Part shown: positions 1 through 60,684 of the stretch, piece after piece | Layout of the letters: the number at the start of each line of letters is the position of its first letter | Numbering within the stretch: position 1 is the first letter of the stretch | Assembly: GCA_020845775.1 (NCBI GenBank) | Contig: JADLFC010000121.1 | Location: 1-60,684 of the forward strand | DNA length: 60,684 nucleotides | Direction of reading: 5' to 3' | From: Deltaproteobacteria bacterium | GTDB lineage: Bacteria; Bdellovibrionota_C; UBA2361; SZUA-149; JADLFC01 | Program-made: the position numbers and the translations under genes | The notes under the pieces: generated by a model | Database searches by the model: none | The model's input: only the letters and a program-made list of their open reading frames with translations | What the model was told of the DNA's origin: nothing

Positions 1-1328
1 CCAGCTCTTAGTTTAGACGCAAGCGGTGCCACAGCATTTTTTAGATCGCTTACATACGAAACCCGGGTATGCTTAATCGCGAGCGCTAAATTTTCCCCCG
101 TAACACCTTCGATAGGCTTCTCCCCAGCAGCATAGATATCGCCTACTATGAGTTCATCGGCATCGCCAAACACTTCGACAAACTGGCTAAAGAGATCCTT
201 AGTGCGAGAGTAACGATGGGGTTGGAACAAAACCACAAGACGACCCATAGTAGAAGCGCCTTGCTCAGTAGCCATTCTAGCTAACCAACCCGCCCTAAGA
301 GCAGACAAAGTCGCCTTTATCTCCGTAGGATGATGTGCATAATCGTCTAGCACAGCTACTCCTGCGTTAATGCCAATTAACTCGCTGCGGCGAGCAACTC
401 CGGGAAAGCTCTCCAGTGCAAAACAGATTTTCTCGAAGTCAATTCCAAGTTCTATTCCGACAGCAACGGCCGCAAGCGAATTGCTAACCATATGGGAACC
501 CGGCAGCGGTAGCTTAACTCTACTAACTTGCTTGCCCCCTACTAACAAGTTAAAACTGGTACTCGCTCCTTCCGCTACCAAATCCGTAGCAGTTACATCA
601 CTTCCCGGAGCTAAACCGTATGAGATTACCCGTCGCTTCAATTTGCGCGCTAAATTAGCAACGATTGGGTCGTCAAAACAAGCCACAACCGCTCCATAAA
701 AAGGAACACTTGCCATAAAGTCGCCAAATGCCATCTCCAGTTCCCCAAAGGAACCATAGTGGTTTAAGTGTTCGGCATCAATATTAGTGACGATGCTAAT
801 TGCCGGTCTAAGCAAACCAAAACTTCCATCGCTCTCATCGGCCTCTGCTACCAAATATTCACCTTTGCCCAGTTTAGCGCCACTGCGCTTAGTCAATACG
901 CGACCGCCAATTATAACCGTTGGATCGAAGCCAGCATCGGTTAACATTTTTGCCAGCATAGAAGTAGTAGTCGTCTTGCCATGCGAACCCGCTACGGCAA
1001 GACCGTATTTCATGCGCATTAACTCGGCCAGCATTTCAGCCCTTGGTATTACTGGAATATTATTGTTTCTTGCAAACTCGATCTCGGGATTTTCAGGCGA
1101 TATAGCCGAAGAAACTACCATGACACTAGTATCCGCACGCACGTTCTCGGCAGCATGCCCGACTGCTACCCTAGCTCCTAGCTCTTCCAAATGATCTATT
1201 AAGGAGTTTCTAGCAATATCAGAACCGCTAACGCTGTAATTTAGGTTTAGAAGTATCTCAGCAATGCCAGCCATGCCGACACCACCGATACCTACGAAGT
1301 GAAGATGCTGTCGATGCCTGTTATACAT
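1..1328 (-). CDS. murC: UDP-N-acetylmuramate--L-alanine ligase MurC (partial, C-terminus runs off the window)
   Basis: The minus-strand frame is open from the window edge to the ATG at 1328. Hand translation gives MYNRHRQHLHFVGIGGVGMAGIAEILLNLNYSVSGSD... and the Mur-ligase P-loop AGSHGKTTTTS. The ATG overlaps the murG stop (ATGTATAA). The + strand track ORFs 370..699 and 787..1194 are antisense to it. Confidence 0.9.
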   Translation of the reverse strand, partial: MYNRHRQHLHFVGIGGVGMAGIAEILLNLNYSVSGSDIARNSLIDHLEELGARVAVGHAAENVRADTSVMVVSSAISPENPEIEFARNNNIPVIPRAEMLAELMRMKYGLAVAGSHGKTTTTSMLAKMLTDAGFDPTVIIGGRVLTKRSGAKLGKGEYLVAEADESDGSFGLLRPAISIVTNIDAEHLNHYGSFGELEMAFGDFMASVPFYGAVVACFDDPIVANLARKLKRRVISYGLAPGSDVTATDLVAEGASTSFNLLVGGKQVSRVKLPLPGSHMVSNSLAAVAVGIELGIDFEKICFALESFPGVARRSELIGINAGVAVLDDYAHHPTEIKATLSALRAGWLARMATEQGASTMGRLVVLFQPHRYSRTKDLFSQFVEVFGDADELIVGDIYAAGEKPIEGVTGENLALAIKHTRVSYVSDLKNAVAPLASKLRA

Positions 1329-2457
1329 TGTGTTTTAAACCTAATTCCATAATATCTTCTGCTATACGTTCCGCCGATGTTACTCCTATATCTCCCCGAA
1401 ACTTCTCCATACATCTTGCCATAGTTTCTAGTTTTTCTCTACTAGACAACAACTCGCTTAAGTGTTGTCGAAGCTTCTCGGCACAACACTTATCCTGCTC
1501 GACAATAATGCCACCACCTGCCTCTGCTACTGGCTCCGCATTGAGGCGTTGATGCCCGGAAGCTATTACAAGTGGCACAAATATTACAGGCCTACCCGCA
1601 GCGACGACTTCCGCCACGGACATGGCTCCAGCACGGCAAATTACCAAATGAGCGCGGGCATATGCCTTTGCCATATCGTCGACAAAAGGACTCACGCTAT
1701 ACGCTTTAAAAGCCGTAGCCCGGTAAGCATCCATTACTCTTTGGTAATCCAAAACTCCGCTCTGGTGATGAAGCTCAACACCGCACTCCTGAAAAACGTC
1801 ACAAAGGCCAAGAACTATTGTATTGAGAGTAACCGCACCTTGACTCCCCCCTACCACCAAAATCCTAAATGGCTCGCCGCTTTCAGGGTAATTAAACGGC
1901 GGAATCGAATAAAACTCTTCTCGCACTGGATTCGGCAACAACTTGAGGTTAGATGTCCCGATGAACCCCTTACAGCCTGTGACGCCAAACACTTTAGTAG
2001 CTATAAGGCTTAAAACTTTATTCGCCAAGCCAACGCCCACATTGGATTCATGAATTGCAGTGGGGATCCTCATGAGCCAAGCAACTAATATAGGGACAAA
2101 CGACGGATACCCGCCAAAACCAACTACTACAGACGGACGCTTCTCTCGAAACAATCTCACACAAGCATACATCGCACGCGGCAACGTCAAAGCAAACTTA
2201 AAAGCTCCATAAATTCCACCGCCGTGGACAGCTCGAGCCGGAATAGCTTCGAGGTTAAACGCTACATTGGCAAGTAATTTTTTTTCAAGCTCTGTTCCAG
2301 TTCCAACGAACAACAGATTTCTTACCGCTGCCTTACTGTGAAGTTTTTTGGCAATGATAATGGCCGGAATCAAGTGCCCACCAGTACCACCGGCAACTAA
2401 GGCAATATTAACAGTCGTGTCGAGTTCAGAATTTTCAGGCTTCCTGGTGGCATTCAC
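1321..2457 (-). CDS. murG: Undecaprenyldiphospho-muramoylpentapeptide beta-N-acetylglucosaminyltransferase MurG
   Basis: 378 aa with the N-terminal GGTGGHLIPA motif and GT28 two-domain layout. It sits immediately upstream of murC, the classic dcw order. Confidence 0.9.
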   Translation of the reverse strand: MNATRKPENSELDTTVNIALVAGGTGGHLIPAIIIAKKLHSKAAVRNLLFVGTGTELEKKLLANVAFNLEAIPARAVHGGGIYGAFKFALTLPRAMYACVRLFREKRPSVVVGFGGYPSFVPILVAWLMRIPTAIHESNVGVGLANKVLSLIATKVFGVTGCKGFIGTSNLKLLPNPVREEFYSIPPFNYPESGEPFRILVVGGSQGAVTLNTIVLGLCDVFQECGVELHHQSGVLDYQRVMDAYRATAFKAYSVSPFVDDMAKAYARAHLVICRAGAMSVAEVVAAGRPVIFVPLVIASGHQRLNAEPVAEAGGGIIVEQDKCCAEKLRQHLSELLSSREKLETMARCMEKFRGDIGVTSAERIAEDIMELGLKHNV

Positions 2458-2486
2458 AATAAAATCCCCTTCCCACAGCTAATATT

Positions 2487-3248
2487 TTAAGACGCCTTAA
2501 AAATATTATTCCTAAAAATATCGATTGCTTCCTTCTGAGCGACTACTCTAATTCCTTGCTCTCTTGCCGTCTCCCAATCTGCTGGACCAGCATATCCCCA
2601 ATCCGCTAGAAGCGGAATGAATTCCTTTGAGACAACACTTCGCTGCAAATCGAGTAGGTTGTTTATCGAATCATCGAGAAAATAGTAATACTGGCAGCGA
2701 AACCTCAGGTCGATTGCCTTAAAATTTGCAACCTTGTTTCCTGAACCGTCACCTGAATAAATGTCTCCCGCACTCACTCGCAAGCCAAAATATTCACATA
2801 ATTCCAAAACCGCAGCTCTGTTCTTATTCGTCAGCAACACCAGTGTTTCATCAACCGCATTGCGCAATACATTCCAAATGGGCTGATAAGGAGAATGCAG
2901 CGAAAGCCACTGTTGCCTGTTGCTACTTAGGAAATTTCCACGAGCGGCGAAAAATCTCGCCTTGCGCTCATGCAATCCTTCGACCTCTCGCTCGAACAGA
3001 CCTAAATACTCATCCTCTGTTAGAAGTTTGTCAGGCGAGTGTTTTGCAGTCCCGATGCACCAACTTGCGAAAGTAATGAAATCCCCTGCTGGCCTCACGT
3101 GGAAGCGATTTTTCCGAAAAAGTGAGAGGTAATTAGGAGGAAGCTCAACAAAAGTCTCGGCAGTCTTTCCCGTGAATGCATTGTAAGCAGTGATGGCTAC
3201 CTCATCGAGCGAATCGATCAATACGCCATCAAAATCAAAAATGATCAC
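2487..3248 (-). CDS. HAD-superfamily hydrolase
   Basis: The N-terminus MIIFDFDGVLIDS is HAD motif I (DxDG). A C-terminal DDS-type motif is present. 253 aa. Confidence 0.7.
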   Translation of the reverse strand: MIIFDFDGVLIDSLDEVAITAYNAFTGKTAETFVELPPNYLSLFRKNRFHVRPAGDFITFASWCIGTAKHSPDKLLTEDEYLGLFEREVEGLHERKARFFAARGNFLSSNRQQWLSLHSPYQPIWNVLRNAVDETLVLLTNKNRAAVLELCEYFGLRVSAGDIYSGDGSGNKVANFKAIDLRFRCQYYYFLDDSINNLLDLQRSVVSKEFIPLLADWGYAGPADWETAREQGIRVVAQKEAIDIFRNNIFKAS

Positions 3249-3309
3249 ACTTGCTCTGATCTAACATTAAAGGACATATCTGGCATGTCAAAAAAGCGCC
3301 AACAAAAAA

Positions 3310-3383
3310 TGGCCCCACCAGGACTTGAACCTGGGACCCACCGGTTATGAGCCGGTTGCTCTAACCAACTGAGCTATAGGGCC
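3310..3383 (-). tRNA. tRNA with CAT anticodon (elongator Met, or Ile2 if lysidine-modified)
   Basis: The reverse complement folds as a full cloverleaf: acceptor GGCCCTA/TGGGGCC, D stem GCTC/GAGC, anticodon stem ACCGG/CCGGT with loop CTCATAA, T stem CCAGG/CCTGG with TTCAAGT loop. No encoded CCA. It lacks initiator features (no 1:72 mismatch, no GGG/CCC anticodon stem). Confidence 0.85.
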
Positions 3384-3442
3384 ACATCGACAAAAAAGAC
3401 GCGCCTCGGAAAAAACTGGTTTCCAGACAGACTCTTTGTACT

Positions 3443-3568
3443 TATACCGTTTCCAAAAAGTAAGTTAAATATTTTACTTTTTGGAAACGGTATTTGTTGT
3501 TTATTGGCAAGTGCTTACGCACTTGCTCTTTACACCATTTACAAATATCCTTTTTGTAAATGGTGTAA
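3443..3568 (+). repeat. Triple-palindrome intergenic repeat, copy 1
   Basis: tataccgtttccaaaaagtaa-loop-ttactttttggaaacggtat, then gcaagtgc-ttac-gcacttgc, then tacaccatttacaaa-loop-tttgtaaatggtgta. It lies between the rpoD stop and the tRNA. It is the most divergent copy, about 5-6 differences from the others. Confidence 0.9.
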
Positions 3569-3661
3569 AACACTTAGTAGAAGCATAAATTCGACAACAA
3601 ATCAATTGCCGCGGTAAAAAATCTTTACCTCCTCCAGCTGGCGTGCAAAAAAAACGCGCAC

Positions 3662-5536
3662 CTAAACTCGCTCCATAAAAGTTTTAAGTTTTTTCGATCT
3701 ACTGGGATGTCGCAATTTTCTAAGGGCTTTGGCCTCAATCTGACGGATTCTCTCTCTTGTCACATCGAAGTTTTGGCCAACCTCCTCTAAAGTATGGTCG
3801 CTACGCTCTCCAATGCCAAACCGCATCCGCAGTACCTTCTCCTCTCTTGGAGTTAACGTCGCCAGCACACGTCTAGTTTGCTCCTGCAGATTTAAATTAA
3901 CCACAGCATCCGAGGGTGAAACAATTCTCTTGTCCTCTATAAAATCTCCCAAATGACTATCGGCATCTTCTCCTATGGGTGTCTCCAGTGAGATAGGTTC
4001 TTTTGCAATCTTTAAAACCTTTCGCACCTTATCTACCGATATATCCATCTTCTGAGCGATTTCTTCGGGTGTAGGCTCTCGACCATATTCTTGCACGAGA
4101 TAGCGGGACGTGCGAACAAGCTTATTGATAGTCTCTATCATATGCACTGGTATGCGAATAGTTCGCGCCTGATCCGCGATTGCGCGCGTGATAGCTTGCC
4201 GAATCCACCAAGTAGCATAAGTGGAGAACTTATAACCCCGCTGATACTCAAACTTATCAACAGCTTTCATAAGGCCAATATTGCCTTCTTGAATGAGGTC
4301 TAAAAACTGCAGCCCTCGATTTGTGTATTTCTTAGCTAAAGACACAACGAGCCTCAGATTGGCCTCAACCAGCTCTTTCTTAGCGTTATAAACTTTTTGC
4401 TCGGCCTTAAAAATGGTCTCAACGCTGTGTTTGAGTTCCTTAAAAGCAAGCGATGTCTCAGTCTCGATACTGCTCATCACCTTCCTTGCGTCGGCTATCT
4501 CTAGAAGCAAATCCCTAGCCTCAGTGGCCTTCAACTTCAATCGCTTACAAACTCGCTTGAAAGCAAGCTGATCTCCATCGGCAATCTCATCCACCGCCTC
4601 ACATAACTCTTCCGCCGTTCGCCCCGTCAGCTTTGCCGCTTTTGCCAATACTTTATCGGCAAGCCTAAGCTTGTCGACATACGCCGACATTTTAGCAACA
4701 ATTGCTTCTCCCTGTTTAGTCGAAAGCTGCAAATCTGCAATTTTTAGCGCCGTGCGATCCCGCGCTTTCTGATACTTCTTATCGGCTTCTTTATATGCTT
4801 TAGAACCTGCCTCTAACTTCCTGATATGGGCAAACACTTCTTCAACTTGTCGAAGTGATTTTTTAATGTCGGCCGCCTTCTTAAAAAACTTCTTCTGTAA
4901 TTCCTCCTCCTCAAGTTGGGCCGCACTTTCCTTGCCCTCTGCCGGGCCCGGCTCGCCTTCCAACTCACTTACTTCGTCCTCTTCCTCCGACTCCTCGTCG
5001 ACTTCGGCAGTCTCCTCCTCTCCAAACAGATCCTTAACTCTAATAGCACCAGCCTTCACGGCCTCCTGTAGCTCCAAGACGTATATTGCTGCCACAGGTG
5101 AACGATAGAGTTCTGACTCAATTTCCTTGAGTCCTTCCTCGATTCGCTTCGCTATGATGACCTCGCCCTCACGTGTAAGCAGACTAACGCCGCCCATCTC
5201 GCGCAGGTACATTCTCACCGGATCGCCAGCCTTCCCAGCTGCATGCGTTGCAAAACCAGCTCCCAACAAATCTGAAGAGTCCGCACCTGCAAGACCAATG
5301 TCGCCACCTGTCAAAGCATCTTCGCCATCCGACTCCTCAACTTCGAGCTCTTCATCCTCACTCTCCCCTAGGATTGACAACAAATCATCAACAGGCTCTT
5401 CGCCCAGATCAACATCTGCTATTGCATCGTTTATTTCTTCAATGTTGTTAATGCCACTAGCTCTATTATCAACACCACCACCTTTCGGCGATTTCGACCG
5501 TCCCTTGCCCTTCTGTCCTACAGACTCTCTAACCAT
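3662..5536 (-). CDS. rpoD: RNA polymerase primary sigma factor RpoD (sigma-70)
   Basis: 624 aa with an acidic region 1. Regions 2-4 carry hallmark strings [53 protein letters not shown] and [30 protein letters not shown]. Confidence 0.96.
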
Positions 5537-5808
5537 AACTAGCTACGTTGCCCCCAAACTCTAGGCGATAAAAACCTAGAAAAGTTCAAACAAAAATTAA
5601 AATTGCAATAACGGGAGAATGTAAATGCCTTAAATGTAATCACTTCAATAAAGAATAGTATATTAATTCTCCACGACAAGATTTAACAGTGAGTTTAAAG
5701 GCATAAATGATTTTTCACTACATAACACAGTAAAAAAACCAGTATCATCCCAAAAACTAATACATATGGCAATCATGTAAGATACATTATTACCTACTCC
5801 CAAGAAAA

Positions 5809-7827
5809 TTATTGTTTTTTGGCGCTCCTTAGCCGATCCAAATCGCGCCTTTTCTGAAGTTTCTTCTGTACTAACTCAGCATGCACCGCCAAATTCGGCG
5901 CTACCAGCTCCGCCGAACGAATTCCATCGACCTCGGCCTTTAACTCGTGGCGGTGAACTGACAGTCTTAATTCCTCTATAACCTTATCAGGATTAGCTCC
6001 TCCCCTTAACGCCTTCTGTTTAGCTTCCTCAAGTAATCCAAAATCGGCTAGCGAATACTTTGCTAATGCTTGGCCCAAAGTTTCCTCGATATTTTCGACA
6101 TCGCTACCACTAGCTTGGCATTCGCCAATAAGCCCGCTAATGCGCGCCTCGGCATAGAGAATCGCCACATCCCCAATAAAATCTACTACGCTTTGTGGCA
6201 TGACTGACAATATATTCTTACCTTCTAGGGACTCTCGTGTATCGATAACTATCTGCGCCAAGGCTGGATTCAACAACACCGCTACTACAGCCTGCCTACA
6301 ATATGAAGATAACTCCTTAGAAACCAAATTCTCAGTTTCCTTAGAATCCGTCTTCTCAACAACAACATTTTCGCTTTTCCCAGCTTGCCAATTTCTTCTA
6401 TTTCGCAGACGAGATTCTTGTTTCTCAGCACATTCTGCTACTAGCATCCCTAGCGAACTCCTACTAACTCCGAACAAATTGCTAGCTTCTACCAAAAGCG
6501 TTTCTCGTTCTACTGCATTCTCGACTTGCGACACTAAAGTTGCGAATTGCTCCGCTGCTTTACCTCTTACCGCTGCACTTGAGGTATTGGGTCCACTAAT
6601 TGCACTTTCAAGCAGTTGCGCAATATATGCGCTTAAAGCAGAGCGCCTCCTAGCTTTAAAAATCTCCTCAATTTCCGCCTTTTTCCCCTCCCTTAAGGCC
6701 AAAGTATCGGGATCGTCTCCCTTATCTAACATTACCACACCTACATCTACTCCCGTGTTCAGAAAAACCTCAAACACGCGTGCTGCAGCTCGCACACCAG
6801 CGGTATCGCCATCAAAGACAACCGTAATGCTCTCGACAAATCTCTTTAGCAGTTTCGCATGCCAGGGAGTAATAGCAGTGCCACAGGTAGCAACTGTTTC
6901 TACAAATCCAACCTGCGCCATCGACATGACATCGAAATAACCCTCCACCACAAAGCCATGTCTAGTTTTTCGCATGGATTCGACAGCCTGAGGCAGCCCA
7001 AAAAAACTCGCCCGTTTTGCATATATCCTGCTTTCTGGGGAGTTAATGTATTTGGCAACATCCTTGTTACCATCTATAACGCGCCCACCGAAGGCAATAA
7101 CACTTCCATCGCTCTTCGCTATAGGAAAGATTACGCGCCCTCGGAAGCTGTCATAAAAGTCGTCTCCCTTATTCGCCAAAACCTCACTATTGGCCGAATC
7201 CTCGTGTCGAATATCAGACGAAGCTACTTTTTCCCTTTTTTTCTCTCGAATAAGACCAAGCTCGAGCAAGGCTTTGGTTACAGCTGCTCTTTTAACCGAA
7301 TCCTCGCCATAGCTCTTAAAAATTTGAGGCTGAATAAATTGCCACTTAAGTGGTGCGTACCCAACGGAGTACTTTTCAAGAATCGCCGGCTCCGTGCCCC
7401 TCTCTGCCAAATAATCCCGAGCACGCTTGGCTTCCACATCTAGCCTAAGCACGTTGCAAAAAATATCCCGAGCAGTTAGGGCCAGCGATTTTAGCAGTTT
7501 GTCCTTATCTAAAGAACCCGCGCCTTTTTGTTTCCAACCGCTTTCTGGAATTTCAATCCCAACTTTAGCTGCTAAGTGTCTCAATGCTTCTGCAAAGCTA
7601 AAACCTTTGGTTTCCATTAGAAAGTCAAAAACCGAGCCACGTTTTCCACATCCAAAGCAACAAAACGTACCATCTTCCTCTCGCACAAAAAAAGACGGCG
7701 TTTTTTCGGCATGAAATGGGCACAACCCCACCATGCGGCGCCCTGAACGCTTCAGGCTAACGACCTCAGAGATAACTTCTGAAATGCTGACCCTACTGCG
7801 AACCGCTTCGACAATCTCTGCTGACAT
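5809..7827 (-). CDS. dnaG: DNA primase DnaG
   Basis: 672 aa. CHC2 zinc finger CPFHAEKTPSFFV...CFGCG and a TOPRIM segment (VVEGYFDVMS ... VFDGDTAG). It is upstream of rpoD, as in the macromolecular-synthesis operon. Confidence 0.93.
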   Translation of the reverse strand: MSAEIVEAVRSRVSISEVISEVVSLKRSGRRMVGLCPFHAEKTPSFFVREEDGTFCCFGCGKRGSVFDFLMETKGFSFAEALRHLAAKVGIEIPESGWKQKGAGSLDKDKLLKSLALTARDIFCNVLRLDVEAKRARDYLAERGTEPAILEKYSVGYAPLKWQFIQPQIFKSYGEDSVKRAAVTKALLELGLIREKKREKVASSDIRHEDSANSEVLANKGDDFYDSFRGRVIFPIAKSDGSVIAFGGRVIDGNKDVAKYINSPESRIYAKRASFFGLPQAVESMRKTRHGFVVEGYFDVMSMAQVGFVETVATCGTAITPWHAKLLKRFVESITVVFDGDTAGVRAAARVFEVFLNTGVDVGVVMLDKGDDPDTLALREGKKAEIEEIFKARRRSALSAYIAQLLESAISGPNTSSAAVRGKAAEQFATLVSQVENAVERETLLVEASNLFGVSRSSLGMLVAECAEKQESRLRNRRNWQAGKSENVVVEKTDSKETENLVSKELSSYCRQAVVAVLLNPALAQIVIDTRESLEGKNILSVMPQSVVDFIGDVAILYAEARISGLIGECQASGSDVENIEETLGQALAKYSLADFGLLEEAKQKALRGGANPDKVIEELRLSVHRHELKAEVDGIRSAELVAPNLAVHAELVQKKLQKRRDLDRLRSAKKQ

Positions 7828-7846
7828 AATATAAAACTGCCTAGCC

Positions 7847-8620
7847 CTAGTCGTAATCTACCAATGGCACGGCAAAAACTACGCCCAAGTCTTTTGAGCC
7901 AGTCAGGTGAAGAAGAACTTCTCCCCTGTCCGGCATGTTAAGACTAAGAGCGGCGATTTTTACTCCCTGTGCATCATTTACAGAAACCTCTGACATTCCG
8001 CTAGCCAGGGCCGTTATCGGCAGAAACTCGCCAAATTTTACAGACCCTAGCAAACTACTACCAGCTGTAACATTAATAGAAGCAGTGCCTATGTAACTGT
8101 TAAACAAGCTAAGAAAAGCCGTTCCCTCTTCGGGCCGCTGAACTACGTCTTCCCTAATGCCGACATTAACCCCTTTTCCGCGCACCTCGCCATAGACCAA
8201 GGCGGTATATTCAACACCCTTGGCAAGGTTTGTTCTAAATTCGTATCGCCCAACGCCTGGCGAATTCGCGCGTTCCAAGCTAATAAGCACTTGATCCGCT
8301 GCATCTACTGGAACATAGCGAGTAGATTCAGCGTAGCGCGCAGTTTGGACGTAGCGAGTCTTATCGCCTTCTCCATAATAAAGAGCCATAGGCGTAACAT
8401 CAATGCCGCCATGCACTATCCTAATAGCTGTTTCGTTGCTTCTCTGCGATGAACCGCCACCGCCACCACTATTTCCGCCACCACCACAGGCGCCTACAAA
8501 CAACAACGCACTAAGCAAAACAAACCAAACGGTAGCTTGCTGGCAACAAAATTGACGAACCACGATGTTATATACTAGAGTATAGGACTTGGTAATTATC
8601 ATTGCATATTTCTCATACAA
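7847..8620 (-). CDS. Lipoprotein, possibly DUF4397-like
   Basis: Signal peptide plus lipobox LLFVGAC, followed by a Gly/Ser linker CGGGGNSGGGGGS. The beta-rich body (IRIVHGGIDVTPMALYYGEG...) is reminiscent of DUF4397. The track start is TTG at 8620; ATG at 8602 is an alternative. Confidence 0.6.
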   Translation of the reverse strand: MYEKYAMIITKSYTLVYNIVVRQFCCQQATVWFVLLSALLFVGACGGGGNSGGGGGSSQRSNETAIRIVHGGIDVTPMALYYGEGDKTRYVQTARYAESTRYVPVDAADQVLISLERANSPGVGRYEFRTNLAKGVEYTALVYGEVRGKGVNVGIREDVVQRPEEGTAFLSLFNSYIGTASINVTAGSSLLGSVKFGEFLPITALASGMSEVSVNDAQGVKIAALSLNMPDRGEVLLHLTGSKDLGVVFAVPLVDYD

Positions 8621-8755
8621 GAGATGTGTTTTGCGAAGGACGCCAATCGCTATTATTTTAGCCTTTTACTGTGCTCCCGCTTATGACAGTTTCTTTACTA
8701 ACGCACTCTTTATTACTACAAGGGCTCGCAAGTGGAGCGTAATTTATTATACTTT

Positions 8756-8880
8756 TATACCATTTACAAAAAGGATTTTTGTAAATGGTATAAACAGCAA
8801 GTGCGCAAGCACTTGCCAATAAACAACAAATACCGTTTCCAAAAAGTAAAATATTTAACTTACTTTTTGGAAACGGTATA
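8756..8880 (-). repeat. Triple-palindrome intergenic repeat, copy 2 (inverted orientation)
   Basis: Its reverse complement is identical to copy 3 except for 1 nt at the left terminus. It sits in the divergent region between the lipoprotein gene (-) and lpxD (+). Confidence 0.92.
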
Positions 8881-8910
8881 GCAACACATAAAGATGCAGA
8901 CTTAATATTC

Positions 8911-9984
8911 ATGCTAGAAAATAAAGCAGAAAATAAAAATATTAAAGCAATTTCACTTAGCGATATCGCCGAACGACTTGGTGCAAAGATTCACGGCGAT
9001 GCCTCTATTGAGATTTCGGGAATAAGACCTCTTGAATCTGCCACTGCTAGGGATTTATCTTTCCTTGGAACTAGCAAGAGCTCCAAGAAAAATTTCCTCC
9101 ACCTAGCTAAACACTCACAAGCAGGTGCACTTCTTATACAAGAATATGACCCGAGCCTAGAGATGGCTCAAATCGTTACTCCCGAACCCTTAAAGGCCAT
9201 CATCTCACTAACGCCGCTCTTTGAGAAATATTGCGAAATCGTTCCAGGAATCCACCCAAACGCTTGTATTGACGAAACTGCCAGTGTCGGCAATGGCGTC
9301 TACATAGGCCCTTTTGCGGTAATAGGAGCAAATTGCGTTATCGGCGATGGTTCTATCATTCACCCGCACGTTGTGATTTATCCAGGAGCCACAATTGGAG
9401 CTGGCTGCACGATTCACTCGGGCGCAATCATCCGTGAAGGTGTAACTCTTGGCAATAATTGCCTTATTCAGAATGGCGCAGTCATTGGAAGCGATGGTTT
9501 TGGCTATATACCTGACAAACAACTTGGGCATCGCCGCATACCGCATATAGGCACCGCTGTGCTAGAAGACGACGTAGACATAGGTGCTAACGCGACTATA
9601 GATAGGGCGACTCTTGGCGAATCGCGCATAGGCGCGTGCACTAAGCTAGATAACTTAGTCATGCTCGGACATAACGTCAAAGTGGGCAAGCGAACTCTCA
9701 TGTGTTCAATGGTGGGCGTATCGGGAAGCTGCACCATCGGCGATGACGTAATTCTTGCAGGCCAGGTCGGCGTTGCCGATCACGTCACTATAGGCAACAA
9801 GGTAAGGGCAGCAGGCCAAACGGGAATTTTTAGCGATATAGAAGACGACAGAGTTATCGGCGGCACTCCACCAATGGATACTGTACGCTGGCACAAAACG
9901 AGTTCCTTGCTAAAAAAACTTCCCGATTTATTCACGCGCCTAAAAAAGCTAGAAAAACACTTAGGACTGGAAAAAAATGAATAG
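8911..9984 (+). CDS. lpxD: UDP-3-O-acylglucosamine N-acyltransferase LpxD
   Basis: 357 aa. N-terminal LpxD domain (LSDIAERLGAKIHGD) followed by a long left-handed beta-helix of hexapeptide repeats (IGDGSIIHPHVVIYPGATIGAGCTIHSGAIIREGVTLGNNCLIQNGAVIGSDGFG). Confidence 0.9.
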   Translation: MLENKAENKNIKAISLSDIAERLGAKIHGDASIEISGIRPLESATARDLSFLGTSKSSKKNFLHLAKHSQAGALLIQEYDPSLEMAQIVTPEPLKAIISLTPLFEKYCEIVPGIHPNACIDETASVGNGVYIGPFAVIGANCVIGDGSIIHPHVVIYPGATIGAGCTIHSGAIIREGVTLGNNCLIQNGAVIGSDGFGYIPDKQLGHRRIPHIGTAVLEDDVDIGANATIDRATLGESRIGACTKLDNLVMLGHNVKVGKRTLMCSMVGVSGSCTIGDDVILAGQVGVADHVTIGNKVRAAGQTGIFSDIEDDRVIGGTPPMDTVRWHKTSSLLKKLPDLFTRLKKLEKHLGLEKNE

Positions 9985-10657
9985 ATATTCTTGCTGCCAG
10001 CGCAGTCTACTAATTAGCTTATTGCTTTTTTTCTGTTTGCCAACTACAGGCTGCTTCCTTTGGTCCGATTCGCCAGCAAAACTCACGGCACTCATAGAAG
10101 CCCCTACGACACCTGAATTTTCCATTCTCTCTAGCGCCATGGAAAACTACGACAGCGGATTGTTTACCGCTTCTAGAGATTCCTGGATGGAGTTAAGAGA
10201 CGGCTATCCCCATAGCCCTTTTGTGGAACTTGCTGAACTAAAGATTGCGGACTCCTTTTTCTACTCTCAAGACTACAAAACTGCTGTCAGTGCGTACAAT
10301 GATTTTCAGCAATACCACAAGCATCACGAAGCAATTCCATACGTGCTGCTTCAAATTGGCAGTGCGCACAAGTTGCAATACAAAAGCCCCATGCACGATC
10401 AAACTCCACTACACGAGGCGGTAGCGGCCTTTAAGCAACTAGTTAGTCAGTTTCCGAAACACGAACTTTCCCCAATTGCAAAGGACGAGATAAAGTCTTG
10501 CCAAACCCTGCTAGCACAACACGAGCGCCAAGTAGCGGAATTTTACGAAAAACTGGGTCACGAAAAAGCCTCTAAAAGGCGATACTCTACGCTTAGAAAA
10601 AGATACAAGAACACCGAAATCGCTCGCAACGAGCGGCGTTCTATATCTGCTCGCTAG
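9977..10657 (+). CDS. bamD: Outer-membrane protein assembly factor BamD-like TPR lipoprotein
   Basis: Signal peptide with lipobox LPTTGC. TPR-like segments (ADSFFYSQDYKTAVSAYNDFQQYHKHHEAIPYVLLQIGSAH) typical of BamD/YfiO. 226 aa. Overlaps the lpxD stop by 8 nt. Confidence 0.62.
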   Translation: MNRYSCCQRSLLISLLLFFCLPTTGCFLWSDSPAKLTALIEAPTTPEFSILSSAMENYDSGLFTASRDSWMELRDGYPHSPFVELAELKIADSFFYSQDYKTAVSAYNDFQQYHKHHEAIPYVLLQIGSAHKLQYKSPMHDQTPLHEAVAAFKQLVSQFPKHELSPIAKDEIKSCQTLLAQHERQVAEFYEKLGHEKASKRRYSTLRKRYKNTEIARNERRSISAR

Positions 10658-11102
10658 CCGCTAACTTTCGAGCCTCATCCGCCGCCGCTTGCGACAACTG
10701 AAACCTAGTTCTTATCTGAGTTGCAAACCTATTCTCAAATTTCTCTACTTCGCCGTCCGCTATCACTACAGCCCATATCATTGCGAGAATTAGCTGTTTT
10801 TGGCTTGGCTCAAAGCTTTCGTTTATTAGTGCTACAAACTTATCTATCTTTTTCTCCTGCAAGCGCAGCTCATCAGACATTTCCAGCACTTCGGCGGCTT
10901 CCTCAGTATCCAACCCCAACTGCCTTTGTATTATGCGGGTAACGGTATAAACCTCTTCCGGGGCGTAATCTTCATCCGCCCCCGCCATCTGCAATAGCAA
11001 TGCCCCAATGGCCGCCTGCAAATCCCTACCCAGGGGCTTGCCCTTCTTATCTACCTTAAGACTGGCCTTACCTCGCAAAAAGTTCTTTAAGAGCTTAAAC
11101 AT
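10641..11102 (-). CDS. TerB-like (tellurite-resistance TerB / DjlA N-domain family) protein
   Basis: 153 aa. Pattern LLLQMAGADEDYAPEE ... ILAMIWAVVIADGEVEKFENRF matches the paired-helix TerB repeat (aDG...E). Confidence 0.6.
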   Translation of the reverse strand: MFKLLKNFLRGKASLKVDKKGKPLGRDLQAAIGALLLQMAGADEDYAPEEVYTVTRIIQRQLGLDTEEAAEVLEMSDELRLQEKKIDKFVALINESFEPSQKQLILAMIWAVVIADGEVEKFENRFATQIRTRFQLSQAAADEARKLAASEQI

Positions 11103-11202
11103 TTCTCCATCCCAAATGCCTAAATGAGAGTATTTTTATGCCATGTTTTCAAACAGCCCACAAAAATCTCTCTTCACAATCATAAACTAATACACATATA
11201 CT

Positions 11203-12813
11203 ATGACTATTATAGCATCTCAAATAAATTCAATAATGCAAGAACAGATCGCCTTACAACATCAAAATTCTCGCCGCTCGATTAGTCTTAGGCGCCCGGG
11301 TTGGATTGACATTGTAGGTTCTATATTTCTCTTTTTTCTCGTCTACTTCGGACATTCGCTAATTTCCGATCCCGGCATAGGTTGGCATCTAAAAAACGGC
11401 GAGTGGATCCTTAAAAATTCACAAGTACCTCAGTACGACCACTTTCTCTTCACCTCAGAATCATCGGTTAACTCTCCTCCAAAATCATGGGTATCGGATC
11501 AATGGCTTTCCGACGCAATTATTTTTTTACTCTATAAAGTTGGCGGCTGGTCATTGCTGCACATACTTACTTTTGGTTTTGTCATAAGCATCTATCTCCT
11601 AGTAATGGCGCCAATACTAAGGGCCCAAAAACTTGCGCCAATTGTCACACTAATTGCCGTACTACTTTCCATGCTACAGGGGTGGACGCAGTGGTTTCTT
11701 CGTCCCGTTTTGTTTTCCATGATGTTACTTGCTGTAGCATACTCTATTGTCTACCGCTGGCAGCATACAGGGAAAGCCGATAAAAGGGCGAAAAACTCGC
11801 TAGCGTTGCTTTTCCTCATCCCGATTTTCTTTTTGTGGGCTAACCTGCACCCAGCCTTCCCTCTAGGACTATTAATTCTGTTCTCAAGCGTTATTGCAAC
11901 ATTTTTCGAAAGGCGGTCGGACAGAACTTTTCGACTTACAGCAATCGCCACAATTAGCGCGCTGGCAACTGTTAGTACCTTTATAAACCCGTACAATTAC
12001 AAACTACACGCCTATACACTAGAATTAGTTAAAGACGATTATTTTATGAACTTAATGGACGAATGGCTTAGCCCTTCTATATATTCGCCTAGCTTTTTTG
12101 CCTTTTGGCTGACTTCGTTTTTTTTAATGTTTGCTGTGCTGAGAATGGCGACTAAAAAATGGTCGCTCTTCGATGCCTTGTTGCTTGCGCCATTTTTCCA
12201 CATGTCTGTGCTGCACTGTAGATACATACCATTTTTTGGGTTAGTAAGTGCAGTTCCATTGGCAAAAGCCATGCAATACATCCTTGAAGAGAGGAAAATG
12301 CCAAATTGCAGTCCGTTAAATGCAATAGCCAAGAGCTTCGCGAGTTTGAGCAGGAAGGAGCAAAATGCCAGCACTTTTCTTTTTTTCTCCTGCTTTTGGC
12401 TAGTCTTGCTCTTATCGACACTTTACCTTAAACACCTACCTGGACATACGGAGGAAGAACTGTCCTTTCACCCGAAATTTCCAAAAGACGCAGTGCATAT
12501 AATTGAAAACTCGGCAGCAGGTGAAAAAATTTTTCACACCCCAAACTGGGGTGGCTACCTAGCTTGGCACCTTTATCCAAAACACAAAGCATTTATTGAT
12601 GATAGAAATCAGCTAAATGGCAGGGATAAATACGAAGAATTTTTTACTCTCAATAACGCTAAGCCAGGTTGGCAAAGGGTAATAGACAAATACAAGTTTT
12701 ACTGGCTACTGCTAGAACCAGACGCACCTTTAGCCTATTTGCTGCGCGATAATCCAAATTGGGAGATTGCACATCGCGACAAAGTAAGTTTGCTCTTGCG
12801 GCAAAAAGACTAG
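11203..12813 (+). CDS. Polytopic membrane protein, possible GT-C-fold glycosyltransferase
   Basis: 536 aa with more than 10 hydrophobic helices and a soluble C-terminal domain. No motif I can name with certainty. Confidence 0.55.
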   Translation: MTIIASQINSIMQEQIALQHQNSRRSISLRRPGWIDIVGSIFLFFLVYFGHSLISDPGIGWHLKNGEWILKNSQVPQYDHFLFTSESSVNSPPKSWVSDQWLSDAIIFLLYKVGGWSLLHILTFGFVISIYLLVMAPILRAQKLAPIVTLIAVLLSMLQGWTQWFLRPVLFSMMLLAVAYSIVYRWQHTGKADKRAKNSLALLFLIPIFFLWANLHPAFPLGLLILFSSVIATFFERRSDRTFRLTAIATISALATVSTFINPYNYKLHAYTLELVKDDYFMNLMDEWLSPSIYSPSFFAFWLTSFFLMFAVLRMATKKWSLFDALLLAPFFHMSVLHCRYIPFFGLVSAVPLAKAMQYILEERKMPNCSPLNAIAKSFASLSRKEQNASTFLFFSCFWLVLLLSTLYLKHLPGHTEEELSFHPKFPKDAVHIIENSAAGEKIFHTPNWGGYLAWHLYPKHKAFIDDRNQLNGRDKYEEFFTLNNAKPGWQRVIDKYKFYWLLLEPDAPLAYLLRDNPNWEIAHRDKVSLLLRQKD

Positions 12814-12822
12814 ATAGCGAGC

Positions 12823-13587
12823 TTACTCACCTGCATCCATCTCTTCTAATTCAGCAAGGTCTGCTTCGAGCGCTTCTAGTTCAGCTAAATCTGGCGCTTC
12901 TCCCAGTGCATCGTCTTTGCCAGAACTAGAATCTTCTCCAATTCCAGCCCTAGAAGGAGAAATATCTCCAGTAGCTTGCAAAGCTGTCGCATCGATCCCG
13001 CCAGCATCTTTTCCCTCGCCTTTTTCCGCTGCATCTTCCTCCATGTCATGCTTTGCCTCTGTGAGCGCTCGAGTTTGCTCTCGCAACTTATCGAAGTAGC
13101 TGTTTCGCTGCGACATTGCACTGTCCTGAATCTTTCCCCGAGTTATTGAATTAAAAGTGCCTTGGAGCGTGGCCAGTGAACTTGCGGCACCAGAAGAAAC
13201 ATCTCTATCGCGCCTACCTTGCAACATGCGAGAATAGGGATTCTGTTGAGGAAGGCTCCCCTGAACTTTGCTTGGATATGGGATAGGTATTTTGCCCGCT
13301 GTACTTGAGGATTGAGCCGAAGTTTTTGCAGGCGACAGGTTCTGCTTTAACCCCACACTAGAGGAAGATTTCACGTCCACTTCAGAAAGCGCAGCGATAT
13401 TCGCTGGCGCTACCTTAGGAGAAACATCACTAACATTTGTCTCTCCAGAGCTAGAACTAAACCCATCCTTAAAATAACCACAAAAAAAGGCTAGCATAAC
13501 CACTACGCAAATCGCCAAACTAGTCATCCGCTTGCCTGTTAGCCTTTCGGACTGAAAAAAATTCTTCCAGATTTCGTTAATAGCCAT
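12823..13587 (-). CDS. Hypothetical membrane-anchored low-complexity protein with acidic tail
   Basis: One N-terminal TM (LAICVVVMLAFFCGYF), a Ser-rich middle and the acidic C-terminus DLAELEALEADLAELEEMDAGE. Confidence 0.5.
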   Translation of the reverse strand: MAINEIWKNFFQSERLTGKRMTSLAICVVVMLAFFCGYFKDGFSSSSGETNVSDVSPKVAPANIAALSEVDVKSSSSVGLKQNLSPAKTSAQSSSTAGKIPIPYPSKVQGSLPQQNPYSRMLQGRRDRDVSSGAASSLATLQGTFNSITRGKIQDSAMSQRNSYFDKLREQTRALTEAKHDMEEDAAEKGEGKDAGGIDATALQATGDISPSRAGIGEDSSSGKDDALGEAPDLAELEALEADLAELEEMDAGE

Positions 13588-13757
13588 TTAATAACTAGTA
13601 AAAGAAAATATTGGTGACCACTTCTAGTTTACAACCCCAGAGGCACAAAGACAAAACGTTTTTAGGGGCATGTCTGAGAAAACACAGACTTAAAAACCTT
13701 GATGAATCGTGCCATATTCGTTTAGAATCATAACCGCAAGACAAACTAAGCTTATTT

Positions 13758-14381
13758 GTGCTAAAATTCCCTAGGTTCATTTTTATACCGCCAATGACGT
13801 TTCCGCATAAATACTATATTGTTCTTTTTGTCTCTTTACTTGCGCTGCCATCTTTAGAAGCTGAAGTCCAGCCTGAAGAACCTCGAAATGAGGGAGATGC
13901 ACTTTCGTGGCTTGAGCAGGAACTCACATGCGAGCAATTTAGGGAGCAAGTTCAACGCAGATTCGCTCAATTCGGGAAGATGTCAAAACTTCCACCCGAG
14001 AAAAAAAGCGAGTTGCGAATAATTATGGATGCGGCATGTGCCGAAAAATTTAGTCACTGTGGTTTTAAGAATTGCAAGAGCAGGTCTCTCCAAACTCAGA
14101 TCCTTTCGCCACCTATAGTTAATACTTCGTCGTCCGCAGTCTCTTCCTCCGCATTTGAAGAGAAGGCTGCAATAGATATCGAAAGCGAACTTAGCAAGGC
14201 AGAGACGCAACAAGAAAACACTAATAAAATTAGCCTGTCCCAGCTTAAACGCCTAGTCTTGCTAGAAAGCACAAGACATAAGGACAGTATCCGGCTACAA
14301 ATCGAAGAGGAAAAAGCCAAGACTTTATCCTGGAAGGCGTTTTCCTTGGATGCGATTAATGTTAACAACGAGAGACCATAG
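13758..14381 (+). CDS. Hypothetical secreted protein
   Basis: Signal-like N-terminus (YIVLFVSLLALPSLEAE). No recognisable domain. Confidence 0.5.
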   Translation: MLKFPRFIFIPPMTFPHKYYIVLFVSLLALPSLEAEVQPEEPRNEGDALSWLEQELTCEQFREQVQRRFAQFGKMSKLPPEKKSELRIIMDAACAEKFSHCGFKNCKSRSLQTQILSPPIVNTSSSAVSSSAFEEKAAIDIESELSKAETQQENTNKISLSQLKRLVLLESTRHKDSIRLQIEEEKAKTLSWKAFSLDAINVNNERP

Positions 14382-14428
14382 TTCCGTTACTTATTGAGCA
14401 AAGTTAATAACTCTAGAGGATTTATAAA

Positions 14429-15406
14429 ATGGGGGCTTATTCTTACCCACTCATGTGGATAGCCGCTGGCTTAGTTACGTTATTAGTTGGAGGAGAGTCT
14501 TTAGTGAGGGGGTCTTCGAAGCTGGCATTAGCGCTTGGGATAAATCCTCTAGTCATTGGGCTCACTGTGGTTGCCTTTGGGACGAGCTCACCGGAACTCG
14601 CCGTAAGCGTCTTAGCGGCCATAGATGGCAAAATGGACGTAGCGCTTGGCAACGTAGTTGGAAGCAATATTCTAAATGTGCTTTTAATTCTTGGACTTTC
14701 TGCAATAGTTACTCCACTAATTGTGGCAAGCCAGCTTATCAAGTTCGATGTTCCGGCAATGATAGCGGCAAGTTTACTGGTTTTAGCAATGGGACTCGAC
14801 GGAGCGATTGGGGTCTTAGATGGCGCTATTTTATTTTCCATGCTGATTGCTTATACGGCTTGGGTAATTAGGCTAAGTCGCAGGGAGAGCGAAAAGGTCA
14901 AGGCTGAATTTGAAGATAGTTTAGGCGTTGCTGATAACGGGAGTAAGGTAAAGATTTCCGTTCAGATCGGAACAATAGTCATTGGCCTGCTATTTCTCTG
15001 CTTAGGAGCTCGATGGCTTGTAAGTGGCGCGGTAGACATTGCTCGTCTGCTAGGAATAGACGAGCTAGTAATAGGGCTAACAATCGTTGCCGTCGGCACG
15101 TCCTTGCCAGAGTTAATTACATCAGTACTAGCAAGCATCCATCGCCAACCCGACATAGCGGTTGGCAATATAGTTGGCAGCAACATTTTTAACATTCTTG
15201 GCGTTTTGGGATTGTCGGGTCTAATTAGCGGCACTGGAGTTCTTGTGTCCCCGGAAGCCTTGTGGATTGACATTCCGGTTATGATTGGCGTAGCGGTCGT
15301 CACGCTACCGATAGTCTTTACCGACAGCACCATCTCACGCAAAGAAGGCACATTCCTCATTAGTGCTTTTGTTGTCTACACTACTTATCGAATTTTCTTT
15401 TCGTGA
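14429..15406 (+). CDS. Ca2+/cation antiporter (CaCA family, YrbG-like)
   Basis: 325 aa with two internally repeated halves. Each half carries the alpha-repeat signature: GTSSPELAVSV...GNVVGSNILNVLLILG and GTSLPELITSV...GNIVGSNIFNILGVLG. Confidence 0.87.
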   Translation: MGAYSYPLMWIAAGLVTLLVGGESLVRGSSKLALALGINPLVIGLTVVAFGTSSPELAVSVLAAIDGKMDVALGNVVGSNILNVLLILGLSAIVTPLIVASQLIKFDVPAMIAASLLVLAMGLDGAIGVLDGAILFSMLIAYTAWVIRLSRRESEKVKAEFEDSLGVADNGSKVKISVQIGTIVIGLLFLCLGARWLVSGAVDIARLLGIDELVIGLTIVAVGTSLPELITSVLASIHRQPDIAVGNIVGSNIFNILGVLGLSGLISGTGVLVSPEALWIDIPVMIGVAVVTLPIVFTDSTISRKEGTFLISAFVVYTTYRIFFS

Positions 15407-15548
15407 CCTATTGTTCCCCGCGCCAAAGTGAATAGCGGCAACTCGCAGCATGTCTTGCCCCGCAAGAATCATGCTAGCAGAATTAAGCCGAAAGGGGCCA
15501 GATGTTACTGATAGGTAAAGGGGCTTAAGCCTGTATCGAAAGGTGAGA

Positions 15549-16985
15549 TCAATAGCTATTAAGCTTCGCATCGCCGAGCACATATTTCACACTGTGGACT
15601 CGGACGGCATACCACTCGGCGTTTTGAACCGAGTCGGCTAGAACTAGCCTAAAGGACATGCTACTTCCTGGCTTTAGGACATTTGATGACTCTAAAGACT
15701 GCTCGCCATCTTCCGGCGCAACCGAACTAACAGCGCTATCCTTAAGAGAGCCTATCTCTAAAGCATTGACGATGTCGCCTTGCGCGGCAACGAGTGTTTT
15801 CTCCAGCGGTTGATTGTTGCCGTCAAACAACTTGGCCTCTATCTTAATTTCCGACATCGGCCTGTTTGTATTGTTTACCACCTCGCCTCGAATATTTAAC
15901 ACTTGCTGACCATCATCAAGAGTAGCTACCGTTGAACGCAGCTTCGCTAGTTCTAGCCCTGCTGGCGGTTGAGAACTGACACTGTCACTATCTAAGGAAA
16001 GCAAAACTGTAGCGAGAGCATCCACTCTCGAAATTAACAGTCCAGCAACTCCGAGAAGAATGCAAACGAGCAGCGGAAAGAAACATGCGAAATATAGAGG
16101 CCTATTGCTCAAAACCTCCTTTTCTTCACTAGCAATTGGTTGAGGCGATAAGTCCGGCTCGTCTTGCTCCGACATATCAAACGAATCAAATGAATCGAAA
16201 TCAGAAAATACCTGTATAGGGCCTCGCTCCTCAACATGAGTCTCTGAATGACTTGCCGGCATCACTAGCTCGTAGCTTTCAGAGCTATTACTCTTAAACT
16301 CTTTCTCCAGAGAAGCTAACTTCGACGGCGAAGATATTGTTTCCAAGGAAGAAACGACGTCACCTGCTGCCTTGTCTATCGCCGCGATGTCTGAGCGGCA
16401 GCAATCGGGCAAATCGACGTAAGGAGAATTTGTTTTGGTGAAAAAATCCGAAGGCGAATAAGCCTGAGGCCAATCTACTCGCCGATCAGCTTGATTTAGA
16501 TCATGTAAACGCTCCAAGGCCTCCTTTCTAAAGCGCAATACGCCGTTAGAAATTGCGTCTTCATTTAAGCGCTTGCGCAAGACCGAAGACATATCGATTT
16601 CTATCTTCTGCGTATCATCAGTAGGCCAATCAGCCGTAATGAGTGCCGAAGGGCCACTATCAAGCATATCGCCAAAAGTCTTTATCGGACTTTCATAGCA
16701 CTTACTCTCAGCAGAAGCTTCAGGAGCAAACATATCCAACTGCTGCCACTTGCTGCCACACTTTTCGACTGACGCCGGGACTCCCTCGGAAGCGCACACC
16801 GCGGAAATACTACGCGATGCAACTTTGCTATTCCCAAAATCTGCCGCGCATACATGCTCTAAACCAACGCTCTCAAAAAAAGTGTTATCGCAACGAGAAC
16901 AATGAAACTGCGGGCTAGTCAAACCAGCAAGCTGAGCATCGGAAACGCCAAACTTGGTCTTACACTTTGGACACTGAACGATCAT
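15549..16985 (-). CDS. MJ0042-type zinc-ribbon protein with TM and DUF3426-like C-terminal domain
   Basis: N-terminus MIVQCPKCKTKFGV...FHCSRCDNTF (two CxxC pairs), one TM (FACFFPLLVCILLGVAGLLI), and a beta-rich C-terminal domain (LNIRGEVVNNTNRPMSEIKIEAKLFDGNNQ). Confidence 0.7.
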   Translation of the reverse strand: MIVQCPKCKTKFGVSDAQLAGLTSPQFHCSRCDNTFFESVGLEHVCAADFGNSKVASRSISAVCASEGVPASVEKCGSKWQQLDMFAPEASAESKCYESPIKTFGDMLDSGPSALITADWPTDDTQKIEIDMSSVLRKRLNEDAISNGVLRFRKEALERLHDLNQADRRVDWPQAYSPSDFFTKTNSPYVDLPDCCRSDIAAIDKAAGDVVSSLETISSPSKLASLEKEFKSNSSESYELVMPASHSETHVEERGPIQVFSDFDSFDSFDMSEQDEPDLSPQPIASEEKEVLSNRPLYFACFFPLLVCILLGVAGLLISRVDALATVLLSLDSDSVSSQPPAGLELAKLRSTVATLDDGQQVLNIRGEVVNNTNRPMSEIKIEAKLFDGNNQPLEKTLVAAQGDIVNALEIGSLKDSAVSSVAPEDGEQSLESSNVLKPGSSMSFRLVLADSVQNAEWYAVRVHSVKYVLGDAKLNSY

Positions 16986-17332
16986 CTACCTTCTCCTCAC
17001 AAAAAACTATATATCCGCCATATCGTCGTCCTCCGATATGGCATTAAAATTCTTATTATCAGTGATCTGCTAAAAAACGTACCGAAACGACTTCTAGTAA
17101 GGGCCTAAGTACCACGTTTGCGTTATTGGCTCCATCTATATGTAACTTAAAGTGTTTAAGCCATGTCGAAAATGAACTTTTTCTTACTTAAACTCTATTC
17201 TGAACGCCTGAAGCTAGGCCTATCAGAGAGCGCCAACATACTCCATAGATATTTGGCGCAATAAAAAAAACGCCCTCTATTAATTTCTTTTCGTCATAAG
17301 ATCATTGTGTTAATTTCATTCTTCACAAGTTA

Positions 17333-18694
17333 TTGATTGCGATGCTATCCCTTCGCAACAAGCAGATTATCGCCCTTAATTCAGAGATACTAACTATGAC
17401 AACAATGCCATTGTTCGCCAATGCTCTTTCGCAACTCGATCTAGCACTAGCACATGTACAGTTATCGCCCGATACCATAGCTTTGCTAAAGCACCCGAAA
17501 GCTGTTCACATCTTTGCCATTCCAGTGCGCATGGACAATGGTGCTTTAAAATTTTTCACGGGCTATCGAGTTCTCTATGACGATTCTCGGGGCCCAGGCA
17601 AGGGCGGGATTCGATTTCACCCGGATGTAAATTTAGATGAAGTGCAGTCACTCGCGTTTTGGATGACATTTAAATGCGCTGCAGTTAACTTGCCATTTGG
17701 CGGAGCTAAGGGCGGAGTTCGCGTACACCCAAAAAACTTATCAAAGCTGGAACTCGAAAGGTTAAGTCGCGGTTATATCAATGCCGTAGCGGATGTAATC
17801 GGACCCGACAGAGATATCCCGGCGCCAGATGTCTACACAAATGAAACAATTATGGGTTGGATGTCGGACCAATATAAAATTATCAAGAGAGAACACATAC
17901 CAGCCGTCATAACCGGCAAACCCCTATCACTAGGAGGCTCTTTGGGGAGAGCAGACGCCACTGCGCGGGGCGGATTTTATGTGCTCGAATCGCTAAAAAA
18001 GGGGCTCGGCTTAGACAAACCCCATCCTACAATGGCTATTCAGGGTTTTGGCAATGCTGGGTATAATTTTGCTAAACTTGCTAGTGACGCAGGTTATAGA
18101 GTGGTCGCACTTAGCGACTCCAAGGGCGGCATTTACAAGAAGGACGGCTTAGATGCTCCAAGCGTTTATAAAATTAAACACGAGACTAACCAACTACAAG
18201 CAGTATATTGCAAGGGCTCGGTATGCGAAGTGCTCGAATACGAACACATTACGAATGAGCAACTTCTAGAGCTAGAGGTCGATGTCTTAGTCCCCGCAGC
18301 CTTAGAGGGTCAGGTTACTGCCAAGAATGCAAACAATATAAAGGCAAGTATTGTGCTTGAACTCGCCAATGGCCCCACGACGCCGGAGGCCGATAAGATT
18401 CTTTTTGATAAGGGCGTAGTGGTAATTCCAGACATCTTGGCTAACGCGGGAGGGGTAACTGTCAGCTACTACGAGTGGGTACAAAACAGGGCTGGCTATT
18501 ACTGGACGGCAAACGAGGTGTACTCTAAATTGGAAGTAGCGATGAATCAAAGCGCAAAATTAGTGGATAACATCCGCAAGGAGAAGCACTGCTCTATGCG
18601 AACGGCTGCCTATGTGCTAGCACTTAGGCGCGTTGCCTCGGCTATTGAAGAAAAGGGGACTCAGGAGTATTTTCTTAAGAATGGTCCAAGCTAA
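17333..18694 (+). CDS. gdhA: Glutamate dehydrogenase (Glu/Leu/Phe/Val dehydrogenase family)
   Basis: GYRVLYDDSRGPGKGGIRFHP and the catalytic-Lys region LPFGGAKGGV, plus a Rossmann GFGNAGY. The track start is TTG at 17333; the ATG at 17396 (MTTMPLF...) fits family N-termini better. Confidence 0.9.
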   Translation: MIAMLSLRNKQIIALNSEILTMTTMPLFANALSQLDLALAHVQLSPDTIALLKHPKAVHIFAIPVRMDNGALKFFTGYRVLYDDSRGPGKGGIRFHPDVNLDEVQSLAFWMTFKCAAVNLPFGGAKGGVRVHPKNLSKLELERLSRGYINAVADVIGPDRDIPAPDVYTNETIMGWMSDQYKIIKREHIPAVITGKPLSLGGSLGRADATARGGFYVLESLKKGLGLDKPHPTMAIQGFGNAGYNFAKLASDAGYRVVALSDSKGGIYKKDGLDAPSVYKIKHETNQLQAVYCKGSVCEVLEYEHITNEQLLELEVDVLVPAALEGQVTAKNANNIKASIVLELANGPTTPEADKILFDKGVVVIPDILANAGGVTVSYYEWVQNRAGYYWTANEVYSKLEVAMNQSAKLVDNIRKEKHCSMRTAAYVLALRRVASAIEEKGTQEYFLKNGPS

Positions 18695-18700
18695 AACACA

Positions 18701-19501
18701 GTGGAAAAAGATCTTAAGAACAGACTGAGAAACACTAACTTCATTTGTGGAAGAAATCCACTTATGGAGACGATTAAATCGAGCCCTCAAAATATTTGCG
18801 AGGTTTTTGCGACAAAGAGTTCTTTGGATTGGTTGCGAAAGACTTCTCTTAGCGATAAACTTGCTAAGTTAAAAAAGCCCATCCTTGAGGCTAGCAAAGA
18901 CGCGTTTGAGCAAGCAGTCCCAGGGTTAGTTCATCAGGGCGTAGTTACAACACTCAATCAGCGAAGACTTTTTAGCCTTAAGGAGCTAATACAGATTAGC
19001 GCTCGCTCAAATGCAAGCGGGATAATCGTAGCGCTGGACGAACTGCAAGACCCACAAAATATGGGTGCGGTACTTCGCGTTGCAGAATGTGGCGGTGTAG
19101 ATGGAGTAATAGGAACGAAGCGCCGCAGTGTTGGCATAACCCCAGCTGTGGCAAAGGCTAGTGCTGGTGCAAGTGAAACTATGCCAATCTCGCTCGTTAC
19201 AAATCTAAACGAAGCGTTAAAGGAACTAAAAAATAATGGTTTCTGGATCATAGGAACGGATGCGGGCAAGCAAGCCAATAATCTCTTTGAAACAAAGCTT
19301 CCCTCGGAACCAATAGTCCTTGTGTTTGGTTCCGAAGGAAAGGGATTAAGGCGATTAGTAAAGGAACATTGCGATATTATGCTAAAGATACCCCTCATGG
19401 GTAAAATTGAATCGCTAAACGTGAGCCAAGCCGCTTCAATATTACTGTTTGAAGCGCTTAGACAAAGAGCATTCTCAAGTGTTAAGGCAAAAATGAAATG
19501 A
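18701..19501 (+). CDS. rlmB: SpoU/TrmH-family RNA 2'-O-methyltransferase (RlmB-like)
   Basis: 266 aa. N-terminal substrate-binding domain (GRNPLMETIKS) and SPOUT motifs (LDELQDPQNMGAVLRVAECGG, VFGSEGKGLR, IPLMGKIESLNVSQAA). GTG start. Confidence 0.8.
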   Translation: MEKDLKNRLRNTNFICGRNPLMETIKSSPQNICEVFATKSSLDWLRKTSLSDKLAKLKKPILEASKDAFEQAVPGLVHQGVVTTLNQRRLFSLKELIQISARSNASGIIVALDELQDPQNMGAVLRVAECGGVDGVIGTKRRSVGITPAVAKASAGASETMPISLVTNLNEALKELKNNGFWIIGTDAGKQANNLFETKLPSEPIVLVFGSEGKGLRRLVKEHCDIMLKIPLMGKIESLNVSQAASILLFEALRQRAFSSVKAKMK

Positions 19502-20502
19502 GCAAAACGATAGCTAAGAGAGTATTTTCGGGGGTGCAGCCGTCTGGAACACAGGTTCACATTGGAAATTATTTCGGAGCGATGAAGCATTTTGTCGAAC
19601 TTGCAAAGGAACACGAGACAATTATTTGCATAGTTGACCTACATGCGCTTACTTCGGTAAAGAGCGCTTCCGATCTTAGATCTCACTCCGCCTCTCTTGC
19701 GGCCGCTTATTTAGCAATCGGCATTGATCCAAGGCAGGCCATTATCTTTCGCCAATCGGATGTGCCGGAAGTTTGCGAACTCGCGTGGTATTTAGCCTGT
19801 CATTTTCCACTGGGATTACTCGAGAGAGCACATGCAGTAAAAGATGCCAAGGCAAAAAACATTAACATTAATTCGGGTGTAATGTTTTACCCGATATTAA
19901 TGGCGGCAGATATACTATTGTACAAAGCAAGTCTCGTCCCTGTGGGTGCCGATCAAAAGCAACACGTGGAGATGACGCGAGATGTGGCCGAGAGATTTAA
20001 TTTGCAGTTTGGTTCCATATTCCCTGTCCCGGAGGCACTCATAACCGAGGAGACCGGTGTAATTAGGGGAATAGATGGTCGAAAAATGTCAAAGAGCTAT
20101 GACAACTTCATAGGCTTATTTGAAGAACCTTCTGCTATGCGAAAAAAGGTAATGCGAATAGTTACGGACTCAAAGAGCGTAGAGGACGTTAAGGATCCCG
20201 AGCAATGCAACGTATTTCAAATGTTCAAACTTTTCGCTAGCAAGGAAGCTTGCGAAAACCTCGCTAGACAATATCGAGAAGGTGGCATGGGATACGGAGT
20301 GGCAAAAAAGGAGCTCTTTGACATTATGCAGCTTGCCCTTTCGCCGTTTCGAGAAAAGTACAATCACTGGGTATCACAAAAAGACGAGCTTGAAGATATT
20401 CTCCTAGACGGCGCTAAGCGCGCGCGAAAAATAGCGACACAAACAATCTCTGCGGTTAGACTAACCCTAGGAACCGGCTCACTCAAGGCAAGTAAAACAT
20501 GA
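19498..20502 (+). CDS. trpS: Tryptophan--tRNA ligase
   Basis: 334 aa. A class I HIGH-type motif (VHIGNY), KMSKS (GRKMSKSYDN) and GADQKQH. The 4-nt ATGA overlap with rlmB suggests coupling. Confidence 0.92.
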   Translation: MSKTIAKRVFSGVQPSGTQVHIGNYFGAMKHFVELAKEHETIICIVDLHALTSVKSASDLRSHSASLAAAYLAIGIDPRQAIIFRQSDVPEVCELAWYLACHFPLGLLERAHAVKDAKAKNININSGVMFYPILMAADILLYKASLVPVGADQKQHVEMTRDVAERFNLQFGSIFPVPEALITEETGVIRGIDGRKMSKSYDNFIGLFEEPSAMRKKVMRIVTDSKSVEDVKDPEQCNVFQMFKLFASKEACENLARQYREGGMGYGVAKKELFDIMQLALSPFREKYNHWVSQKDELEDILLDGAKRARKIATQTISAVRLTLGTGSLKASKT

Positions 20503-20617
20503 GGGTTTTTATGTAGTTATGTAGCTTATTGAAGCAAAAGCTGCTCCTTGGCTGATACTAATATATACGGGCGTAAAACTAAGAAGATTGTTTTGCCATT
20601 GTTTATGTTTTTTTTAG

Positions 20618-20962
20618 ATGAGGATAATTGCTATGCCAGGCACCTTAGTCGATAAATTACTAGAATCCTTTGATAAATTGGATAACTGCATAACAGAAAC
20701 CAGAGACGTCCTAGGCGCAAAGCAGGATGTCCCAAAAGACGTAATGGCGAGAATCGATTATTACGCTGAAATAGTTTCTAAGCAGAGAAAGTTGGCGTCT
20801 GCGCTACGCGAACACGTTAGCAGCGCAAATTGGGACGAGGTAACTAGACATGTTCGCTTGATTAACGGTTACTCGACAATGATTCACGAGGACGCACGAG
20901 ATATTCTTGCTAGTGTAGTCACAGATTCAGGCGCAGATAAAGAAAACGCCCTGCTAAGTTAG
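20618..20962 (+). CDS. Hypothetical protein
   Basis: 114-aa helical ORF with no recognisable motif. Confidence 0.45.
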   Translation: MRIIAMPGTLVDKLLESFDKLDNCITETRDVLGAKQDVPKDVMARIDYYAEIVSKQRKLASALREHVSSANWDEVTRHVRLINGYSTMIHEDARDILASVVTDSGADKENALLS

Positions 20963-20983
20963 ACCAAGATAGAGAGCTCGCAC

Positions 20984-21021
20984 TTACTACGCGGCCAGCC
21001 GAACAGTCGGCCGCGTAGTAA
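20984..21021. terminator. 13-bp perfect hairpin between convergent genes (non-canonical terminator candidate)
   Basis: ttactacgcggcc / ggccgcgtagtaa around a 12-nt loop. An A8 run follows on the + strand, so on the minus strand the U run precedes the stem. Neither strand shows the canonical stem-then-U tract. Confidence 0.35.
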
Positions 21022-21027
21022 AAAAAA

Positions 21028-22410
21028 TCAAACCTCAACTGTCTGCATATGAGTAGCAGGCGCCGCGTCCCAGTTAAATTTCTTTTTTAGTGCATTAGCA
21101 AAAGCACGACTTGCTTCGGGTTCACCGTGAATTATCCTAACCTGCTTTGGCGTTCCCTTGGATTCGGCTAGCCATTTTAACAACTCATCTCTATCGGCGT
21201 GGGCAGAAAGTCCGGATATAGTGTCTACTTGTGCCCTAATGGGAATATCTTCTCCAAAAATCCTAATATACTTTGCTCCCGACTGGATTATACTTCCGCG
21301 TGAACCTCGTGCTTGGTATCCCACAAAAAGCACCGTAGTATCCTCTGAGTGAATCCAGTTCTTTAAATGATGCAAGATGCGGCCTCCAGTAGCCATACCG
21401 CTAGCAGAAATAATGATCCTTGGGCCCTTTAAATGATTTAGCGCCATGGAATCCTGCACAGCTCTACAAAAGGAAGTCTTTGCAGTTAATAGCGGAATCT
21501 TTCCCAACTCCATTAGCTTTGCGCTCTCTTCATCAAAATCATTCCGAAAGTTGTAATAAATTTTAGTAGCATCTACTGCCATGGGCGAATCGACGTAGAC
21601 CGGGATAATGGGTATTTTCCCGTCGCGCTCAAGTTCGGCTAGGTAGTAGAGTAAAGTTTGTGTACGCCCTACGGCAAATGCGGGAATAATTAGTGGCCCC
21701 CTCCTGACTACAGCAGCTTTCACTATTTGCGCTAACTCGTCTGCGACGTTCCCTTCGCCATGTATGCGGTTTCCATACGTTGACTCGCAGAGCAATAAAT
21801 CGCCAAAATCAACCGGACTAGGGGGTGGTAGCAATGGCGTATCGTAGCGTCCAATATCGCCTGAAAAAGTAATTCGCTTCTTAAAAATATCGACAGTCAA
21901 CGACACCGAACCTAAAATATGACCGGCGCAGCGAGGCTCCACTGATACGTTGGGAAGAATCTCTGTTTGTTTATCGCGCTCAATAATCTTAAAAAGTTTT
22001 AGCGTCTCTTCGACATCCTTTTCGGTATATAGTGGCTTTGCAGGATGATGCTTGGAAGTCCCAGACTTGTTGGCATAAAATGCCTCTTCCTCCTGAAGAT
22101 GCGCACTGTCGGGCAAGAGCAGTTTTAGTAGCTCAAAGGTTGCCGCCGTGCAATATATGGGCCCCGAATAACCTCGCCTCACAACTAATGGGAGATAACC
22201 ACTGTGGTCGATATGTGCATGAGTTAGAACTATCGCCGATAGCGACAAAGGGTCAAACGGCGGCTCCGCCCAGTTGCGCAAGCGAAGCTCCTTGGTTCCC
22301 TGAAACAATCCGCAGTCAAATAGTATTTTCCTACTGCCAGCCTCGACCAAGAACTTCGACCCAGTAACGGTTCCCGCTGCGCCTAAAAACGTAAGTTTAA
22401 TAGATGTCAC
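21028..22410 (-). CDS. MBL-fold metallo-hydrolase with beta-CASP / RNA-specificity domain
   Basis: 460 aa. HAHIDHSG motif, downstream beta-CASP region and C-terminal SAHAD. GTG start with a GGAGA SD 6 nt upstream. Confidence 0.85.
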   Translation of the reverse strand: MTSIKLTFLGAAGTVTGSKFLVEAGSRKILFDCGLFQGTKELRLRNWAEPPFDPLSLSAIVLTHAHIDHSGYLPLVVRRGYSGPIYCTAATFELLKLLLPDSAHLQEEEAFYANKSGTSKHHPAKPLYTEKDVEETLKLFKIIERDKQTEILPNVSVEPRCAGHILGSVSLTVDIFKKRITFSGDIGRYDTPLLPPPSPVDFGDLLLCESTYGNRIHGEGNVADELAQIVKAAVVRRGPLIIPAFAVGRTQTLLYYLAELERDGKIPIIPVYVDSPMAVDATKIYYNFRNDFDEESAKLMELGKIPLLTAKTSFCRAVQDSMALNHLKGPRIIISASGMATGGRILHHLKNWIHSEDTTVLFVGYQARGSRGSIIQSGAKYIRIFGEDIPIRAQVDTISGLSAHADRDELLKWLAESKGTPKQVRIIHGEPEASRAFANALKKKFNWDAAPATHMQTVEV

Positions 22411-22426
22411 AAAATTCTCCGCACTA

Positions 22427-22549
22427 GACCGTTTCCAAAAAGTAAGTTAAATATTTTACTTTTTGGAAACGGTATTTGTTGTTTATTGGCAAGTGCTTGC
22501 GCACTTGCTGTTTATACCATTTACAAAAATCCTTTTTGTAAATGGTATA
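22427..22549 (+). repeat. Triple-palindrome intergenic repeat, copy 3
   Basis: Same three palindromes as the other copies. The left terminus reads tagaccg instead of tataccg. It begins 17 nt from the start codon of the MBL-fold gene and ends ...aaatggtataat. Confidence 0.92.
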
Positions 22550-22671
22550 ATATTCCTCTGTGTTTTGATGGGCATTTAAGAAAAACACGCCCCTTAAGCA
22601 ATTTACTTCAGACAATTCTTACAAATGCCGACCTAAAGTCAAGGATCACTAAGGACTGTCAGTAACCTAGC

Positions 22672-23079
22672 ATGGACGATTCGAGTAACATTACACGGAT
22701 ATTATTCGTCGATAAAGACGAAAGATCTTTTCAAATATGGCAGTGTATTGCAGCAGCCATACAGAACCTGCCTCCAATTGAATTGATCCATGCAAGCAAT
22801 GCTTCACATGGATTGCTAATGATTGGCCAGATAAAACCAGATTGCATTGTCCTTAACTTTGGCGACGAAGATCATTCAGAACTCGACACTTTTCTAAAAA
22901 ATCTACTAGAAACACATCCCCCCATAATCGTGCAAGCAGAAGAAGAATTCTTCGATACACGAAGAGAAAATGTTTTCTTTGTCGAACAAAGTGGCTCGCT
23001 CGAAAGCATTCACAAGACACTATTAGCCGCCATTGAAAGTACTAACAACTCGTCGCGCAAAAATTCTAGCTGTCACTAG
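22672..23079 (+). CDS. CheY-like receiver-domain protein lacking the phospho-acceptor Asp (pseudo-receiver)
   Basis: 135 aa. ILFVDKDE acidic pocket, then KPDCIVLNF where canonical receivers have kPDlvllD; the residue is Asn62, codon aac at 22855..22857. Confidence 0.55.
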   Translation: MDDSSNITRILFVDKDERSFQIWQCIAAAIQNLPPIELIHASNASHGLLMIGQIKPDCIVLNFGDEDHSELDTFLKNLLETHPPIIVQAEEEFFDTRRENVFFVEQSGSLESIHKTLLAAIESTNNSSRKNSSCH

Positions 23080-23335
23080 CCACTTCTTTGGAGATTTCGT
23101 CCGTAGACTCATCGCTAAAAGCGGAAAATTCCGACGTTATCTCAGTTAGCTGCACCTTAGTGTGACGCAAAACATCCTTACATATTTTAAAAGCAGCTAA
23201 AGCATCCTTCATCCTAGGCACTAACTGATCTATAGTAACCTTATTATCCTGTAGTTCCTGGGATAGAGATTCGAGTTTATTAAAATTTTCCTCAAACTTA
23301 TTTTTGTTAACTTCACTAGCCATCGTCTTCTCCAC
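23066..23335 (-). CDS. xseB: Exodeoxyribonuclease VII small subunit
   Basis: 89 aa. FEENFNKLESLSQELQDNKVTIDQLVPRMKDALAAFKICKDVL matches the XseB helical-hairpin pattern. It lies immediately downstream of xseA with a TAGTG overlap; an ATG 4 codons in is an alternative start. Confidence 0.85.
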   Translation of the reverse strand: MEKTMASEVNKNKFEENFNKLESLSQELQDNKVTIDQLVPRMKDALAAFKICKDVLRHTKVQLTEITSEFSAFSDESTDEISKEVASDS

Positions 23336-25089
23336 TACTTAATGATTGCTGACCTATCGGTATCATGAAACTGCAATTCGATTTCCTGCTCTTTTAGAAG
23401 CTCGCTTCCCGACAAAACATACTTGCCATTGCCCCTTTCTCTAACCAGTACAAAACCCCTTTTTAACTGAACATCGGGCGACATGTCCCTAAGAGATTTT
23501 TCATGTTTCTCGAGCGAGAGTTCTCCAAATCGCAAACATTGCAACGCTAGACGAGGTAAATCCAGTGCTTTTACAAGGCGCAACTTGCCAGTCTCAAAAA
23601 TAAACATGTATCCACGCACCAAACCTCTATTTGTCATAGCCATCTGCTTAAACCTATAAGTCATCAGCATGTTGCTCGATAGTTGAATGTCTCCCAAAAC
23701 TTTCTTAAGCGAACGCCTCTCGCGCACAAATATGCTAGAGCTCAGTGCCGGCATAGGTCGCGTAATATCGATTAAGCGCCGCGATATATTAATTTGCAAA
23801 CCGCGCGCGAGAGTCGGCAAACTCGCTCTGTATAACTCTAAAACTTCCGTTCGCGACATTATTAACCGTTTACACATACGCATAATTTGCGAAACTGCAC
23901 CTCCCAAACTCGCCTCCGCAAGTTCGGCGACATGAACAACCGTCTTAACCATTTGCGAAATACTTTCGCGACAGCGACAGCGAAGATCTTCCACGATGCT
24001 AGCAAAAAAAGAACCGACATCTTTGGGCACACCCTCGCCTCTATAGCTTACATCCTGAACCGAGGACTGATCCTCTTGGTGTCCGATGGCCGACACAACT
24101 GGTACCTCGCAAAGACAAACCTGCTTTGCTAACTCATAATCATTAAAAATTGCGAGTTCAGCCGGACTACCACCACCGCGAAATATTAAAATCGCATCTA
24201 TTCCAGGCAACGTGCCCAAAACGCGCAAACCATTGATGATTTGCTCCTTAGCTCCGGCACCTTGAACATTGGCCTTGTACCAAAAAAGCTCAAAACCAAA
24301 ACGTGCCGTTTCTAAAGCGGCAAGAAAATCATTTATTACAGTCCCGCCAGAACTTGTAATAATGCCAAGTTTTGTTGGAAGAATGCTCAACTTGCATTTC
24401 TTATTAAGCCCAAATAGACCCTCCTTCTTTAGCCTCTCATTAGTCTTATCGCGCTCCGCTGCAATTTTTCCAATCGTATACTCAACTACCACGCTACAGA
24501 TGGATAACGATATGGCACCCTTCCTAGGGTTTAAGCCAACTATCGCCTCAAACATAACATCGAGTTCAGGTTCGAGCTTAAACCCTCGCTCAAAAAGAGG
24601 CTTGCAAACGCGTTCTATATCTTCTTGCCAGACGAAACAACTTACGTGATCCGAAGGGTTCTCTAAATCCACTAGCTCCAAATACAAATGCTTGGGCTGA
24701 GTGACCTTAGCTATGACGCCTTTAACTAAAATGCGATTGGGGAAGGCCAGTAGAATTACATCTCGAATCTTAGCTATTAGCTCAGAGACGGTTATTGCCT
24801 GGCTAAGCAAGGGAGAAGAGCTTGCCGCAGCTGGAGCTTCGCCATCGCACTCATCAGAATTCTCACACTCTTTAGAAGGCTCTCCGACTTCCTCTATGAT
24901 GACATCGGGGAATATTTTTTCTAAATCGCCAATTGAGACACTGGTTAGGGACGCAACCCAAACTTTTTTCTCTCCCACCCAGCGAGCTGCCGGAAGCTTT
25001 TTAATGGCATCCTTGGCACGAAAAGTCCCTGGGCCAGAAAAAGTAACTGTTTGCTTCGACCAATCGAGAGTGGCCTTAAGATTTTCCAC
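23335..25089 (-). CDS. xseA: Exodeoxyribonuclease VII large subunit with ~95-aa N-terminal extension
   Basis: The OB-fold start ITVSELIAKIRDVILLAFPNRILVKGVIAKV appears only at about residue 97. The catalytic core contains GIITSSGGTVINDF and IFRGGGS, followed by a long helical C-terminus. Confidence 0.85.
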   Translation of the reverse strand: MENLKATLDWSKQTVTFSGPGTFRAKDAIKKLPAARWVGEKKVWVASLTSVSIGDLEKIFPDVIIEEVGEPSKECENSDECDGEAPAAASSSPLLSQAITVSELIAKIRDVILLAFPNRILVKGVIAKVTQPKHLYLELVDLENPSDHVSCFVWQEDIERVCKPLFERGFKLEPELDVMFEAIVGLNPRKGAISLSICSVVVEYTIGKIAAERDKTNERLKKEGLFGLNKKCKLSILPTKLGIITSSGGTVINDFLAALETARFGFELFWYKANVQGAGAKEQIINGLRVLGTLPGIDAILIFRGGGSPAELAIFNDYELAKQVCLCEVPVVSAIGHQEDQSSVQDVSYRGEGVPKDVGSFFASIVEDLRCRCRESISQMVKTVVHVAELAEASLGGAVSQIMRMCKRLIMSRTEVLELYRASLPTLARGLQINISRRLIDITRPMPALSSSIFVRERRSLKKVLGDIQLSSNMLMTYRFKQMAMTNRGLVRGYMFIFETGKLRLVKALDLPRLALQCLRFGELSLEKHEKSLRDMSPDVQLKRGFVLVRERGNGKYVLSGSELLKEQEIELQFHDTDRSAIIK

Positions 25090-25193
25090 TATATTATTAA
25101 TAAGTAGCTATAAAAACAAATGGGGCTGCCCGAAAGCAGCCCCATTCTTTTAAGCTCTAAACATCAACTTCTCAATTACCGCCTTGCGCGCGT

Positions 25194-26474
25194 TTAAGCT
25201 TGATTAAAGCTTGCACCCAAGGTGAGTATTACCTTTTGAGTGTCTGTGGCAAACTCATCAGCATTGTAGTTAGCATACTTTATACCAACCATATAATGCT
25301 CGAAAAGTGCCTTCTGGATGTTAAAATCCCACTCTGTTCCGTAATCAGTGCTTCCTTCATCCGAAGAGAAGTAATGATATACCAAAGTGAGAGCTAAGCC
25401 ATCAACTAACTCATGAACTCCAGACACTTGATACCCAAGCAAACCATAGGCATCCTGCAACCCATCTGCTGGAGTCGATACAAATTTATCGGCCCAACCA
25501 TTCCACACATGTGTCGTTGAAAGAGGAGCCGATACTGCAATATCACCCTCGTCGCTGCCCAAGCTCTCAAACCCACCCTTTAGGGTGAACCCATAAGCAC
25601 CAGCACCAGCCTCTGCGCGATAATAATGCGCATCATAGTCAGTTGGATTATCGCCGTGATCCATTTGGAAAGCGTACTCTAGGTCATAGAGCAAGCTCAA
25701 TAGATCAGTTACTCCGTACTTTCCATCAAAACGAGCTCCAAAAGTATTGCTAGACACTGCTGGCAAATCTTCTAGATCTAACATATACGCATACGCTGCC
25801 AAAGCTCCTAAGGAGCAACCAGTGTACTTGGCATTTACGAGATGAGAATTTGACTCAACATCTCCAACTGGACTGCCATCGCCAAATATGCGGTTTGCGT
25901 TAAATATGTATCCGTACTGCAAGTTAAGTCCTGGAACCGACGTATTGCTTAGAGTTGCCGAATCAAATGTCTGATTATTTTGCCTCCATGCAACATCTCC
26001 TATCCAACGGACGTTATCGAGCACTATCTGCTTTCTACCAAAAGTTACAGCCGTATCGGGCACGCCATGATAGCCTATATATGCCTGATTAACTTCTGTC
26101 CCCTGAGGATCAGCTACTACCGGCCTGTCTGTCCTACCATTGACAGTGCTATTGTACAAATCTTTACCAATCTCAGTTACATCCTCAACTTCCAACAAAC
26201 CCTTAAACCCCATAAAGTTTGCCGTCTTATACCCCAATCGAGTTTGCAAGGTAGAGGCTTTAGCATCATTGTCAAAGTCATCCTGGTCTACAAACTCATA
26301 TCTATATCGGCCGCTAATATACGCCTTGCCGTTCTTAAAAAACTCTGCCACGTTACTCGCACTTGCGACGTCATCCGCAGCTAGAGCCTGTGAGTATGCA
26401 CAGACACTAAACATGCCTACAGCACACAGACTTTTAACTACTCGAGCACTTTTACGCGAAGCTCTATTCATCAT
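25194..26474 (-). CDS. Outer-membrane beta-barrel porin (possibly alginate-export/AlgE-like)
   Basis: Signal peptide MMNRASRKSARVVKSLCAVGMFSVCAYSQALA preceded by a strong AAGGAG SD, so I place the start at 26474 rather than the track's 26555. Alternating aromatic beta-strand pattern throughout. Confidence 0.6.
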   Translation of the reverse strand: MMNRASRKSARVVKSLCAVGMFSVCAYSQALAADDVASASNVAEFFKNGKAYISGRYRYEFVDQDDFDNDAKASTLQTRLGYKTANFMGFKGLLEVEDVTEIGKDLYNSTVNGRTDRPVVADPQGTEVNQAYIGYHGVPDTAVTFGRKQIVLDNVRWIGDVAWRQNNQTFDSATLSNTSVPGLNLQYGYIFNANRIFGDGSPVGDVESNSHLVNAKYTGCSLGALAAYAYMLDLEDLPAVSSNTFGARFDGKYGVTDLLSLLYDLEYAFQMDHGDNPTDYDAHYYRAEAGAGAYGFTLKGGFESLGSDEGDIAVSAPLSTTHVWNGWADKFVSTPADGLQDAYGLLGYQVSGVHELVDGLALTLVYHYFSSDEGSTDYGTEWDFNIQKALFEHYMVGIKYANYNADEFATDTQKVILTLGASFNQA

Positions 26475-26767
26475 GTCATCTCCTTTGTTAATAACACACT
26501 CCCACTGATAGTTCTTGCGAAGAAATCCGTCACTAGATCTCAACTCATCACACAACTGTCAATAAAAATCGATATCCCCCACTCAAAGCACACAGCACAT
26601 TTATAGTAAGACCGAAGTTCTGGACAGGAACTATCGACCGGATTAGAAAACAAATTGAACATTCTGTCTACAGCAATTTCGCTGCTGTATCTTCTAGGAA
26701 ACACTGGCTTATTACTCGCAAATTATATACGACTTATTATGAGCATGTTTTCTAGCGCGTCCGCCAA

Positions 26768-27979
26768 TTAAGCTCTTTCGCGCTCTCGAATGCCAAGAAA
26801 ATACAACAACGCATCAAGCCCTAAGGTAGAAATCGAGTGTTTAACGCGACTTTTTACTATTGGTTTAGCGTGAAACGCTATTCCTAACCCAGCAGCGCTA
26901 AGCATGGGGAGATCATTTGCGCCGTCCCCCACGGCAATCGTTTGCTCCAGTTTAATCCCCTCTTTTATGGCCAATTCGCTTAACAACTCTGCCTTGCGCT
27001 GGCCGTCGACAATGCGCCCCAAACAGCGGCCGCTCAATCTTCCATCCTGAATTTCTAGCTCATTTGTATATACATAATCAAAGCCAAGCCTATCCTTTAA
27101 TCTCTCACCAAAAAAAGAAAATCCACCCGACAAAATAGCTAGTTTGTATCCTAGCGCTTTAAGGATTCTACTAAGTTTTTCTGCCCCTTCCGACAAAACA
27201 AGTCCATCGGCGATTTGTTGAAGCACAGAGACATCCAGGCCTTCTAGCAATTTTACTCGCCTCTTTAGGCTTTCCGTAAAATCAATTTCCCCTCGCATGG
27301 CAGCAGAGGTTATAGCGCTTACCTCTTCCAATACACCGTGAGCACGGGCTAATTCGTCTATAACCTCTGCCTGAATTAAAGTTGAATCCATGTCAAATGC
27401 AATAAGGCGCCGATTGCGCCGATATAAATCGTCTGCTTGAAAAGCAATGTCTATGCCAGATGTATTGGAAATATCCAGCAACCGAGATTGGATTTCGCCG
27501 GTATCGTCAATGTCCCCACTAATGGCAAACTCAACACAATAGCATTCGCTGTCAATATACTTAGCTATCGGTCTACGGCAGGACATTCGAGTAATGACGT
27601 CGATATTTAGCCCAAAAGCCGCAATTACCTCCGTAACTGACGAAATTTCACTAGCGTTGAGCTCTCGTCCAAGAATAGTGAGCACGAAACGACTCTTATT
27701 CTCGGCGCTTACCCAATTATCGTACTGCTGAACGGAGATTGGCGTAAACTTCACAGTAAGCCCAAGTTCATGCGCCCTAAACAAAAACTTTTCTAAAACC
27801 GGAGATGACTCTTCTTTTTCTGGGATATTGACCAACAGGCCCAAGGAAAGAAAATTGTGGATGACCGCCTGACCAATGTCCAATATCTCTACATCATACT
27901 CTGAAAGTATTGCCGTAAGGGATGAGGTAAGTCCAGCCTTGTCCTCGCCAGAGATGTTCAACAGTAATATTTTTGCCAT
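26768..27979 (-). CDS. serB: Phosphoserine phosphatase SerB with N-terminal ACT-type regulatory domains
   Basis: 403 aa. HAD motif I AFDMDSTLIQAEVIDELA, C-terminal GDGANDLPML, and about 180 aa of N-terminal ACT-like repeats. Confidence 0.88.
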   Translation of the reverse strand: MAKILLLNISGEDKAGLTSSLTAILSEYDVEILDIGQAVIHNFLSLGLLVNIPEKEESSPVLEKFLFRAHELGLTVKFTPISVQQYDNWVSAENKSRFVLTILGRELNASEISSVTEVIAAFGLNIDVITRMSCRRPIAKYIDSECYCVEFAISGDIDDTGEIQSRLLDISNTSGIDIAFQADDLYRRNRRLIAFDMDSTLIQAEVIDELARAHGVLEEVSAITSAAMRGEIDFTESLKRRVKLLEGLDVSVLQQIADGLVLSEGAEKLSRILKALGYKLAILSGGFSFFGERLKDRLGFDYVYTNELEIQDGRLSGRCLGRIVDGQRKAELLSELAIKEGIKLEQTIAVGDGANDLPMLSAAGLGIAFHAKPIVKSRVKHSISTLGLDALLYFLGIRERERA

Positions 27980-28085
27980 CGCTATGCTGCTGCCATGCGC
28001 CCATTAAGCTCATAGCAGCAAGCGGGGGCAATTGCAAAATTTAATTAGTAAATACCTTCTCGGCGCACAGGAAGAAAACCCAATT

Positions 28086-28448
28086 TCAGTTTAAACTTGC
28101 TAGGCGATATATACTGCTTGCATATCGCTTTCCATCGACATAATGACCCTTCACTCGCACTAATGCGCCGATTTCCAGTTCGCCTACAATTAGAGTATTT
28201 TGATCGAACACAAATTCCATATCATCTACAACAAAATTAGATTCGCTGCCTAACTTGAGCCTGCCCTGTAGATTAAATCGCTCGTCTGCATCATCTTGCG
28301 CACCAACATCTCTATGCTTAGTCAAGCCGCTAACACCAGCTGGCGTTTTAGAACGCGATAGCCGTGGCAAGTGAATCGGTGTCCTAAGTATTTGAGGAAG
28401 ATCTTTTAAAAAGAAATTGGCCGGCGAAAACGTACCTCTATCGCTCAT
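28086..28448 (-). CDS. Hypothetical protein
   Basis: 120-aa ORF. The C-terminal beta-rich segment (VGELEIGALVRVKGHYVDGKRY) may be OB-like. Confidence 0.4.
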   Translation of the reverse strand: MSDRGTFSPANFFLKDLPQILRTPIHLPRLSRSKTPAGVSGLTKHRDVGAQDDADERFNLQGRLKLGSESNFVVDDMEFVFDQNTLIVGELEIGALVRVKGHYVDGKRYASSIYRLASLN

Positions 28449-28823
28449 CTTGCTTCTCCATTGCTACATTTTGTTGCTACACCAACATCGTAAAGGGCGC
28501 ATTTGCCGACACGCCCATCAAACTGTAATAATCTGACGGAAACAAGCGGTATCAGTGCATGCTATATGCCAACTCACTTGGCCTTGAGTTAGATAGCTCG
28601 TTAAACATACTCCAAACCGCTCTCTTCACGTTGTTATCCTATTGAAAACTAAGCATTTATTATGCAGCAATTAAATACGCGCAGCCAGCAAAGCATTGTC
28701 GTGCAAGAAGATTTCACGGGCGTCTATTAAGACCGAAATGGTAATTCAGATAAACAATTCTATGAAATAAATTCATGCCCGAACCGTATGGCACAAAATT
28801 GTGCACTTTTTTTTAAAAAAACC

Positions 28824-28851
28824 TCAAGTTTTTCAAAAAAGTAGTCGTTAG
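28824..28851 (+). promoter_or_regulatory. Weak sigma-28 (FliA)-like promoter candidate upstream of the orphan flgM-like gene
   Basis: TCAAGTTT-N12-GTCGTTAG against the enterobacterial consensus TAAAGTTT-N11-GCCGATAA (7/8 and 5/8 matches, spacer +1). It lies 87 nt upstream of the ATG at 28938. Confidence 0.22.
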
Positions 28852-28937
28852 CCCATTCATGGCGATGATTGTTGTTCATTTTTGGACACCAATTTTGAAC
28901 AAAAACGATGTAGTTTTCGGTAATTTAAGGGGCGTAT

Positions 28938-29195
28938 ATGAAAAACGTATTAATAGACATGGATAACTTCGACTCAGAAAAAATAGAGAATATAACTAGA
29001 CTATCTAGAACGAATGTTCGAGCACGAAAGGGTACTTTGCTAAAGCTGCAATGGTTGGCAGAGCGCGTCCGAAAAATCGAACTAATAAAAAAACAGCTGG
29101 CCGAGGGCACGTATCATGTAGACTCGCGGGAAGTAAGCAGAGCTATACTGAGCTTAGACATTAAGAAATCTGGGAAGGAAGATATAGATATATAA
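28938..29195 (+). CDS. FlgM-like anti-sigma-28 factor (orphan paralog)
   Basis: 85 aa. The C-terminal RVRKIELIKKQLAEGTYHVDSREVSRAILS matches the FlgM signature (kv..ik..I..G.Y.vd...iA..il). Confidence 0.6.
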   Translation: MKNVLIDMDNFDSEKIENITRLSRTNVRARKGTLLKLQWLAERVRKIELIKKQLAEGTYHVDSREVSRAILSLDIKKSGKEDIDI

Positions 29196-29238
29196 GTCAT
29201 TGTTGACGAAGGTTTGATTTTGATGGAAGACTGGCAAA

Positions 29239-30846
29239 ATGTCCATCCTTAAGTCGAATCTCAATATTAACAGCGAGCAGTATAAGAAAAATTATTTAGA
29301 CTATCAGTCTCTACTAGCCAAGTTAAACTCGTATTTGCAAAACAGCCTGACTCCACACAGCAAAAAGACTGAGGAGCTTGCGCGACGACGAAACAAGCTA
29401 TTAGTCGAAGAACGCATAACTCATTTACTCGATCCTGGCTCACCATATTTAGCAGTCGCACCTCTCGCCGGCGCTGAAGTCTACGAAGGTCTGCCACCTG
29501 GAGCTGGAATTCATACTTTAATCGCTAGAATCTCTGGCAGAAAGTGCATGGTCATCGCCAATAACTCCACCATTAAAGGAGGAACGTATTTTCCGCTCAC
29601 AGTAAAAAAACACCTTCGCGCCCAGGAAATTGCAGTAGAGAACAAGCTGCCGTGTATATATCTTGTCGATAGTGGCGGTGCCTTTCTTCCGTTGCAAGAC
29701 GAAATTTTCCCTGACCGCTTTCATTTTGGAAGAATTTTTTACAACCAGGCGCTCATGAGCAGCATGGGGATACCTCAAATTTCTGTTGTCCTCGGCTCCT
29801 GCACCGCTGGTGGAGCATATGTTCCGGCCATGAGCGATGAAACTATAATGGTTAGGGGAAATGCCTCAATATTCCTAGGAGGCCCACCTCTAGTAAAGGC
29901 TGCAACTGGCGAAATCGTATCCGCCGAGGAGCTAGGCGGCACGGATGTCCACTGCGGGATTAGCGGGGTCAGCGACCACAGCGCGGACAACGAAGTAGAT
30001 GCACTTAAGCGTGCCAGGGAGATTATTGCATCACTTGGCCCCGAATCCTCGAGCATTGAGCGCTTAGTTGCTAAACATTCGACAGAGCCTCCACTATACG
30101 ATCCACAAGAAATATATGGCATAGTAGGTGCGGATCTGCGAAAGAGTTTCTCCGTTATGGAAGTAATAGCCCGCCTCGTAGATGGCTCGAGGTTTGAGGA
30201 ATTCAAGGCCCAATACGGCAAGACTATTAAATGTGGCTTTTCGCACATTTATGGCTTCTTAGTTGGCGTAATCGCTAACGACGGCATCTTGTTTAGCGAG
30301 TCTGCGCTAAAGGCAACTCACTTTATACAGCTCTGCAACCAACGTGGCATTCCACTGCTTTTTTTGCAAAACGTAGTTGGTTTTATGGTTGGCAAATCAT
30401 ACGAACACGATGGAATAGCTAAGCATGGTGCTAAAATGGTTACTGCCGTGGCAACGTCCTCGGTTCCAAAGTTTACTCTAATCATTGGGGGATCATTTGG
30501 CGCTGGTAACTACGGCATGTGCGGAAGAGCTTACGATCCGCGCTTCCTCTTCACATGGCCAAATTCGCAAATCTCAGTCATGGGAGAGGACCAAGCCGCC
30601 GAAGTAATGGCACAAGTTAAATTTGACAACTCTGACAACCCGACTTGTCACTCGGAGAGAAATGAGTTTAAGTCTAAAATTAAAGAAAAATATAGGAACG
30701 AAAATGGCGCCTGGTATGCCTCGGCACGCCTCTGGGATGACGGCATTATAGATCCTTTAAAGACTCGCGAGACATTAGCTTTGGCCTTTGCTAGTAGTTT
30801 AATTGCGCAGGACTCTAGTTCTCGATTTGGAATATTTAGAATGTAA
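29239..30846 (+). CDS. Acyl-CoA carboxylase carboxyltransferase (beta) subunit, methylcrotonyl-CoA carboxylase type
   Basis: 535 aa. KLLVEERITHLLDPGSPYL, IANNSTIKGGTYFPLTVKKHLRAQEIA, LPCIYLVDSGGAFLP and GSCTAGGAYVPAMSDE are typical of the MCC/LiuB-type CT family. Confidence 0.87.
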   Translation: MSILKSNLNINSEQYKKNYLDYQSLLAKLNSYLQNSLTPHSKKTEELARRRNKLLVEERITHLLDPGSPYLAVAPLAGAEVYEGLPPGAGIHTLIARISGRKCMVIANNSTIKGGTYFPLTVKKHLRAQEIAVENKLPCIYLVDSGGAFLPLQDEIFPDRFHFGRIFYNQALMSSMGIPQISVVLGSCTAGGAYVPAMSDETIMVRGNASIFLGGPPLVKAATGEIVSAEELGGTDVHCGISGVSDHSADNEVDALKRAREIIASLGPESSSIERLVAKHSTEPPLYDPQEIYGIVGADLRKSFSVMEVIARLVDGSRFEEFKAQYGKTIKCGFSHIYGFLVGVIANDGILFSESALKATHFIQLCNQRGIPLLFLQNVVGFMVGKSYEHDGIAKHGAKMVTAVATSSVPKFTLIIGGSFGAGNYGMCGRAYDPRFLFTWPNSQISVMGEDQAAEVMAQVKFDNSDNPTCHSERNEFKSKIKEKYRNENGAWYASARLWDDGIIDPLKTRETLALAFASSLIAQDSSSRFGIFRM

Positions 30847-30874
30847 CTCTAAAGAAATCACTTGCTCAGAAGAA

Positions 30875-32989
30875 ATGAAATCCATTCTTATTGCCAATAG
30901 AGGCGAAATCGCCCTTCGCATAATAAGCACTGCCCGAAAACTTGGGCTTCGCACAATTGCCATTTACTCGGACGCAGACTACTCAAATCCCCACGCACAA
31001 GCGGCAGATCAGGCATTCAATGTGGGAGGCGCAGTAGCGAGCGAGTCCTATTTAAACGCAGCTAAGATTCTTTCTGTAGCAATAGCTGCGAAAGCTGATG
31101 CCATACATCCTGGATACGGCTTCCTATCGGAGAATCCGGATTTCGCGAGACAGACCATCGACGCGGGTCTTATCTTTATTGGCCCGGACGCCAGCGCCAT
31201 GCGCTCGCTCGGGCACAAAGACAGCGCGCGCAAACTCGCCTCGAAAATTGGGATACCCGTTATCCCAGGCTATGATGGCGAGAAAACTGATTTAGCAACT
31301 TTAGTCACACGCGCACAAGACATCGGGTTTCCGCTATTAATAAAAGCTAGAGCTGGAGGCGGTGGTCGGGGGATGCGAGAGGTAAACGAGGTTAAGGATT
31401 TACAAAATGCCATAGAAGCCGCTAAACGAGAGTCAAAAGCTTATTTTGGGGACGAGCACCTAATCCTAGAAAAACTAATACAGCGAGCTCGTCACATCGA
31501 GATACAAATTCTTGCAGACCATTTTGGGAATGCGCTCCATTTTTGGGAGAGGGACTGCACCTTGCAGCGCCGTGCGCAAAAAATAGTCGAGGAATCGCCT
31601 AGTGCTTACATTGAAGACGAATTGCGCGCCAAGTTATGCGAAAGTGCCTTAAAGCTAATTAAAGCCTGTAACTACACAAATGCCGCAACTGTGGAATTCT
31701 TGATTCCGCTCGATAAAAACAATATGAGCAAGGCTTTCTTTTTCCTCGAAGCCAATTGCCGCATTCAAGTTGAACACCCAATCACAGAGATGATTTTCGG
31801 CATAGATCTAATTGAATGGCAAATACGCATTGCTCGTGGCGAAAAGCTTTCCTTATCACAGAGCGATATTAAACCTACAGGAGTAGCAATAGAAGCGCGC
31901 GTATATGCGGAAGCGCCACAACAAAAGTTTCTGCCCAAATCTGGAAGAGTAGCTGACCTCACTTTCCCCGAGATCGCACAATCCCAGCTACGCATAGATC
32001 ACGCCCTGGAGAAGGGATTAACTATATCGACAAATTACGATTCGCTGCTAATGAAGCTCATTGCGAGTGGCGAAACTCGCTTAGCCGCCATTGAGCGCCT
32101 AAGATTGGCATTACAGCAAACAAGAATTTGCGGCGTTCAAAATAATATTTCCTTTTTGCTTAGCATACTATCGCACCAGGATGTCGCCTCAAATAACACA
32201 GATACTAAATGGGTCGATAGGAAAATTGACGAACTAATCGAAAGTAGCGTTATTTCCCTATCACTCGCCAAAGTAGCAATGTCGGTTTTCTTGATTCATG
32301 AAATATTTAGCTCAATTCAATTACATTTGCGGCAAAACCCAAACGATCCTTTCTGCACACTTATTTATTGGAGACCAGATACGTCCTTAACGCGAGCCAA
32401 AACAGAAATTGCAAGCACCTTCTTGGATTACGACATGCGAGAACATGGCGTAGATTTAACTCAAAAACTACGCGCCAGGTTAATCAGCTACGCTAAACTA
32501 AAGAGCAATAAGCATATATTTACACTTGGCATAAACGATGGCGTTCATGAGGTTTGCGTCGAGCATGAACCTAGCCTAGAACTACGTAGCCTGCAAATTG
32601 AATTCGATGGAGTTGCGTATAAGTCGCTCATCGATAGTGCTACAGAAATGTCTGCTGCTAACATTTACGTCGAAGAGAAATCATTTTCGATTTATCAGAG
32701 CGAACGATCGGGCTCACATGCAGGTGCAGCATCCTTTGGAGAAACCCAAGTGGTAGCGCCACTGCCAGGAACGGTAATCGACTTGCTAGTTAAACCCAAA
32801 GAGGTGGTTAAGAAGGGCACGGTAATAGCAATAATAGAATCGATGAAAATTGAGCATTCTATTTTGTGCACGGACGACGCGATTATAAAAGACATTCTCG
32901 TAACCGTAGGCATGTCCGTAAATGAGGGCCAAGAATTAGTGCTTCTCGGCGAACTAAGCATTAGCGATCGAGATAACTTTAGCGAGTAA
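30875..32989 (+). CDS. Acyl-CoA carboxylase biotin carboxylase + BCCP (alpha) subunit
   Basis: Canonical N-terminus MKSILIANRGEIALRII at the ATG at 30875; the track's 30803 start overlaps the upstream gene. ATP-grasp (GGGGRGMR). The C-terminal biotinyl domain carries ESMKIEH, a variant of the AMKM biotin site. Confidence 0.88.
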   Translation: MKSILIANRGEIALRIISTARKLGLRTIAIYSDADYSNPHAQAADQAFNVGGAVASESYLNAAKILSVAIAAKADAIHPGYGFLSENPDFARQTIDAGLIFIGPDASAMRSLGHKDSARKLASKIGIPVIPGYDGEKTDLATLVTRAQDIGFPLLIKARAGGGGRGMREVNEVKDLQNAIEAAKRESKAYFGDEHLILEKLIQRARHIEIQILADHFGNALHFWERDCTLQRRAQKIVEESPSAYIEDELRAKLCESALKLIKACNYTNAATVEFLIPLDKNNMSKAFFFLEANCRIQVEHPITEMIFGIDLIEWQIRIARGEKLSLSQSDIKPTGVAIEARVYAEAPQQKFLPKSGRVADLTFPEIAQSQLRIDHALEKGLTISTNYDSLLMKLIASGETRLAAIERLRLALQQTRICGVQNNISFLLSILSHQDVASNNTDTKWVDRKIDELIESSVISLSLAKVAMSVFLIHEIFSSIQLHLRQNPNDPFCTLIYWRPDTSLTRAKTEIASTFLDYDMREHGVDLTQKLRARLISYAKLKSNKHIFTLGINDGVHEVCVEHEPSLELRSLQIEFDGVAYKSLIDSATEMSAANIYVEEKSFSIYQSERSGSHAGAASFGETQVVAPLPGTVIDLLVKPKEVVKKGTVIAIIESMKIEHSILCTDDAIIKDILVTVGMSVNEGQELVLLGELSISDRDNFSE

Positions 32990-33001
32990 GACAAACAAAT
33001 A

Positions 33002-33074
33002 AGCCAACGACGAGATTCGAACTCGTGACCTATGCTTTACGAGAGCATTGCTCTACCAGCTGAGCTACGTTGGC
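33002..33074 (-). tRNA. tRNA-Thr (CGT anticodon)
   Basis: The reverse complement folds as a cloverleaf: acceptor GCCAACG/CGTTGGC, D stem GCTC/GAGC, anticodon stem ATGCT/AGCAT with loop CTCGTAA, T stem ACGAG/CTCGT with TTCGAAT loop. Confidence 0.86.
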
Positions 33075-33101
33075 AATTGCGCTAGCAACAACTATCAATC
33101 G

Positions 33102-34082
33102 CTATAACAGCGTGGCATCTACCACTAGACATAGAAAGTAAAGCGAGAGATAGGCATTTGAAAAGTTAAACACTTCCTTCGCTTTAAGCATCTCTACATT
33201 CTCTGCAAAACCCGTGCGCTTAAGATGCCATATCTTCCAAGAAAAAACCACACTTAATGATAACATGACAAGCAGTGAAAACCATCCCAAATATTCATTT
33301 GAAAGTACAAGGATGACTGTAGTTGGAATTAGACATAAGGCATAGAACAACATCCCATTAAGGGTCGCATCCCGCCCAGCAACAACAGGCAGCATTGGGA
33401 TACCCGCTCGCTTATAATCAGAATTCTTATTGAGAGCCAAAGCCCAAAAATGTGGCGGGGTCCAGAAGAAAATAACCAAAAACAGTAACAGCGCAGTAAA
33501 CTCTAACTCTCCCTTAATAGCTACCCATCCCACCAATGGCGGTATGGCACCCGCAACGCCACCGATCACTATATTTTGCGCCGTAATTCGCTTTAGCCAT
33601 AGCGTGTAAATCAACACGTAAAACAAATGCCCACTAAGAGCCACGAGCGAGGCACTAAGACCAACAAAGCTATAGAGGACAAAGAAACCGCTTGCCCCTG
33701 CGATTATAGCAAACAGATATGCCGATAGAAGACCAAGCCTACCAACTGCCATAGGGCGATTCTTAGTTCTCTGCATCAGAGCATCGATATCTCTATCGAG
33801 GATGCAGTTCATCGCATTAGCGGATGCCGATATTAGAGCGCCACCCAGAAGAACCCAAACTACCAACGGCATCGAAACATTTCCACCAGATGCAAGCACC
33901 ATGGTGCAAAAAGTCGATATCAACAGCAACGCAATGATTTTTGGCTTAGTTAAGCTAAATAAGTCGCTAAAATATGTCGTGCAAGTAGCACCTTGCGATA
34001 CAGTCGCATATGATGGATTTACCGACATCCGACCTTTGCCATTTAGGGAACCATGCTCTTCTGAATTCGCCGCATAAACCAC
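33102..34082 (-). CDS. ctaB: Protoheme IX farnesyltransferase (heme O synthase)
   Basis: UbiA-family polytopic protein with NCILDRDIDALMQRTKNRP. The track start overlaps ctaA by 40 nt; the ATG at 34028 (MSVNPSY...) is a plausible real start. Confidence 0.87.
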   Translation of the reverse strand: MVYAANSEEHGSLNGKGRMSVNPSYATVSQGATCTTYFSDLFSLTKPKIIALLLISTFCTMVLASGGNVSMPLVVWVLLGGALISASANAMNCILDRDIDALMQRTKNRPMAVGRLGLLSAYLFAIIAGASGFFVLYSFVGLSASLVALSGHLFYVLIYTLWLKRITAQNIVIGGVAGAIPPLVGWVAIKGELEFTALLLFLVIFFWTPPHFWALALNKNSDYKRAGIPMLPVVAGRDATLNGMLFYALCLIPTTVILVLSNEYLGWFSLLVMLSLSVVFSWKIWHLKRTGFAENVEMLKAKEVFNFSNAYLSLYFLCLVVDATLL

Positions 34083-34978
34083 GTACCACTTAGCGATTTC
34101 GACATATTCAAAAGTTCAAACAATATCAATTGCGCAACCGCTAGATGTAAAACAGCTACCCAGATGGGAATATACATCAAAACGTTTGCAACTCCCAAAG
34201 CAAACTGAAGTAAGGTTAAGAAAAAAACGCGCCGCAAGCTAGAAGCCTGATCCATCAGCAATAGAGATTTGCGCCCAAAAAAATAAATGGCTGTAATGCA
34301 AGTTAACAAAAAAACTGCCAACGCTCGATGGGATATTTGCAATAACTGAGGCGCGGTGGCCTCAGGCGGCAACAGACTACCGTTACATAAAGGAAAACCC
34401 TCGCAAACTAGAGCTGCCCCACTGCTACCAACAAAACCACCCAATACTATCTGCAAAAAAACAAAACCACTTAGTATTAAGAGCACGAAATTAACACTTC
34501 GCGCTCTCTTTGGCTCAGATTTATTCTCTTCGCAATTTTCGCACTTCGGACAAATCCTTTCGGCTGCCAATAACGCCAGTAACTGAAAAAAAACACTGCC
34601 AAGTGCTAAATGAGCAGTAATAATAAAGGGATTAAGCTGAAAAATAACCGTAAGGCCACCCATTACGGATTGGATCATGACCAATATTAGAAGAAAAACG
34701 ACTAGCTTATACAGGAAAGTATAAGTTTTTCGGCTGCGAAACACTAAGTGCAACATTGCTAAGGAACACAGCACTACAAAACCAGCTATAACCCTGTGTA
34801 TATATTCCTGAGCCACGCCATGCGTAAACTCAGGAACTATTCTTCCAAAACAGAGCGGCCAGTCGGGACACGACAAGCCAGCACCAGTTGCTCTAACAAA
34901 GCCACCCAACGAAATGAGCACCAGTGTCAATAACGCGGTAACTCCGCTTAAAACTCTAATAATTTTTAAATCAGCCAT
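34043..34978 (-). CDS. ctaA: Heme A synthase (COX15/CtaA family)
   Basis: 311 aa, 8 TM. GAGLSCPDWPLCFG motif and conserved His in the helices (HRVIAG, HLALG, HRALA, HLAVA). Confidence 0.8.
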   Translation of the reverse strand: MADLKIIRVLSGVTALLTLVLISLGGFVRATGAGLSCPDWPLCFGRIVPEFTHGVAQEYIHRVIAGFVVLCSLAMLHLVFRSRKTYTFLYKLVVFLLILVMIQSVMGGLTVIFQLNPFIITAHLALGSVFFQLLALLAAERICPKCENCEENKSEPKRARSVNFVLLILSGFVFLQIVLGGFVGSSGAALVCEGFPLCNGSLLPPEATAPQLLQISHRALAVFLLTCITAIYFFGRKSLLLMDQASSLRRVFFLTLLQFALGVANVLMYIPIWVAVLHLAVAQLILFELLNMSKSLSGTWFMRRIQKSMVP

Positions 34979-35007
34979 ACCGCAATCTCTACAGAAGAGT
35001 TAGCTGG

Positions 35008-36084
35008 CTAGCAAGACTTGCGATGGGAGGAAAATGAAAGTTCTTCTTCAAACCCCAAATGTCCAAGCTTTTCCGACTCGGAAAACGCTGCATATGAAAT
35101 GATATCCTCTATTTCGCGCGCTACTTCATAATATTGTTGCGCCAATTTTGCAGTAGCCTTTAAATCAAAGGCCGTTTGGCCCAAGAACGTAAGGCGATTC
35201 TGCTGCTCGCTGCGAAAAATCACCGAGTTTAGCAGGTATATGGGCCCATCATGCGCTGATGAATCACCGATGCTTGCTTTTTTCGGACAATGCGTCTCTC
35301 GCTCTCGCAAAATCGAGATAAAATCCTCGGCACTGCTGAAGTTTCTAATGTCCTCATCGTCCACAGGCACATCGCCTTCCATCTCAAGGTTACTAACGAC
35401 AAGATTCTTATCCAACCTCGCTGCGGTCAACTTATTAACACGACTTGCCTGCTTATTTACCATCGAACGAACGATAACCCAAACCGGTCCCTTGATGTGT
35501 TGAGCACTAGCGACGATTTCCTCTAAGCTATTTATACTCATCTCGCTGGGATCGACGGGAACAACCACGATGTCGGCATTGGCAATGGCGTTGCGAGTCA
35601 AGACATTAAAATCAGGAGGCGTATCTATTACAACGTGATCGTACTCACTGCGAAGTTCGCGAATTAATTGTGGAAATAAATTCGCAAATGCCTTCGCGCC
35701 AGGACCCCAAAGAAAATGGCGAAGCTCTGGCCCTGACCGCAAAAGATCTAAATCCGGCCTTATGGAATCAACGATACCACGACCTGGCTCCAAAACCTCC
35801 ATCAGCTCATCGGAAGCAGTTTCGCCACTTGATAACTGCTGCCTAAAAGATTTTGATAAAAACAACTGAGCAAGCGGCGCCTCTGCGCCCGCCATCACCT
35901 CACCTGTGGCTTGGTTTTTCGGCGAACCAACTGCTGTGCGAAAAAAAGATGTAGAATGCCCCGAAGGATCGCAGTCAATTAGAATAGTTCTACAGCCCCG
36001 CTTTGCAAAAGCGTGACTAACATTGACAGAAATAGACGTTTTCCCCACACCACCTTTAAGTGATGCAAAACAAATTACTGCCAT
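35008..36084 (-). CDS. ParA/MinD-family P-loop ATPase with C-terminal extension
   Basis: Deviant Walker A SLKGGVGKTSISVN and LIDCDPSGHST. 358 aa, about 100 aa longer than a minimal ParA. Confidence 0.75.
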   Translation of the reverse strand: MAVICFASLKGGVGKTSISVNVSHAFAKRGCRTILIDCDPSGHSTSFFRTAVGSPKNQATGEVMAGAEAPLAQLFLSKSFRQQLSSGETASDELMEVLEPGRGIVDSIRPDLDLLRSGPELRHFLWGPGAKAFANLFPQLIRELRSEYDHVVIDTPPDFNVLTRNAIANADIVVVPVDPSEMSINSLEEIVASAQHIKGPVWVIVRSMVNKQASRVNKLTAARLDKNLVVSNLEMEGDVPVDDEDIRNFSSAEDFISILRERETHCPKKASIGDSSAHDGPIYLLNSVIFRSEQQNRLTFLGQTAFDLKATAKLAQQYYEVAREIEDIISYAAFSESEKLGHLGFEEELSFSSHRKSC

Positions 36085-36300
36085 TTACCAACCCACTAAC
36101 GGTACTGCCCAGCCATCAACGATGCAAGCACTCAAATTCCAGATAACCACACAATAACTTCATTTTTTTACCACAACACCACCTTGACAACACAATGCCA
36201 CTCTGCCCTTACTATAGCTAAGATACTCCAGAGATGGCTATATAGGCGCAGATAAATAAATATGTCAAAAACTTTTTTGGCCCATAAAGAAAAATTTCTA

Positions 36301-37107
36301 CTAAGAATTTTTCTTTCCCGCAGAAATATCTTTGACTAAAGACCTAACAAAACAAACTGCGTGGCGTACTCCTAGCTTTGATTTACCCACCTCTCGACAG
36401 CCAAATCGATAATGCACATGGGCAATCGAGGCATTTGGCGGAAAAAATCTCAATATGTCAAAAAGAATTTTATATCCCCGCAATTCGAAATTAACAGAGC
36501 TAGTTTTTAGTATGCCAACTACAAAACTCGTCTTGCCACCAAAAAAACCTGACATCGGGTCGCTTACCACAATCCCTCTTCGCCTTAGGCTAACGCGCGC
36601 AAGCGCAGTGGCAATCCTTGAAATAATACTTCGCAAAACAGAATGTCCAAAATACCTCGAAAGCCTATTTGCAACTACCAAATCTGCTCCGTCTATTAGT
36701 TTAGAAAATAACTTTGCAACTTCCGACGGAGGATGTTGAAAATCGCCATCCATCACTAAGAAAAATTTCGTTTTGCAACAATAAATAGCATCGATGACGC
36801 TAGCACATATTCCCCTGACTAAAGCACCTCGCCTTTCCAACAATTCCACACTACAACATCCTCCACCGGAGCCTAAGACGCTTACTCGCTCCAAGACAAC
36901 TTGTTGCGTCCCATCGCTGCTAACATCATCCACAACAAGGACAGTGGCGCCAGAGTATCTCTTAGCCAGATCATCTAAAAGAAAGCCAATAACGGAGGCC
37001 TCATTTAAAGTAGGGATAATGACTGTTAGCTCTGAATACGCACCTTGTGCATTCAGATAAACAGGCTCACGACTTGTCTTCAAATAATTGCTCTGATTAA
37101 GTTGCAC
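36301..37107 (-). CDS. Family 2 glycosyltransferase (polyprenol-phosphate sugar synthase-like)
   Basis: VIIPTLNEASVIG, VVDDVSSDGT and MDGDFQHPP (DxD) motifs typical of the DPM1/GtrB-like GT2. Confidence 0.8.
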   Translation of the reverse strand: MQLNQSNYLKTSREPVYLNAQGAYSELTVIIPTLNEASVIGFLLDDLAKRYSGATVLVVDDVSSDGTQQVVLERVSVLGSGGGCCSVELLERRGALVRGICASVIDAIYCCKTKFFLVMDGDFQHPPSEVAKLFSKLIDGADLVVANRLSRYFGHSVLRSIISRIATALARVSLRRRGIVVSDPMSGFFGGKTSFVVGILKTSSVNFELRGYKILFDILRFFPPNASIAHVHYRFGCREVGKSKLGVRHAVCFVRSLVKDISAGKKNS

Positions 37108-37132
37108 TACAGGACTACAGTAACTTCAATAT

Positions 37133-38551
37133 TTAAAAATTAGCATTGCCAGGCGTACGCGGAAAAGGAATCACGTCCCTGATATTGCTCATACCACTTA
37201 AATACATAAGCAAACGCTCAAACCCTAACCCAAACCCGGCGTGCGGAACGCTTCCGTACCTTCTAAGATCTAGGTACCACCAGTAATTATTTTCATCTAA
37301 GCCAGACTCAGCTAACCTTTTAAGCAAAACATCCTTGCGATCCTCGCGCTGGGAACCGCCAATAATTTCTCCCAATCGCGGCACTAATAAATCCATAGCG
37401 CTGACTGTTTTTTCTCCCTCATCCAACCGCATGTAAAATGCCTTTATTTCTTTTGGATAATTAGTCACAAAAACTGGCCTACCTATGTATTCCTCCGTCA
37501 AATAGCGCTCATGCTCAGTCTGTATATCCGCGCCCCACGAAATGGGATATTCAAACGATCGACCGCATTTTGCCAAACAGTTTATTGCCTCGGTATAAGT
37601 AATAACTTCAAATTTTGCCGAAGCAACCTGCTCTAGCGAATTAATAATCCCCTTTTCAACCCACTGGTCAAAGAACTTCATGTCGTCTTGGCAATTCTCC
37701 AGGACGTATTGAATTACAGACCTAACAAAGTCCTCTGCCACTTCCATATCGCCCTGCAAATCGCAAAACGCCATTTCCGGCTCAACCATCCAGAACTCCG
37801 CTAAATGCCTTGGAGTATTCGAGTTCTCCGCTCTAAAAGTAGGCCCGAATGTGTACACCTTGCTTAAAGCCGTAGCGAAGAGCTCGGCTTCTAGCTGCCC
37901 AGAAACCGAAAGGCTAGCCTCGCGACCAAAAAAATCATTGCTAAAAAAAGTCTCTCTTGCGTTTTTGTCTTCTACGTTAGCCGATATGGCTACCGTAGGA
38001 TCCAGCGTAGTAACTCTAAACATTTTCCCGGCCCCCTCACAATCTGAGGTGGTGATTATGGGAGTATGCACGCAAACAAACCCCCTATCGTGAAAAAATT
38101 TGTGTATTGCAAACGCCGCCGCATGTCGCAGACGAAACACTGCACCAAACGTATTTGTTCGCGGTCTCAAATGAGCAATGGTTCGCAAAAATTCAAACGA
38201 GTGGCGCTTCTTTTGCAAGGGATAATCATTGGCGTCGGCTGGGCCAATGAGGTTAAGGCTAGTAGCCTTAACCTCAACTCGCTGTCCTTTAGCTGGAGAC
38301 AGTACCAATTCGCCCTCAACTTGCACCGCTGCACCGGTATTGGCCTCTTGGACACAGGTATCCAGTCTTGAGATGCTTCGGTCTACGATAATTTGTATGT
38401 TGGCCAGGCAACTTCCGTCGTTTACCTCGAGAAACGACATCTCTTTGGCATCTCGTCGCGTCCTAACCCACCCATTGATCTCAACCGAACTTCCAACTGC
38501 CCCGTCTCTTAGCAACTGACTAATTGTTTTTCTCGTCAAGAACTGCGACAT
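37133..38551 (-). CDS. asnS: Asparagine--tRNA ligase
   Basis: 472 aa. N-terminal OB domain (INGWVRTRRDAKEMSFLEVNDGS) and class II motifs (FRAENSNTPRHLAEFWMVEPE, GFGLGFERLLMY). Confidence 0.92.
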   Translation of the reverse strand: MSQFLTRKTISQLLRDGAVGSSVEINGWVRTRRDAKEMSFLEVNDGSCLANIQIIVDRSISRLDTCVQEANTGAAVQVEGELVLSPAKGQRVEVKATSLNLIGPADANDYPLQKKRHSFEFLRTIAHLRPRTNTFGAVFRLRHAAAFAIHKFFHDRGFVCVHTPIITTSDCEGAGKMFRVTTLDPTVAISANVEDKNARETFFSNDFFGREASLSVSGQLEAELFATALSKVYTFGPTFRAENSNTPRHLAEFWMVEPEMAFCDLQGDMEVAEDFVRSVIQYVLENCQDDMKFFDQWVEKGIINSLEQVASAKFEVITYTEAINCLAKCGRSFEYPISWGADIQTEHERYLTEEYIGRPVFVTNYPKEIKAFYMRLDEGEKTVSAMDLLVPRLGEIIGGSQREDRKDVLLKRLAESGLDENNYWWYLDLRRYGSVPHAGFGLGFERLLMYLSGMSNIRDVIPFPRTPGNANF

Positions 38552-38603
38552 ATTACAAGCACCCTAAAAAAAGTACTTTTTATTTTTAACCGACGTATAA
38601 GAC

Positions 38604-39188
38604 TTAAGCTCGCTTTTTTAGCTGTAGACGAACTACATTTGCAGGTAGCTCCGGCTTTGGATCTTTTTCGCTCTCCGACGTCAAAACCTCATCCTGCTCT
38701 ACCTCCATTGATTCAAACACTGGCGCAAATGCACCTGCATTCCCAGACGCAGAAAGAACTCCGCTAACCTCATCGATTATAACTCTACTAGCTTGAGCGC
38801 AAGCTTTCGACTCGACGAGCTCTAGTGAAAACTGTAGACAGGAGGCATATTCTTGCCTTGTTGCAGAATCCATCAACAACTTAGCCTTCTCGGCTATCTT
38901 TGCCTCTTCGCAATTAGCTTTGTTAATAAATTGCTGTTTAATTATTGCCAACCGCGAAACCATAGCACTACTACCGCTTAACTTAAGCGTTTCATTTAAC
39001 ATGGCTCTTAGCTGTTTGTGACAACGCAGCCAGGCATCAGCCCTTAAATCATTCGCCACGTTATCCAAACTAAAGCCAGTACCAACTCCGTCAGGAAAGG
39101 ACATGGACGCGTATAATTTCTCAGCCTTAAAAGTCCTCGCCACTAAGACTCTAATTCGAGAATTTATCGTCGCACCCGCTCCGTTCAT
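38604..39188 (-). CDS. Hypothetical protein
   Basis: 194-aa helical ORF with no recognisable motif. Confidence 0.45.
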   Translation of the reverse strand: MNGAGATINSRIRVLVARTFKAEKLYASMSFPDGVGTGFSLDNVANDLRADAWLRCHKQLRAMLNETLKLSGSSAMVSRLAIIKQQFINKANCEEAKIAEKAKLLMDSATRQEYASCLQFSLELVESKACAQASRVIIDEVSGVLSASGNAGAFAPVFESMEVEQDEVLTSESEKDPKPELPANVVRLQLKKRA

Positions 39189-39577
39189 CGATATTGCTCC
39201 TGTTAAAAAACCCTTAACTTATGGAATGGCCTACGGTAATCCAAAAACTCCGTTACCTCCAAATATCTACCTATATTTTGCACAATTAACAACAAAGAAA
39301 CTTGCGTTTTTACACAAAATAAGTAATGTAATAACGCGTTTGTCAGTTTGTCCTGGTTTTTAAACAAAAGAATGAGGCAATTAGTGACAAATGGCGCATA
39401 TCATACATTGGTTGATGGGGCGATGTGGTGCCATATGTTTGAGTAACAAACAATAGGCGTTTGATTTTTTATAGTTGTAGAAATAAGGGGCTTTGTCTTA
39501 TTAGGGAGTTTAGCCGAAACGGTATAGGCTTTTTCGCAAGCGTATTTTGCGATGACTCCTTTAGATGTTAAGGGCAA

Positions 39578-40327
39578 ATGTTAGTACCGAAGGAAATAAG
39601 TCGTACTGCTGTGCTTTCCGAAATTCCGTTGCCTCCGCGTGGCGAAACTTATGCCGTGCTCCCCACTGCTGTTTCTTCAAAAAATTTCTATAGACTTAGC
39701 AGCTCTAACCTTTACGCGCGAAACGAGCGCGTTCGCCTAACTTACGATGCGATCAAGCCGATTTTAGACTTTTCAGTTGCCATTGCTCTACTGATAGCTT
39801 TGCTGCCGTTATTTCTCGCCGTGGCCGTAGCAATAAAGCTAACATCGTCTGGGCCGGTAATATTGAAACAGAAACGGCTTACCAAAGATGGGCAGGTCTT
39901 TATTATGTACAAGTTTAGGACTATGAGAAACGATGCTGAACGCAACACCGGCGCAGTCTGGGCAAGCGAACATGACCCAAGAATTACTCCTCTGGGAAAA
40001 TATTTGCGAAATTTTAGACTTGACGAGCTCCCCCAGTTGCTAAACGTCATTTTTGGAGACATGAGCTTAATTGGCCCCAGGCCTGAACGTCCTGAACTAG
40101 CTTGTCAAATCGCCGAGAAAATTCCTGAATTTTATCGCCGACTAGAGGTAAAAGCAGGCATAACAGGTTTAGCACAGGTAGCTCATAGGTATGCCTCATC
40201 CCTGGATGATTACCAAACAAAAATGTTTTACGATATTAACTATGTAAACAACCGCTCATTTTTGCTAGATTTACTGATAGCGGCAAAAACTCTACGAGTT
40301 GTCATTACTGGCGCAGGAGCTCGGTAA
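39578..40327 (+). CDS. Polyprenyl-phosphate sugar phosphotransferase (bacterial sugar transferase, WbaP/EpsL-like small type)
   Basis: Single N-terminal TM, then KQKRLTKDGQVFIMYKFRTM, RLDELPQLLNV and SLIGPRPERPE motifs. Confidence 0.86.
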   Translation: MLVPKEISRTAVLSEIPLPPRGETYAVLPTAVSSKNFYRLSSSNLYARNERVRLTYDAIKPILDFSVAIALLIALLPLFLAVAVAIKLTSSGPVILKQKRLTKDGQVFIMYKFRTMRNDAERNTGAVWASEHDPRITPLGKYLRNFRLDELPQLLNVIFGDMSLIGPRPERPELACQIAEKIPEFYRRLEVKAGITGLAQVAHRYASSLDDYQTKMFYDINYVNNRSFLLDLLIAAKTLRVVITGAGAR

Positions 40328-40386
40328 AACTCTATTTAAGCGGGAGTGCGTTTTACCGATACTCGCATCGCATAACTATACATTCG

Positions 40387-41073
40387 ATGGCTAACAATTA
40401 TTTAACATTTTACAAGCAACTGCCGAAGCGTTTTGTCGAAATGGGAAGTGTTTGTCCCAGCTCGCGGTGGCTAGCAAAGGATATGGTTCGACCGCTTGCA
40501 GAAAAAGTCGGGGCCAAGAGAATTTTAGAGGTTGGGGCGGGAACTGGGCCATTTACGCGAAAAATTCTTGCAGAAATGGGCCCGGATGACACTTTATCAA
40601 TTTGCGAAATAAACGCTTTTCTACTCAATCAGCTAAAGAAAAGCCTCGAGGGAAACTCGCATTACCTTGCGCATAAGGATCGCATTGTCTTCGTAAGGGG
40701 CTCTATTGAAGATCTTCCTTCGCTTTATCCAGATGCGGAATTTGACGTCATTGTATCGGGTCTGCCGTTCTCTAACTTTTCGCCAAACGACGTCGAAAAT
40801 ATTTTAAACCTTTTGTGCAAGATGCTCGCTAAAAATGGATGTCTTTCTTTTTTCGAGTACATTGGGATTAGAAAATTTGGCAATTTTGCGCCGAGCGCAA
40901 AGCATCGAGCGCGAATTCGCGGCGTGGAATCTATAATTAGAAAATGGAAACTCGAAGCTAGCAGATCGGGAGCGGTAACGACTAATATTTCGCTTTTAAA
41001 CATACCGCCTGCACTGGCTGTCCACTACGTGCGAAGCGATGGGCCTAATTCCAATTCGCCCCTAGTCAATTAG
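40387..41073 (+). CDS. Class I SAM-dependent methyltransferase
   Basis: Motif I ILEVGAGTGPFTRKIL and an acidic loop ICEIN. 228 aa. Confidence 0.7.
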   Translation: MANNYLTFYKQLPKRFVEMGSVCPSSRWLAKDMVRPLAEKVGAKRILEVGAGTGPFTRKILAEMGPDDTLSICEINAFLLNQLKKSLEGNSHYLAHKDRIVFVRGSIEDLPSLYPDAEFDVIVSGLPFSNFSPNDVENILNLLCKMLAKNGCLSFFEYIGIRKFGNFAPSAKHRARIRGVESIIRKWKLEASRSGAVTTNISLLNIPPALAVHYVRSDGPNSNSPLVN

Positions 41074-41700
41074 TCCATGCTTTAAGGCAATATGAACGAG
41101 TTCGGCATTGCTATTTGCACTGAGCTTTTTCATAATGTTCGCTCTATGGCTATCCACAGTGCGCGGCGATATGTGAAGCTTTTTTGCGATTGCCTTATTC
41201 CGCTCGCCCTCACTCAATAACTTCATCACTTCTCGTTCTCTATCCGTTAAAACAGCAAGCGGAGAACAATCTTCTTCGCGGCTATTAATGCCGAAGCCCA
41301 GAATGGAGCTACAAACGCTTGGGCTTAAGTAATTCTTGCCAGCTAAAACAGCCGTGATCGCAAATTCCAGTTCGCTTGATTTTGCCGTCTTAGGAACGAA
41401 TCCATTGGCCCCCGCTCGCATTACTGCGCGAACTGAAGAATCATCGTCGTGTGCCGATAGAACTAAAATTTTGGTATCATTTTTTAGCTTTCTAAGACGA
41501 GAGATGGCCTCCATCCCGCCAAGGTTTGGCATCGAAAGATCTAGAATCAATATGTCAGGCATATATCTCTGCACCAGAGACACAACTTCAAAGCCATCTC
41601 CGGCCTCAGCGACTACCTCCACGTTCTCGAGACTACTAAGCAGTGCCCTTAAGCCCTGTCTAAGAACAACATGATCATCTGCTATAATTACACTTGCCAT
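41062..41700 (-). CDS. NarL/FixJ(LuxR)-family two-component response regulator
   Basis: Receiver domain (IIADDHVVLRQG, DILILDLSMPNLGG, the K in PKT) plus a C-terminal LuxR HTH (LTDREREVMKLLSEGERNKAIAKKLHISPRTVDSHRANIMKKL). Confidence 0.9.
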   Translation of the reverse strand: MASVIIADDHVVLRQGLRALLSSLENVEVVAEAGDGFEVVSLVQRYMPDILILDLSMPNLGGMEAISRLRKLKNDTKILVLSAHDDDSSVRAVMRAGANGFVPKTAKSSELEFAITAVLAGKNYLSPSVCSSILGFGINSREEDCSPLAVLTDREREVMKLLSEGERNKAIAKKLHISPRTVDSHRANIMKKLSANSNAELVHIALKHGLID

Positions 41701-41806
41701 TGAAACATTTGCCTGCCAATCATCAAAATCGATTTATTCTTCTAATTTACTCTATCGTCTTAGAACTACTCGAACTCCAGAGCTTTTCTCCACCTGAGAA
41801 TTACAT

Positions 41807-41822
41807 TGGTTCAACTCTTGCA
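41807..41822 (+). promoter_or_regulatory. Sigma-54-type promoter candidate (TGGTTC-N5-TTGCA)
   Basis: GG and GC are at the exact consensus spacing of TGGCAC-N5-TTGCW. It sits in the 438-bp gap upstream of the gene that leads into flgF. It is about 317 nt from the first ATG, which is long for a leader. Confidence 0.3.
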
Positions 41823-42138
41823 TAAGACTCTAGTAAACGGGCGAACTTGAGTTTTAGGCAGTAAGATCTTAGGCCATACTGCAAATCAACTAGAGGTGTG
41901 GCTGACTCAAGTTTAGAAATTACGGCACCTAACTATCTTCTTAATTATTAGCTAGTTAGAGTTTTTTGAGAGTAGTCTATGCGGTTACTAGTTTGGAATT
42001 ATGCGCAGGAGAACTCGAGTGATAAAGGCGATGTATTATGCCAAAACGCTGACATCTGCGAGCGACATAGACCGTTATATTGACACGCGGCTTAACTGCT
42101 ACGCGGCATAACTCGCCACTAGCATATAAGGAGGGCAA

Positions 42139-42987
42139 ATGGAGACAATACATTTTCAAAGCCTAGTCGACGCTGGTTTTGCAATATTTGTAACATTTGC
42201 TTGTCTAAAAATGCTTCTTCCTAGCAGCGCTAGCGGCGCATCGGCTCGCGACAAGTGGCGACAAGAGCTCTCCGAGGTCGAGCAATGCTTAACCGATCTA
42301 ATAAGAGAGGCAGCCGCTTCTAGCAGGAATCTCGATAGACAACTTCAAAAGCGCCAAGAGGAATTGAGCGATTTATTGGGACAACTCGAACGAGCGCAAA
42401 ACAGCAAGAAGGAAAAGCTGTCGACTAGCAGTTCTCTCCCAAGCGAAGATGAATTTCCCAACAGCACATGGCTTAGATCGCCAAATCAAACAATCTCGAC
42501 TGGCGCTATTAGCGATACGAATACCAGCCCGGCCTCAAACCCAACACAGCCTGACAGGAGAACTCCCAAAACCTCAAGAGAGCGCAGTCTCATGGAGTCA
42601 GTTGAAATTACGCGAGAAGTGAAGGCCTCCCTTGCAGAACAAAGCGACGACCGCCGCATGGCCTTCTCAATACCACCCTCCGGCAGCTCTCCCATCGTGG
42701 ATCCAATCGCATATAAAATCGCAAAGCGCCTTCTGGAAGAAGGCAAAGAAATTCACGTAGTCGCTCGCAAGCTAGACCTCCCCTTAGCCGAGGTAAGAGC
42801 TCTCGACAAACTAGTTTCTCGCCCGAGCCCAGAACCTATGCATAATTCCGAATACGTTAGGCAGTCTGGCAAGACTCTCTCTGAAATAAAAAAAGAGGAA
42901 AAGCACATAGATTTTTCGCGAACACAGATTGGCGAACTGCCCAATGCCACACAGGTCGACTTCAAACGCGAATCGGCACTTATATAA
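42139..42987 (+). CDS. Hypothetical membrane-anchored coiled-coil protein at the head of the flg block
   Basis: N-terminal TM (GFAIFVTFACLKMLL), a coiled-coil segment and a Ser/Pro-rich linker. The C-terminal segment IAKRLLEEGKEIHVVARKLDLPLAEVRALDKL looks HTH-like. Only 49 nt separate it from flgF. Confidence 0.5.
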   Translation: METIHFQSLVDAGFAIFVTFACLKMLLPSSASGASARDKWRQELSEVEQCLTDLIREAAASSRNLDRQLQKRQEELSDLLGQLERAQNSKKEKLSTSSSLPSEDEFPNSTWLRSPNQTISTGAISDTNTSPASNPTQPDRRTPKTSRERSLMESVEITREVKASLAEQSDDRRMAFSIPPSGSSPIVDPIAYKIAKRLLEEGKEIHVVARKLDLPLAEVRALDKLVSRPSPEPMHNSEYVRQSGKTLSEIKKEEKHIDFSRTQIGELPNATQVDFKRESALI

Positions 42988-43036
42988 ACTCGCAGCGAGA
43001 AACGATGAAGAATAACGGCACACATGGTAACAGAAA

Positions 43037-43798
43037 ATGAATAAGGACATTTACACTTCAGCATCGGGTGGCTTAGTTGCGAACCGGCGCATTGAAATAC
43101 TTAGCAACAACTTGGCAAACGTAAGTACGGTTGGCTTTAAAGCACAACGACTCATCTCTCGCGCACAATCCTTTGATGAGACCCTTGCGAACGCCTTGTC
43201 GAACATGCCGCAAAATGCTGCAGCGAACTTCGAACGCGCCCCAGGGGTAATAAATGTTGGGACATCTACGGATTTCTCCCCCGGTCCTATTGCAGAAACT
43301 GGAAATGGCCTGGATGTGGCGCTTCGAACTCCTAATCACTTTTTTGCCATCCAAACTCCCGATGGCGAAGCGTACACTAGAGCAGGTAATTTTGCGCTCA
43401 ATGCCGACGGCACCCTGGTAACCCAAGACGGTTTGCCCGTATCCGGAGAAGGCGGCGCAATATCAATTGGACAAGCAACTCAACCGCAAATTCTTGCAAA
43501 TGGAAACGTAATAGCGGCTGGACAAATAGTTGGACGCCTAAAAACCGTTGCAATTGATAATCTAGAAAGCCTTAGCAGAATCGGCTCAACTAGATTTAAA
43601 ATATCAGGTAACGGTCGTGCGACCGCCGTAGAGGCGGACGTCGTGCCACATTCGCTAGAAATGCCAAATGTTTCGGTCATCGAGGCAATGGTTGAAATGA
43701 TATCGGCTCAACGAGCCTTCGAAGCGTACACAAAAACAGTTAGAGAAATCGATGACTTAAACGACAGAGCAATAAGATCAGCAGCAACTCGCGTATAA
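43037..43798 (+). CDS. flgF: Flagellar basal-body rod protein FlgF
   Basis: 253 aa. N-terminal rod signature (SNNLANVSTVGFK) and the C-terminal MVEMISAQRAFEAYTK motif. Confidence 0.85.
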   Translation: MNKDIYTSASGGLVANRRIEILSNNLANVSTVGFKAQRLISRAQSFDETLANALSNMPQNAAANFERAPGVINVGTSTDFSPGPIAETGNGLDVALRTPNHFFAIQTPDGEAYTRAGNFALNADGTLVTQDGLPVSGEGGAISIGQATQPQILANGNVIAAGQIVGRLKTVAIDNLESLSRIGSTRFKISGNGRATAVEADVVPHSLEMPNVSVIEAMVEMISAQRAFEAYTKTVREIDDLNDRAIRSAATRV

Positions 43799-43842
43799 AA
43801 TGACCGCTAGAGAGCATCTTACAGTAAGGAGAGATAACAACT

Positions 43843-44631
43843 ATGCTTAGATCACTATTTACAGCCGCCACTGGCATGCTGGCTCAACAGCTAAATTTGG
43901 ATGTAATCGCTAACAACCTAGCTAACGTCAACACCAGCGGCTTTAAAAAGAGCCGCGCTGATTTTCAGGACTTGATGTACCAAATCATGCAAGAACCTGG
44001 TAGCTCAGCCACTCAGCAGGGCACCAGCCCCACAGGAATACAGGTAGGCTTGGGCGTTCGCCCAGAAGCCGTTGGCAAAATCTTTTCCCAGGGCGACTTT
44101 GAGTCCACTGGTCATCAACTGGATATGGCCGTCGAGGGCGAGGGCTTTTTCCAGATAACACTTCCCAACGGCAACACCGCCTACACGAGAAGCGGAGCTT
44201 TTAAATTAAACGAGGAGGGAGCTGTAGTTAATTCAGATGGCTTTCAACTAGAGCCAGCAATTACAATTCCACCGGATGCTCTTAGCATTACCATAGCAAG
44301 CGACGGCATAGTAACAGTTAGACAGCCCGGCGCAACCGCGCCAACGCAGGTAGGGCAAGTGCAAACGGTGCGATTTCAAAATGCGGCTGGCTTGCGCGCT
44401 TCCGGCAGAAATCTATACGAGGAGACCGAATCTTCGGGAACTGCCTCGGCTGGAACTCCCGGCGAAGATGGCTTTGGCACCATTGCTCAAGGATTCTTAG
44501 AGAGTTCCAATGTTAGCGTAGTAGAAGAAATTGTAAAAATGGTGACGGGACAGCGCGCCTACGAAGCAAATTCCAAGGTAATTCAAACCGCTGATCAAAT
44601 CCTGTCTAATGCAGTTAATATTAAGAGATAA
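43843..44631 (+). CDS. flgG: Flagellar distal rod protein FlgG
   Basis: 262 aa. [35 protein letters not shown] and C-terminal [29 protein letters not shown]. Confidence 0.93.
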
Positions 44632-44640
44632 TGTAAAGCC

Positions 44641-45687
44641 ATGCAACTTGCACGAAAGACTTCGCTCATGCACTTGCTTTTTAAAAGATTGCTTCGCCCT
44701 AGATGCTGCTGTCTCGCAGTTGCTCTTGTTGTGATATATATGCCGTTTTGGGCGATCGCCGAGGAAGGTAGTTCGCAGGCGAATTCGGAACGACCCACGC
44801 TAGTAATTAACAATGTAGTAACCATCAATGCCAGTGAACTCACCTTAGGCGACGTGGGACAAATAAAATCAGCAAGCGTCACCGACAATGATTTGGCAAA
44901 TAGGCTACGCGCTGTGAAGCTCGGCCCTGCTCCGACTCCGGGCTCCTCCCTAGTTTTGTTAGGCGATAACATTCTTCAGTCCATCAACAGTAGCGGAATA
45001 GACAGCGAAACAATAGGCTATTTCATTCCAGCTAAGGTGAGAGTAGAAAGGTCCGGACGGCAGCTCTTGCCTGCTGAAGTCTTAGACATTGTGCGAGCTA
45101 AGTTACACATTAACGGCAAGAGCGATTTAAGAGTGCGCGAGGTTAAATTTCCCGAGAGCTACATAATACCGAATGGCCCAACGCGCATTGCGGTAGAAGC
45201 ATTGGGGCAACCATCGGGCGGCATAGTACCTTTAAGGATTGAAGTTTACGTTGCCGAACAAAGCGCGGCTCGCTTTCTCGCTTCGGCGGTCGTCGATTAT
45301 TGGACGGATATTCCCGTACTAGCGAGAGACATCGAGAGAGGAATGCTAATTGAGCATGACGATCTGCAAATAGTCAGGCTTAACCGAAATAAGTTTGCAG
45401 ATAATATTGTAGACAATTCGGAATCCATAATAGGCCGTCGGGCAAAGGCACATTTGCGAGCTGGCGAGCCTCTGCGAAGCAACCTCATAGATATCCCAGC
45501 AGTTGTTTCCAAAGGGGCTCGAATCTCGGTAATCTACAATGCTGCCGGCATAAATGCGTCCGTTACGGCAATAGCCATGGAGGATGGATTAAAAGGTGAG
45601 ACCATCCGCTTTAGGAATGATAGCTCGAACAAAGTAATTAAAGCAATTGTGAAGAGTCCACAGCATGCGGAGGTGGCAAATCCATGA
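44641..45687 (+). CDS. flgA: Flagellar P-ring assembly chaperone FlgA (long form)
   Basis: Position between flgG and flgH. C-terminal SAF-like region (RRAKAHLRAGEPLRSNLI ... VVSKGARISVIY ... ALEDG-like MEDGLKGETIRFRN). 348 aa is longer than typical. Confidence 0.75.
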   Translation: MQLARKTSLMHLLFKRLLRPRCCCLAVALVVIYMPFWAIAEEGSSQANSERPTLVINNVVTINASELTLGDVGQIKSASVTDNDLANRLRAVKLGPAPTPGSSLVLLGDNILQSINSSGIDSETIGYFIPAKVRVERSGRQLLPAEVLDIVRAKLHINGKSDLRVREVKFPESYIIPNGPTRIAVEALGQPSGGIVPLRIEVYVAEQSAARFLASAVVDYWTDIPVLARDIERGMLIEHDDLQIVRLNRNKFADNIVDNSESIIGRRAKAHLRAGEPLRSNLIDIPAVVSKGARISVIYNAAGINASVTAIAMEDGLKGETIRFRNDSSNKVIKAIVKSPQHAEVANP

Positions 45688-46550
45688 ATACTGCACGGCT
45701 TTTTTTATCGCTTTCACTGCTCTTGTCAAGTTGTGCCTACAACCGGGCACCGGCAGAGCGCATAGTGCCAGCAGAGGAATTTGCTAAGGCAATGCACTCA
45801 GGCAGCGCAAGCGATTTTTCCATATTCAAGGTAAGCAACCGCGAGGCAGCTCCAACAGCACTCCTAGAAAAAGCCCGGTTCAATTTAGACTCCTCCAGTC
45901 TGCAACCACCGCCGCCGCCACTACCTCCGGCGAGCACACTGCCACCGGGTAGCTCCTCGCCATATCACAACGGCCAAATGCGAGCGAATCCTTCTCTTTG
46001 GCCGGATGAAGGACAGGCTACATCGCTATTTCGCGATTTTAGAGCCTATCAGCCCATGGACATCATTACGATACTTATCAAAGAATCCCAAGAAGGCAAA
46101 AAGCTTGCAGAAACTGAGACTGAAGGGAAGTTCTCACTTGCTGCTGGCATAAAGGAATTATTCGGTCTGGAAACGAAACATTGGACAGCAAACAATACTA
46201 GCTTAGATCCAGAAGAACTCATCAATGCTACGACCGATATAAAATTCGAGGGCGATGGTGAGACCAAGCGTTCGGGGACATTGTCAGGAACCGTATCGGC
46301 AGTCATTATGGAAGTACTTCCTAACGGCTTGCTCAGAATAGAAGGAACAAAGATTATATCAGTTAACAGCGAGGAGGAGATACTCGTTATTAGCGGACTA
46401 GTCCGAACACAAGATGTCAATGCAAATAATCAGGTTCCGTCGAACAAGATTGCCAACATGAGGATAGATTTTTATGGACGCGGCATAGTGACCGAGCAAC
46501 AAAAGCCAGGGTGGGGCGCGAGAATATTTGAATTCGTTTGGCCATTTTAA
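45684..46550 (+). CDS. flgH: Flagellar L-ring lipoprotein FlgH
   Basis: Lipobox LLLSSCAY. Conserved FlgH core (RAYQPMDIITILI, GTLSGTVSAVIMEVLPNGLLRIEGTK, ISGLVRTQDV). Contains a Pro-rich insert. Confidence 0.88.
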   Translation: MNTARLFLSLSLLLSSCAYNRAPAERIVPAEEFAKAMHSGSASDFSIFKVSNREAAPTALLEKARFNLDSSSLQPPPPPLPPASTLPPGSSSPYHNGQMRANPSLWPDEGQATSLFRDFRAYQPMDIITILIKESQEGKKLAETETEGKFSLAAGIKELFGLETKHWTANNTSLDPEELINATTDIKFEGDGETKRSGTLSGTVSAVIMEVLPNGLLRIEGTKIISVNSEEEILVISGLVRTQDVNANNQVPSNKIANMRIDFYGRGIVTEQQKPGWGARIFEFVWPF

Positions 46551-46553
46551 AAT

Positions 46554-47684
46554 ATGACACTTGCAATAAGGAAAGCTAAGGGGAAGCTACGAACTGTTTT
46601 TGTTCTAGCAATCGCTGTTTTGCTGCTGACGACAGCCAACACTGCGCTTGCCGCGCGACTAAAGGACGTAGCCGACATAGAGGGAGTGCGTGGCAATCAC
46701 TTGGTGGGCTTCGGAATTGTAGTAGGTTTGCAGGGGACGGGGGATCAAAAGAGCGCCTTTACTAACCAAAGCATTGCCAACTTAATGGAGCGCCTGGGTC
46801 TTAGGGTCGACGTGAAGGAAATAAGCAAACTCGGAAATACTGCTGCCGTTATTGCCACTGCAGAGTTGCCGCCGTTTGCGCGACCTGGATCAAAAATCGA
46901 CGTTACGTTATCTTCTGTTGGCAACGCATCTACATTGCAGGGCGGAACTTTGCTAATGACACCTCTTAGGGGCGCAGATGGCAAAGTATATGCCGTTTCG
47001 CAAGGGCCAATATCCTTGGGAGGCTTTGTAATCCAAGGAGATGGAGACTCGACACAAAAGAACCATCCCACTGTTGCGCGAATTGCTAAAGGTGCGACCG
47101 TTGAAAGGGCAATCCCATTTGACTTGTTTTCTAGCGGTTCCGTTCGCATAGTGCTGAGAGAACCAGATTTTGTCACAGTAACTCGAGTTCAGGACGCAGT
47201 GAACAGGTTTGTCGGCATTGGAAGAGCCAAAGCTATAGATAGCGCAAGTGTGCTCCTTCCATTAGACGAGCTAACTGCTAAAGCACCGATACATCTAATC
47301 GCTAGATTAGAAGAACTTGAAATCGATCCCGACCTCCCGGCACGAGTGGTAATAAACGAGCGGACTGGAACGATAATTATGGGAGAAAGCGTAAGGGTAT
47401 CTACGGTGGCGCTAGCGCACGGAAACCTAAACATTACGATTTCTTCCGAAACACAAGTCTCGCAACCAAATGCTTTTGGCCAGGGAGCAACGGCCATAGT
47501 TGAGCAACAGGACATTGCAGTTGCAGAGGATAGTGGACAGCTAACTATCGTCAAGGAATCGGTAAGTCTTGGCGAGCTCGTAACCGCACTTAACAGCCTG
47601 GGGGCAACGCCTAGAGATTTAATAGCTATCTTCCAAGCTTTAAAGAAAGCAGGAGCGCTCCATGCGGAGCTAGTGGTGATGTAG
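46554..47684 (+). CDS. flgI: Flagellar P-ring protein FlgI
   Basis: 376 aa. RLKDVADIEGVRGNHLVGFGIVVGLQGTGD and C-terminal ATPRDLIAIFQALKKAGALHAELVVM. Confidence 0.93.
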   Translation: MTLAIRKAKGKLRTVFVLAIAVLLLTTANTALAARLKDVADIEGVRGNHLVGFGIVVGLQGTGDQKSAFTNQSIANLMERLGLRVDVKEISKLGNTAAVIATAELPPFARPGSKIDVTLSSVGNASTLQGGTLLMTPLRGADGKVYAVSQGPISLGGFVIQGDGDSTQKNHPTVARIAKGATVERAIPFDLFSSGSVRIVLREPDFVTVTRVQDAVNRFVGIGRAKAIDSASVLLPLDELTAKAPIHLIARLEELEIDPDLPARVVINERTGTIIMGESVRVSTVALAHGNLNITISSETQVSQPNAFGQGATAIVEQQDIAVAEDSGQLTIVKESVSLGELVTALNSLGATPRDLIAIFQALKKAGALHAELVVM

Positions 47685-47699
47685 CAAGGAATTACATCT

Positions 47700-48056
47700 A
47701 TGTCTAAAATTGAGGCACTTTCTGCCGCTGATTCAGCCTCTATAGCAATGCTATCTCAAGGGACCGCGTCTCTTGAAAAGGCAAAAGTGCTGGCAAATCA
47801 AGCAAGTAGCAAAGAGGCTGAAGTTGAAAAGGCCGCTAGCGATTTTGAGGCCCTATTATTGCACCAGATGTTTAAGGTTATGTGGGAGACGGTTGAAACC
47901 ACGGGACTTTTTGGAGAAAATTCCAACGAAGGGCAAATATATCGGGATATGCTGAATCAGGCGATTGCCGAATCCGCATCCCAAGGAAAAGGCATAGGGG
48001 TTAAAGATATGCTAAGAAAAGAACTCACTAAGGCCAATAAAGCATCTGAACGATAA
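47700..48056 (+). CDS. flgJ: Rod-binding protein (FlgJ N-terminal domain only, no muramidase domain)
   Basis: 118 aa. AASDFEALLLHQMFKVMWET plus a downstream MLNQAIAESASQGKGIG pattern of the Rod_binding domain. It occupies the flgJ slot after flgI. Confidence 0.75.
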   Translation: MSKIEALSAADSASIAMLSQGTASLEKAKVLANQASSKEAEVEKAASDFEALLLHQMFKVMWETVETTGLFGENSNEGQIYRDMLNQAIAESASQGKGIGVKDMLRKELTKANKASER

Positions 48057-48158
48057 CTCAGTATAGGTTATTTGTTAAGCAAACCTAGGCATAACTATTA
48101 TTAGAGCAAATCTATGCTATAATTAACTTGATAACCTAGTAGCTACGGAGAGACGAAG

Positions 48159-48470
48159 ATGAGAATAAGCGACATTTTTAGAAGACATAGCCTAGACCAA
48201 ACTACAGCTAAAAATAGCGCACAACAGGCGAAGGACGAGCGCGAGAGTTCTAACAGTAGCGCGATCGCTAGTAACTCTGACGATAGAGTTAGCATCTCAC
48301 CTATGGCGAGGCAGTTTGCACAAATTTCTAAAATCGTTGCGGAAGACGAAGAAAAACAAAGTTCAAGAGTTGAAGACTTAAAGAGAAAAATTGCTGCGGG
48401 TGAATACTCCGTATCGAGTTCAGATGTAGCTAACTCAATTTTATCTTTTGCCAAAGACGAAAACGCTTAA
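48159..48470 (+). CDS. flgM: Anti-sigma-28 factor FlgM
   Basis: 103 aa. C-terminal RVEDLKRKIAAGEYSVSSSDVANSILSF. Followed by a flgN-like gene with a TAATG overlap. Confidence 0.75.
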   Translation: MRISDIFRRHSLDQTTAKNSAQQAKDERESSNSSAIASNSDDRVSISPMARQFAQISKIVAEDEEKQSSRVEDLKRKIAAGEYSVSSSDVANSILSFAKDENA

Positions 48471-48973
48471 TGGATCCGTTTAAGAACTTGCTCCATTGCT
48501 TAAAGGCCGAACTTACAAAACAAGAGGAATTCTTGCGGCTTCTCACAAAGGAGCGAACGGCCATAGTAAAATGCGACACAGCGGAATTAGAGAGCACTAA
48601 CGTAAAAAAACTTGACCTCATTAATGCCGCGCAAGAGCTGGAGAAAAAACGAAACACTATTATCTCCTCACTTCTGTCGAGTGAGCAAACGCTCGAACAG
48701 ATTAAACTTTCGGAGATCGTCACGAAGTGCCCCTCAGTGGGAACTCAAAGAGAACTCGATAAAATTCGAAGCGATTTAAGAAATATCGTATCGGCAGTCT
48801 GCGCGCTCAACGCAGAAAATGCCGACTTAATTAAGAATTCACTTGGACTAGTAACTTCGACTCTGGCAATTGTGCAATGTGCGCCGGGTGGCGATTTGCC
48901 AACATACAGTAAGGAGGGCAAACTCTCTAGTCACGAAGAGACTTCTCTAAAACGCAGCAGAACCAGTGCCTAG
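48470..48973 (+). CDS. flgN: FlgN-like flagellar export chaperone
   Basis: 167 aa, helical. LLHCLKAELTKQEEFLRLLTKERTAIVKCDTAELESTNVKKLDLINAAQELEKKR fits the FlgN pattern. Positioned between flgM and flgK. Confidence 0.6.
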   Translation: MDPFKNLLHCLKAELTKQEEFLRLLTKERTAIVKCDTAELESTNVKKLDLINAAQELEKKRNTIISSLLSSEQTLEQIKLSEIVTKCPSVGTQRELDKIRSDLRNIVSAVCALNAENADLIKNSLGLVTSTLAIVQCAPGGDLPTYSKEGKLSSHEETSLKRSRTSA

Positions 48974-49144
48974 CCATTATAATTAGGCAGCGATTCATGC
49001 AGACTAATTTTCCCCGCTAGCAGGCAAATATTTTCCTCCACCATAATTAATACCTCGCAATCTAACGTCCGGCATTAGACAGCACACGGTCTAACTCCCC
49101 GTACATAATGCCTTTTCTAATTCGCTTGTCAATTCAACAGTAAA

Positions 49145-49160
49145 TTGCACACCTCTTGCA
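49145..49160 (+). promoter_or_regulatory. Sigma-54-like promoter candidate upstream of flgK (TTGCAC-N5-TTGCA)
   Basis: Exact -24/-12 spacing, but the first G of the GG dinucleotide is a T. It lies 64 nt upstream of the flgK ATG. Confidence 0.3.
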
Positions 49161-49223
49161 ATAAAACGAGAAGGGATTCCCGCACGACTATAAACTGCAC
49201 AGATTAGAAGGAACTAGTAAATC

Positions 49224-50873
49224 ATGGGATCTGGAGGAATAAGCAGTCTCTTAAATATAAGCAAAAGTTCGCTCTTTGCTCAGACTCAAGCAATTCGAGT
49301 CATTGGCGACAACATCGCTAACGCCAATGTCGAGGGATATAGCAGAAGACGCGCTAATATTGAGACACTTACTACTAGCGCAGACGCCAACAGCATTTCT
49401 CTAGGTAGTGGTGTAAACGTTAGAACGATTTCCCGCCTCGTAGACAAGTTCTTAAGCAGTCAGATTCACTCAGCGACTTCGGATCGGGCAAAAAGTGAAA
49501 TACGCGATGAATTACTATCGCGTGCCGAAGGCCCTTTTTCCCTAGAAGACACGGTAGGGCAAATTGGTTTCCAATTATCGGAATTCTTTAGTTCTCTAGA
49601 CGACCTATCTGCCGATCCGGCAAACATGAGCTTGCGACAAAATGTCATCGAACAGGGCGCAAGCCTTTCACAAGCTATTCAGTCTTCGTACGAATCTATA
49701 GCGAGTTTACAAAGGGAGGCCGACAATCGAATTGGATTAGTAATTGGCGAAGTTAACAGCATGACCGCCGACATTGCTGAGTTAAATACGCAAATAAGCA
49801 CACTGGAAATCTCGGAGCAGGAAGCTTTAGCTCTGCGAGACAAAAGAGACCAACTATTAAAGGAACTATCCGAAAAGCTTTCGATTAACTCAGTAGAAAA
49901 TGGCGATGGAACTGTCTTGGTTTCACTTAGCAACGGATTTACGCTTGTAAATGGCTCAAGCGCTAGAGCTTTGGACTTCACTGCGTCGCCAAGTTTTGCT
50001 CCCGTTAGCGGCTATCCACCTGGCTTAGACAACAGCGCCCTTCGCCACATAGTTTATGACTACGACTCTAGCTCGACGACGGAACATATAGATTTGACAA
50101 GCGTCATCGGAACCGCTGGCGGCGAACTCGGTGGCCTACTAAGCCTTCGCGGTATTCAGTCCGATACCGACACTTCCGCCTTTGATGCAAGCGGCGACTT
50201 GGTATTAATTGGCGCTCGCATAGAAGCGGTCGCAAGAGATCTACTAGTGCGCTTCAACCAAACCTACCTAGGCCCGGTGGACGAAGATCCAGTCACAGCG
50301 GGATTTCAAGCTTCCTCAGTAGATCTTAACGGCAATAATCCCTCTCCATTTGGACTTTTTACCGTTGCTGGGGCAAGCGATGACGATGCCGACGGTCTCC
50401 CCAGTATTGCGGACCTTCAAGCATCCACCAGCTTCGTCGGATATGCTAGCGCAATTTCGTTTAACATATCCGATCCGGCTAATATCGCCGCGGCAATTGA
50501 CTTGGATACAGCGACGAGCGGCTCCACTCCATTTGGCGATGCAGACAACACAAATATTAGAAATTTGGTCGCGCAAAGAAATGTAGAAACTAACTACAGC
50601 GTGGGAGCATTCTCGGCAACTGCTACACTTGAAGACCTTTACAACACGACAGTAACCTATGTTGGAAGCCAAGCTAGTTCTGCTGCTACAAATTTAGCAA
50701 TTAACACAACCAGAGAAGAACAGGTTCTTGCATTGCAGCAAAACACCTCAGGGGTAAGTCTCGATGAAGAATTCGCTCAGTTAATCAAATTTCAAAGAGC
50801 CTACGAGGGATCTGCCCGAATGATTCAAGTTGGAGACAACCTATTACAAGAACTAGTTCGGTTACTTGGGTAA
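49224..50873 (+). CDS. flgK: Flagellar hook-associated protein 1 FlgK
   Basis: 549 aa. N-terminal LLNISKSSLFAQTQAIRVIGDNIANANVEGYSRR and C-terminal GVSLDEEFAQLIKFQRAYEGSARMIQVGDNLLQELV. Confidence 0.88.
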   Translation: MGSGGISSLLNISKSSLFAQTQAIRVIGDNIANANVEGYSRRRANIETLTTSADANSISLGSGVNVRTISRLVDKFLSSQIHSATSDRAKSEIRDELLSRAEGPFSLEDTVGQIGFQLSEFFSSLDDLSADPANMSLRQNVIEQGASLSQAIQSSYESIASLQREADNRIGLVIGEVNSMTADIAELNTQISTLEISEQEALALRDKRDQLLKELSEKLSINSVENGDGTVLVSLSNGFTLVNGSSARALDFTASPSFAPVSGYPPGLDNSALRHIVYDYDSSSTTEHIDLTSVIGTAGGELGGLLSLRGIQSDTDTSAFDASGDLVLIGARIEAVARDLLVRFNQTYLGPVDEDPVTAGFQASSVDLNGNNPSPFGLFTVAGASDDDADGLPSIADLQASTSFVGYASAISFNISDPANIAAAIDLDTATSGSTPFGDADNTNIRNLVAQRNVETNYSVGAFSATATLEDLYNTTVTYVGSQASSAATNLAINTTREEQVLALQQNTSGVSLDEEFAQLIKFQRAYEGSARMIQVGDNLLQELVRLLG

Positions 50874-50892
50874 CAAGACAGGGGGTTAACAA

Positions 50893-51885
50893 ATGCGAGT
50901 TACAGACGCTCAAATAACTAGATCCTTTATTGCGCAAATTTATAGGCAACGAAACGCTTTAATTGACGTTCAACGAGAAGTGTCGAGCGGTATTCGCGTC
51001 GCTAATCCTAGCGATGATCCGGCCCATGCTGGCACTATAGCTCAATTTCAAAGCTCTCTTCAGCGCTTTGAGCAACACAAAGAACGGATGTCGTACGTAA
51101 CAAATCTGCTGCAGCAGCAGGAGAGCATTCTTGCCTCCTCTGGCGACCTTCTTATTAGGGCGAGAGAACTAGCTCAACAGGGCGCTAATGAGACTCTTTC
51201 CGAGGAACAACGCAGGACTCTAGGAGATGAGGTATTTCAGTTAAGAGATGCTCTGGTATCCCTTGCAAACTCTAAAGTACAAGGTCGATATATTTACGGT
51301 GGAGCCGATGACGACGACCCGCCATTTGATTCCGCAACATACGTAAACCCCGCTACGGGCGCGGCGAGTGAAAGATGGGTATTTGATTCTGCCGACGCCG
51401 GGCAAGACGTTACTAGGGAAGTGAGCATAACTGATAGTTTAAGCGTGAGAGTTAGCACTTCTGGCCAGGACGTGTTTGAGAACTCGATTGCAGCACTTGA
51501 GCGCCTAGGTCGTGCACTAACAGGATATCGCACAGAGCCCGAAGACCTCTCGACATTGCCAGATGGAAACGGCGTAGCCTTTAACTTTCCCGCCGAATAC
51601 CAAGAACAAACGGAGGATATCTTAGAAGCACTCGATCTAGTCGAAAGCGGAGCCGACGAGGTTAAAACCGAGAGAGCTAGTATCGGCAGTAGGCTCTCGA
51701 GAGTCCAAGTAGCTTCCGAAATCATGGATATCGCAACAATCGACACCCAAACGGCCAGGCAGGCTGTCCAGGACGCAGACATCTTTGAAGCAGCCTCAAA
51801 GCTCGCCAACTTTCAAACTAACCTCGAAGCAACTTTGGCCAGCGGCGCTCAACTTTCGCGCCTTTCGCTGATGGATTTCATCTAA
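50893..51885 (+). CDS. flgL: Flagellar hook-associated protein 3 FlgL
   Basis: 330 aa. MRVTDAQITRSF..., flagellin-like N and C termini (DADIFEAASKLANFQTNLEATLASGAQLSRLSLMDFI). Confidence 0.85.
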   Translation: MRVTDAQITRSFIAQIYRQRNALIDVQREVSSGIRVANPSDDPAHAGTIAQFQSSLQRFEQHKERMSYVTNLLQQQESILASSGDLLIRARELAQQGANETLSEEQRRTLGDEVFQLRDALVSLANSKVQGRYIYGGADDDDPPFDSATYVNPATGAASERWVFDSADAGQDVTREVSITDSLSVRVSTSGQDVFENSIAALERLGRALTGYRTEPEDLSTLPDGNGVAFNFPAEYQEQTEDILEALDLVESGADEVKTERASIGSRLSRVQVASEIMDIATIDTQTARQAVQDADIFEAASKLANFQTNLEATLASGAQLSRLSLMDFI

Positions 51886-51934
51886 CTTTTTGATTGCCAG
51901 CATCTAGCTAACGGTAGTAACCATTAGGTTTTAT

Positions 51935-53653
51935 ATGTATCGTTTTACTAGAAATTGCACTAGCCTCTTTTGTATACTGTTTCCAAAAAGTAAGTTAAAT
52001 ATTTTACTTTTTGGAAACAGTATTTGTTGTTTATTGGCAAGTGCTTACGCACTTGCTGTTTATAGCATTTACAAAAATCCTTTTTGTAAATGCTATAAAT
52101 TTTGCTGCCTTGCGCTAGTGGTTCTTGTTTGCCCGTCACTTGCACTAGCTGGCAAAGGAGAAATAACAGCCGTAGAAACTAGCATCGATCTCGGTGCAAA
52201 CGGCGATGCAACAGTAATGTATTACGTAAGCTGGAGGGTTTTATCAGGCGAATTTCACGGTTTTTACTTTAGCGGAAACGACCGCCTCGAAATCAGTGGC
52301 TTCCTCGATCACAGTTATGCTCTCGACTCATTTGGGAAAAGGCACAAGTTAGATATTTCGTGGGAGGGCCGCGACAAGTGGGATATCGTACTTGCTAACG
52401 GCGAGGGTGTTTCATCGGGCGATGTTCATTTCTTTCTCTTCTTTCGCAGTAATTTTAGCCGAGCGGGGTATTTAGCCCACACTAAGGCGGGGGACAAGGA
52501 CTTAGCGGTGTTTAATTGGGCTCCCGTCGAATGGGATGAAGTTGCTCCAAAGAGCCATTATACCCTACGCATTATATTTCCACATCAAGTATCAAGTGGA
52601 GTTAATTTGCGTTCTTATGTAGATAACAGGCAATTACTCCTAACCGAACCCTGGGTAAATGAGAACTACGCGATTGACTTTTTTAGGGGTGGAACAAATA
52701 ACGATGGGCTGGGAGTTCTCTTTCACAAGGAGAATCCGGGCAATCACTTTCACATGAGAGTCCAATTTTACCTGCCGTATGAGTGGTTTAATTTTCCACA
52801 AACATATGCCTCAAAACTCACTTCTGAGTTACCTCTGCATAACAAAGTTGCATTAGGAGTTGGATTTGCATTAGTTGGCATGGGATTTATTTTTGTATTT
52901 CTTGGCAAGCAACACTCCCTATTAGCAGCCCACAAGGGTTTAAATGACATCCGTTGGGAGAACATAGATTGGACCCCACCAAAACTCGAGCTATCGACAT
53001 TTCGCATAAAGGGGAAAGTGTGCAAGGATCTCTCTCCCCTCGAAGCAGCGTTCTACCTGGAAATTCCTTTGAAGCGCATTTTAAGCGGGATGCTTAGCTC
53101 CCTTGAGGAAGAAGGGTTTTTGAAAGTAATCTCCCAGTCGCCTCTTAAAGTGCAAACACTTAGGAGCAGTTATGAAGGCACTGGAACTGAGTACAGCGGA
53201 TACGAGCAATATTTCTTAAACACTCTACACGACGGAGACTTTTCGCAGGACGAGCTAGAGTCTCTGATGAATACCATCATCAAAAACATTCAAAAGAAAG
53301 CTTGGGACTGCGACATAGAAGCTACGAAAGCCTATTATGGCACTTTAGTGCACGATGCCATCGGAAAGAACACTGCTCAGGATATATTCCTTCAAGATGA
53401 GGCATGGCACCAGTGGTACCACCGATCCTCTTACCGACGAGATTTGTCGCGCGATCGAGCTAATCCATACCGCTATGAGCATGTTATGCCGGTTACCGTG
53501 GATCATTTGCTACAAGGGGTCGGAGTAAATGCCGATATGACTGCTTGTCACGATGCCTGTCATTCGGCTTGTCACTCCGCTTGCCATTCCGCCTGCCATT
53601 CAGCCTGCCACTCGGCTTGCCATTCAGCTTGCGTAAGTGGAGGTTCACATTGA
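51935..53653 (+). CDS. DUF2207-like single-pass membrane protein ending in a Cys-His tetrapeptide repeat, ACHD-(ACHS)x6-AC
   Basis: Signal-like KFCCLALVVLVCPSLALA|GKG. The ecto-domain GEITAVETSIDLGANGDATVMYYVSWRVLSGEFHGFYF and the post-TM DLSPLEAAFYLEIPLKRILSGMLSSLEEEGFLKVIS resemble DUF2207. TM at about residues 305-324. The C-terminal 38 aa are MTACHDACHSACHSACHSACHSACHSACHSACVSGGSH. The real start is uncertain because codons 13-54 are repeat copy 4. Confidence 0.7.
   Translation: MYRFTRNCTSLFCILFPKSKLNILLFGNSICCLLASAYALAVYSIYKNPFCKCYKFCCLALVVLVCPSLALAGKGEITAVETSIDLGANGDATVMYYVSWRVLSGEFHGFYFSGNDRLEISGFLDHSYALDSFGKRHKLDISWEGRDKWDIVLANGEGVSSGDVHFFLFFRSNFSRAGYLAHTKAGDKDLAVFNWAPVEWDEVAPKSHYTLRIIFPHQVSSGVNLRSYVDNRQLLLTEPWVNENYAIDFFRGGTNNDGLGVLFHKENPGNHFHMRVQFYLPYEWFNFPQTYASKLTSELPLHNKVALGVGFALVGMGFIFVFLGKQHSLLAAHKGLNDIRWENIDWTPPKLELSTFRIKGKVCKDLSPLEAAFYLEIPLKRILSGMLSSLEEEGFLKVISQSPLKVQTLRSSYEGTGTEYSGYEQYFLNTLHDGDFSQDELESLMNTIIKNIQKKAWDCDIEATKAYYGTLVHDAIGKNTAQDIFLQDEAWHQWYHRSSYRRDLSRDRANPYRYEHVMPVTVDHLLQGVGVNADMTACHDACHSACHSACHSACHSACHSACHSACVSGGSH
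51973..52097 (+). repeat. Triple-palindrome intergenic repeat, copy 4
   Basis: Differs from copy 5 only by a compensatory pair in hairpin A (tatacTg.../...cAgtat). It shares the tatagc...gctata variant of hairpin C with copy 5. It lies inside the 5' end of the long track ORF 51935..53653. Confidence 0.92.
53543..53632 (+). repeat. 12-nt tandem coding repeat (7.5 units) encoding A-C-H-(D/S)
   Basis: gct tgt cac gat / gcc tgt cat tcg / gct tgt cac tcc / gct tgc cat tcc / gcc tgc cat tca / gcc tgc cac tcg / gct tgc cat tca / gct tgc. Apart from the first unit's Asp codon, the units differ only at synonymous third positions. Confidence 0.95.
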
Positions 53654-53665
53654 GGTGACAGTTCT

Positions 53666-55051
53666 ATGCTGACGAGAGTTTTTAAACGGTTTACTAAGCC
53701 TTCTAAGCAGAACCCTAACCTTGACGAAGTGATTAGCGGCATTAACCTTTCTTGGGTCGATGAGTTCATAGAAAATGTTCGGCCATACGTTTTCGTTAGA
53801 ACAGAAGATAACATTTTAATAAAGCGCCCCAACAACGCGGTAAAGTTAAATCCATCGGGCGCTAAATTTTTGAAATTCCTATTGGAGGGCCATAAGCTAC
53901 ATGAACTCCTTAGGGCGGTTGATTCCGATGTAGCTAAATTAAAACAGCTTGAAGAATTCCTGCGAGCCGTTAGATTGCATTTGGAAAACAAGCTGGATCC
54001 TCTTGTCCATATGCCCGCAGTGGAGATCCTTCCTTTCGACATGAGTTTTAGTGAGTATCCAGTTTTGTCAGAAATCGCGCTTACGTATCGCTGTAACCTT
54101 CGATGTAAATTCTGCTACGCTGGCTGCAACTGCACGACTAATCCAGTAGGCAGCAAGCATGAACTCAGTTCGGCAAACATAAAGAAGGTTATTCATAAAC
54201 TCTTTAACGATGCAAAAGTGCCGTCAGTTAGTTTTACAGGCGGAGAGCCTACGCTCGTGAGCGAGCTTTTCGACTACATCTCCTACGCAAAAACGCTTGG
54301 AATGAGAGTAAACCTAATTACAAATGGCTCTCGCATTACAGAAAAATACGCTCAAGCCCTAAAGGAAAGCGGGTTGGACTCGGCTCAAGTAAGCGTTGAA
54401 GGAGTCAATGCTGATACTCACAATGAAATTGTGCAGGCGAGCTCATTTGCTAAATCCGTTGCTGCAGTGCGCCATTTAAGGGAAGCTGGGATATTTACGC
54501 ATTCCAATACAACTATCAATCGAATAAACTTAGCAGAATGCCTAGAGTTCCCGCGTTTCGCAAGAGACATCTTAGGTTGCAATCGCTTTAGTATGAATCT
54601 CATGATCCCCACCGGAAGCGGTGAGCTTAACGATGAGATGGTAGTGCCGTATTCTGAGATAGGGCCATACATAGAGCGCATTCGGGACGAAAGCGAAAAA
54701 GTTGGCGTGGAATTCATGTGGTACTCGCCGGTTCCCATGTGTATGTTTAACTCGATTGTAAATGGACTTGGGAACAAGGGTTGCAGTGCCTGCGACGGGC
54801 TTATTTCTATCGGCGCTAATGGAGCACTTTTACCCTGCGCTTCATATGACGAAAATTTGGGGGATTTTCTTTCCGAAGATTTTTCGACCTTGTGGAAGTC
54901 ATCTAGATCAGCGCAATTTCGCAAGAAAGATTTAGCGCACGACGCTTGCAAAAAGTGCGAGCACTTTCACATATGTAACGGCGCATGTCCCCTTTACTGG
55001 CGGAATCAAGGATACGAGGAGCTCACAAAAACTTTAGGAGACACTAATTGA
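53666..55051 (+). CDS. Radical SAM / SPASM-domain peptide-maturase-like enzyme with N-terminal RRE-like extension
   Basis: CNLRCKFC (Cx3Cx2C, residues 143-150, nt 54092..54115), FTGGEPTL, and additional Cys ligands (GCSACDG, LLPCASY). The C-terminal CKKCEHFHICNGAC is the SPASM Cx2Cx5Cx3C motif. GAGG SD 8 nt upstream of the ATG, 12 nt after the stop of the repeat-tailed gene. Confidence 0.9.
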   Translation: MLTRVFKRFTKPSKQNPNLDEVISGINLSWVDEFIENVRPYVFVRTEDNILIKRPNNAVKLNPSGAKFLKFLLEGHKLHELLRAVDSDVAKLKQLEEFLRAVRLHLENKLDPLVHMPAVEILPFDMSFSEYPVLSEIALTYRCNLRCKFCYAGCNCTTNPVGSKHELSSANIKKVIHKLFNDAKVPSVSFTGGEPTLVSELFDYISYAKTLGMRVNLITNGSRITEKYAQALKESGLDSAQVSVEGVNADTHNEIVQASSFAKSVAAVRHLREAGIFTHSNTTINRINLAECLEFPRFARDILGCNRFSMNLMIPTGSGELNDEMVVPYSEIGPYIERIRDESEKVGVEFMWYSPVPMCMFNSIVNGLGNKGCSACDGLISIGANGALLPCASYDENLGDFLSEDFSTLWKSSRSAQFRKKDLAHDACKKCEHFHICNGACPLYWRNQGYEELTKTLGDTN

Positions 55052-56025
55052 TGCTTGCAACAATGTCGCTCCCTACATCTAAGTCGGCAATTGTGGTATT
55101 TCGTCTTTTTCCTTCACTTGGTTACGCCAAGCGAGTAATCCTGTCATTCTTGGCTATTGTTGCAGGTTTCTCACTTCAGGTTCTAACTATGTATTTTTTT
55201 CCTGGAATTGTTTTAGTGGCTGTCGGAAATCTATTTCTCTTAACTAAGGGTTACGACAACAACGTCGATTTTGGTTCCTTTAAACCAAACTCCCAGTGGC
55301 AGCGAGCTACCAGGGAAAAACTCCTAGAAATCAAATCGCTTAGCAAAAAAATAAAGATTTGGGACAGAAGTCTTATCGATATTACCAATGGCTTTGGACT
55401 GCTGACTTTCTTGATAATCGCCGGGATCTGTGGATATGCTTACCTATATGCAATAGAGGAACGTATCATTTGGATTCAATTATTAACTGTCAATCTAGCA
55501 CTCCTATTTCTTCCACATTGGATAACAGGCGTGCGGACGATTTTAACGCAAGCAAACCTGATTCTAAAAGTAGATTGCTTTCTTGAATTGCTGAAAAAGA
55601 CAGCTGGAGAGATACCGAACGATGAAATAAGCGTTTCACTCTTAGTCGAAGAAGACAAAGACAAGGCCTTGCCTTCAGACGTTAAGCTTATTTTAAAGCC
55701 TAAGAAATCACATCCGGATTTTCTGGGTTTACAAGCACAAATTGCGCTAAATGTCGTTCAAGGCTCGTCCTACATTTACTTTTATGTAGTCCTCTTAGCT
55801 AAGAAAGGCTATGGCCTAAATGACTGGGGCACGACATCTTATGCCGCTCTCTCAAACACTATAACTGAATTTTCCTATCAGGATGACGTTGAGGTGCTAG
55901 TAATTAGGCAAAAAACGACTAAAACTTCTGGCTACTATACAAAACCCAAAGTCGTCACTAGCCTTTTTCTGTCAGGTGCTAACTTTGCTAATATTGCTTG
56001 CGAAAAACCCTACTCGCAACATTGA
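55048..56025 (+). CDS. Hypothetical 4-TM membrane protein, translationally coupled to the radical SAM gene
   Basis: The ATG at 55051 overlaps the rSAM stop (TGATG); the track start is TTG at 55048. Two hairpins of TM helices, then a soluble domain of about 150 aa. No recognisable motif. Confidence 0.6.
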   Translation: MMLATMSLPTSKSAIVVFRLFPSLGYAKRVILSFLAIVAGFSLQVLTMYFFPGIVLVAVGNLFLLTKGYDNNVDFGSFKPNSQWQRATREKLLEIKSLSKKIKIWDRSLIDITNGFGLLTFLIIAGICGYAYLYAIEERIIWIQLLTVNLALLFLPHWITGVRTILTQANLILKVDCFLELLKKTAGEIPNDEISVSLLVEEDKDKALPSDVKLILKPKKSHPDFLGLQAQIALNVVQGSSYIYFYVVLLAKKGYGLNDWGTTSYAALSNTITEFSYQDDVEVLVIRQKTTKTSGYYTKPKVVTSLFLSGANFANIACEKPYSQH

Positions 56026-56045
56026 TAGAATAGGTGCTTATGAAT

Positions 56046-56080
56046 GCGGATGGGCATAAATAACATAAATGCCCATCCGC
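56046..56080. terminator. Hairpin between convergent genes (bidirectional terminator candidate)
   Basis: gcggatgggcat / atgcccatccgc, a 12-bp perfect stem around an 11-nt loop. It is 20 nt after the cassette's last stop and 16 nt before the protease gene stop. The flanking T tract is weak (gcactttgcc). Confidence 0.5.
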
Positions 56081-56095
56081 GCACTTTGCCTTTAC

Positions 56096-57760
56096 CTAGG
56101 CGCAGGTCTTTCTACCTTTTTTCCCCTTACACCTCCCAGAACAGCACTCGGCATTAGTTGTGCATGACTCGCCTTTCGCCTTTAATGTGCACCCCGTGCA
56201 GACATTTAGACTTTCATCACAAGCCTGTCCAACGCACGGATTGCTGCCGGGCTGGCAATCGCCACTTACGCATAACTCAGCGCCATTGCAAAATAGTCCG
56301 TCATCGCATTCAGCATTTGCAGTGCATCCTCCAGTCGAAGGATCCAAAAACTCTGCAACCTGACTGTAATAAGCAGCCAATGCTCCATCTACAGTTGCAT
56401 TGGAAACTGAGTCGCATACGTCATTGCAGTTATACCCACAGCAACCGGAAAGCTGCCCAACAACCTCGCCGTTTGCATTGACTACTGGCGAACCGCTACT
56501 TCCACCATCTATAGCTCCGTCTATATCTCTACTATAAATGCGATCTCCCCTAGGCCATTCCCAGCAGGTAGCTGCTGTCGTGCTTACCTGATGATGCGAA
56601 TAAACCTGTGGGCCAAAATTTGGATTACTCACGCGATACAAATTTGCTCCATTAGAGAAAGCAATAGCCGACGCATTCCAACCCAAAAACACGGCTCCAA
56701 TTGGAAGGCCACCGTTACCTAGCTTAAGCAAAGTAAAGTCTGCATCTGCCCCAGTCGCTAACACTGTAGCGCCAGTTGTGTATGGCGCTGGGTTAACGGG
56801 ACAAGTTCCGTTACAGACATCTGTGGTGTAATTAAAGTAAGTCTCAAGTGTGCTATTGCTTGTACTCAAACAATGATTAGCAGTGAGAAACAACTTTTCT
56901 TGAGTGCTATCATTCGTATCGGCAATAAGCCCTCCTGTGCAACTATAAATGTAAAACCCAGCAATCCATTCCATCTTCGCCACTGCTCGCGCTGCATTCG
57001 CAGCTGGGCCGAGGTCAGCACAGTTAGCATCAATTACGCAATCCTCATTTCCACATTGTCCGGACGACCATTCGGACAGCTCTTTAGAGTTAAGAAAATT
57101 CCTGCCAATATAACCTAAGTCGCTAAGGGTAAATTTAACTTTCTTCAAATCCTCTTTAGTTGGGAGCGTTTGAAACTTTACAACAACACTTATGCGTTCA
57201 GAGAAAATAGCGCCAGTCCAAAAATCCCCATCCCCATTCGGACCTTTAGCCTCATAAGGCCCTCGAACATCTCCACCTCTGCTAAAGACGTAAAGCTTGA
57301 CACCATCAGGCAAAGAAAAATCGACAAAATGCAATCGCAATGCCTGAGCTTCTGGCGATTTAATTGACGCCGCCCAAATTAGTCCGCCGCCCTTAGTTTG
57401 GCGAATCACGCCAGCATTAGGTTGACCATCAGCCAATCCCGCAATGCTAATTAAAGTAGGAATAGACTTTACCAACCCAACGCGTAAAGGCACTCCACCT
57501 CGCGGCTGTGGTTTTGCTAACTCACTTCTCTCTTCCTCAGTTAGCGTCACAGTGACTGGCACATTATCAATATCCCTTGGGAAATCAGCCGATAGGGAAG
57601 AAAAAAGCTCAGCCTGTCTTACCGTATGCGCCTTTTCATCCAATCCGTTCTTAACAACCTCCGGTGAGTTGCTAAAAGTCGACTGCCGCTCAGCAAAAGC
57701 CGAGGCATTGATGCCCAACAAAAAACAAACTAATATCAAGAATTTAATAGACCTTTTCAT
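56096..57760 (-). CDS. Secreted trypsin-like (S1-type) serine protease with Cys-rich C-terminal module
   Basis: Signal peptide MKRSIKFLILVCFLLGINASAFA preceded by an AGGAG SD, so I place the start at 57760 rather than the track's 57832. Catalytic triad context LTANHC / DFTLLKL / GGSSGSPVV. The C-terminal ~90 aa contain 20 Cys. Confidence 0.8.
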   Translation of the reverse strand: MKRSIKFLILVCFLLGINASAFAERQSTFSNSPEVVKNGLDEKAHTVRQAELFSSLSADFPRDIDNVPVTVTLTEEERSELAKPQPRGGVPLRVGLVKSIPTLISIAGLADGQPNAGVIRQTKGGGLIWAASIKSPEAQALRLHFVDFSLPDGVKLYVFSRGGDVRGPYEAKGPNGDGDFWTGAIFSERISVVVKFQTLPTKEDLKKVKFTLSDLGYIGRNFLNSKELSEWSSGQCGNEDCVIDANCADLGPAANAARAVAKMEWIAGFYIYSCTGGLIADTNDSTQEKLFLTANHCLSTSNSTLETYFNYTTDVCNGTCPVNPAPYTTGATVLATGADADFTLLKLGNGGLPIGAVFLGWNASAIAFSNGANLYRVSNPNFGPQVYSHHQVSTTAATCWEWPRGDRIYSRDIDGAIDGGSSGSPVVNANGEVVGQLSGCCGYNCNDVCDSVSNATVDGALAAYYSQVAEFLDPSTGGCTANAECDDGLFCNGAELCVSGDCQPGSNPCVGQACDESLNVCTGCTLKAKGESCTTNAECCSGRCKGKKGRKTCA

Positions 57761-57818
57761 ATTTACTCCTCTAAGCTTTGAAAGGTTTATAATGGCACGC
57801 GTATCATAACCAACTGTC

Positions 57819-59225
57819 ATGACTATATACACCCATGCTGCAAATTTGTCGAAAAAGATACTAAATTCTTTAAGTATGCGTGAGGACTGTGCTTTTAATA
57901 GTAGCAGACAGGGCCTTCCGTTAGCAGTATCCTGCCTCTTGGTTCTAGGGTTTTTCTTACGGCTATTTTATCTAAGCTATACTGACTACGATGAGCGGAT
58001 GTATGACGTCACTTTGCCGACGGGACATCTCGACTACATAACTCATGTTGCAACGACTTTGAGCCTTCCGAATCCATTGGAGAGCTGGGAATATCACCAG
58101 CCGCCGCTTTACTATTGTTTGGCAGCAGCTATTTTTAAGATTACTTCTTCTCTCGAATTTTCGCAGCAAGTGTTATCTCTTCAACTCCTGTCACTTGCCT
58201 TTGCCATGATATTTCTCATCGTGGCCGCAAAATGTTTTCATCTGCTTTTTGCCTCTACGCATTCACAAATTCTAGCAAACAGCTTTGTAATATTCTGGCC
58301 TTCGAGCATTTTGCATTCTACGCGCATAGGAAATGACGCCTCTTACTACGCGATTTATAGTATTGGGTTTTACTTTGTTCTAAAATATTTTTTTAGCAAT
58401 AAGCCAACTAATCTCGTAATTGCGTCAATATTTGCTGCTTTATCCACATTGACGAAGGCAAATGGCCTAATATTAGTTTCAATTGTTCTCGCAGCCATGC
58501 TTTTAGCGATCCGCAGGCGAGATATTTGTAAAGACAACTATGGAACTGGAGTTAGTATTTTTGTTATATTATTGCTTGGCGTAGCACTAAGTTTCGGAGA
58601 CAATTTCTACTGGCAGTTGCAGCACGGAGCAAGTGGAACAGATTGGCTCTTAGGCGATTCACTGCGCTTTATGAATCCCGAGCTCAGAATCCGAAATGAT
58701 TTTCTTAATTTTTTTTATTTTGATGTCATCGCTTTTTTGTCTAATCCATTTGCTGACACCTGGCAGGACGAGGCAGGACGACAATATTTCTTAACTACCT
58801 TTTTAAAAACCAGTTTATTTGGAGAGTGGAAATACGCTGATACTCCACCGACATGTAAATACATTGCTCAAGCTATAAGTGCCATGTTGCTATTAATCAT
58901 TCCTTGCACCATCTACGAGTTACTGTGCTTAACGCGAAGGCGCGGGCCTTTTTTTTATCCCATGTTACTAAATATTTTAATCCCTTTTATCTTTATACTC
59001 TGCTATCGCGTAAAGACCTCTGTCGCGCCCGCGAGCGACTTTCGTTACATACTGCCAAGTCTTTTATCTATGGCCTTTTTTTATACTAAAAGAGCCGATG
59101 GATTTGCCCAGGCTGGTTCGAGAGTGGCAACGGTTCTCATGTACTTACTTTTGGCGTTATTTGTAATATTTAGTGCGAGTTTTTTCATTGCTCTAAGCTT
59201 CGAGGCTCCCCGTTCCTCGAGCTAG
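57819..59225 (+). CDS. GT-C-fold membrane glycosyltransferase (ArnT/PMT-like)
   Basis: 468 aa, more than 10 TM. The first-loop acidic motif YTDYDERMYD and HQPPLYYCL resemble the family 39/83 GT-C. Confidence 0.62.
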   Translation: MTIYTHAANLSKKILNSLSMREDCAFNSSRQGLPLAVSCLLVLGFFLRLFYLSYTDYDERMYDVTLPTGHLDYITHVATTLSLPNPLESWEYHQPPLYYCLAAAIFKITSSLEFSQQVLSLQLLSLAFAMIFLIVAAKCFHLLFASTHSQILANSFVIFWPSSILHSTRIGNDASYYAIYSIGFYFVLKYFFSNKPTNLVIASIFAALSTLTKANGLILVSIVLAAMLLAIRRRDICKDNYGTGVSIFVILLLGVALSFGDNFYWQLQHGASGTDWLLGDSLRFMNPELRIRNDFLNFFYFDVIAFLSNPFADTWQDEAGRQYFLTTFLKTSLFGEWKYADTPPTCKYIAQAISAMLLLIIPCTIYELLCLTRRRGPFFYPMLLNILIPFIFILCYRVKTSVAPASDFRYILPSLLSMAFFYTKRADGFAQAGSRVATVLMYLLLALFVIFSASFFIALSFEAPRSSS

Positions 59226-60458
59226 CTGACTCTGACTATTGACCTCACTAACTTCCTCAACTAAATCGACAAACGCAGTTGCAACGGTCTTCCAGGAATA
59301 CTTTTCTTTAACCAAATTATAAGCACTCTCCGCGAGTTGAATTTGCCGATCGCGGTTTTCCAGCAAATTTACGACTTCTTCCGCAAATTTTTCTGCGGTG
59401 TCTGCGATGACAATATCTTTCCCAGCCACTGCCTCAATGCCTTCCATGCTTATCGATGTAGCTACAACTGGTATTTTCATTGCCATAGCCGTTAAAATCT
59501 TATTCTTCACACCAGTGCCCCACCTTAAAGGACAGACGTAGACGCTTGCTTCAGCTATATGAGGCCTAACATCCCGAACTGTTCCAGTCACCACAAGGCT
59601 TGTCCCATCGTGCAGCGCTTGTACCTCTGAGGGGGGATTCTGACCAATTATCCAAACCTCAACTCCAGGAATGCGTTCCTTTATTAAGGGTAGGATCGAC
59701 TTACAAAAGTACAAAGCCGCATCGCTGTTTGGCCCATACGACATTACTCCTGTAAAAACCACCCTGCATCCGCACTTGTTCGCGTCTAGGGGCCTAAAAT
59801 ACTCCGTATCTATTCCGTGAGGTATCACCGCAAGATTCGCAGTTGGCACGTTTTGCTTAAAGGATTTAGCATCATTAGACGAAATTGCCGCTATCCGCGT
59901 CGCCATTCGCGCCGCCCATTTTTCATATCTCTCTAAGGACAAACTTTCTAAATACAACAACAGTCTCTTTGTCAACCTGGCCTCATTTTGCGCCTGTCTT
60001 CTGACTAAAAGCGACAAGCAGTCGCAAGCATCCAAAATTATCGGCAAGCGGTTATCTTCGGGCAAATACTGCATCATCTCCAAACCATCCACGTACACCA
60101 ATGCCGCTCCACTAACTTCTAAGAACCGCTTAACCATATCCGCTGTAGCGCGATGATAGGCTGGATTCGAATACTTGCTTACTAAAGATGCCACCTGGTG
60201 AATTCTGTGCCACTGCCGATCCCACCAATTGCCGCAAGATAAAACTGGCCACTCCTCTATAGTTTCAAAAATATCTGCTCCATCTATCTCCGAACGGAAC
60301 CAGCTACTTAACTCTTCTGTTTTTTTTAGATACATCAAATGTAGTCTATTGTGTTTGGCCAAGAGTTTACAAAAATAAAAAAGCCTGGGAGAACCAGGCA
60401 TACTCGGCGTGACAGGAACATTTGATGCCAAAACGAGGATATTCATTAAAAACGCCAA
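59193..60458 (-). CDS. GT4-family (GT-B fold) glycosyltransferase
   Basis: C-terminal half with VVFTGVMSYGPN and the PLRWGTGVKNKILTAMAMKIPVVAT (E/GxxK) motif. The track start is TTG at 60458; the ATG at 60446 (MNILVLASN) looks more typical. Confidence 0.85.
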   Translation of the reverse strand: MAFLMNILVLASNVPVTPSMPGSPRLFYFCKLLAKHNRLHLMYLKKTEELSSWFRSEIDGADIFETIEEWPVLSCGNWWDRQWHRIHQVASLVSKYSNPAYHRATADMVKRFLEVSGAALVYVDGLEMMQYLPEDNRLPIILDACDCLSLLVRRQAQNEARLTKRLLLYLESLSLERYEKWAARMATRIAAISSNDAKSFKQNVPTANLAVIPHGIDTEYFRPLDANKCGCRVVFTGVMSYGPNSDAALYFCKSILPLIKERIPGVEVWIIGQNPPSEVQALHDGTSLVVTGTVRDVRPHIAEASVYVCPLRWGTGVKNKILTAMAMKIPVVATSISMEGIEAVAGKDIVIADTAEKFAEEVVNLLENRDRQIQLAESAYNLVKEKYSWKTVATAFVDLVEEVSEVNSQSQLARGTGSLEA

Positions 60459-60462
60459 TCGC

Positions 60463-60482
60463 TATACCGTTTCCAAAAAGTA
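60463..60482 (+). repeat. Solo left arm of the triple-palindrome repeat
   Basis: tataccgtttccaaaaagta matches the first 20 nt of the repeat exactly and then diverges (taacaagaaag). It lies 78 nt upstream of full copy 5. Confidence 0.8.
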
Positions 60483-60559
60483 TAACAAGAAAGACCGCAT
60501 AAACAGGCAAACTGCCCTGGTTTTGCAAAATATAGCATCTGCCACAAAAACAAGAAATT

Positions 60560-60684
60560 TATACCGTTTCCAAAAAGTAAGTTAAATATTTTACTTTTTG
60601 GAAACGGTATTTGTTGTTTATTGGCAAGTGCTTACGCACTTGCTGTTTATAGCATTTACAAAAATCCTTTTTGTAAATGCTATA
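60560..60684 (+). repeat. Triple-palindrome intergenic repeat, copy 5 (ends at window edge)
   Basis: Full 125 nt, 123/125 identical to copy 4. Same tatagc...gctata hairpin C variant. Confidence 0.92.

Follow-up and report, generated by a model that had tools for sequence, protein, structure and literature searches.

A TA-flanked, three-hairpin repeat, probably a MITE family, in one uncultured 'deltaproteobacterial' lineage

Introduction

The closest named family to the repeat described here is the Correia element (CREE/NEMIS). Like our repeat, Correia elements are non-coding units of about 105-155 bp with terminal inverted repeats that start with TATA and with TA flanks, and they occur in many copies, mostly upstream of or between genes and at times disrupting coding sequences. 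To our knowledge, the transposase of the Correia elements has long been unknown. They have been reported only from Neisseria (PMC2649163), whereas the host here is an unrelated phylum-level lineage. The Rickettsia palindromic elements (RPEs) are palindromic repeats of about 100-150 bp that are found in-frame in unrelated genes, where they are read as a stop-free conserved peptide (PMC10969869). The host here is unrelated to Rickettsia as well, and a sequence relationship to the RPEs is not expected.

Another group of small palindromic repeats depends on single-stranded DNA. The REP/BIME/REPIN sequences of the RAYT system resemble the present repeat in being interspersed palindromic units with compensated stems and a fixed mosaic structure. 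Elements derived from IS200/IS605 have subterminal, imperfect hairpins and insert next to a fixed tetra- or pentanucleotide on the 5' side without duplicating it. In the known cases that are mobilised by HUH/Y1 enzymes, the stems are short, imperfect and subterminal.

Here we describe a 125-nt repeat with three perfect hairpins and TA at both ends, which an initial annotation had noticed from the letters of one contig. We followed its copies within the contig, in other contigs of the same metagenome-assembled genome (MAG) and in independent assemblies, and compared it with the described systems.

Results

The window and its repeat copies

The window is the whole stretch of DNA that was analysed, 60,684 nt of contig JADLFC010000121.1 (assembly GCA_020845775.1). 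It is ordinary chromosome with murG-like, rpoD, dnaG, lpxD, gdh, trpS/tyrS-type and xseA/B genes, a flagellar flg cluster, and radical-SAM and glycosyltransferase genes. When its RpoD (3662-5536) was compared with 185,579 species representatives, the best of them were only about 45-54% identical across most of the protein, and the top matches were MAGs of Bdellovibrionales, 'Deltaproteobacteria', Acidobacteriota and Rokubacteria. The host seems to branch deeply and to have no close sequenced relative among these representatives.

Repeat finding and alignment gave five copies of 125 nt each, which are 94-99% identical, and one 23-nt remnant. This confirmed the five full copies and the solo arm that had been annotated in the 60 kb, with coordinates correct within 1-2 nt. 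As had also been stated, copies 2 and 3 differ at one position and copies 4 and 5 at two. The copies are:

Copy 1: 3443-3567, plus strand; TATACC...GGTGTA, flanked by the rpoD stop (3662, minus strand) and by tRNA-Met (3309-3384, minus strand)
Copy 2: 8756-8880, minus strand; reverse orientation, with a DUF4397 gene (7847-8602, minus strand) and lpxD (8911-9984, plus strand) diverging on either side
Copy 3: 22425-22549, plus strand; first letters TAGACC, between divergent genes
Copy 4: 51973-52097, plus strand; 87 nt past the flgL stop, within the open +0 frame of ORF 51935-53653 (DUF2207-like)
Copy 5: 60560-60684, plus strand; upstream of a PEP-CTERM-type glycosyltransferase gene (minus strand, ATG at about 60446), its final base being the window end
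Remnant: 60463-60485, plus strand; 23 nt, TATACCGTTTCCAAAAAGTA followed by TAA, a left terminal arm fused directly to a right-end-like TATAA

The similarity between the five copies ended abruptly at TATA...TATA, and the flanking contexts were unrelated. The left flanks (ACT, TGC, CAC, TTG and ATT) had no common motif, and the right flanks shared only an A-rich start. The 20-nt arm ATACCGTTTCCAAAAAGTAA had 11 matches in the window at up to 3 mismatches where 0.01 were expected, a 17-mer arm motif had 20 (0.23 expected) and hairpin B had 8 (0 expected). The apparent density was about one copy per 12 kb. Four of the five copies have the same orientation, which is not significant, and three of the five lie directly upstream of genes. 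The remnant was unchanged in four other sequencing runs and is probably an internally deleted sixth insertion.

Only 4 nt separate the left end of copy 3 from GGAG, the ribosome-binding site of a beta-CASP/MBL gene (GTG at 22410, minus strand), and a 135-aa ORF begins 122 nt to the right of the copy. For the beta-CASP protein (21028-22410, minus strand), the best NCBIfam match was the type VII CRISPR 'Cas14' with 391 bits against a cut-off of 800 bits, in a region without CRISPR context; it is probably an ordinary beta-CASP RNase. The tRNA-Met (anticodon CAT) is 58 nt from copy 1, and its promoter must hence be located either within these few nucleotides or in the element or past it. An identical 13-mer, CGCCAATCGCTAT, was found at 8641-8653 and 60453-60465, at or shortly ahead of the start of two minus-strand genes, each with a copy of the element beside it. 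It was rejected as a signal since one such exact repeat is, by our estimate, at about chance level in 60 kb.

Anatomy and folding of the unit

The order of the parts was the same in all copies: hairpin A, a spacer, hairpin B and hairpin C, all three hairpins being perfect, with stems of 20 bp (A), 8 bp (B) and 19 bp (C). In copy 3, taken as representative, they are:

Hairpin A: 22426-22475, plus strand; perfect 20-bp stem ATACCGTTTCCAAAAAGTAA/TTACTTTTTGGAAACGGTAT with the 10-nt loop GTTAAATATT
Hairpin B: 22489-22508, plus strand; GCAAGTGC-TTRC-GCACTTGC, a GC-rich 8-bp stem
Hairpin C: 22511-22551, plus strand; consensus TTTATACCATTTACAAAAA-TCC-TTTTTGTAAATGGTATAAA, up to 19 bp, its right arm being the right terminal inverted repeat

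The spacer that follows hairpin A is invariant and T-rich (TTGTTGTTTATTG). The loop base R of hairpin B distinguishes two subfamilies: copies 2 and 3 read TTGC, and copies 1, 4 and 5 read TTAC. Hairpin C is bracketed by TA on either side; its full 19-bp stem reads TTTATACC...GGTATAAA, and in copy 3, where the right flank is ...GGTATAAT, the stem has 18 bp. The three hairpins thus fold as had been described, and only stem C is longer than the 15-17 bp given for it.

The arms of A and C are related to each other, as the initial annotation had claimed, and carry the same 17-nt motif TATACC(G/A)TTT(C/A)CAAAAA. This motif occurs four times per unit and elsewhere in the 60 kb only in the remnant. 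Paired tail to tail, two of them make up hairpin A and the other two hairpin C, their outer ends being directed outwards, and the two outermost motifs are imperfect 18-nt terminal inverted repeats that match at 16 of 18 positions (left end TATACCGTTTCCAAAAAG, right end in reverse complement TATACCATTTACAAAAAG). All five copies begin with TA and end with TA and then A. Since a solo hairpin A, B or C was not found in the window, the copying unit is taken to be the whole 125 nt.

The three-hairpin fold forms on either strand, with structure z values of about -11 to -14. As RNA, the plus strand folded with -59.6 kcal/mol (z = -11.5) and the minus strand with -56.4 kcal/mol (z = -14.0); as DNA, the plus strand folded with -42.7 kcal/mol (z = -13.4). 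No shuffle was as good in any of the three cases. The six-frame translation gave read-through frames without a self-contained ORF. One frame per strand is stop-free, and the predicted peptide of the +0 frame would be hydrophobic and transmembrane-like with flanking lysines. A small toxin-like ORF was considered and rejected, as the element has no in-frame start or stop codon.

Compensatory changes in the stems

Ten of the 125 columns vary across the alignment of the five copies. Six of these columns make up three base pairs that have changed on both sides with Watson-Crick pairing kept:

Positions 6/47: C:G to T:A, copy 4
Positions 91/123: T:A to C:G, copy 1
Positions 93/121: C:G to G:C, copies 4 and 5

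The pair of copy 4 is private to it and lies in hairpin A (ATACTG/CAGTAT), that of copy 1 is private and lies in hairpin C (TACACC/GGTGTA), and copies 4 and 5 have TATAGC/GCTATA in common. One-sided changes that retain pairing did not occur, so the changes are without wobble intermediates, and 98.7% of the cells within the three stems are paired. The uncompensated changes are at a stem end (position 3, copy 3) or beside a loop (position 104 in copy 1, an unpaired A>T adjoining loop C). When the pairings were slid as a control, no double changes were obtained.

The orthologous copy 1 was then compared in Logan contigs. It reads TATACC in four runs and TATGCC in one (SRR30756388; seen in the L002 tail, equivalent to about 3563 of the window), whereas the window has TACACC. 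The double change of copy 1 is therefore recent, at the strain level. At copy 4, the outer TA is TG in SRR30202054 and SRR30202055 (tails of L050 and L051, equivalent to 51973-51975). The Watson-Crick symmetry on both strands, including the C:G to G:C transversion pair, fits template switching at the DNA level or selection for hairpins on both strands, and fits less well with an RNA structure formed from one strand only.

Copies within coding sequences

Further copies were sought by protein searches with peptides translated from the open frames of the element. At least four were found inside predicted proteins of one NCBI 'Deltaproteobacteria bacterium' MAG (IT291_ tags), in P0001, P0002/P0027 (one gene), P0028 and P0029, on five different contigs. 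The accessions of the MAG proteins are MCC6219814, MCC6220726, MCC6220929, MCC6220975 and MCC6221548. Together with the window, nine copies are known. The peptide of the -0 frame alone gave no candidates as a protein query; P0001 was obtained with a concatenated query. The initial annotation had named confinement to the window as a finding that would speak against it, and copies on other contigs of the same MAG were found instead. Its statement that all copies are intergenic has to be corrected, since copy 4 lies inside the open ORF 51935-53653 and the MAG copies lie inside predicted coding sequences.

P0002 and P0027 represent one DUF2723/TMEM260-like gene that is split over two contig ends, and the end of the former and the start of the latter carry the identical 42 element-encoded residues in the same open frame. 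P0002 covers positions 1-73 of the PF11028 profile (TMEM260-like O-mannosyltransferase) and P0027 continues to position 172. When the halves were joined with the insert, PF11028 matched in two stretches with 130.2 bits, whereas the joined protein without the 41 residues gave a single stretch from 1 to 172 with 140.8 bits. That the removal of 41 residues restores one contiguous Pfam match argues for an insertion of the element into the DUF2723/TMEM260-like gene. Judged by the profile, it demonstrably breaks a conserved PF11028 domain in-frame, and this provides an 'empty site' at the profile level. The gene is lengthened by a multiple of three, in agreement with 123 nt, the 125 nt of the element less one TA.

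P0001 has gained from the -0 frame a basic segment of 43 residues, which stands between the charged N-terminus and the hydrophobic core of a signal peptide. Copy 4 lies directly before the signal-peptide-like segment KFCCLALVVLVCPSLALA of ORF 51935-53653. The homologues of this ORF begin (MKKxF...) where copy 4 ends, which places the copy at or just upstream of the ancestral start.

The same ORF has a tandem 12-nt repeat at its C-terminal end (53543-53626) that encodes (ACHS)n, and a radical-SAM/SPASM gene (53666-55051) directly follows it. An ACH[DS] tail is also present in the distant homologues P0018 and P0025. This suggests a conserved Cys/His-rich C-terminal tail, which may be modified by, or bind a metal with, the neighbouring enzyme.

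Independent assemblies

The genes of the window were present in Logan assemblies of seven sequencing runs, SRR11294019/22/32/33, SRR30202054/55 and SRR30756388. At all five sites, the Logan contigs break about 27-33 nt into the element, yet they cross the 23-nt remnant. The k-mer size of Logan is shorter than the element, and on this basis the breaks are those that a repeat with many copies should cause in a de Bruijn graph. The MAG copies and the Logan loci L001-L005 and L049-L060 likewise lie at contig ends. The repeat is probably a main cause of fragmentation in short-read assemblies of this genome.

We considered whether the repeat itself might be an artefact of contig ends or chimeras, or a set of chance palindromes. 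Copy 5 stops exactly at the window end and other MAG copies are at contig ends, as an artefact would predict. However, four copies are internal to the window and the same junctions recur in the independent assemblies of the seven runs, which effectively refutes an artefact, and the match counts given above far exceed the shuffle expectation for chance palindromes. Both explanations are hence extremely improbable.

An empty site at the DNA level was not found: the five sites and the remnant were occupied in every run examined. Recent mobility, the duplication of TA and the mobilising enzyme are therefore inferred.

Searches for the family outside the MAG

The exact pattern of hairpin A had no match in the 185,579 species-representative genomes, and the motif was found in none of 42 distant rpoD loci. 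A looser hairpin-A pattern gave one match only in JGI metagenomes, on an unrelated contig and not to a family member. This match (Ga0210349_1056033, L006 499-534) is a 17-bp hairpin that shares the inner arm TTTCCAAAAAGTA and is missing the TATACC end. The contig is very AT-rich, and the hairpin lies beside a tRNA-like sequence (read by eye); it is probably a chance terminator-like hairpin.

With Rfam at the gathering threshold, only two tRNAs passed in the window. The element itself gave sub-threshold matches of the hairpin type with up to 31.7 bits against cut-offs of 40-211 bits, and blastn against plasmids gave chance matches only (E >= 1). Rfam yielded nothing meaningful at E-value thresholds either. 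A match to a known family, also named at the outset as a finding that would speak against the observation, was thus absent from Rfam, plasmid and other searches. The family appears to be confined to one lineage.

A transposase, RAYT or Y1 gene was not detected among the main ORFs of at least 100 aa in the window by Pfam and NCBIfam scans, with precomputed Pfam matches of Logan used for the flagellar genes. The initial remark that the window encodes no transposase or RAYT holds at this scope. An integron attC site was rejected for want of core sites, and a CRISPR because there is no array.

Discussion

A probable non-autonomous, TA-flanked element

Our preferred explanation, to which we give a probability of about 0.6, is that the element is a non-autonomous, TA-flanked MITE that has terminal inverted repeats and is restricted to a single uncultured 'deltaproteobacterial' lineage. 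It has the generic features of MITEs: a size below about 500 bp, no transposase coding, terminal inverted repeats and many dispersed copies. A transposase encoded elsewhere in the genome would bind the 17-18-nt motifs and excise or copy the unit, which would then be inserted at a TA that becomes duplicated. The TA ends would suggest a DDE enzyme of the IS630/Tc1-mariner kind. For the target-site duplication, the occupied sites show TA at both ends in five of five copies, with TG in one strain variant, and a frame-keeping gain of 123 nt. This frame preservation would, however, equally be given by a 126-nt element without target duplication.

On balance, each insertion would add 123 nt, which are 41 codons. 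Since this length is divisible by three and each strand has a stop-free frame, genic insertions can survive as in-frame additions of 41 residues. Outside genes, the element would come to sit in intergenic spaces. The palindromes might be kept perfect by template switching within quasi-palindromes, or by selection for hairpins. Template switching of this type is established from E. coli genetics. Any influence on nearby genes, for example through hairpin A acting like a terminator in one orientation or through displaced promoters or start codons, would be a by-product.

Alternative explanations

The perfect palindromes speak against the proposed MITE, as a DDE enzyme that reads double-stranded ends has no need of them or of their compensation. 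They would be accounted for if an HUH/Y1 enzyme mobilised the element as single-stranded DNA, in the manner of REPINs and RAYT or of IS200/IS605 derivatives, with hairpins A and C as the recognition structures. Similar hairpins are indeed found at both ends, the element is very stable as single-stranded DNA, and its stems are maintained by exact compensatory Watson-Crick changes without wobble, one of which arose between strains; the common orientation of four of the five copies would also fit, though it is not significant. However, the stems are 19-20 bp long, perfect and AT-rich and extend to the very ends. A conserved GTAG/GTGG head or a tetra- or pentanucleotide in one flank is missing, both ends carry TA, some copies lie inside genes, and a Y1 gene is absent from the window. 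We therefore consider mobilisation as single-stranded DNA unlikely. A further possibility, with a similarly low and slightly smaller chance, is that the ends are homologous to those of Correia elements and are moved by the same transposase class, or that the perfectly maintained terminal palindromes mark an undescribed MITE route that needs hairpin or cruciform ends. If either were true, this lineage would be a second, independent system for identifying the Correia-class or hairpin-end enzyme, favoured by the very high copy density and by in-frame insertions that add a transmembrane-like 41-residue module.

The stems could also be conserved for a host function, the unit being a selected terminator or attenuator, an RNase III substrate or a protein-binding array that is spread by recombination rather than as selfish DNA. 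Hairpin A with ATTTGTTGTT scores terminator-like on the plus strand. Three of the five copies are directly upstream of genes, the sequence is very highly conserved with maintained stems, and all sites are fixed in every run seen. Against this, the orientation is inconsistent with the flanking transcription: copy 1 after rpoD is read in the non-terminator orientation without a T-tract, copies 2 and 3 lie between divergent genes, copy 4 follows flgL in the orientation where hairpin A and ATTTGTTGTT look like a terminator, and copy 5 is upstream of a glycosyltransferase gene. Moreover, copies interrupt coding sequences, including the conserved glycosyltransferase domain. A promoter scan found no sigma-70 consensus promoter in the element. 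A sigma-54 promoter in hairpin B (TGGCA...TTGC) was rejected since the GG-to-GC spacing is 9 and not 10 and the GC is lost in the TTAC copies. A host function is thus quite improbable, and the proposal that the repeat is a major regulatory element is not borne out by its position and orientation relative to the neighbouring genes. Because these are inconsistent, a sigma-70 promoter is missing and the sigma-54-like spacing is wrong, any change in expression is, in our view, a side effect of a selfish element.

Significance

With the TA-flanked MITE as the preferred explanation, a well-defined family is added from a deep-branching uncultured bacterial lineage. Besides the elements of Rickettsia, it is a second clear example of a palindromic repeat that persists in-frame within conserved genes, and it shows that DNA palindromes are maintained by exact compensation on the timescale of strains. 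Should the resemblance to Correia elements be homology, it may help towards finding the Correia transposase; otherwise, the element is selfish DNA of an ordinary kind, whose side effects on gene starts and transcription are local.

Comparison with known systems

The initial annotation had compared the repeat with REP/BIME clusters, Correia/NEMIS elements and TA-targeting MITEs. The likeness to MITEs and Correia elements is upheld by the small size, the non-coding and multi-copy nature, the imperfect terminal inverted repeats and the TA ends, whereas the likeness to REP/BIME is not. REPs and REPINs are short, imperfect palindromes with a GTAG/GTGG head, but here no hairpin foot carries such a head, the stems are perfect over 8-20 bp, and the order A-B-C does not vary. 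REPs are extragenic, while the present element has copies in the DUF2723 domain and in the N-terminal coding regions of P0001 and ORF 51935. In contrast to the subterminal hairpins of IS200/IS605 derivatives, the hairpins here are terminal and perfect.

Hairpins A and C look like two minimal pairs of transposon ends, of which the outer ends point outwards. By analogy with composite transposons, the outermost ends could mobilise the whole 125-nt unit. The modules of composite transposons are IS elements, whereas the modules here have 39-50 bp and encode nothing, and neither A nor C occurs alone in the window.

The RPEs are resembled in behaviour only, as seen in the DUF2723 gene, at the N-terminus of P0001 and in ORF 51935. 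RPEs lie in coding genes, whereas the copies in the window are mostly intergenic.

The terminal arm matches the Correia repeat TATAG[CT]GGATTAACAAAAATC at 17-18 of 19 positions after a 2-nt gap, the aligned ends being TATAGCGGATTAACAAAAATC in Correia and TATA(C/G)C--ATTTACAAAAATC here. In shuffles, the consensus arm reached a p value of about 0.016 for this similarity and the variant of copies 4 and 5 one below 0.0005, which is suggestive of homologous ends but not proof. The 26-bp Correia repeat TATAG[CT]GGATTAACAAAAATCAGGAC, expected at both ends of a Correia element, is matched here only in part, with nothing past position 21, and outside the terminal 19-21 nt there is no similarity. Correia elements form a single long-range stem between their ends, whereas the present element forms local perfect hairpins, each terminal repeat pairing with an adjacent inverted copy, and a third hairpin between them. 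The Correia core has an IHF site, and the core here is a T-rich spacer with hairpin B. The IHF site and the outward sigma-70 promoter of Correia elements were not detected in the element, nor does its sequence show a WATCAANNNNTTR motif. The species representatives closest in RpoD (up to about 54% identity) are not Neisseria. Since the core and the long-range fold differ, the present element is not a Correia element. In conclusion, it is best read as a new family of Correia/RPE-like MITEs, a kind of selfish DNA that is itself well known.

Follow-up and report, generated by a model that had tools for sequence, protein, structure and literature searches.

A coupled radical SAM/SPASM cassette with a conserved Cys-His ladder at the C-terminus of a membrane protein

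Gene order and the 5' end of ORF1

The window (the whole stretch of DNA that was analysed, 60,684 nt) contains a cassette of three coupled genes, ORF1, ORF2 and ORF3, which follow one another in this order on one strand. A copy of an intergenic repeat lies at their 5' end:

52034 to 53653, + strand: ORF1, DUF2207-like type I membrane protein (start uncertain, TTG 52034 or GTG 52118)
53666 to 55051, + strand: ORF2, radical SAM/SPASM enzyme of 461 aa
55051 to 56025, + strand: ORF3, membrane protein of 324 aa
51975 to 52099, + strand: 125-bp intergenic repeat element (5 aligned copies in the window)

The last coding position of ORF1 is 53650, followed by its stop codon at 53651-53653, and a gap of 12 nt separates it from ORF2, with a GAGG at 53652-53655 overlapping the ORF1 stop. 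At the second junction the ATG of ORF3 (55051) overlaps the stop codon of ORF2 in a TGATG. The tight coupling that a first-pass annotation had read from this gap, the GAGG and the TGATG is borne out by the coordinates of both junctions; the observation itself was confirmed, and its sequence-level statements all hold. The length of ~570 aa that it gave for ORF1, however, proved too long, because the 5' codons of the listed 572-aa frame (ATG at 51935) read through the 125-bp repeat and the homologues start at residue ~57. The repeat copy covers codons ~14-55 of this frame and contains a terminator-like hairpin (51975-52022), and the same element is an assembly break point in independent assemblies. 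The first ~55 codons of the listed ORF1 are read-through of this intergenic repeat, which is outside the cassette proper, though within the 5' end of the frame as listed. ORF1 homologues are 520-590 aa long, their alignment to the listed frame begins only at residue ~57, and no in-frame ATG occurs downstream of the listed start. The listed ATG is probably spurious, owing to the repeat, and translation is likely to begin at TTG 52034 or GTG 52118, which gives a protein of about 510-540 aa. Residue numbers of ORF1 given below are those of the listed frame.

Domains of the three proteins

Alignment of homologues and structure prediction divided ORF1 as follows:

52103 to 52153, + strand: signal-peptide h-region and AxA cleavage site, FCCLALVVLVCPSLALA cut before GKGE (homologue alignment)
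52154 to 52777, + strand: extracytoplasmic beta-sandwich, residues 74-281 (AF2, Foldseek, Pfam)
52844 to 52945, + strand: single TM helix, residues ~304-337 (alignment, AF2)
52952 to 53362, + strand: conserved cytoplasmic domain, residues ~340-476 (alignment, AF2)
53456 to 53545, + strand: pre-tail "leader-like" segment, NPYRYEHVMPVTVDHLLQGVGVNADMTA (conserved within cassette types)
53546 to 53650, + strand: Cys-His ladder, CHDA-(CHSA)x6-CVSGGSH

In every ORF1 homologue the N-terminus is short and hydrophobic, ending in A-x-A/G before a conserved GxGEIxFVET. The beta-sandwich was modelled by AF2 at pLDDT >90 and resembled OST ribophorin I and M1 aminopeptidases in Foldseek (E 2e-7). ORF1 had also been called DUF2207-like, and the DUF2207 N-domain (PF09972) does match 18 of 28 family members at E <1 (best 4.1e-7), the window protein itself giving a match (14.9 bits, E 0.031) below the Pfam gathering score of 24.4 bits. 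The ecto-domain is best described as a divergent DUF2207 N-domain with a fold like that of the ribophorin-I and M1-aminopeptidase N-domains, a relative rather than a clear member. A conserved basic K-H/Q-R-S motif directly follows the TM helix, and the cytoplasmic domain, for which no Pfam or NCBIfam model gave a match, comprises a W..DWTPPK motif, a winged-helix-like unit (368-408) and a helical part with KAWDCD..AT. The AF2 model and the alignment support the proposed signal peptide, one TM and inside domain of ~240 aa, and since the signal peptide is followed by a confident beta-sandwich and a single TM, the tail of ORF1 is inferred to be cytoplasmic. Just before the tail, cassettes differ in type: 39 loci have the type A motif (P[VI]xxDH[LIV]xxG) and 30 have other motifs (B1, B2). 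Canonical DUF2207 proteins likewise combine an extracytoplasmic N-terminal DUF2207 domain with a TM segment, end in a low-complexity tail, and are usually paired with LemA (PMC12631010); ORF1 differs from them in its single TM and distinct cytoplasmic domain, and is encoded with a radical SAM enzyme and ORF3 in place of LemA.

Three regions were delimited in ORF2:

53744 to 54040, + strand: N-terminal domain, residues 27-125 (alignment, weak PqqD-type matches)
54080 to 54655, + strand: radical SAM core, C143-x3-C147-x2-C150 and GGEP (Pfam, alignment)
54740 to 54988, + strand: SPASM domain (Pfam, alignment)

ORF2 matched both Radical_SAM (PF04055, E 3.3e-26) and SPASM (PF13186, E 1.2e-7, above the gathering score) and carries CNLRCKFC, GGEP and CKKCEHFHICNGAC (Cx2Cx5Cx3C), so that the cluster, GGEP and SPASM motifs first assigned to it were upheld. 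C143, C147, C150 and the SAM-binding GGE (192-194) do not vary among 24 homologues, and ORF2 satisfies the criteria of the radical SAM superfamily (CX3CX2C motif within a partial TIM barrel, and GGE) and of the SPASM subfamily (a C-terminal domain with about 7 Cys, including CX2CX5CX3C, for two auxiliary clusters). Eight Cys of the SPASM region (C359, C373, C376, C391, C428, C431, C437 and C441) are invariant in the alignment and would provide ligands sufficient for two auxiliary [4Fe-4S] clusters. Among solved structures the nearest relative is the thioether-forming SkfB (1.7e-25), followed by PqqE, SuiB and anSME, and the lipid-modifying GDGT-MAS is also among the PDB matches. The curated NCBIfam models that scored highest for the core and SPASM region were AhbD (133.6 bits), NirJ2 (127 bits) and a third (103.7 bits), all heme b and heme d1 radical SAM enzymes with cut-offs of 500-515, and the AhbD/NirJ family criterion was not met; AhbD and NirJ are not known to have an N-terminal domain of ~110 aa such as that of ORF2. 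Peptide-maturase models gave 73-99 bits, all far below their cut-offs, including PqqE (95 bits, cut-off 381), MftC (91 bits, cut-off 265), rSAM_ACGX (TIGR04340; 83.9 bits, cut-off 400, criterion not met) and PapB (73 bits, cut-off 340). The model for anaerobic sulfatase-maturing enzymes (TIGR03942), which act on a C/SxPxR motif of sulfatases, ranked 25 and was not met either (71.7 bits, cut-off 349), and the cassette contains no sulfatase gene or CxPxR motif. Since no CXXX-repeat maturase model was among the best 25 NCBIfam matches, any such model in the library must score <72 bits; no SCIFF maturase model appeared among the top matches, and no NCBIfam or Pfam model claims the ORF2 subfamily. 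A best score to sulfatase-maturing or other non-peptide enzymes had been named in advance as grounds for refutation: anSME is not best, but the top scores belong to the tetrapyrrole enzymes AhbD and NirJ2, far below cut-offs. Nor was a PADLOC defence-system match met, ORF2 having only generic radical SAM core similarity to pVip, while ORF1 and ORF3 had no match.

The core begins at residue 139, in agreement with the ~110 residues claimed to precede it, and this N-domain is highly conserved, with W30, D32, R45, P55, N56, L61, N62 and G65 invariant in the alignment. PqqD-type RiPP recognition elements (RREs) are winged-helix domains of ~80-90 aa with three strands and three helices, and the N-domain is a putative one, as judged from four weak matches that share one segment (residues 50-105) and are each individually non-significant: Pfam PqqD (E 0.11), the NCBIfam lasso PqqD chaperone (E 0.13), TfuB1 in PDB (E 0.72) and, by hhalign, a nominal K. 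pneumoniae PqqD sequence (E 0.0024, probability only 12%). Between cassette types with differing pre-tail motifs, identity is 36.6% in the N-domain and 51% in the catalytic core, compared with 50.5% and 57.9% within types; the between-type divergence is thus greater in the N-domain.

The description of ORF3 as a 4-TM protein agrees with four predicted TM helices (residues 25-46, 50-61, 114-137 and 140-159). They precede a C-terminal cytoplasmic alpha/beta domain (168-318, 150 aa) with an invariant V.VIRQ.TTK.SGYHT motif. In structure this domain is similar to YbjN/AmyR, whose fold is like that of type III secretion chaperones (probability 0.98, E 0.016), but only weakly so (target-normalised TM-score 0.44). 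ORF3 is not covered by any NCBIfam or Pfam model.

Conservation of the ladder and of the gene order

The Cys-His repeat tail originally noted, with 8 Cys at strict i+4 spacing, is present in the window sequence (residues 538-566). No unit in any of 73 tails departs from Cys, His and Ala at their positions; periodic Cys number exactly 8 in 61 and 9 in 11, and the terminal CVSGG[SA]H is likewise conserved. Position 3 varies, and since Gly is tolerated there in the last two units, it is not an obligatory beta-carbon acceptor; no obvious acceptor such as Asp or Thr is fixed in the ladder, and an acidic one is fixed nowhere except in unit 1. The constraint is extreme: the tails are 97% identical in amino acids compared with 42% at third codon positions, indicating strong purifying selection and not repeat slippage, and the Ser codons are drawn from both codon boxes. 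The tail is not a product of chance, being near-identical at 73 homologous loci with synonymous codon scrambling. Nor does it differ between four independent assemblies of the one organism, and its absence or frameshift in relatives, which would have counted as a refutation, was not seen. The match of the tail to TIGR04117 ("Cys-Xaa-Xaa-Xaa repeat radical SAM target protein") was weak (12.4 bits, E 0.12, cut-off 50) and confined to the end of a ~530-aa carrier, and the membership criterion (>50 bits, ~98 aa stand-alone) was not met. A search of 1.84 billion representative proteins revealed no free peptide that corresponds to the tail alone.

Of 80 species genomes, which represent about 22 phylum-level lineages, 72-75 have ORF1, ORF2 and ORF3 in this order on one strand. 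Co-occurrence with ORF2, which had been set as a check, was found for an upstream Cys-periodic tail at 72 of the 80 loci and for ORF3 at 75, the misses being mostly contigs cut short; two loci with ample flank (L006 and L013) have ORF2 and ORF3 with no ORF1 in the fetched locus, including ~6 kb upstream of ORF2. The three genes are co-inherited, and the identities of their proteins to the window copies co-vary (rho 0.77-0.84, 54 loci). Across the 80 loci there was no fourth conserved neighbour gene and no conserved protease or transporter family near the cassette, and no conserved tetrapyrrole genes were found near it.

Putative maturation of the tail and other readings

We propose, at a probability of roughly 0.5, that the cassette is a self-contained module for RiPP-like maturation on a full-length membrane protein; the chemistry is argued by analogy, and no modification has been observed. 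In favour are the conserved gene order and co-varying identities, the constraint on the tail, the complete cysteine set of ORF2 with SkfB as nearest solved relative, the weak PqqD-type matches, the greater between-type divergence of the N-domain and the weak TIGR04117 match; the higher AhbD and NirJ2 scores, the tolerance of Gly at position 3, the loci L006 and L013, the non-significance of each RRE match, the weak ORF3 match and the low AF2 confidence of the tail count against it. ORF1 would be exported via its signal peptide, with the DUF2207-type beta-sandwich outside and one helix across the membrane, and its last ~240 residues, with the (CHxA)7-C ladder at their end, would remain cytoplasmic. 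That the tail is the substrate is an inference, as is the docking of the PqqD-like N-domain of ORF2, as an RRE, on the conserved leader-like segment just upstream of the ladder. By means of 5'-deoxyadenosyl radical chemistry and two auxiliary clusters, ORF2 might then modify each tetrapeptide unit in turn. The bond type is also inferred, the likeliest being intrachain C-S (thioether-type) links that join the sulfur of a Cys to a carbon atom in one of the neighbouring residues, modelled on PapB, CteB, SkfB and QhpD. In sactipeptides and ranthipeptides the radical SAM enzyme makes such bonds to C-alpha or to C-beta/gamma. The tail would be neither cleaved nor exported, and the expected product is a rigid, fixed-length element at the inner membrane face, whose seven imidazoles and any remaining thiols may form a metal-binding or redox-active ladder. 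This physiological function is conjectural, as is a role for ORF3 as a four-helix anchor whose cytoplasmic chaperone-like domain holds the tail or recruits ORF2. It is distinctly doubtful that the (Cys-His-Ser-Ala)7 ladder becomes, specifically, a chain of Cys-His (or Cys-Ala) cross-links, a linear metal array or redox relay. If true, this would represent a new class of protein-derived prosthetic structure, its radical SAM-made cross-links unprecedented, and the ladder would couple an extracytoplasmic sensing/binding domain to cytoplasmic electron/metal chemistry in anaerobes of >20 phyla. The interpretation given in the first-pass annotation was borne out in each part accessible to computation. 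Full-text literature searches for such a cassette found nothing, and the statement that it is undescribed holds for the curated families and papers searched.

On the best reading, the cassette is closest in kind to the Haft CXXX/ACGX-repeat, SCIFF and PapB systems, without cleavage or export, the modification itself being putative. The CXXX-repeat (TIGR04117) and ACGX (TIGR04340) systems also have period-4 Cys repeats beside a radical SAM/SPASM gene, in the ACGX case in the same Ala-Cys register as the ladder. Their targets are short stand-alone proteins or peptides (profile length 98 for TIGR04117), unlike the ~530 aa of ORF1, and to our knowledge both systems are also uncharacterised. SCIFF, with maturases of the CteB/Tte1186 type, combines a highly conserved Cys-rich (CX3C) target with a radical SAM/SPASM-RRE maturase. 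It is not known to come with a protease or exporter of its own, a hint that its role is physiological and not antibiotic, but SCIFF is a free ~45-aa peptide of Clostridia, whereas the ORF1 target is membrane-tethered, His-rich and present in many phyla. QhpD, a radical SAM/SPASM enzyme, makes several Cys thioethers in the QhpC subunit, which are kept structurally with no peptide released; QhpC of quinohemoprotein amine dehydrogenase is, unlike ORF1, small and periplasmic, and it contains Cys-Asp/Glu links and a CTQ cofactor. PqqE/PqqD/PqqA and MftC/MftB/MftA share with the cassette a SPASM enzyme, a PqqD-type domain (putative in ORF2) and a near-invariant target, which in those systems is a short peptide processed by peptidases to a small molecule. 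In the freyrasin ranthipeptide system, PapB is a radical SAM/SPASM enzyme with an RRE (only weakly matched in ORF2) that acts on tandem CX3D motifs, making one thioether per motif and six in PapA (PMC9413430). PapA is a short, released leader-core peptide with a fixed Asp/Glu acceptor, in contrast to a repeat that ends a ~530-aa membrane protein, and our cassette is without protease or exporter. The cassette does not fit the strict definition of a RiPP natural product, a short precursor that loses its leader and gives a released product, usually with a protease or exporter encoded nearby, considering the conserved membrane carrier, the lack of a conserved protease or transporter and the lack of a stand-alone form.

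The tail could instead be an unmodified metal or iron-sulfur site, in which helical i/i+4 stripes of Cys and His, possibly in a dimer, hold Fe, Zn, Cu or Ni ions in a line, while ORF2 acts on a lipid, tetrapyrrole or other small molecule and ORF1 is its membrane anchor, electron donor or regulator. Invariant Cys, His and Ala with a variable position 3 agree with constraints from ligands and packing, the AF2 model of the tail is helical (at low confidence), the ORF2 core scores highest to the non-peptide AhbD and NirJ with GDGT-MAS among its PDB matches, and L006 and L013 dispense with an adjacent ORF1. We nevertheless consider this unlikely: the non-peptide family scores are all three- to four-fold under cut-offs, the conserved, weakly PqqD-like N-domain points to a peptide substrate, ORF1 and ORF2 are strictly adjacent and co-diverge, and tandem Cys tetrapeptides beside radical SAM/SPASM genes are an accepted mark of a target (TIGR04117, ACGX).

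Somewhat less likely still, the tail might be a precursor cut off after modification, ORF1 serving as a giant membrane-bound leader and housekeeping peptidases releasing, by the logic of PQQ and mycofactocin, either a peptide or a small cofactor or thiol derived from Cys and His, in seven copies. The closest characterised relatives include PqqE and MftC, whose precursor cores are near-invariant too, the repeated unit could be a multi-core substrate, and the extreme C-terminal placement is like that of MftA. However, the cassette has no conserved peptidase, lyase or transporter beside it, the ladder has a fixed number of units where multi-core precursors tend to vary, and conservation extends to the terminal CVSGG[SA]H and to the other ~500 residues of ORF1, including an ecto-domain that would be useless in a mere leader.

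Covalent tetrapyrrole attachment is highly improbable. All Cys except the last precede a His and have a Cys four residues upstream, so that the ladder reads as overlapping CX3CH, a variant of heme-c type motifs, on which an AhbD/NirJ-like ORF2 would generate a tetrapyrrole or couple it to the Cys thiols on the cytoplasmic side, yielding a short membrane-tethered heme wire; the top three NCBIfam matches are in keeping with this. Those scores are nevertheless 104-134 bits against cut-offs of at least 500 and only ~30 bits above peptide maturases, four hemes within 30 residues without distal ligands are sterically implausible, a cytoplasmic tail is on the wrong side for the Ccm and Ccs systems, and the PqqD-like N-domain favours peptide recognition. 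We also know of no radical SAM-dependent heme ligation.

Finally, the ladder DNA is a 12-nt tandem repeat, but a meaningless low-complexity or slippage product, or a coincidental neighbourhood, is effectively refuted by the synteny and by tail conservation with codon scrambling and fixed copy number, the units in the window being only 81% alike with synonymous differences. In one homologue (L011), the ladder runs on into a Gly-rich GGGGSSGGGGASGGW end.

Gene boundaries of the cassette and its surroundings

The cassette consists of three genes, encoding a DUF2207-like membrane protein (ORF1), a radical SAM/SPASM enzyme (ORF2) and a four-TM protein (ORF3), which the ORF listing places as follows.

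51935-53653, same strand as ORF2 and ORF3, ORF1 as listed
53666-55051, same strand as ORF1 and ORF3, ORF2
55048/55051-56025, same strand as ORF1 and ORF2, ORF3

Tight coupling of the three same-strand ORFs had been claimed in the first-pass annotation, and the listing and junction sequences agree with it. ORF1 and ORF2 are separated by a 12-nt gap (...cat TGA GGT GAC AGT TCT ATG), with a GAGG overlapping the stop codon, and since the ORF2/ORF3 junction reads aat TGATG ctt, ORF3 starts at ATG 55051; a gene caller also gave 324 aa for ORF3 elsewhere. The end of ORF1 was likewise as described, with eight Cys at i+4 spacing in CHDA-(CHSA)x6-CVSGGSH (the tail, or ladder). The length of ~570 aa was not borne out: the first 55 codons of the listed frame contain a copy of a 125-bp repeat (51975-52099), through which the frame happens to remain open, and the alignment of ORF1 homologues begins no earlier than residue ~57, where the signal peptide FCCLALVVLVCPSLALA/GKGE lies. 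Since no in-frame ATG occurs downstream, translation probably begins at TTG 52034 or GTG 52118, giving a protein of about 510-540 aa.

Repeat alignment placed five nearly identical copies of this element in the window, with three internal hairpins, one of them terminator-like with a 20-bp stem.

3447-3569, + strand, copy 1
8751-8876, - strand, copy 2
22426-22548, + strand, copy 3
51975-52099, + strand, copy 4, within the listed ORF1 5' end
60564-60683, + strand, copy 5

Other, independent assemblies of this organism are interrupted within the repeat, and short-read assemblies break at it; it may be a REP/MITE-like intergenic element or a shared terminator. Its translation was also seen at the N-terminus of P0145, a partial 'DUF2723' protein from a Deltaproteobacteria MAG, and related genomes therefore contain it too. 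In the window, the repeat/terminator element stands between flagellar genes and ORF1.

42139-51885, + strand, flagellar genes, directly upstream of the cassette
46554-47684, + strand, FlgI (Pfam)
48470-48973, + strand, FlgN (Pfam)
49224-50873, + strand, FlgK-like 549-aa ORF (sequence and position only, without family scan)
50893-51885, + strand, FlgL-like 330-aa ORF (likewise without family scan)
53572-54042, - strand, shadow ORF of 156 aa ending in (AEWQ)n, antisense reading of the CHSA repeat
56096-57832, - strand, trypsin-like peptidase (PF13365) with signal peptide and Cys-rich C-terminal extension, convergent with ORF3

The peptidase also adjoins the cassette in independent assemblies of this organism. 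At other loci, neither the upstream flagellar genes nor the downstream peptidase and glycosyltransferases were conserved with the cassette. The antisense ORF was rejected as a gene, being the reverse complement of the CHSA repeat.

Distribution of the cassette and conservation of the tail

ORF2 relatives number in the thousands; for the best 120, identity is 55-62% across 92-100% of the length, the N-terminal ~110 residues included. A search with full-length ORF1 was swamped by the repeat (25 matches, mostly partial), and genome loci were used instead. With one genome per species, the scan gave 80 loci with ORF2 40-60% identical, spanning about 22 phylum-level lineages (Desulfobacterota, Calditrichota, Acidobacteriota/Aminicenantes, Gemmatimonadota, Planctomycetota, Bacteroidota, KSB3, Cloacimonetes, Chloroflexota, Actinomycetota, Bacillota, Gammaproteobacteria, Bdellovibrionota, Nitrospirota, Armatimonadota, Omnitrophota, Elusimicrobiota, Verrucomicrobiota/Lentisphaerae, Hydrogenedentes, Sumerlaeota, Fermentibacteria and others). 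An ORF1 homologue lay immediately upstream of ORF2 in 72 of the 80 loci and an ORF3 homologue immediately downstream in 75, always on the same strand; the absences were mostly contigs cut short. The pairing of ORF2 with a Cys-periodic tail, and the co-occurrence of ORF3, raised in the first-pass annotation, are thus upheld. Since clustering of all ORFs of at least 90 aa from the 80 loci yielded no fourth conserved family in more than nine of them, the unit is exactly three genes, and the identities of the ORF1, ORF2 and ORF3 homologues to the window copies co-vary (rho 0.77-0.84). Loci L006 (Cloacimonetes) and L013 (Moduliflexus) keep ORF2 and ORF3; no ORF1 or Cys-His tail was found in the fetched sequence, ~6 kb upstream of ORF2 included, and in these genomes ORF1 has perhaps been lost or lies elsewhere. 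In L006 the upstream sequence encodes an unrelated membrane protein of 151 aa. Mobile-element carriage was rejected, ORF3 having no match among 72,556 plasmids and 50,697 phages, as was a defence-system reading (PADLOC). Cultured hosts of the cassette include Desulfobulbus alkaliphilus DSM 24258 and Desulfonatronum thioautotrophicum.

All upstream ORF1-type proteins terminate in the same ladder. Across 73 tails, Cys, His and Ala are invariant in each unit, while position 3 is Ser, with Gly permitted in the last two units and Asp usual in the first. Periodic Cys number eight in 61 tails, nine in 11 and six in one, and the end reads CVSGG[SA]H with minor variation. Considering that the 28-residue core is 97% identical at the amino-acid level (76% nucleotide, 42% third-position) and that its Ser codons are drawn from both codon boxes, we infer from these comparisons that the sequence and length of the tail are under intense purifying selection rather than being slippage-driven low complexity; that the tail is merely an artefact merits next to no credence. 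With invariant Cys, His and Ala in 73 loci at saturated synonymous divergence, it is among the most conserved repeats findable across phyla. Such constraint demands explanation, and implies a precise structure or cofactor that is still unknown.

A phmmer search with the 40-residue tail covered 1.84 billion representative proteins. Its high-identity matches were confined to the very C-terminal ends of fragments or of proteins 490-840 aa long, and no clear stand-alone peptide form appeared. Three tail-bearing fragments retain the ORF1 cytoplasmic motif, and two calls of 88-102 aa comprise linker and ladder only. Variants of the ORF1 family were also seen. In P0256 (843 aa) the extracytoplasmic domain is duplicated and there are 11 CH units; P0274 (670 aa) carries additional TM segments, and its ladder is irregular and closes with ACVSSCAGSF. 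The protein at L011:4499-5992 (Candidatus Vecturithrix) aligns to the window ORF1 over the cytoplasmic half only; its ladder lacks the SGGSH end and continues into GGGGSSGGGGASGGW, a Gly-rich end of the kind typical of canonical DUF2207 proteins.

Predicted architecture of the three proteins

The AF2 model of ORF1, built on a shallower alignment (A5; mean pLDDT 77), has a confident beta-sandwich (residues 74-281), a single TM helix (304-337) and a cytoplasmic domain made of a winged-helix-like unit (368-408) and helices to 476; the aromatic-rich linker and the tail are at low confidence. The sandwich resembles oligosaccharyltransferase ribophorin I and the M1 aminopeptidase N-domain (E about 1e-7 to 1e-6). 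The DUF2207 likeness noted earlier is that of a divergent relative: 18 of 28 family members match Pfam DUF2207_N (best 4e-7), and the window protein itself stays below threshold (14.9 versus 24.4 bits). The cytoplasmic domain had no match in the Pfam or NCBIfam copies searched; one ORF1 relative carries a precomputed match to PF27846, an accession absent from that Pfam copy. Since a signal peptide is followed by one TM helix, as alignment and model agree, the tail is placed in the cytoplasm, as first proposed, within reach of an oxygen-sensitive radical SAM enzyme. Immediately before the ladder comes a leader-like pre-tail segment, conserved among cassettes of one type: P[VI]xxDH[LIV]xxG (type A, 39 loci), C[YF]xG (type B1, 21 loci) or ACHSACYVH (type B2, nine loci).

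ORF2 contains the motifs reported for it (CNLRCKFC, GGEP and CKKCEHFHICNGAC), with its core starting at residue 139, and exceeds the Pfam thresholds for Radical_SAM and SPASM. The SAM-cluster Cys (C143, C147, C150) and the full SPASM set (C359, C373, C376, C391, C428, C431, C437, C441) are invariant. ORF2 passed no NCBIfam model; the top scores were AhbD (134 bits, cut-off 500), NirJ2 (127) and NirJ (104), followed by GeoRSP (99), PqqE (95), MftC (91), the ACGX-system enzyme (84), StsB (83), PapB (73) and anSME (72). Against solved structures, the family profile was nearest to SkfB (1.7e-25), then PqqE, GDGT-MAS, SuiB and anSME. Conservation is strong in the N-domain (residues 27-125), where W30, D32, R45, P55, N56, L61, N62 and G65 are invariant. 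Four weak matches to PqqD-type recognition elements fell on the same stretch: Pfam PqqD (E 0.11), the lasso PqqD chaperone (E 0.13), K. pneumoniae PqqD by hhalign (sequence not drawn from a database record; E 0.0024, probability 12%) and the RRE protein TfuB1 (E 0.72, amid noise). A single-sequence PDB search gave chance-level matches only (CesA). A RiPP recognition element (RRE) is probable here, not shown. Between cassette types with different pre-tail motifs the N-domain is 36.6% identical (50.5% within types) and the core 51% (57.9% within); the greater divergence of the N-domain fits leader-RRE co-evolution, but also a faster-evolving domain.

All ORF3 relatives are 'hypothetical' and without a Pfam domain. 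The AF2 model is good (pLDDT 86.7, pTM 0.80). It shows four TM helices, of which TM2 and TM3 flank a cytoplasmic insert, and an alpha/beta domain at the C-terminus that carries an invariant V.VIRQ.TTK.SGYHT motif. In Foldseek this domain weakly resembled YbjN/AmyR (E 0.016, probability 0.98, target-normalised TM-score 0.44), a fold akin to that of type III secretion chaperones, whose ligands are extended polypeptides. That ORF3 holds the tail or docks ORF2 is, on this modelled likeness, only a lead. Two ORF1-family and two ORF3-family members gave faint matches (E 0.02-0.1) to DUF2207_C, which in canonical DUF2207 proteins is the C-terminal, TM-rich portion, and ORF1 and ORF3 together might be a split canonical DUF2207 protein.

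Proposed maturation of the tail

RiPP-like maturation on the whole protein is the best-supported reading. ORF2 would dock via its N-domain onto the pre-tail segment of ORF1 and modify the eight-Cys ladder one unit after another. By analogy, thioether-type C-S cross-links would be the most likely outcome, as with PapB and, further, SkfB, CteB/SCIFF and QhpD. PapB installs six thioethers in tandem CX3D motifs (PMC9413430). Since no conserved protease or exporter was found, the repeat number is fixed and the rest of ORF1 is conserved, the product would stay attached and serve, on the inner face of the membrane, as a rigid metal or redox element decorated with His. Since position 3 also accepts Gly, no residue stands out as a fixed beta-carbon acceptor, and C-alpha (sactionine-type), Ala or His are left as possible partners.

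Besides this missing acceptor, two points count against maturation: no chemistry has been observed, and the top curated ORF2 scores belong to tetrapyrrole enzymes. That the ladder binds metal unmodified, with ORF2 acting on another substrate, is unlikely, given that ORF2 adjoins the tail so regularly, yet it is the rival we take most seriously. We are a little more sceptical that the tail is a cleaved cofactor or peptide precursor, for which no conserved release machinery was found. Covalent attachment of a tetrapyrrole at the CX3CH units, despite those scores, seems highly improbable. A lead linking DUF2207 to 5-thiohistidine was rejected, the source authors themselves concluding that thiohistidine chemistry has nothing to do with the DUF2207 gene.

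A radical SAM/SPASM enzyme beside a period-4 Cys repeat is of a known kind, as in Haft CXXX, Haft ACGX, PapB and SCIFF; the cassette was tested against each of these families and qualified for none. New are the attachment to a DUF2207-like transmembrane protein that is itself conserved, a Cys-His-x-Ala unit that is invariant and fixed in copy number across phyla, the obligatory third membrane protein and the absence of release machinery. No description of the cassette was found in NCBIfam release 20, the Pfam copy searched, PADLOC or full-text literature searches, and queries on CHSACHS, DUF2207 with radical SAM, the CXXX repeat, and Cys-His repeats with thioether returned nothing relevant. 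If maturation of the tail is true, leader-guided RiPP-type radical SAM chemistry is not limited to small secreted peptides but can also shape a lasting part of a membrane protein of full size. It would open a first route to the function of one branch of the DUF2207 superfamily, which is large and uncharacterised, and of two families without a model in the searched Pfam/NCBIfam copies, the ORF1 cytoplasmic domain and ORF3. Since cultured hosts exist and the substrate is a simple 35-residue tail, the question is directly testable.

The tail search also returned two proteins unrelated to ORF1. P0264 (229 aa) starts with a hydrophobic stretch resembling a signal peptide and ends in (C-H/Y-x-x)~15, and P0245 (1163 aa) opens with a large region of unassigned type, followed by ~100 tandem C-E/Q-x-x units; period-4 Cys ladders may be a broader theme.

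Follow-up and report, generated by a model that had tools for sequence, protein, structure and literature searches.

Five copies of a 125-nt repeat, 95–100% identical by repeat search, alignment and covariance model R1, lie in the stretch of DNA analysed here (the window, 60,684 nt), and three matched double substitutions in their hairpin stems cannot be attributed to independent mutation (about 1e-7). According to the alignments, both arms of a palindrome change together in evolution. The host is an uncultured, deep-branching member of the Bdellovibrionota, represented by a metagenome-assembled genome (MAG) from wastewater and sludge, and the repeat, which is non-coding, dispersed and lineage-restricted, forms a family that appears to be undescribed. 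On balance, the element is probably a selfish, non-autonomous repeat of the MITE/REPIN kind that has dispersed to high copy number, its arms being kept paired by fold-back at the DNA level. Covariation is the usual gold standard for functional RNA structure, and this family is a warning case, in which a high-copy palindromic repeat gives an overwhelming "compensatory" signal while other evidence points to maintenance of the palindromes at the DNA level.

Anatomy and location of the repeat

The element has a G+C content of 29%, in a genome of 45% G+C, and each of the five copies is predicted to fold into three hairpins, A, B and C. Its ends read TATACC...GGTATA, with TA at both ends of every copy, although this TA is also part of the conserved palindrome. 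A terminal repeat of ~18–21 nt occurs four times per element, arranged as two perfect palindromes that correspond to hairpins A and C, and a T-rich linker and the short, G+C-rich hairpin B sit between these two. The terminal inverted repeats are identical at 16 of 18 positions (5' end, TATACCGTTTCCAAAAAG; reverse complement of the 3' end, TATACCATTTACAAAAAG). The arms of hairpin C are a sequence variant of those of hairpin A (ATACCATTTACAAAAA versus ATACCGTTTCCAAAAA): each set is perfectly self-complementary, there are 2 mismatches in 16 positions between the two sets, and the half-sites are spaced by 10 nt in A and by 3 nt in C. The only ORFs internal to the element are 41-codon read-through frames, and no transposase gene is found inside it. 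The copies (c1–c5), and the parts of c4, are located as follows.

3443–3567, + strand: c1, between a tRNA-Met gene (3309–3384, −) and the rpoD stop codon (3662, −)
8756–8880, − strand: c2, between a DUF4397 gene (start 8620, −) and lpxD (ATG 8911, +)
22425–22549, + strand: c3, with the start of a beta-CASP RNase gene (22410, −) 14 nt away and an ORF at 22672 (+) that begins 122 nt beyond the copy
51935–51972, + strand: start of the ORF that reads through c4, with the ATG and first 13 codons (MYRFTRNCTSLFC) by translation; probably the ancestral start of the gene downstream of c4
51973–52097, + strand: c4, the copy named in the preliminary description (repeat search, alignment and covariance model R1, 149.8 bits)
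51974–52023, + strand: hairpin A of c4, with 20 Watson-Crick pairs (51974–51993 with 52004–52023) and a 10-nt loop, followed by the T-rich tail TTTGTTGTTTATT
T51978:A52019, + strand: compensated pair in hairpin A of c4 (fold predictions and per-pair counts)
52037–52056, + strand: hairpin B of c4, GCAAGTGC-TTAC-GCACTTGC, whose 8 G+C-rich pairs do not vary within the window
52061–52097, + strand: hairpin C of c4 (17 pairs closed by a 3-nt loop); the G52065:C52093 variant is common to c4 and c5
60560–60684, + strand: c5, with hairpin C in the G:C form, as in c4

All five copies are intergenic or at the 5' edge of a gene, in mixed orientation relative to the neighbouring genes, and three of them are placed upstream of genes or in the gap that separates a divergent pair. 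The window is a complete NCBI contig, and the last base of c5 is its end.

Searches of Rfam gave no family over the element: only two tRNAs reach threshold in the window, and the best sub-threshold matches over the element score ≤25 bits against cut-offs of 47–245. The element had no match in phage and plasmid collections, and IMG/VR, queried with the hairpin A core, returned 0 matches. The window (60.7 kb) encodes no transposase, RAYT/Y1 included, and no precise "skip" (empty-site) joints were present in eight DNA runs. The rpoD loci of RpoD relatives (L147–L150), which reach about 70% identity at most, do not carry the element, so that they offer no orthologous empty site. Paralogues within the window were of no use for finding other contigs of the genome. 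Hairpin B alone (GGCAAGTGCNNNNGCACTTGC) was too loose as a pattern for genome contigs, as all 120 loci were chance matches and 0 had the linker, and a metagenome-contig search with the 21-mer TTGTTGTTTATTGGCAAGTGC gave 17 matches, all in one unrelated conserved gene. Inspection of the sequence also led us to reject a sigma-54 promoter (TGGCAA-N-TTGC) in hairpin B, the spacing of which is one base short and which would be possible solely in the rare TTGC variant, while an integron attC site, a CRISPR repeat and a consistent sigma-70 promoter were unsupported by spacing, genomic context and scans.

Paired substitutions in the stems

In the alignments, C6>T in hairpin A of c4 (51978) is matched by G47>A (52019). 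Pair 93:121 of hairpin C is C:G in c1–c3 and G:C in c4 and c5 (52065/52093; 60652/60680), and pair 91:123 is C:G in c1 (3533/3565) and T:A in the other copies. The preliminary description had reported both the double change in hairpin A of c4 and three fully paired states of hairpin C, and it was correct on both. Over the five copies, the 45 pairs contain 3 double-sided changes, 0 single-sided changes and 2 unpaired cells, and the slid-register controls gave 0 double changes in all; each of the 225 pair cells is Watson-Crick or broken, and none is G.U. When the 10 observed substitutions were placed at random on the observed lineages, 3 compensated pairs arose in 1 of 5,000,000 trials, with an analytic estimate of about 4e-8.

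The further claim of a match for every stem change does not hold to the letter: 3 stem events are matched and 2 are not, the latter both at helix ends. Likewise, the changes said to be confined to loops or the very terminus do include that in the B loop, which is TTAC but TTGC in c2 and c3; however, A104>T in c1 (3546) breaks A104:T110, the second pair from the loop, T3>G in c3 (22427) disrupts the last but one pair of the helix, and c1 has an extra change, G86>C (3528), in the linker. Copy c1 carries the private compensated pair C3533:G3565, the unmatched T3546 and the linker C3528, c3 carries the unmatched G22427 and the G in the B loop, and c2 equals the consensus apart from that same G.

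The covariation agrees with three local hairpins, for which the predicted RNA folds have energies of −58 to −61 kcal/mol (z = −12 to −15), and the fold is no worse on the opposite strand or as DNA. A long-range alternative, in which the outer terminal repeats pair with each other, was rejected: it has 0 covarying pairs, and the substitutions seen in the copies disrupt it. The stems are not more conserved than the rest of the element (5 events over 45 pairs versus 2 over 35 unpaired nucleotides). The covariation rests on five full copies, the linkage between arms in the several hundred others being unreadable from k=31 contigs. The earlier statement that base pairing is what is maintained stands in part, as regards the coupling of the arms, which lies far past chance and fits the local hairpins. 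Paired change of this sort is typical of palindromic repeats and is not in itself evidence of a functional RNA.

Reading frames, copy number and population variants

None of the five copies interrupts frame +1 of the element, and c4 and one copy outside the window lie in frame inside ORFs, so that the earlier remark that a coding frame is not what is maintained needs qualification. Copy c4 is in frame in the signal-peptide region of its ORF, and homologues of this ORF lack about 36–43 residues exactly at the peptide encoded by the element. For c4 to stay in frame the net insert has to be 123 nt, and on the assumption of a TA duplication ...TTT TGT AAA TTT... and an intact signal peptide are regained; the frame of c4 thus implies a duplication of 2 nt (mod 3), consistent with a 2-bp TA duplication. 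In the protein P0269, which contains the non-window copy, phmmer places the element peptide between unrelated coding flanks, and this copy implies an unmatched T122>C. The read-through peptides of frames +1 and −0 had no relatives in two protein searches.

In six metagenomes, the summed contig depth over the element is about 300–1000x that of its flanks, which corresponds to roughly 300–1000 copy-equivalents per genome. The repeat may occupy a few percent of a little-known Bdellovibrionota genome, and it sometimes lands in frame in genes. It also fragments short-read assemblies of the host: Logan contigs stop within the element, and c5 is where the MAG contig ends. In these k=31 contigs, alignment ends are clipped and C arms cross-align on A arms, and internal sites alone are informative.

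Independent Logan assemblies contain the variant states at sensible depths. About 3–6 copies carry the A47 state of c4 and about 5% carry G93, and the G state of the B loop has roughly the depth of two copies, presumably just c2 and c3. Because the C3533 state of c1 occurs at single-copy depth, in three runs, its compensated pair is private. Hairpin B has the population variants T70>C and A79G. Some contigs lack the linker and hairpin B, the depth of hairpin A is about 2x that of B and C, and tandem dimers are joined as GG-TATA-CC, a junction that would suit a TA duplication. Variants in the 3' arm of hairpin A, at positions 41, 42, 46 and 49, have no listed partners in the 5' arm and are either uncompensated subfamilies, or cross-alignments of C arms, or the result of clipping. 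At the RNA level, unique flanking sequence runs into the element in a metatranscriptome contig of 183 nt, from which it follows that some copies are transcribed.

Explanations for the pairing of the arms

Fold-back at the DNA level, whether by templated correction, by hairpin-dependent mobilisation or by both, seems to us more likely than a selected RNA because the 225 pair cells are Watson-Crick or broken, the fold is strand-symmetric, the orientation of the copies is mixed and one compensated pair is private. The C:G to G:C compensation at pair 93:121 is, in addition, a transversion without a wobble route. Under this explanation the element would insert at TA and duplicate it, mostly between genes, and would occasionally be tolerated inside genes because one frame is open. 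It would have been amplified to hundreds of nearly identical copies, a number at which selection on any single copy is weak. In single-stranded DNA, at a replication fork or in a transposition intermediate, each palindrome may fold back on itself, and a new mismatch would then be resolved by template-switch synthesis or mismatch repair, the mutation being erased or its complement being copied onto the other arm. If only copies with intact hairpins or ends multiplied further, this would reinforce the pattern of paired changes. Effects on the host would be incidental, for example termination by hairpin A and the U-tract when read on the element + strand. The preliminary description had itself raised templated change within the palindrome, without function, as a caveat; this is now preferred to a selected RNA, with hairpin-dependent mobilisation as the alternative. 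The two unmatched stem changes still present in the window count against it. The full copy set would give hundreds of replicate hairpins with which to weigh templated against selected compensation.

The element is small and transposase-free and has terminal inverted repeats and many dispersed copies, as expected of a MITE, and neither a cognate IS or transposase nor movement, in the form of insertion polymorphism, was found in the window and the eight DNA runs. No empty site turned up either, and mobility is thus inferred. A DDE transposase acting on double-stranded terminal repeats would itself need no hairpins, a point that counts against the selfish-repeat explanation. A more specific version, which we think unlikely, is that the element represents a new kind of hairpin-dependent mobile DNA, with palindromic ends regenerated from one arm in a single-stranded fold-back intermediate of transposition or replication, insertion at TA and in-frame tolerance. 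If true, "compensation" would be built into the copying of the element, and the several hundred copies would be a genome-wide record of the rate of palindrome-templated correction.

The evidence bears differently on the other explanations. A REP/REPIN- or IS200/IS605-type element, whose folded hairpins are read by an HUH tyrosine transposase (RAYT or TnpA) and whose paired changes reflect selection among copies rather than templated mutation, is a possible but rather doubtful alternative. The hairpins are perfect and strand-symmetric, there are variant subfamilies (the G:C form of hairpin C in about 5% of copies, A47 in about 3–6 copies), and for REPINs both compensatory changes and hairpin-dependent mobilisation have been published (PMC3116915; PMC8266576). 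However, IS200/IS605 and REP make no target duplication, whereas the frame of c4 and the TA...TA ends favour one of 2 bp; the consensus has no GTAG-type 5' motif, the window has no RAYT/Y1 transposase gene, and the private compensated pair of c1 is not readily explained by selection among proliferating lineages. It is a good deal less probable that the host selects the element as a structured RNA, be it a terminator, a stabiliser of mRNA 3' or 5' ends or a processing site for RNase III/E, with compensatory evolution keeping the RNA paired in each copy. The very stable folds (−58 to −61 kcal/mol, z about −12 to −15) would suit such a role, as would hairpin A with TTTGTTGTTT, which scores as an intrinsic terminator on the element + strand in 4 of the 4 copies scanned (c1–c4), the position of c4 directly after flgL in the terminating orientation, and the orientation of 4 of the 5 copies, such that plausible read-through crosses the non-terminating strand. 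The RNA-seq contig that links unique flank to the element points the same way, the hairpin B variants A79G alone (T.G) and T70C with A79G (C:G) fit a wobble route, and RNase III and RNase E process Correia and ERIC repeats (PMC10969869). Against this, there is 0 G.U in the 225 pair cells and one C:G to G:C transversion, the structure is as good on the opposite strand and as DNA, and the stems are no better conserved than the unpaired parts. Orientation is mixed, with three copies between divergent genes or upstream of genes; only c4 has the terminator-like hairpin A and T-rich tail downstream of a co-directional gene, the other copies being upstream of or antisense to genes, and the terminator of c4 would fall inside a coding region. 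Moreover, with roughly 300–1000 copies, per-copy selection would be too weak for double substitutions in place at about 2–5% divergence, and Rfam has no matching family.

That the palindromes are sites for a dimeric DNA-binding protein (nucleoid, regulator or partition-type), with symmetric changes serving to keep both half-sites alike, seems very improbable. The ~18-nt motif does occur four times as two perfect inverted pairs, and many copies lie in promoter regions, but a change of both half-sites alters the recognition sequence and so would not be favoured, the half-site spacing differs between A (10 nt) and C (3 nt), three different positions have changed in different copies, and several hundred 125-nt sites would far outnumber any regulon or family of nucleoid sites known at this length. 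Chance, or an assembly artefact, can hardly be upheld: the contig does come from a MAG and such repeats do break assemblies, yet three exact complementary pairs have a probability of about 1e-7, the variant states recur in independent runs at sensible depths, the paired sites are 28–41 nt apart, well inside one read, and misassembly would not create complementarity.

Similar patterns are known elsewhere. In Pseudomonas fluorescens SBW25, compensatory changes are "common" in REPIN hairpins (Bertels & Rainey 2011, PMC3116915). Our element resembles REPINs and REPs in being a short, non-coding, extragenic palindrome with hundreds of copies and hairpins predicted in single-stranded DNA or mRNA, in its high within-genome homogeneity and in its tandem or clustered forms. 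REPs are imperfect palindromes of 20–40 nt with a conserved, GTAG-like tetranucleotide on the 5' side. Our element differs from them in having neither a GTAG nor a CTAC motif and no RAYT gene within 60 kb, in consisting of two perfect palindromes and a G+C-rich third hairpin instead of one long hairpin of two REPs, and in that its ends and the frame of c4 point to a TA duplication, which REP and IS200/IS605 do not make. Quasipalindrome template switching produces perfect compensatory changes in one step, of any substitution type, as well as inverted loops (Monttinen & Loytynoja 2022, PMC8794818; see also PMC8604942). The process (Ripley model) is compatible with both the C:G to G:C swap and c1's private pair, and run X8 contained one possible inverted A loop; it differs from the other systems in being a mutational process, not an element family, and one whose operation here we infer.

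Correia elements of Neisseria and RUP of Streptococcus pneumoniae are TA-duplicating MITEs mobilised by the IS630/Tc1-mariner type of transposase. Their general properties as MITEs have been reviewed (PMC10969869), and they are like our element in their length of about 100–200 nt, their inverted repeats that start with TATA..., their TA ends, their high copy number and mainly intergenic position near gene starts, and their co-transcription and hairpin RNA, which in Correia is cut by RNase III at the terminal repeats (PMC10969869). In contrast to these, the terminal repeats of our element are paired with an adjacent inverted copy and the covariation is not end-to-end, scans of c1–c4 gave no consistent outward promoter, and there is neither sequence similarity nor a cognate IS. 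The likeness to ERIC and the pneumococcal BOX lies in a length of about 125 nt with an imperfect palindrome or a modular A-B-C arrangement, in stable structures and in variants that lack modules, here the contigs without linker and hairpin B. BOX itself is a modular structure. Here the copy number is much higher, homogeneity among the copies is much greater, and the sequence, with its perfect stems, has no relation to either (ERIC, BOX and RNase E processing are covered in PMC10969869).

Finally, the Rickettsia palindromic elements are open-frame palindromic repeats found in frame inside genes (PMC10969869), as are c4 and the copy in P0269. They differ in that most copies here are intergenic, the host belongs to the Bdellovibrionota and is not an obligate intracellular alphaproteobacterium, and the sequences are not related; the in-frame repeat that c4 places in an otherwise conserved protein is a shared property, not a sign of common descent.

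The element and its paired substitutions

We found five copies (c1 to c5) of a 125-nt palindromic element in the window, and these were also the window's only matches to a covariance model made from them.

3443-3567, + strand, 125-nt repeat copy c1
8756-8880, - strand, 125-nt repeat copy c2
22425-22549, + strand, 125-nt repeat copy c3
51973-52097, + strand, 125-nt repeat copy c4
60560-60684, + strand, 125-nt repeat copy c5

Every copy is bounded by TA...TA, and the element consensus has a G+C content of 29%, compared with 45% for the window. The same fold of three hairpins (A, B and C) was predicted for all copies, on either strand and as RNA or DNA, with energies of -57 to -61 kcal/mol for RNA and -44 kcal/mol for DNA, and z-scores of -12 to -15 against shuffled sequences. 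Hairpin A (20 pairs, 10-nt loop) is followed by a T-rich linker, hairpin B corresponds to GCAAGTGC-TTAC-GCACTTGC, and hairpin C consists of 17 pairs closing a 3-nt loop. The arms of A and C, ATACCGTTTCCAAAAAG and ATACCATTTACAAAAA, are variants of a common motif and thus give the element terminal inverted repeats, which agree at 16 of 18 positions and each of which also pairs with its neighbouring inverted copy. Self-complementarity is perfect within A and within C, but two positions distinguish one hairpin from the other; these are two older matched differences. Rfam contains no family matching the element, no match was found in plasmid, phage and IMG/VR collections, and the nearest available relatives have no copy near rpoD.

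All changes listed in the preliminary description of this DNA are present in the alignment of the five copies. Using element numbering (1-125), C6>T is paired with G47>A in hairpin A of c4, C93>G with G121>C in hairpin C of c4 and c5, and T91>C with A123>G in hairpin C of c1. Counted per pair over the five copies, 3 of the 45 pairs were changed on both sides and none on one side only, with two unpaired cells. The earlier statement that every stem change is matched therefore holds for these three events, but not for two unmatched changes, both at helix ends: A104>T in c1, previously assigned to the loop, disrupts the second pair counted from the loop, and T3>G in c3, previously assigned to the very terminus, the second pair counted from the helix end. 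A linker change in c1, G86>C, is additional to that list. When the partner was moved by 1-3 columns, no double changes were seen, and when the ten observed substitutions were placed randomly on the lineages carrying them, three exact complementary pairs arose in one of 5,000,000 trials (analytic estimate ~4e-8). The covariation agrees with local hairpins A, B and C; end-to-end pairing of the terminal repeats had zero covariation and is disrupted by the observed variants. As the variant states were recovered in independent Logan assemblies from several metagenomes, an assembly artefact was ruled out.

Host, abundance and variants

The window is a complete NCBI contig of 60,684 nt with ordinary chromosomal genes, including murG, tRNA-Met, rpoD, dnaG, lpxD, bamD, gdh, trpS and xseA, as well as propionyl/acetyl-CoA carboxylase genes, ctaA/ctaB and a flagellar flgF-flgL cluster. 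For RpoD, identity to the best relatives reaches only ~70%, those with names being Bdellovibrionales, Bdellovibrionota or Oligoflexia MAGs, and the sequence is found in wastewater, activated-sludge and bioreactor metagenomes. Judging from summed Logan contig depth, the element is present at ~300-1000x the depth of unique flanks (~10,000-24,000 versus ~11 in metagenome run X1, 5,000-14,000 versus 15-19 in X4 and ~600-900 versus 2-3 in X8), an abundance with which five copies per 60 kb is consistent. Logan contigs of the host (L121-L124, L142-L146) break off inside c1, c2 and c4, and the final base of c5 is also that of the MAG contig, showing that the element limits assembly of the host genome.

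The variant states mark lineages of copies. Metagenome depth places the G:C state of hairpin C in ~5% of copies and the A47 state of c4 in ~3-6 copies, while the C91 state of c1 occurs at single-copy depth and is thus private to c1. The G state of the B loop, undetected in X1, has a depth of about two copies, presumably c2 and c3 only. This TTGC variant (position 75; window 8806 and 22499) is common to c2 and c3, which lie 13.6 kb apart in opposite orientation, and suggests that they are sister copies that arose through local re-insertion or conversion.

Structural variants were read from Logan contigs of seven metagenome runs (X1, X2, X4, X5, X8, X9 and X11) aligned to the copies. Found at other loci, they include head-to-tail tandem dimers joined as GG-TATA-CC, with the TATA common to both units, forms lacking the linker and hairpin B (38-41 nt skipped), forms with a 9-12-nt deletion and strand-switch joints, one of them with a possible inverted A loop. 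Depth over hairpin A is ~2x that over B and C, and in X11 far above that over C, which hints at solo-A units. For subfamily variants located in the 3' arm of hairpin A, no partners were listed, an absence that clipping and cross-alignment render uninformative.

Placement among genes and in-frame copies

Orientation of the copies relative to adjoining genes is variable. Copy c1 is located between tRNA-Met and the stop codon of rpoD, c2 and c3 between divergent genes (at 30 nt from the ATG of lpxD and 14 nt from the start of a beta-CASP RNase gene, respectively), c4 after flgL, and c5 101 nt upstream of a glycosyltransferase gene. At the rpoD loci of the nearest relatives (L147-L150, ~70% RpoD identity), dnaG-rpoD and lpxD-bamD are kept nearby (compared with positions 3662-9984 of the window), and the extra genes found there between these pairs (tatA, tatC, HU and a response regulator) are absent between dnaG and lpxD in the window, where c2 occupies that junction. 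A match to a sigma-70-like promoter (TTGACT-16-AAGAAT, preceded by TG; 22615-22642, - strand) is located on the right of c3 and directed through it toward the beta-CASP RNase gene; if used, it would place c3 in the 5' UTR of that gene, in the non-terminating orientation.

An ORF starting at ATG 51935 crosses c4 in the element's sole fully open + strand frame; positions 51935-52140 comprise the ATG and 13 codons, 41 element-coded residues, a typical signal-peptide core and an ALA|GKG site. Homologues of this ORF start 40-55 residues later, one of them likewise with 'MY', and when aligned they show a gap of 36-43 residues that coincides precisely with the peptide encoded by the element. Removal of c4 with a 2-bp TA duplication (net insert 123 nt, 41 codons) restores ...TTT TGT AAA TTT... 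and a normal 31-residue signal peptide ending in ALA|GKG, whereas a 126-nt insert without duplication gives a TGA stop codon. A 2-bp TA target duplication is therefore supported by this one case, c4, but not proven. The c4 protein may carry a 73-residue presequence or start at a TTG inside the element.

A 572-residue protein matching no Pfam family ends in the Cys/His repeat (ACHS)x7, whose coding sequence is a tandem repeat of 12 nt (53555-53653), and its gene is directly followed by that of a radical-SAM/SPASM enzyme (53666-55051). The two may be substrate and maturase, or the tail may be metal-binding.

Outside the window, P0269, an 83-residue partial ORF from a public protein library, contains the element frame +1 peptide IPFPKSKLNILLFGNGICCLLASAYALAVYTIYKNPFCKWH flanked by unrelated coding-looking sequence, and represents a second in-frame copy.

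Coupling of the arms and relation to known repeats

The two arms of the hairpins are coupled, and we infer that the cause lies in the palindromes themselves. These would fold back in single-stranded DNA, where mismatches would be settled by templated synthesis or repair, with selection for intact hairpins or ends among multiplying copies as an added contribution. In REPIN hairpins, compensatory changes are described as 'common' (PMC3116915), and template switching at replication in inverted repeats produces compensatory changes in a single step, homogenised arms and inverted spacers (PMC8794818; PMC8604942). The templated reading is tempered by P0269, which implies T122>C with A92 unchanged, an uncompensated stem change.

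Selection for an RNA structure would also maintain pairing, and several observations speak for some relevance of RNA. In each of the four copies scanned (c1-c4), hairpin A with its T-tract matches the pattern of a terminator when the element's + strand is read; four of the five copies are so oriented that likely read-through transcription crosses the opposite, non-terminating strand; and population variants of hairpin B are consistent with a change through T.G to a final C:G. However, G.U occurs in 0 of 225 pair cells, the compensations include a C:G to G:C transversion, the structure is strand-symmetric, orientation relative to genes is mixed, stems are no better conserved than unpaired parts, and c4 would place a terminator-like hairpin within a coding region. 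Moreover, selection per copy must be weak among several hundred copies, yet the c1 pair is found in that copy only. In a metatranscriptome (X28; other RNA runs were empty), a 183-nt contig of depth ~4 joins 78 nt of unique flank, absent from the window, to element positions 1-105, so at least one copy outside the window seems to be co-transcribed, on either strand, though the contig may also stem from DNA carry-over.

Templated change within folded DNA, our preferred reading, concerns an element that works like a bacterial MITE or REPIN and constitutes a new family within a known kind. No transposase gene was found in the window and no empty-site allele in eight DNA runs, and mobility, to which the anatomy points, is therefore something we infer. 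The element has the size, terminal repeats and copy number of a MITE, but differs from classical REPs in sequence and architecture; like Rickettsia palindromic elements it is tolerated in frame, and like BOX and ERIC repeats it is modular.
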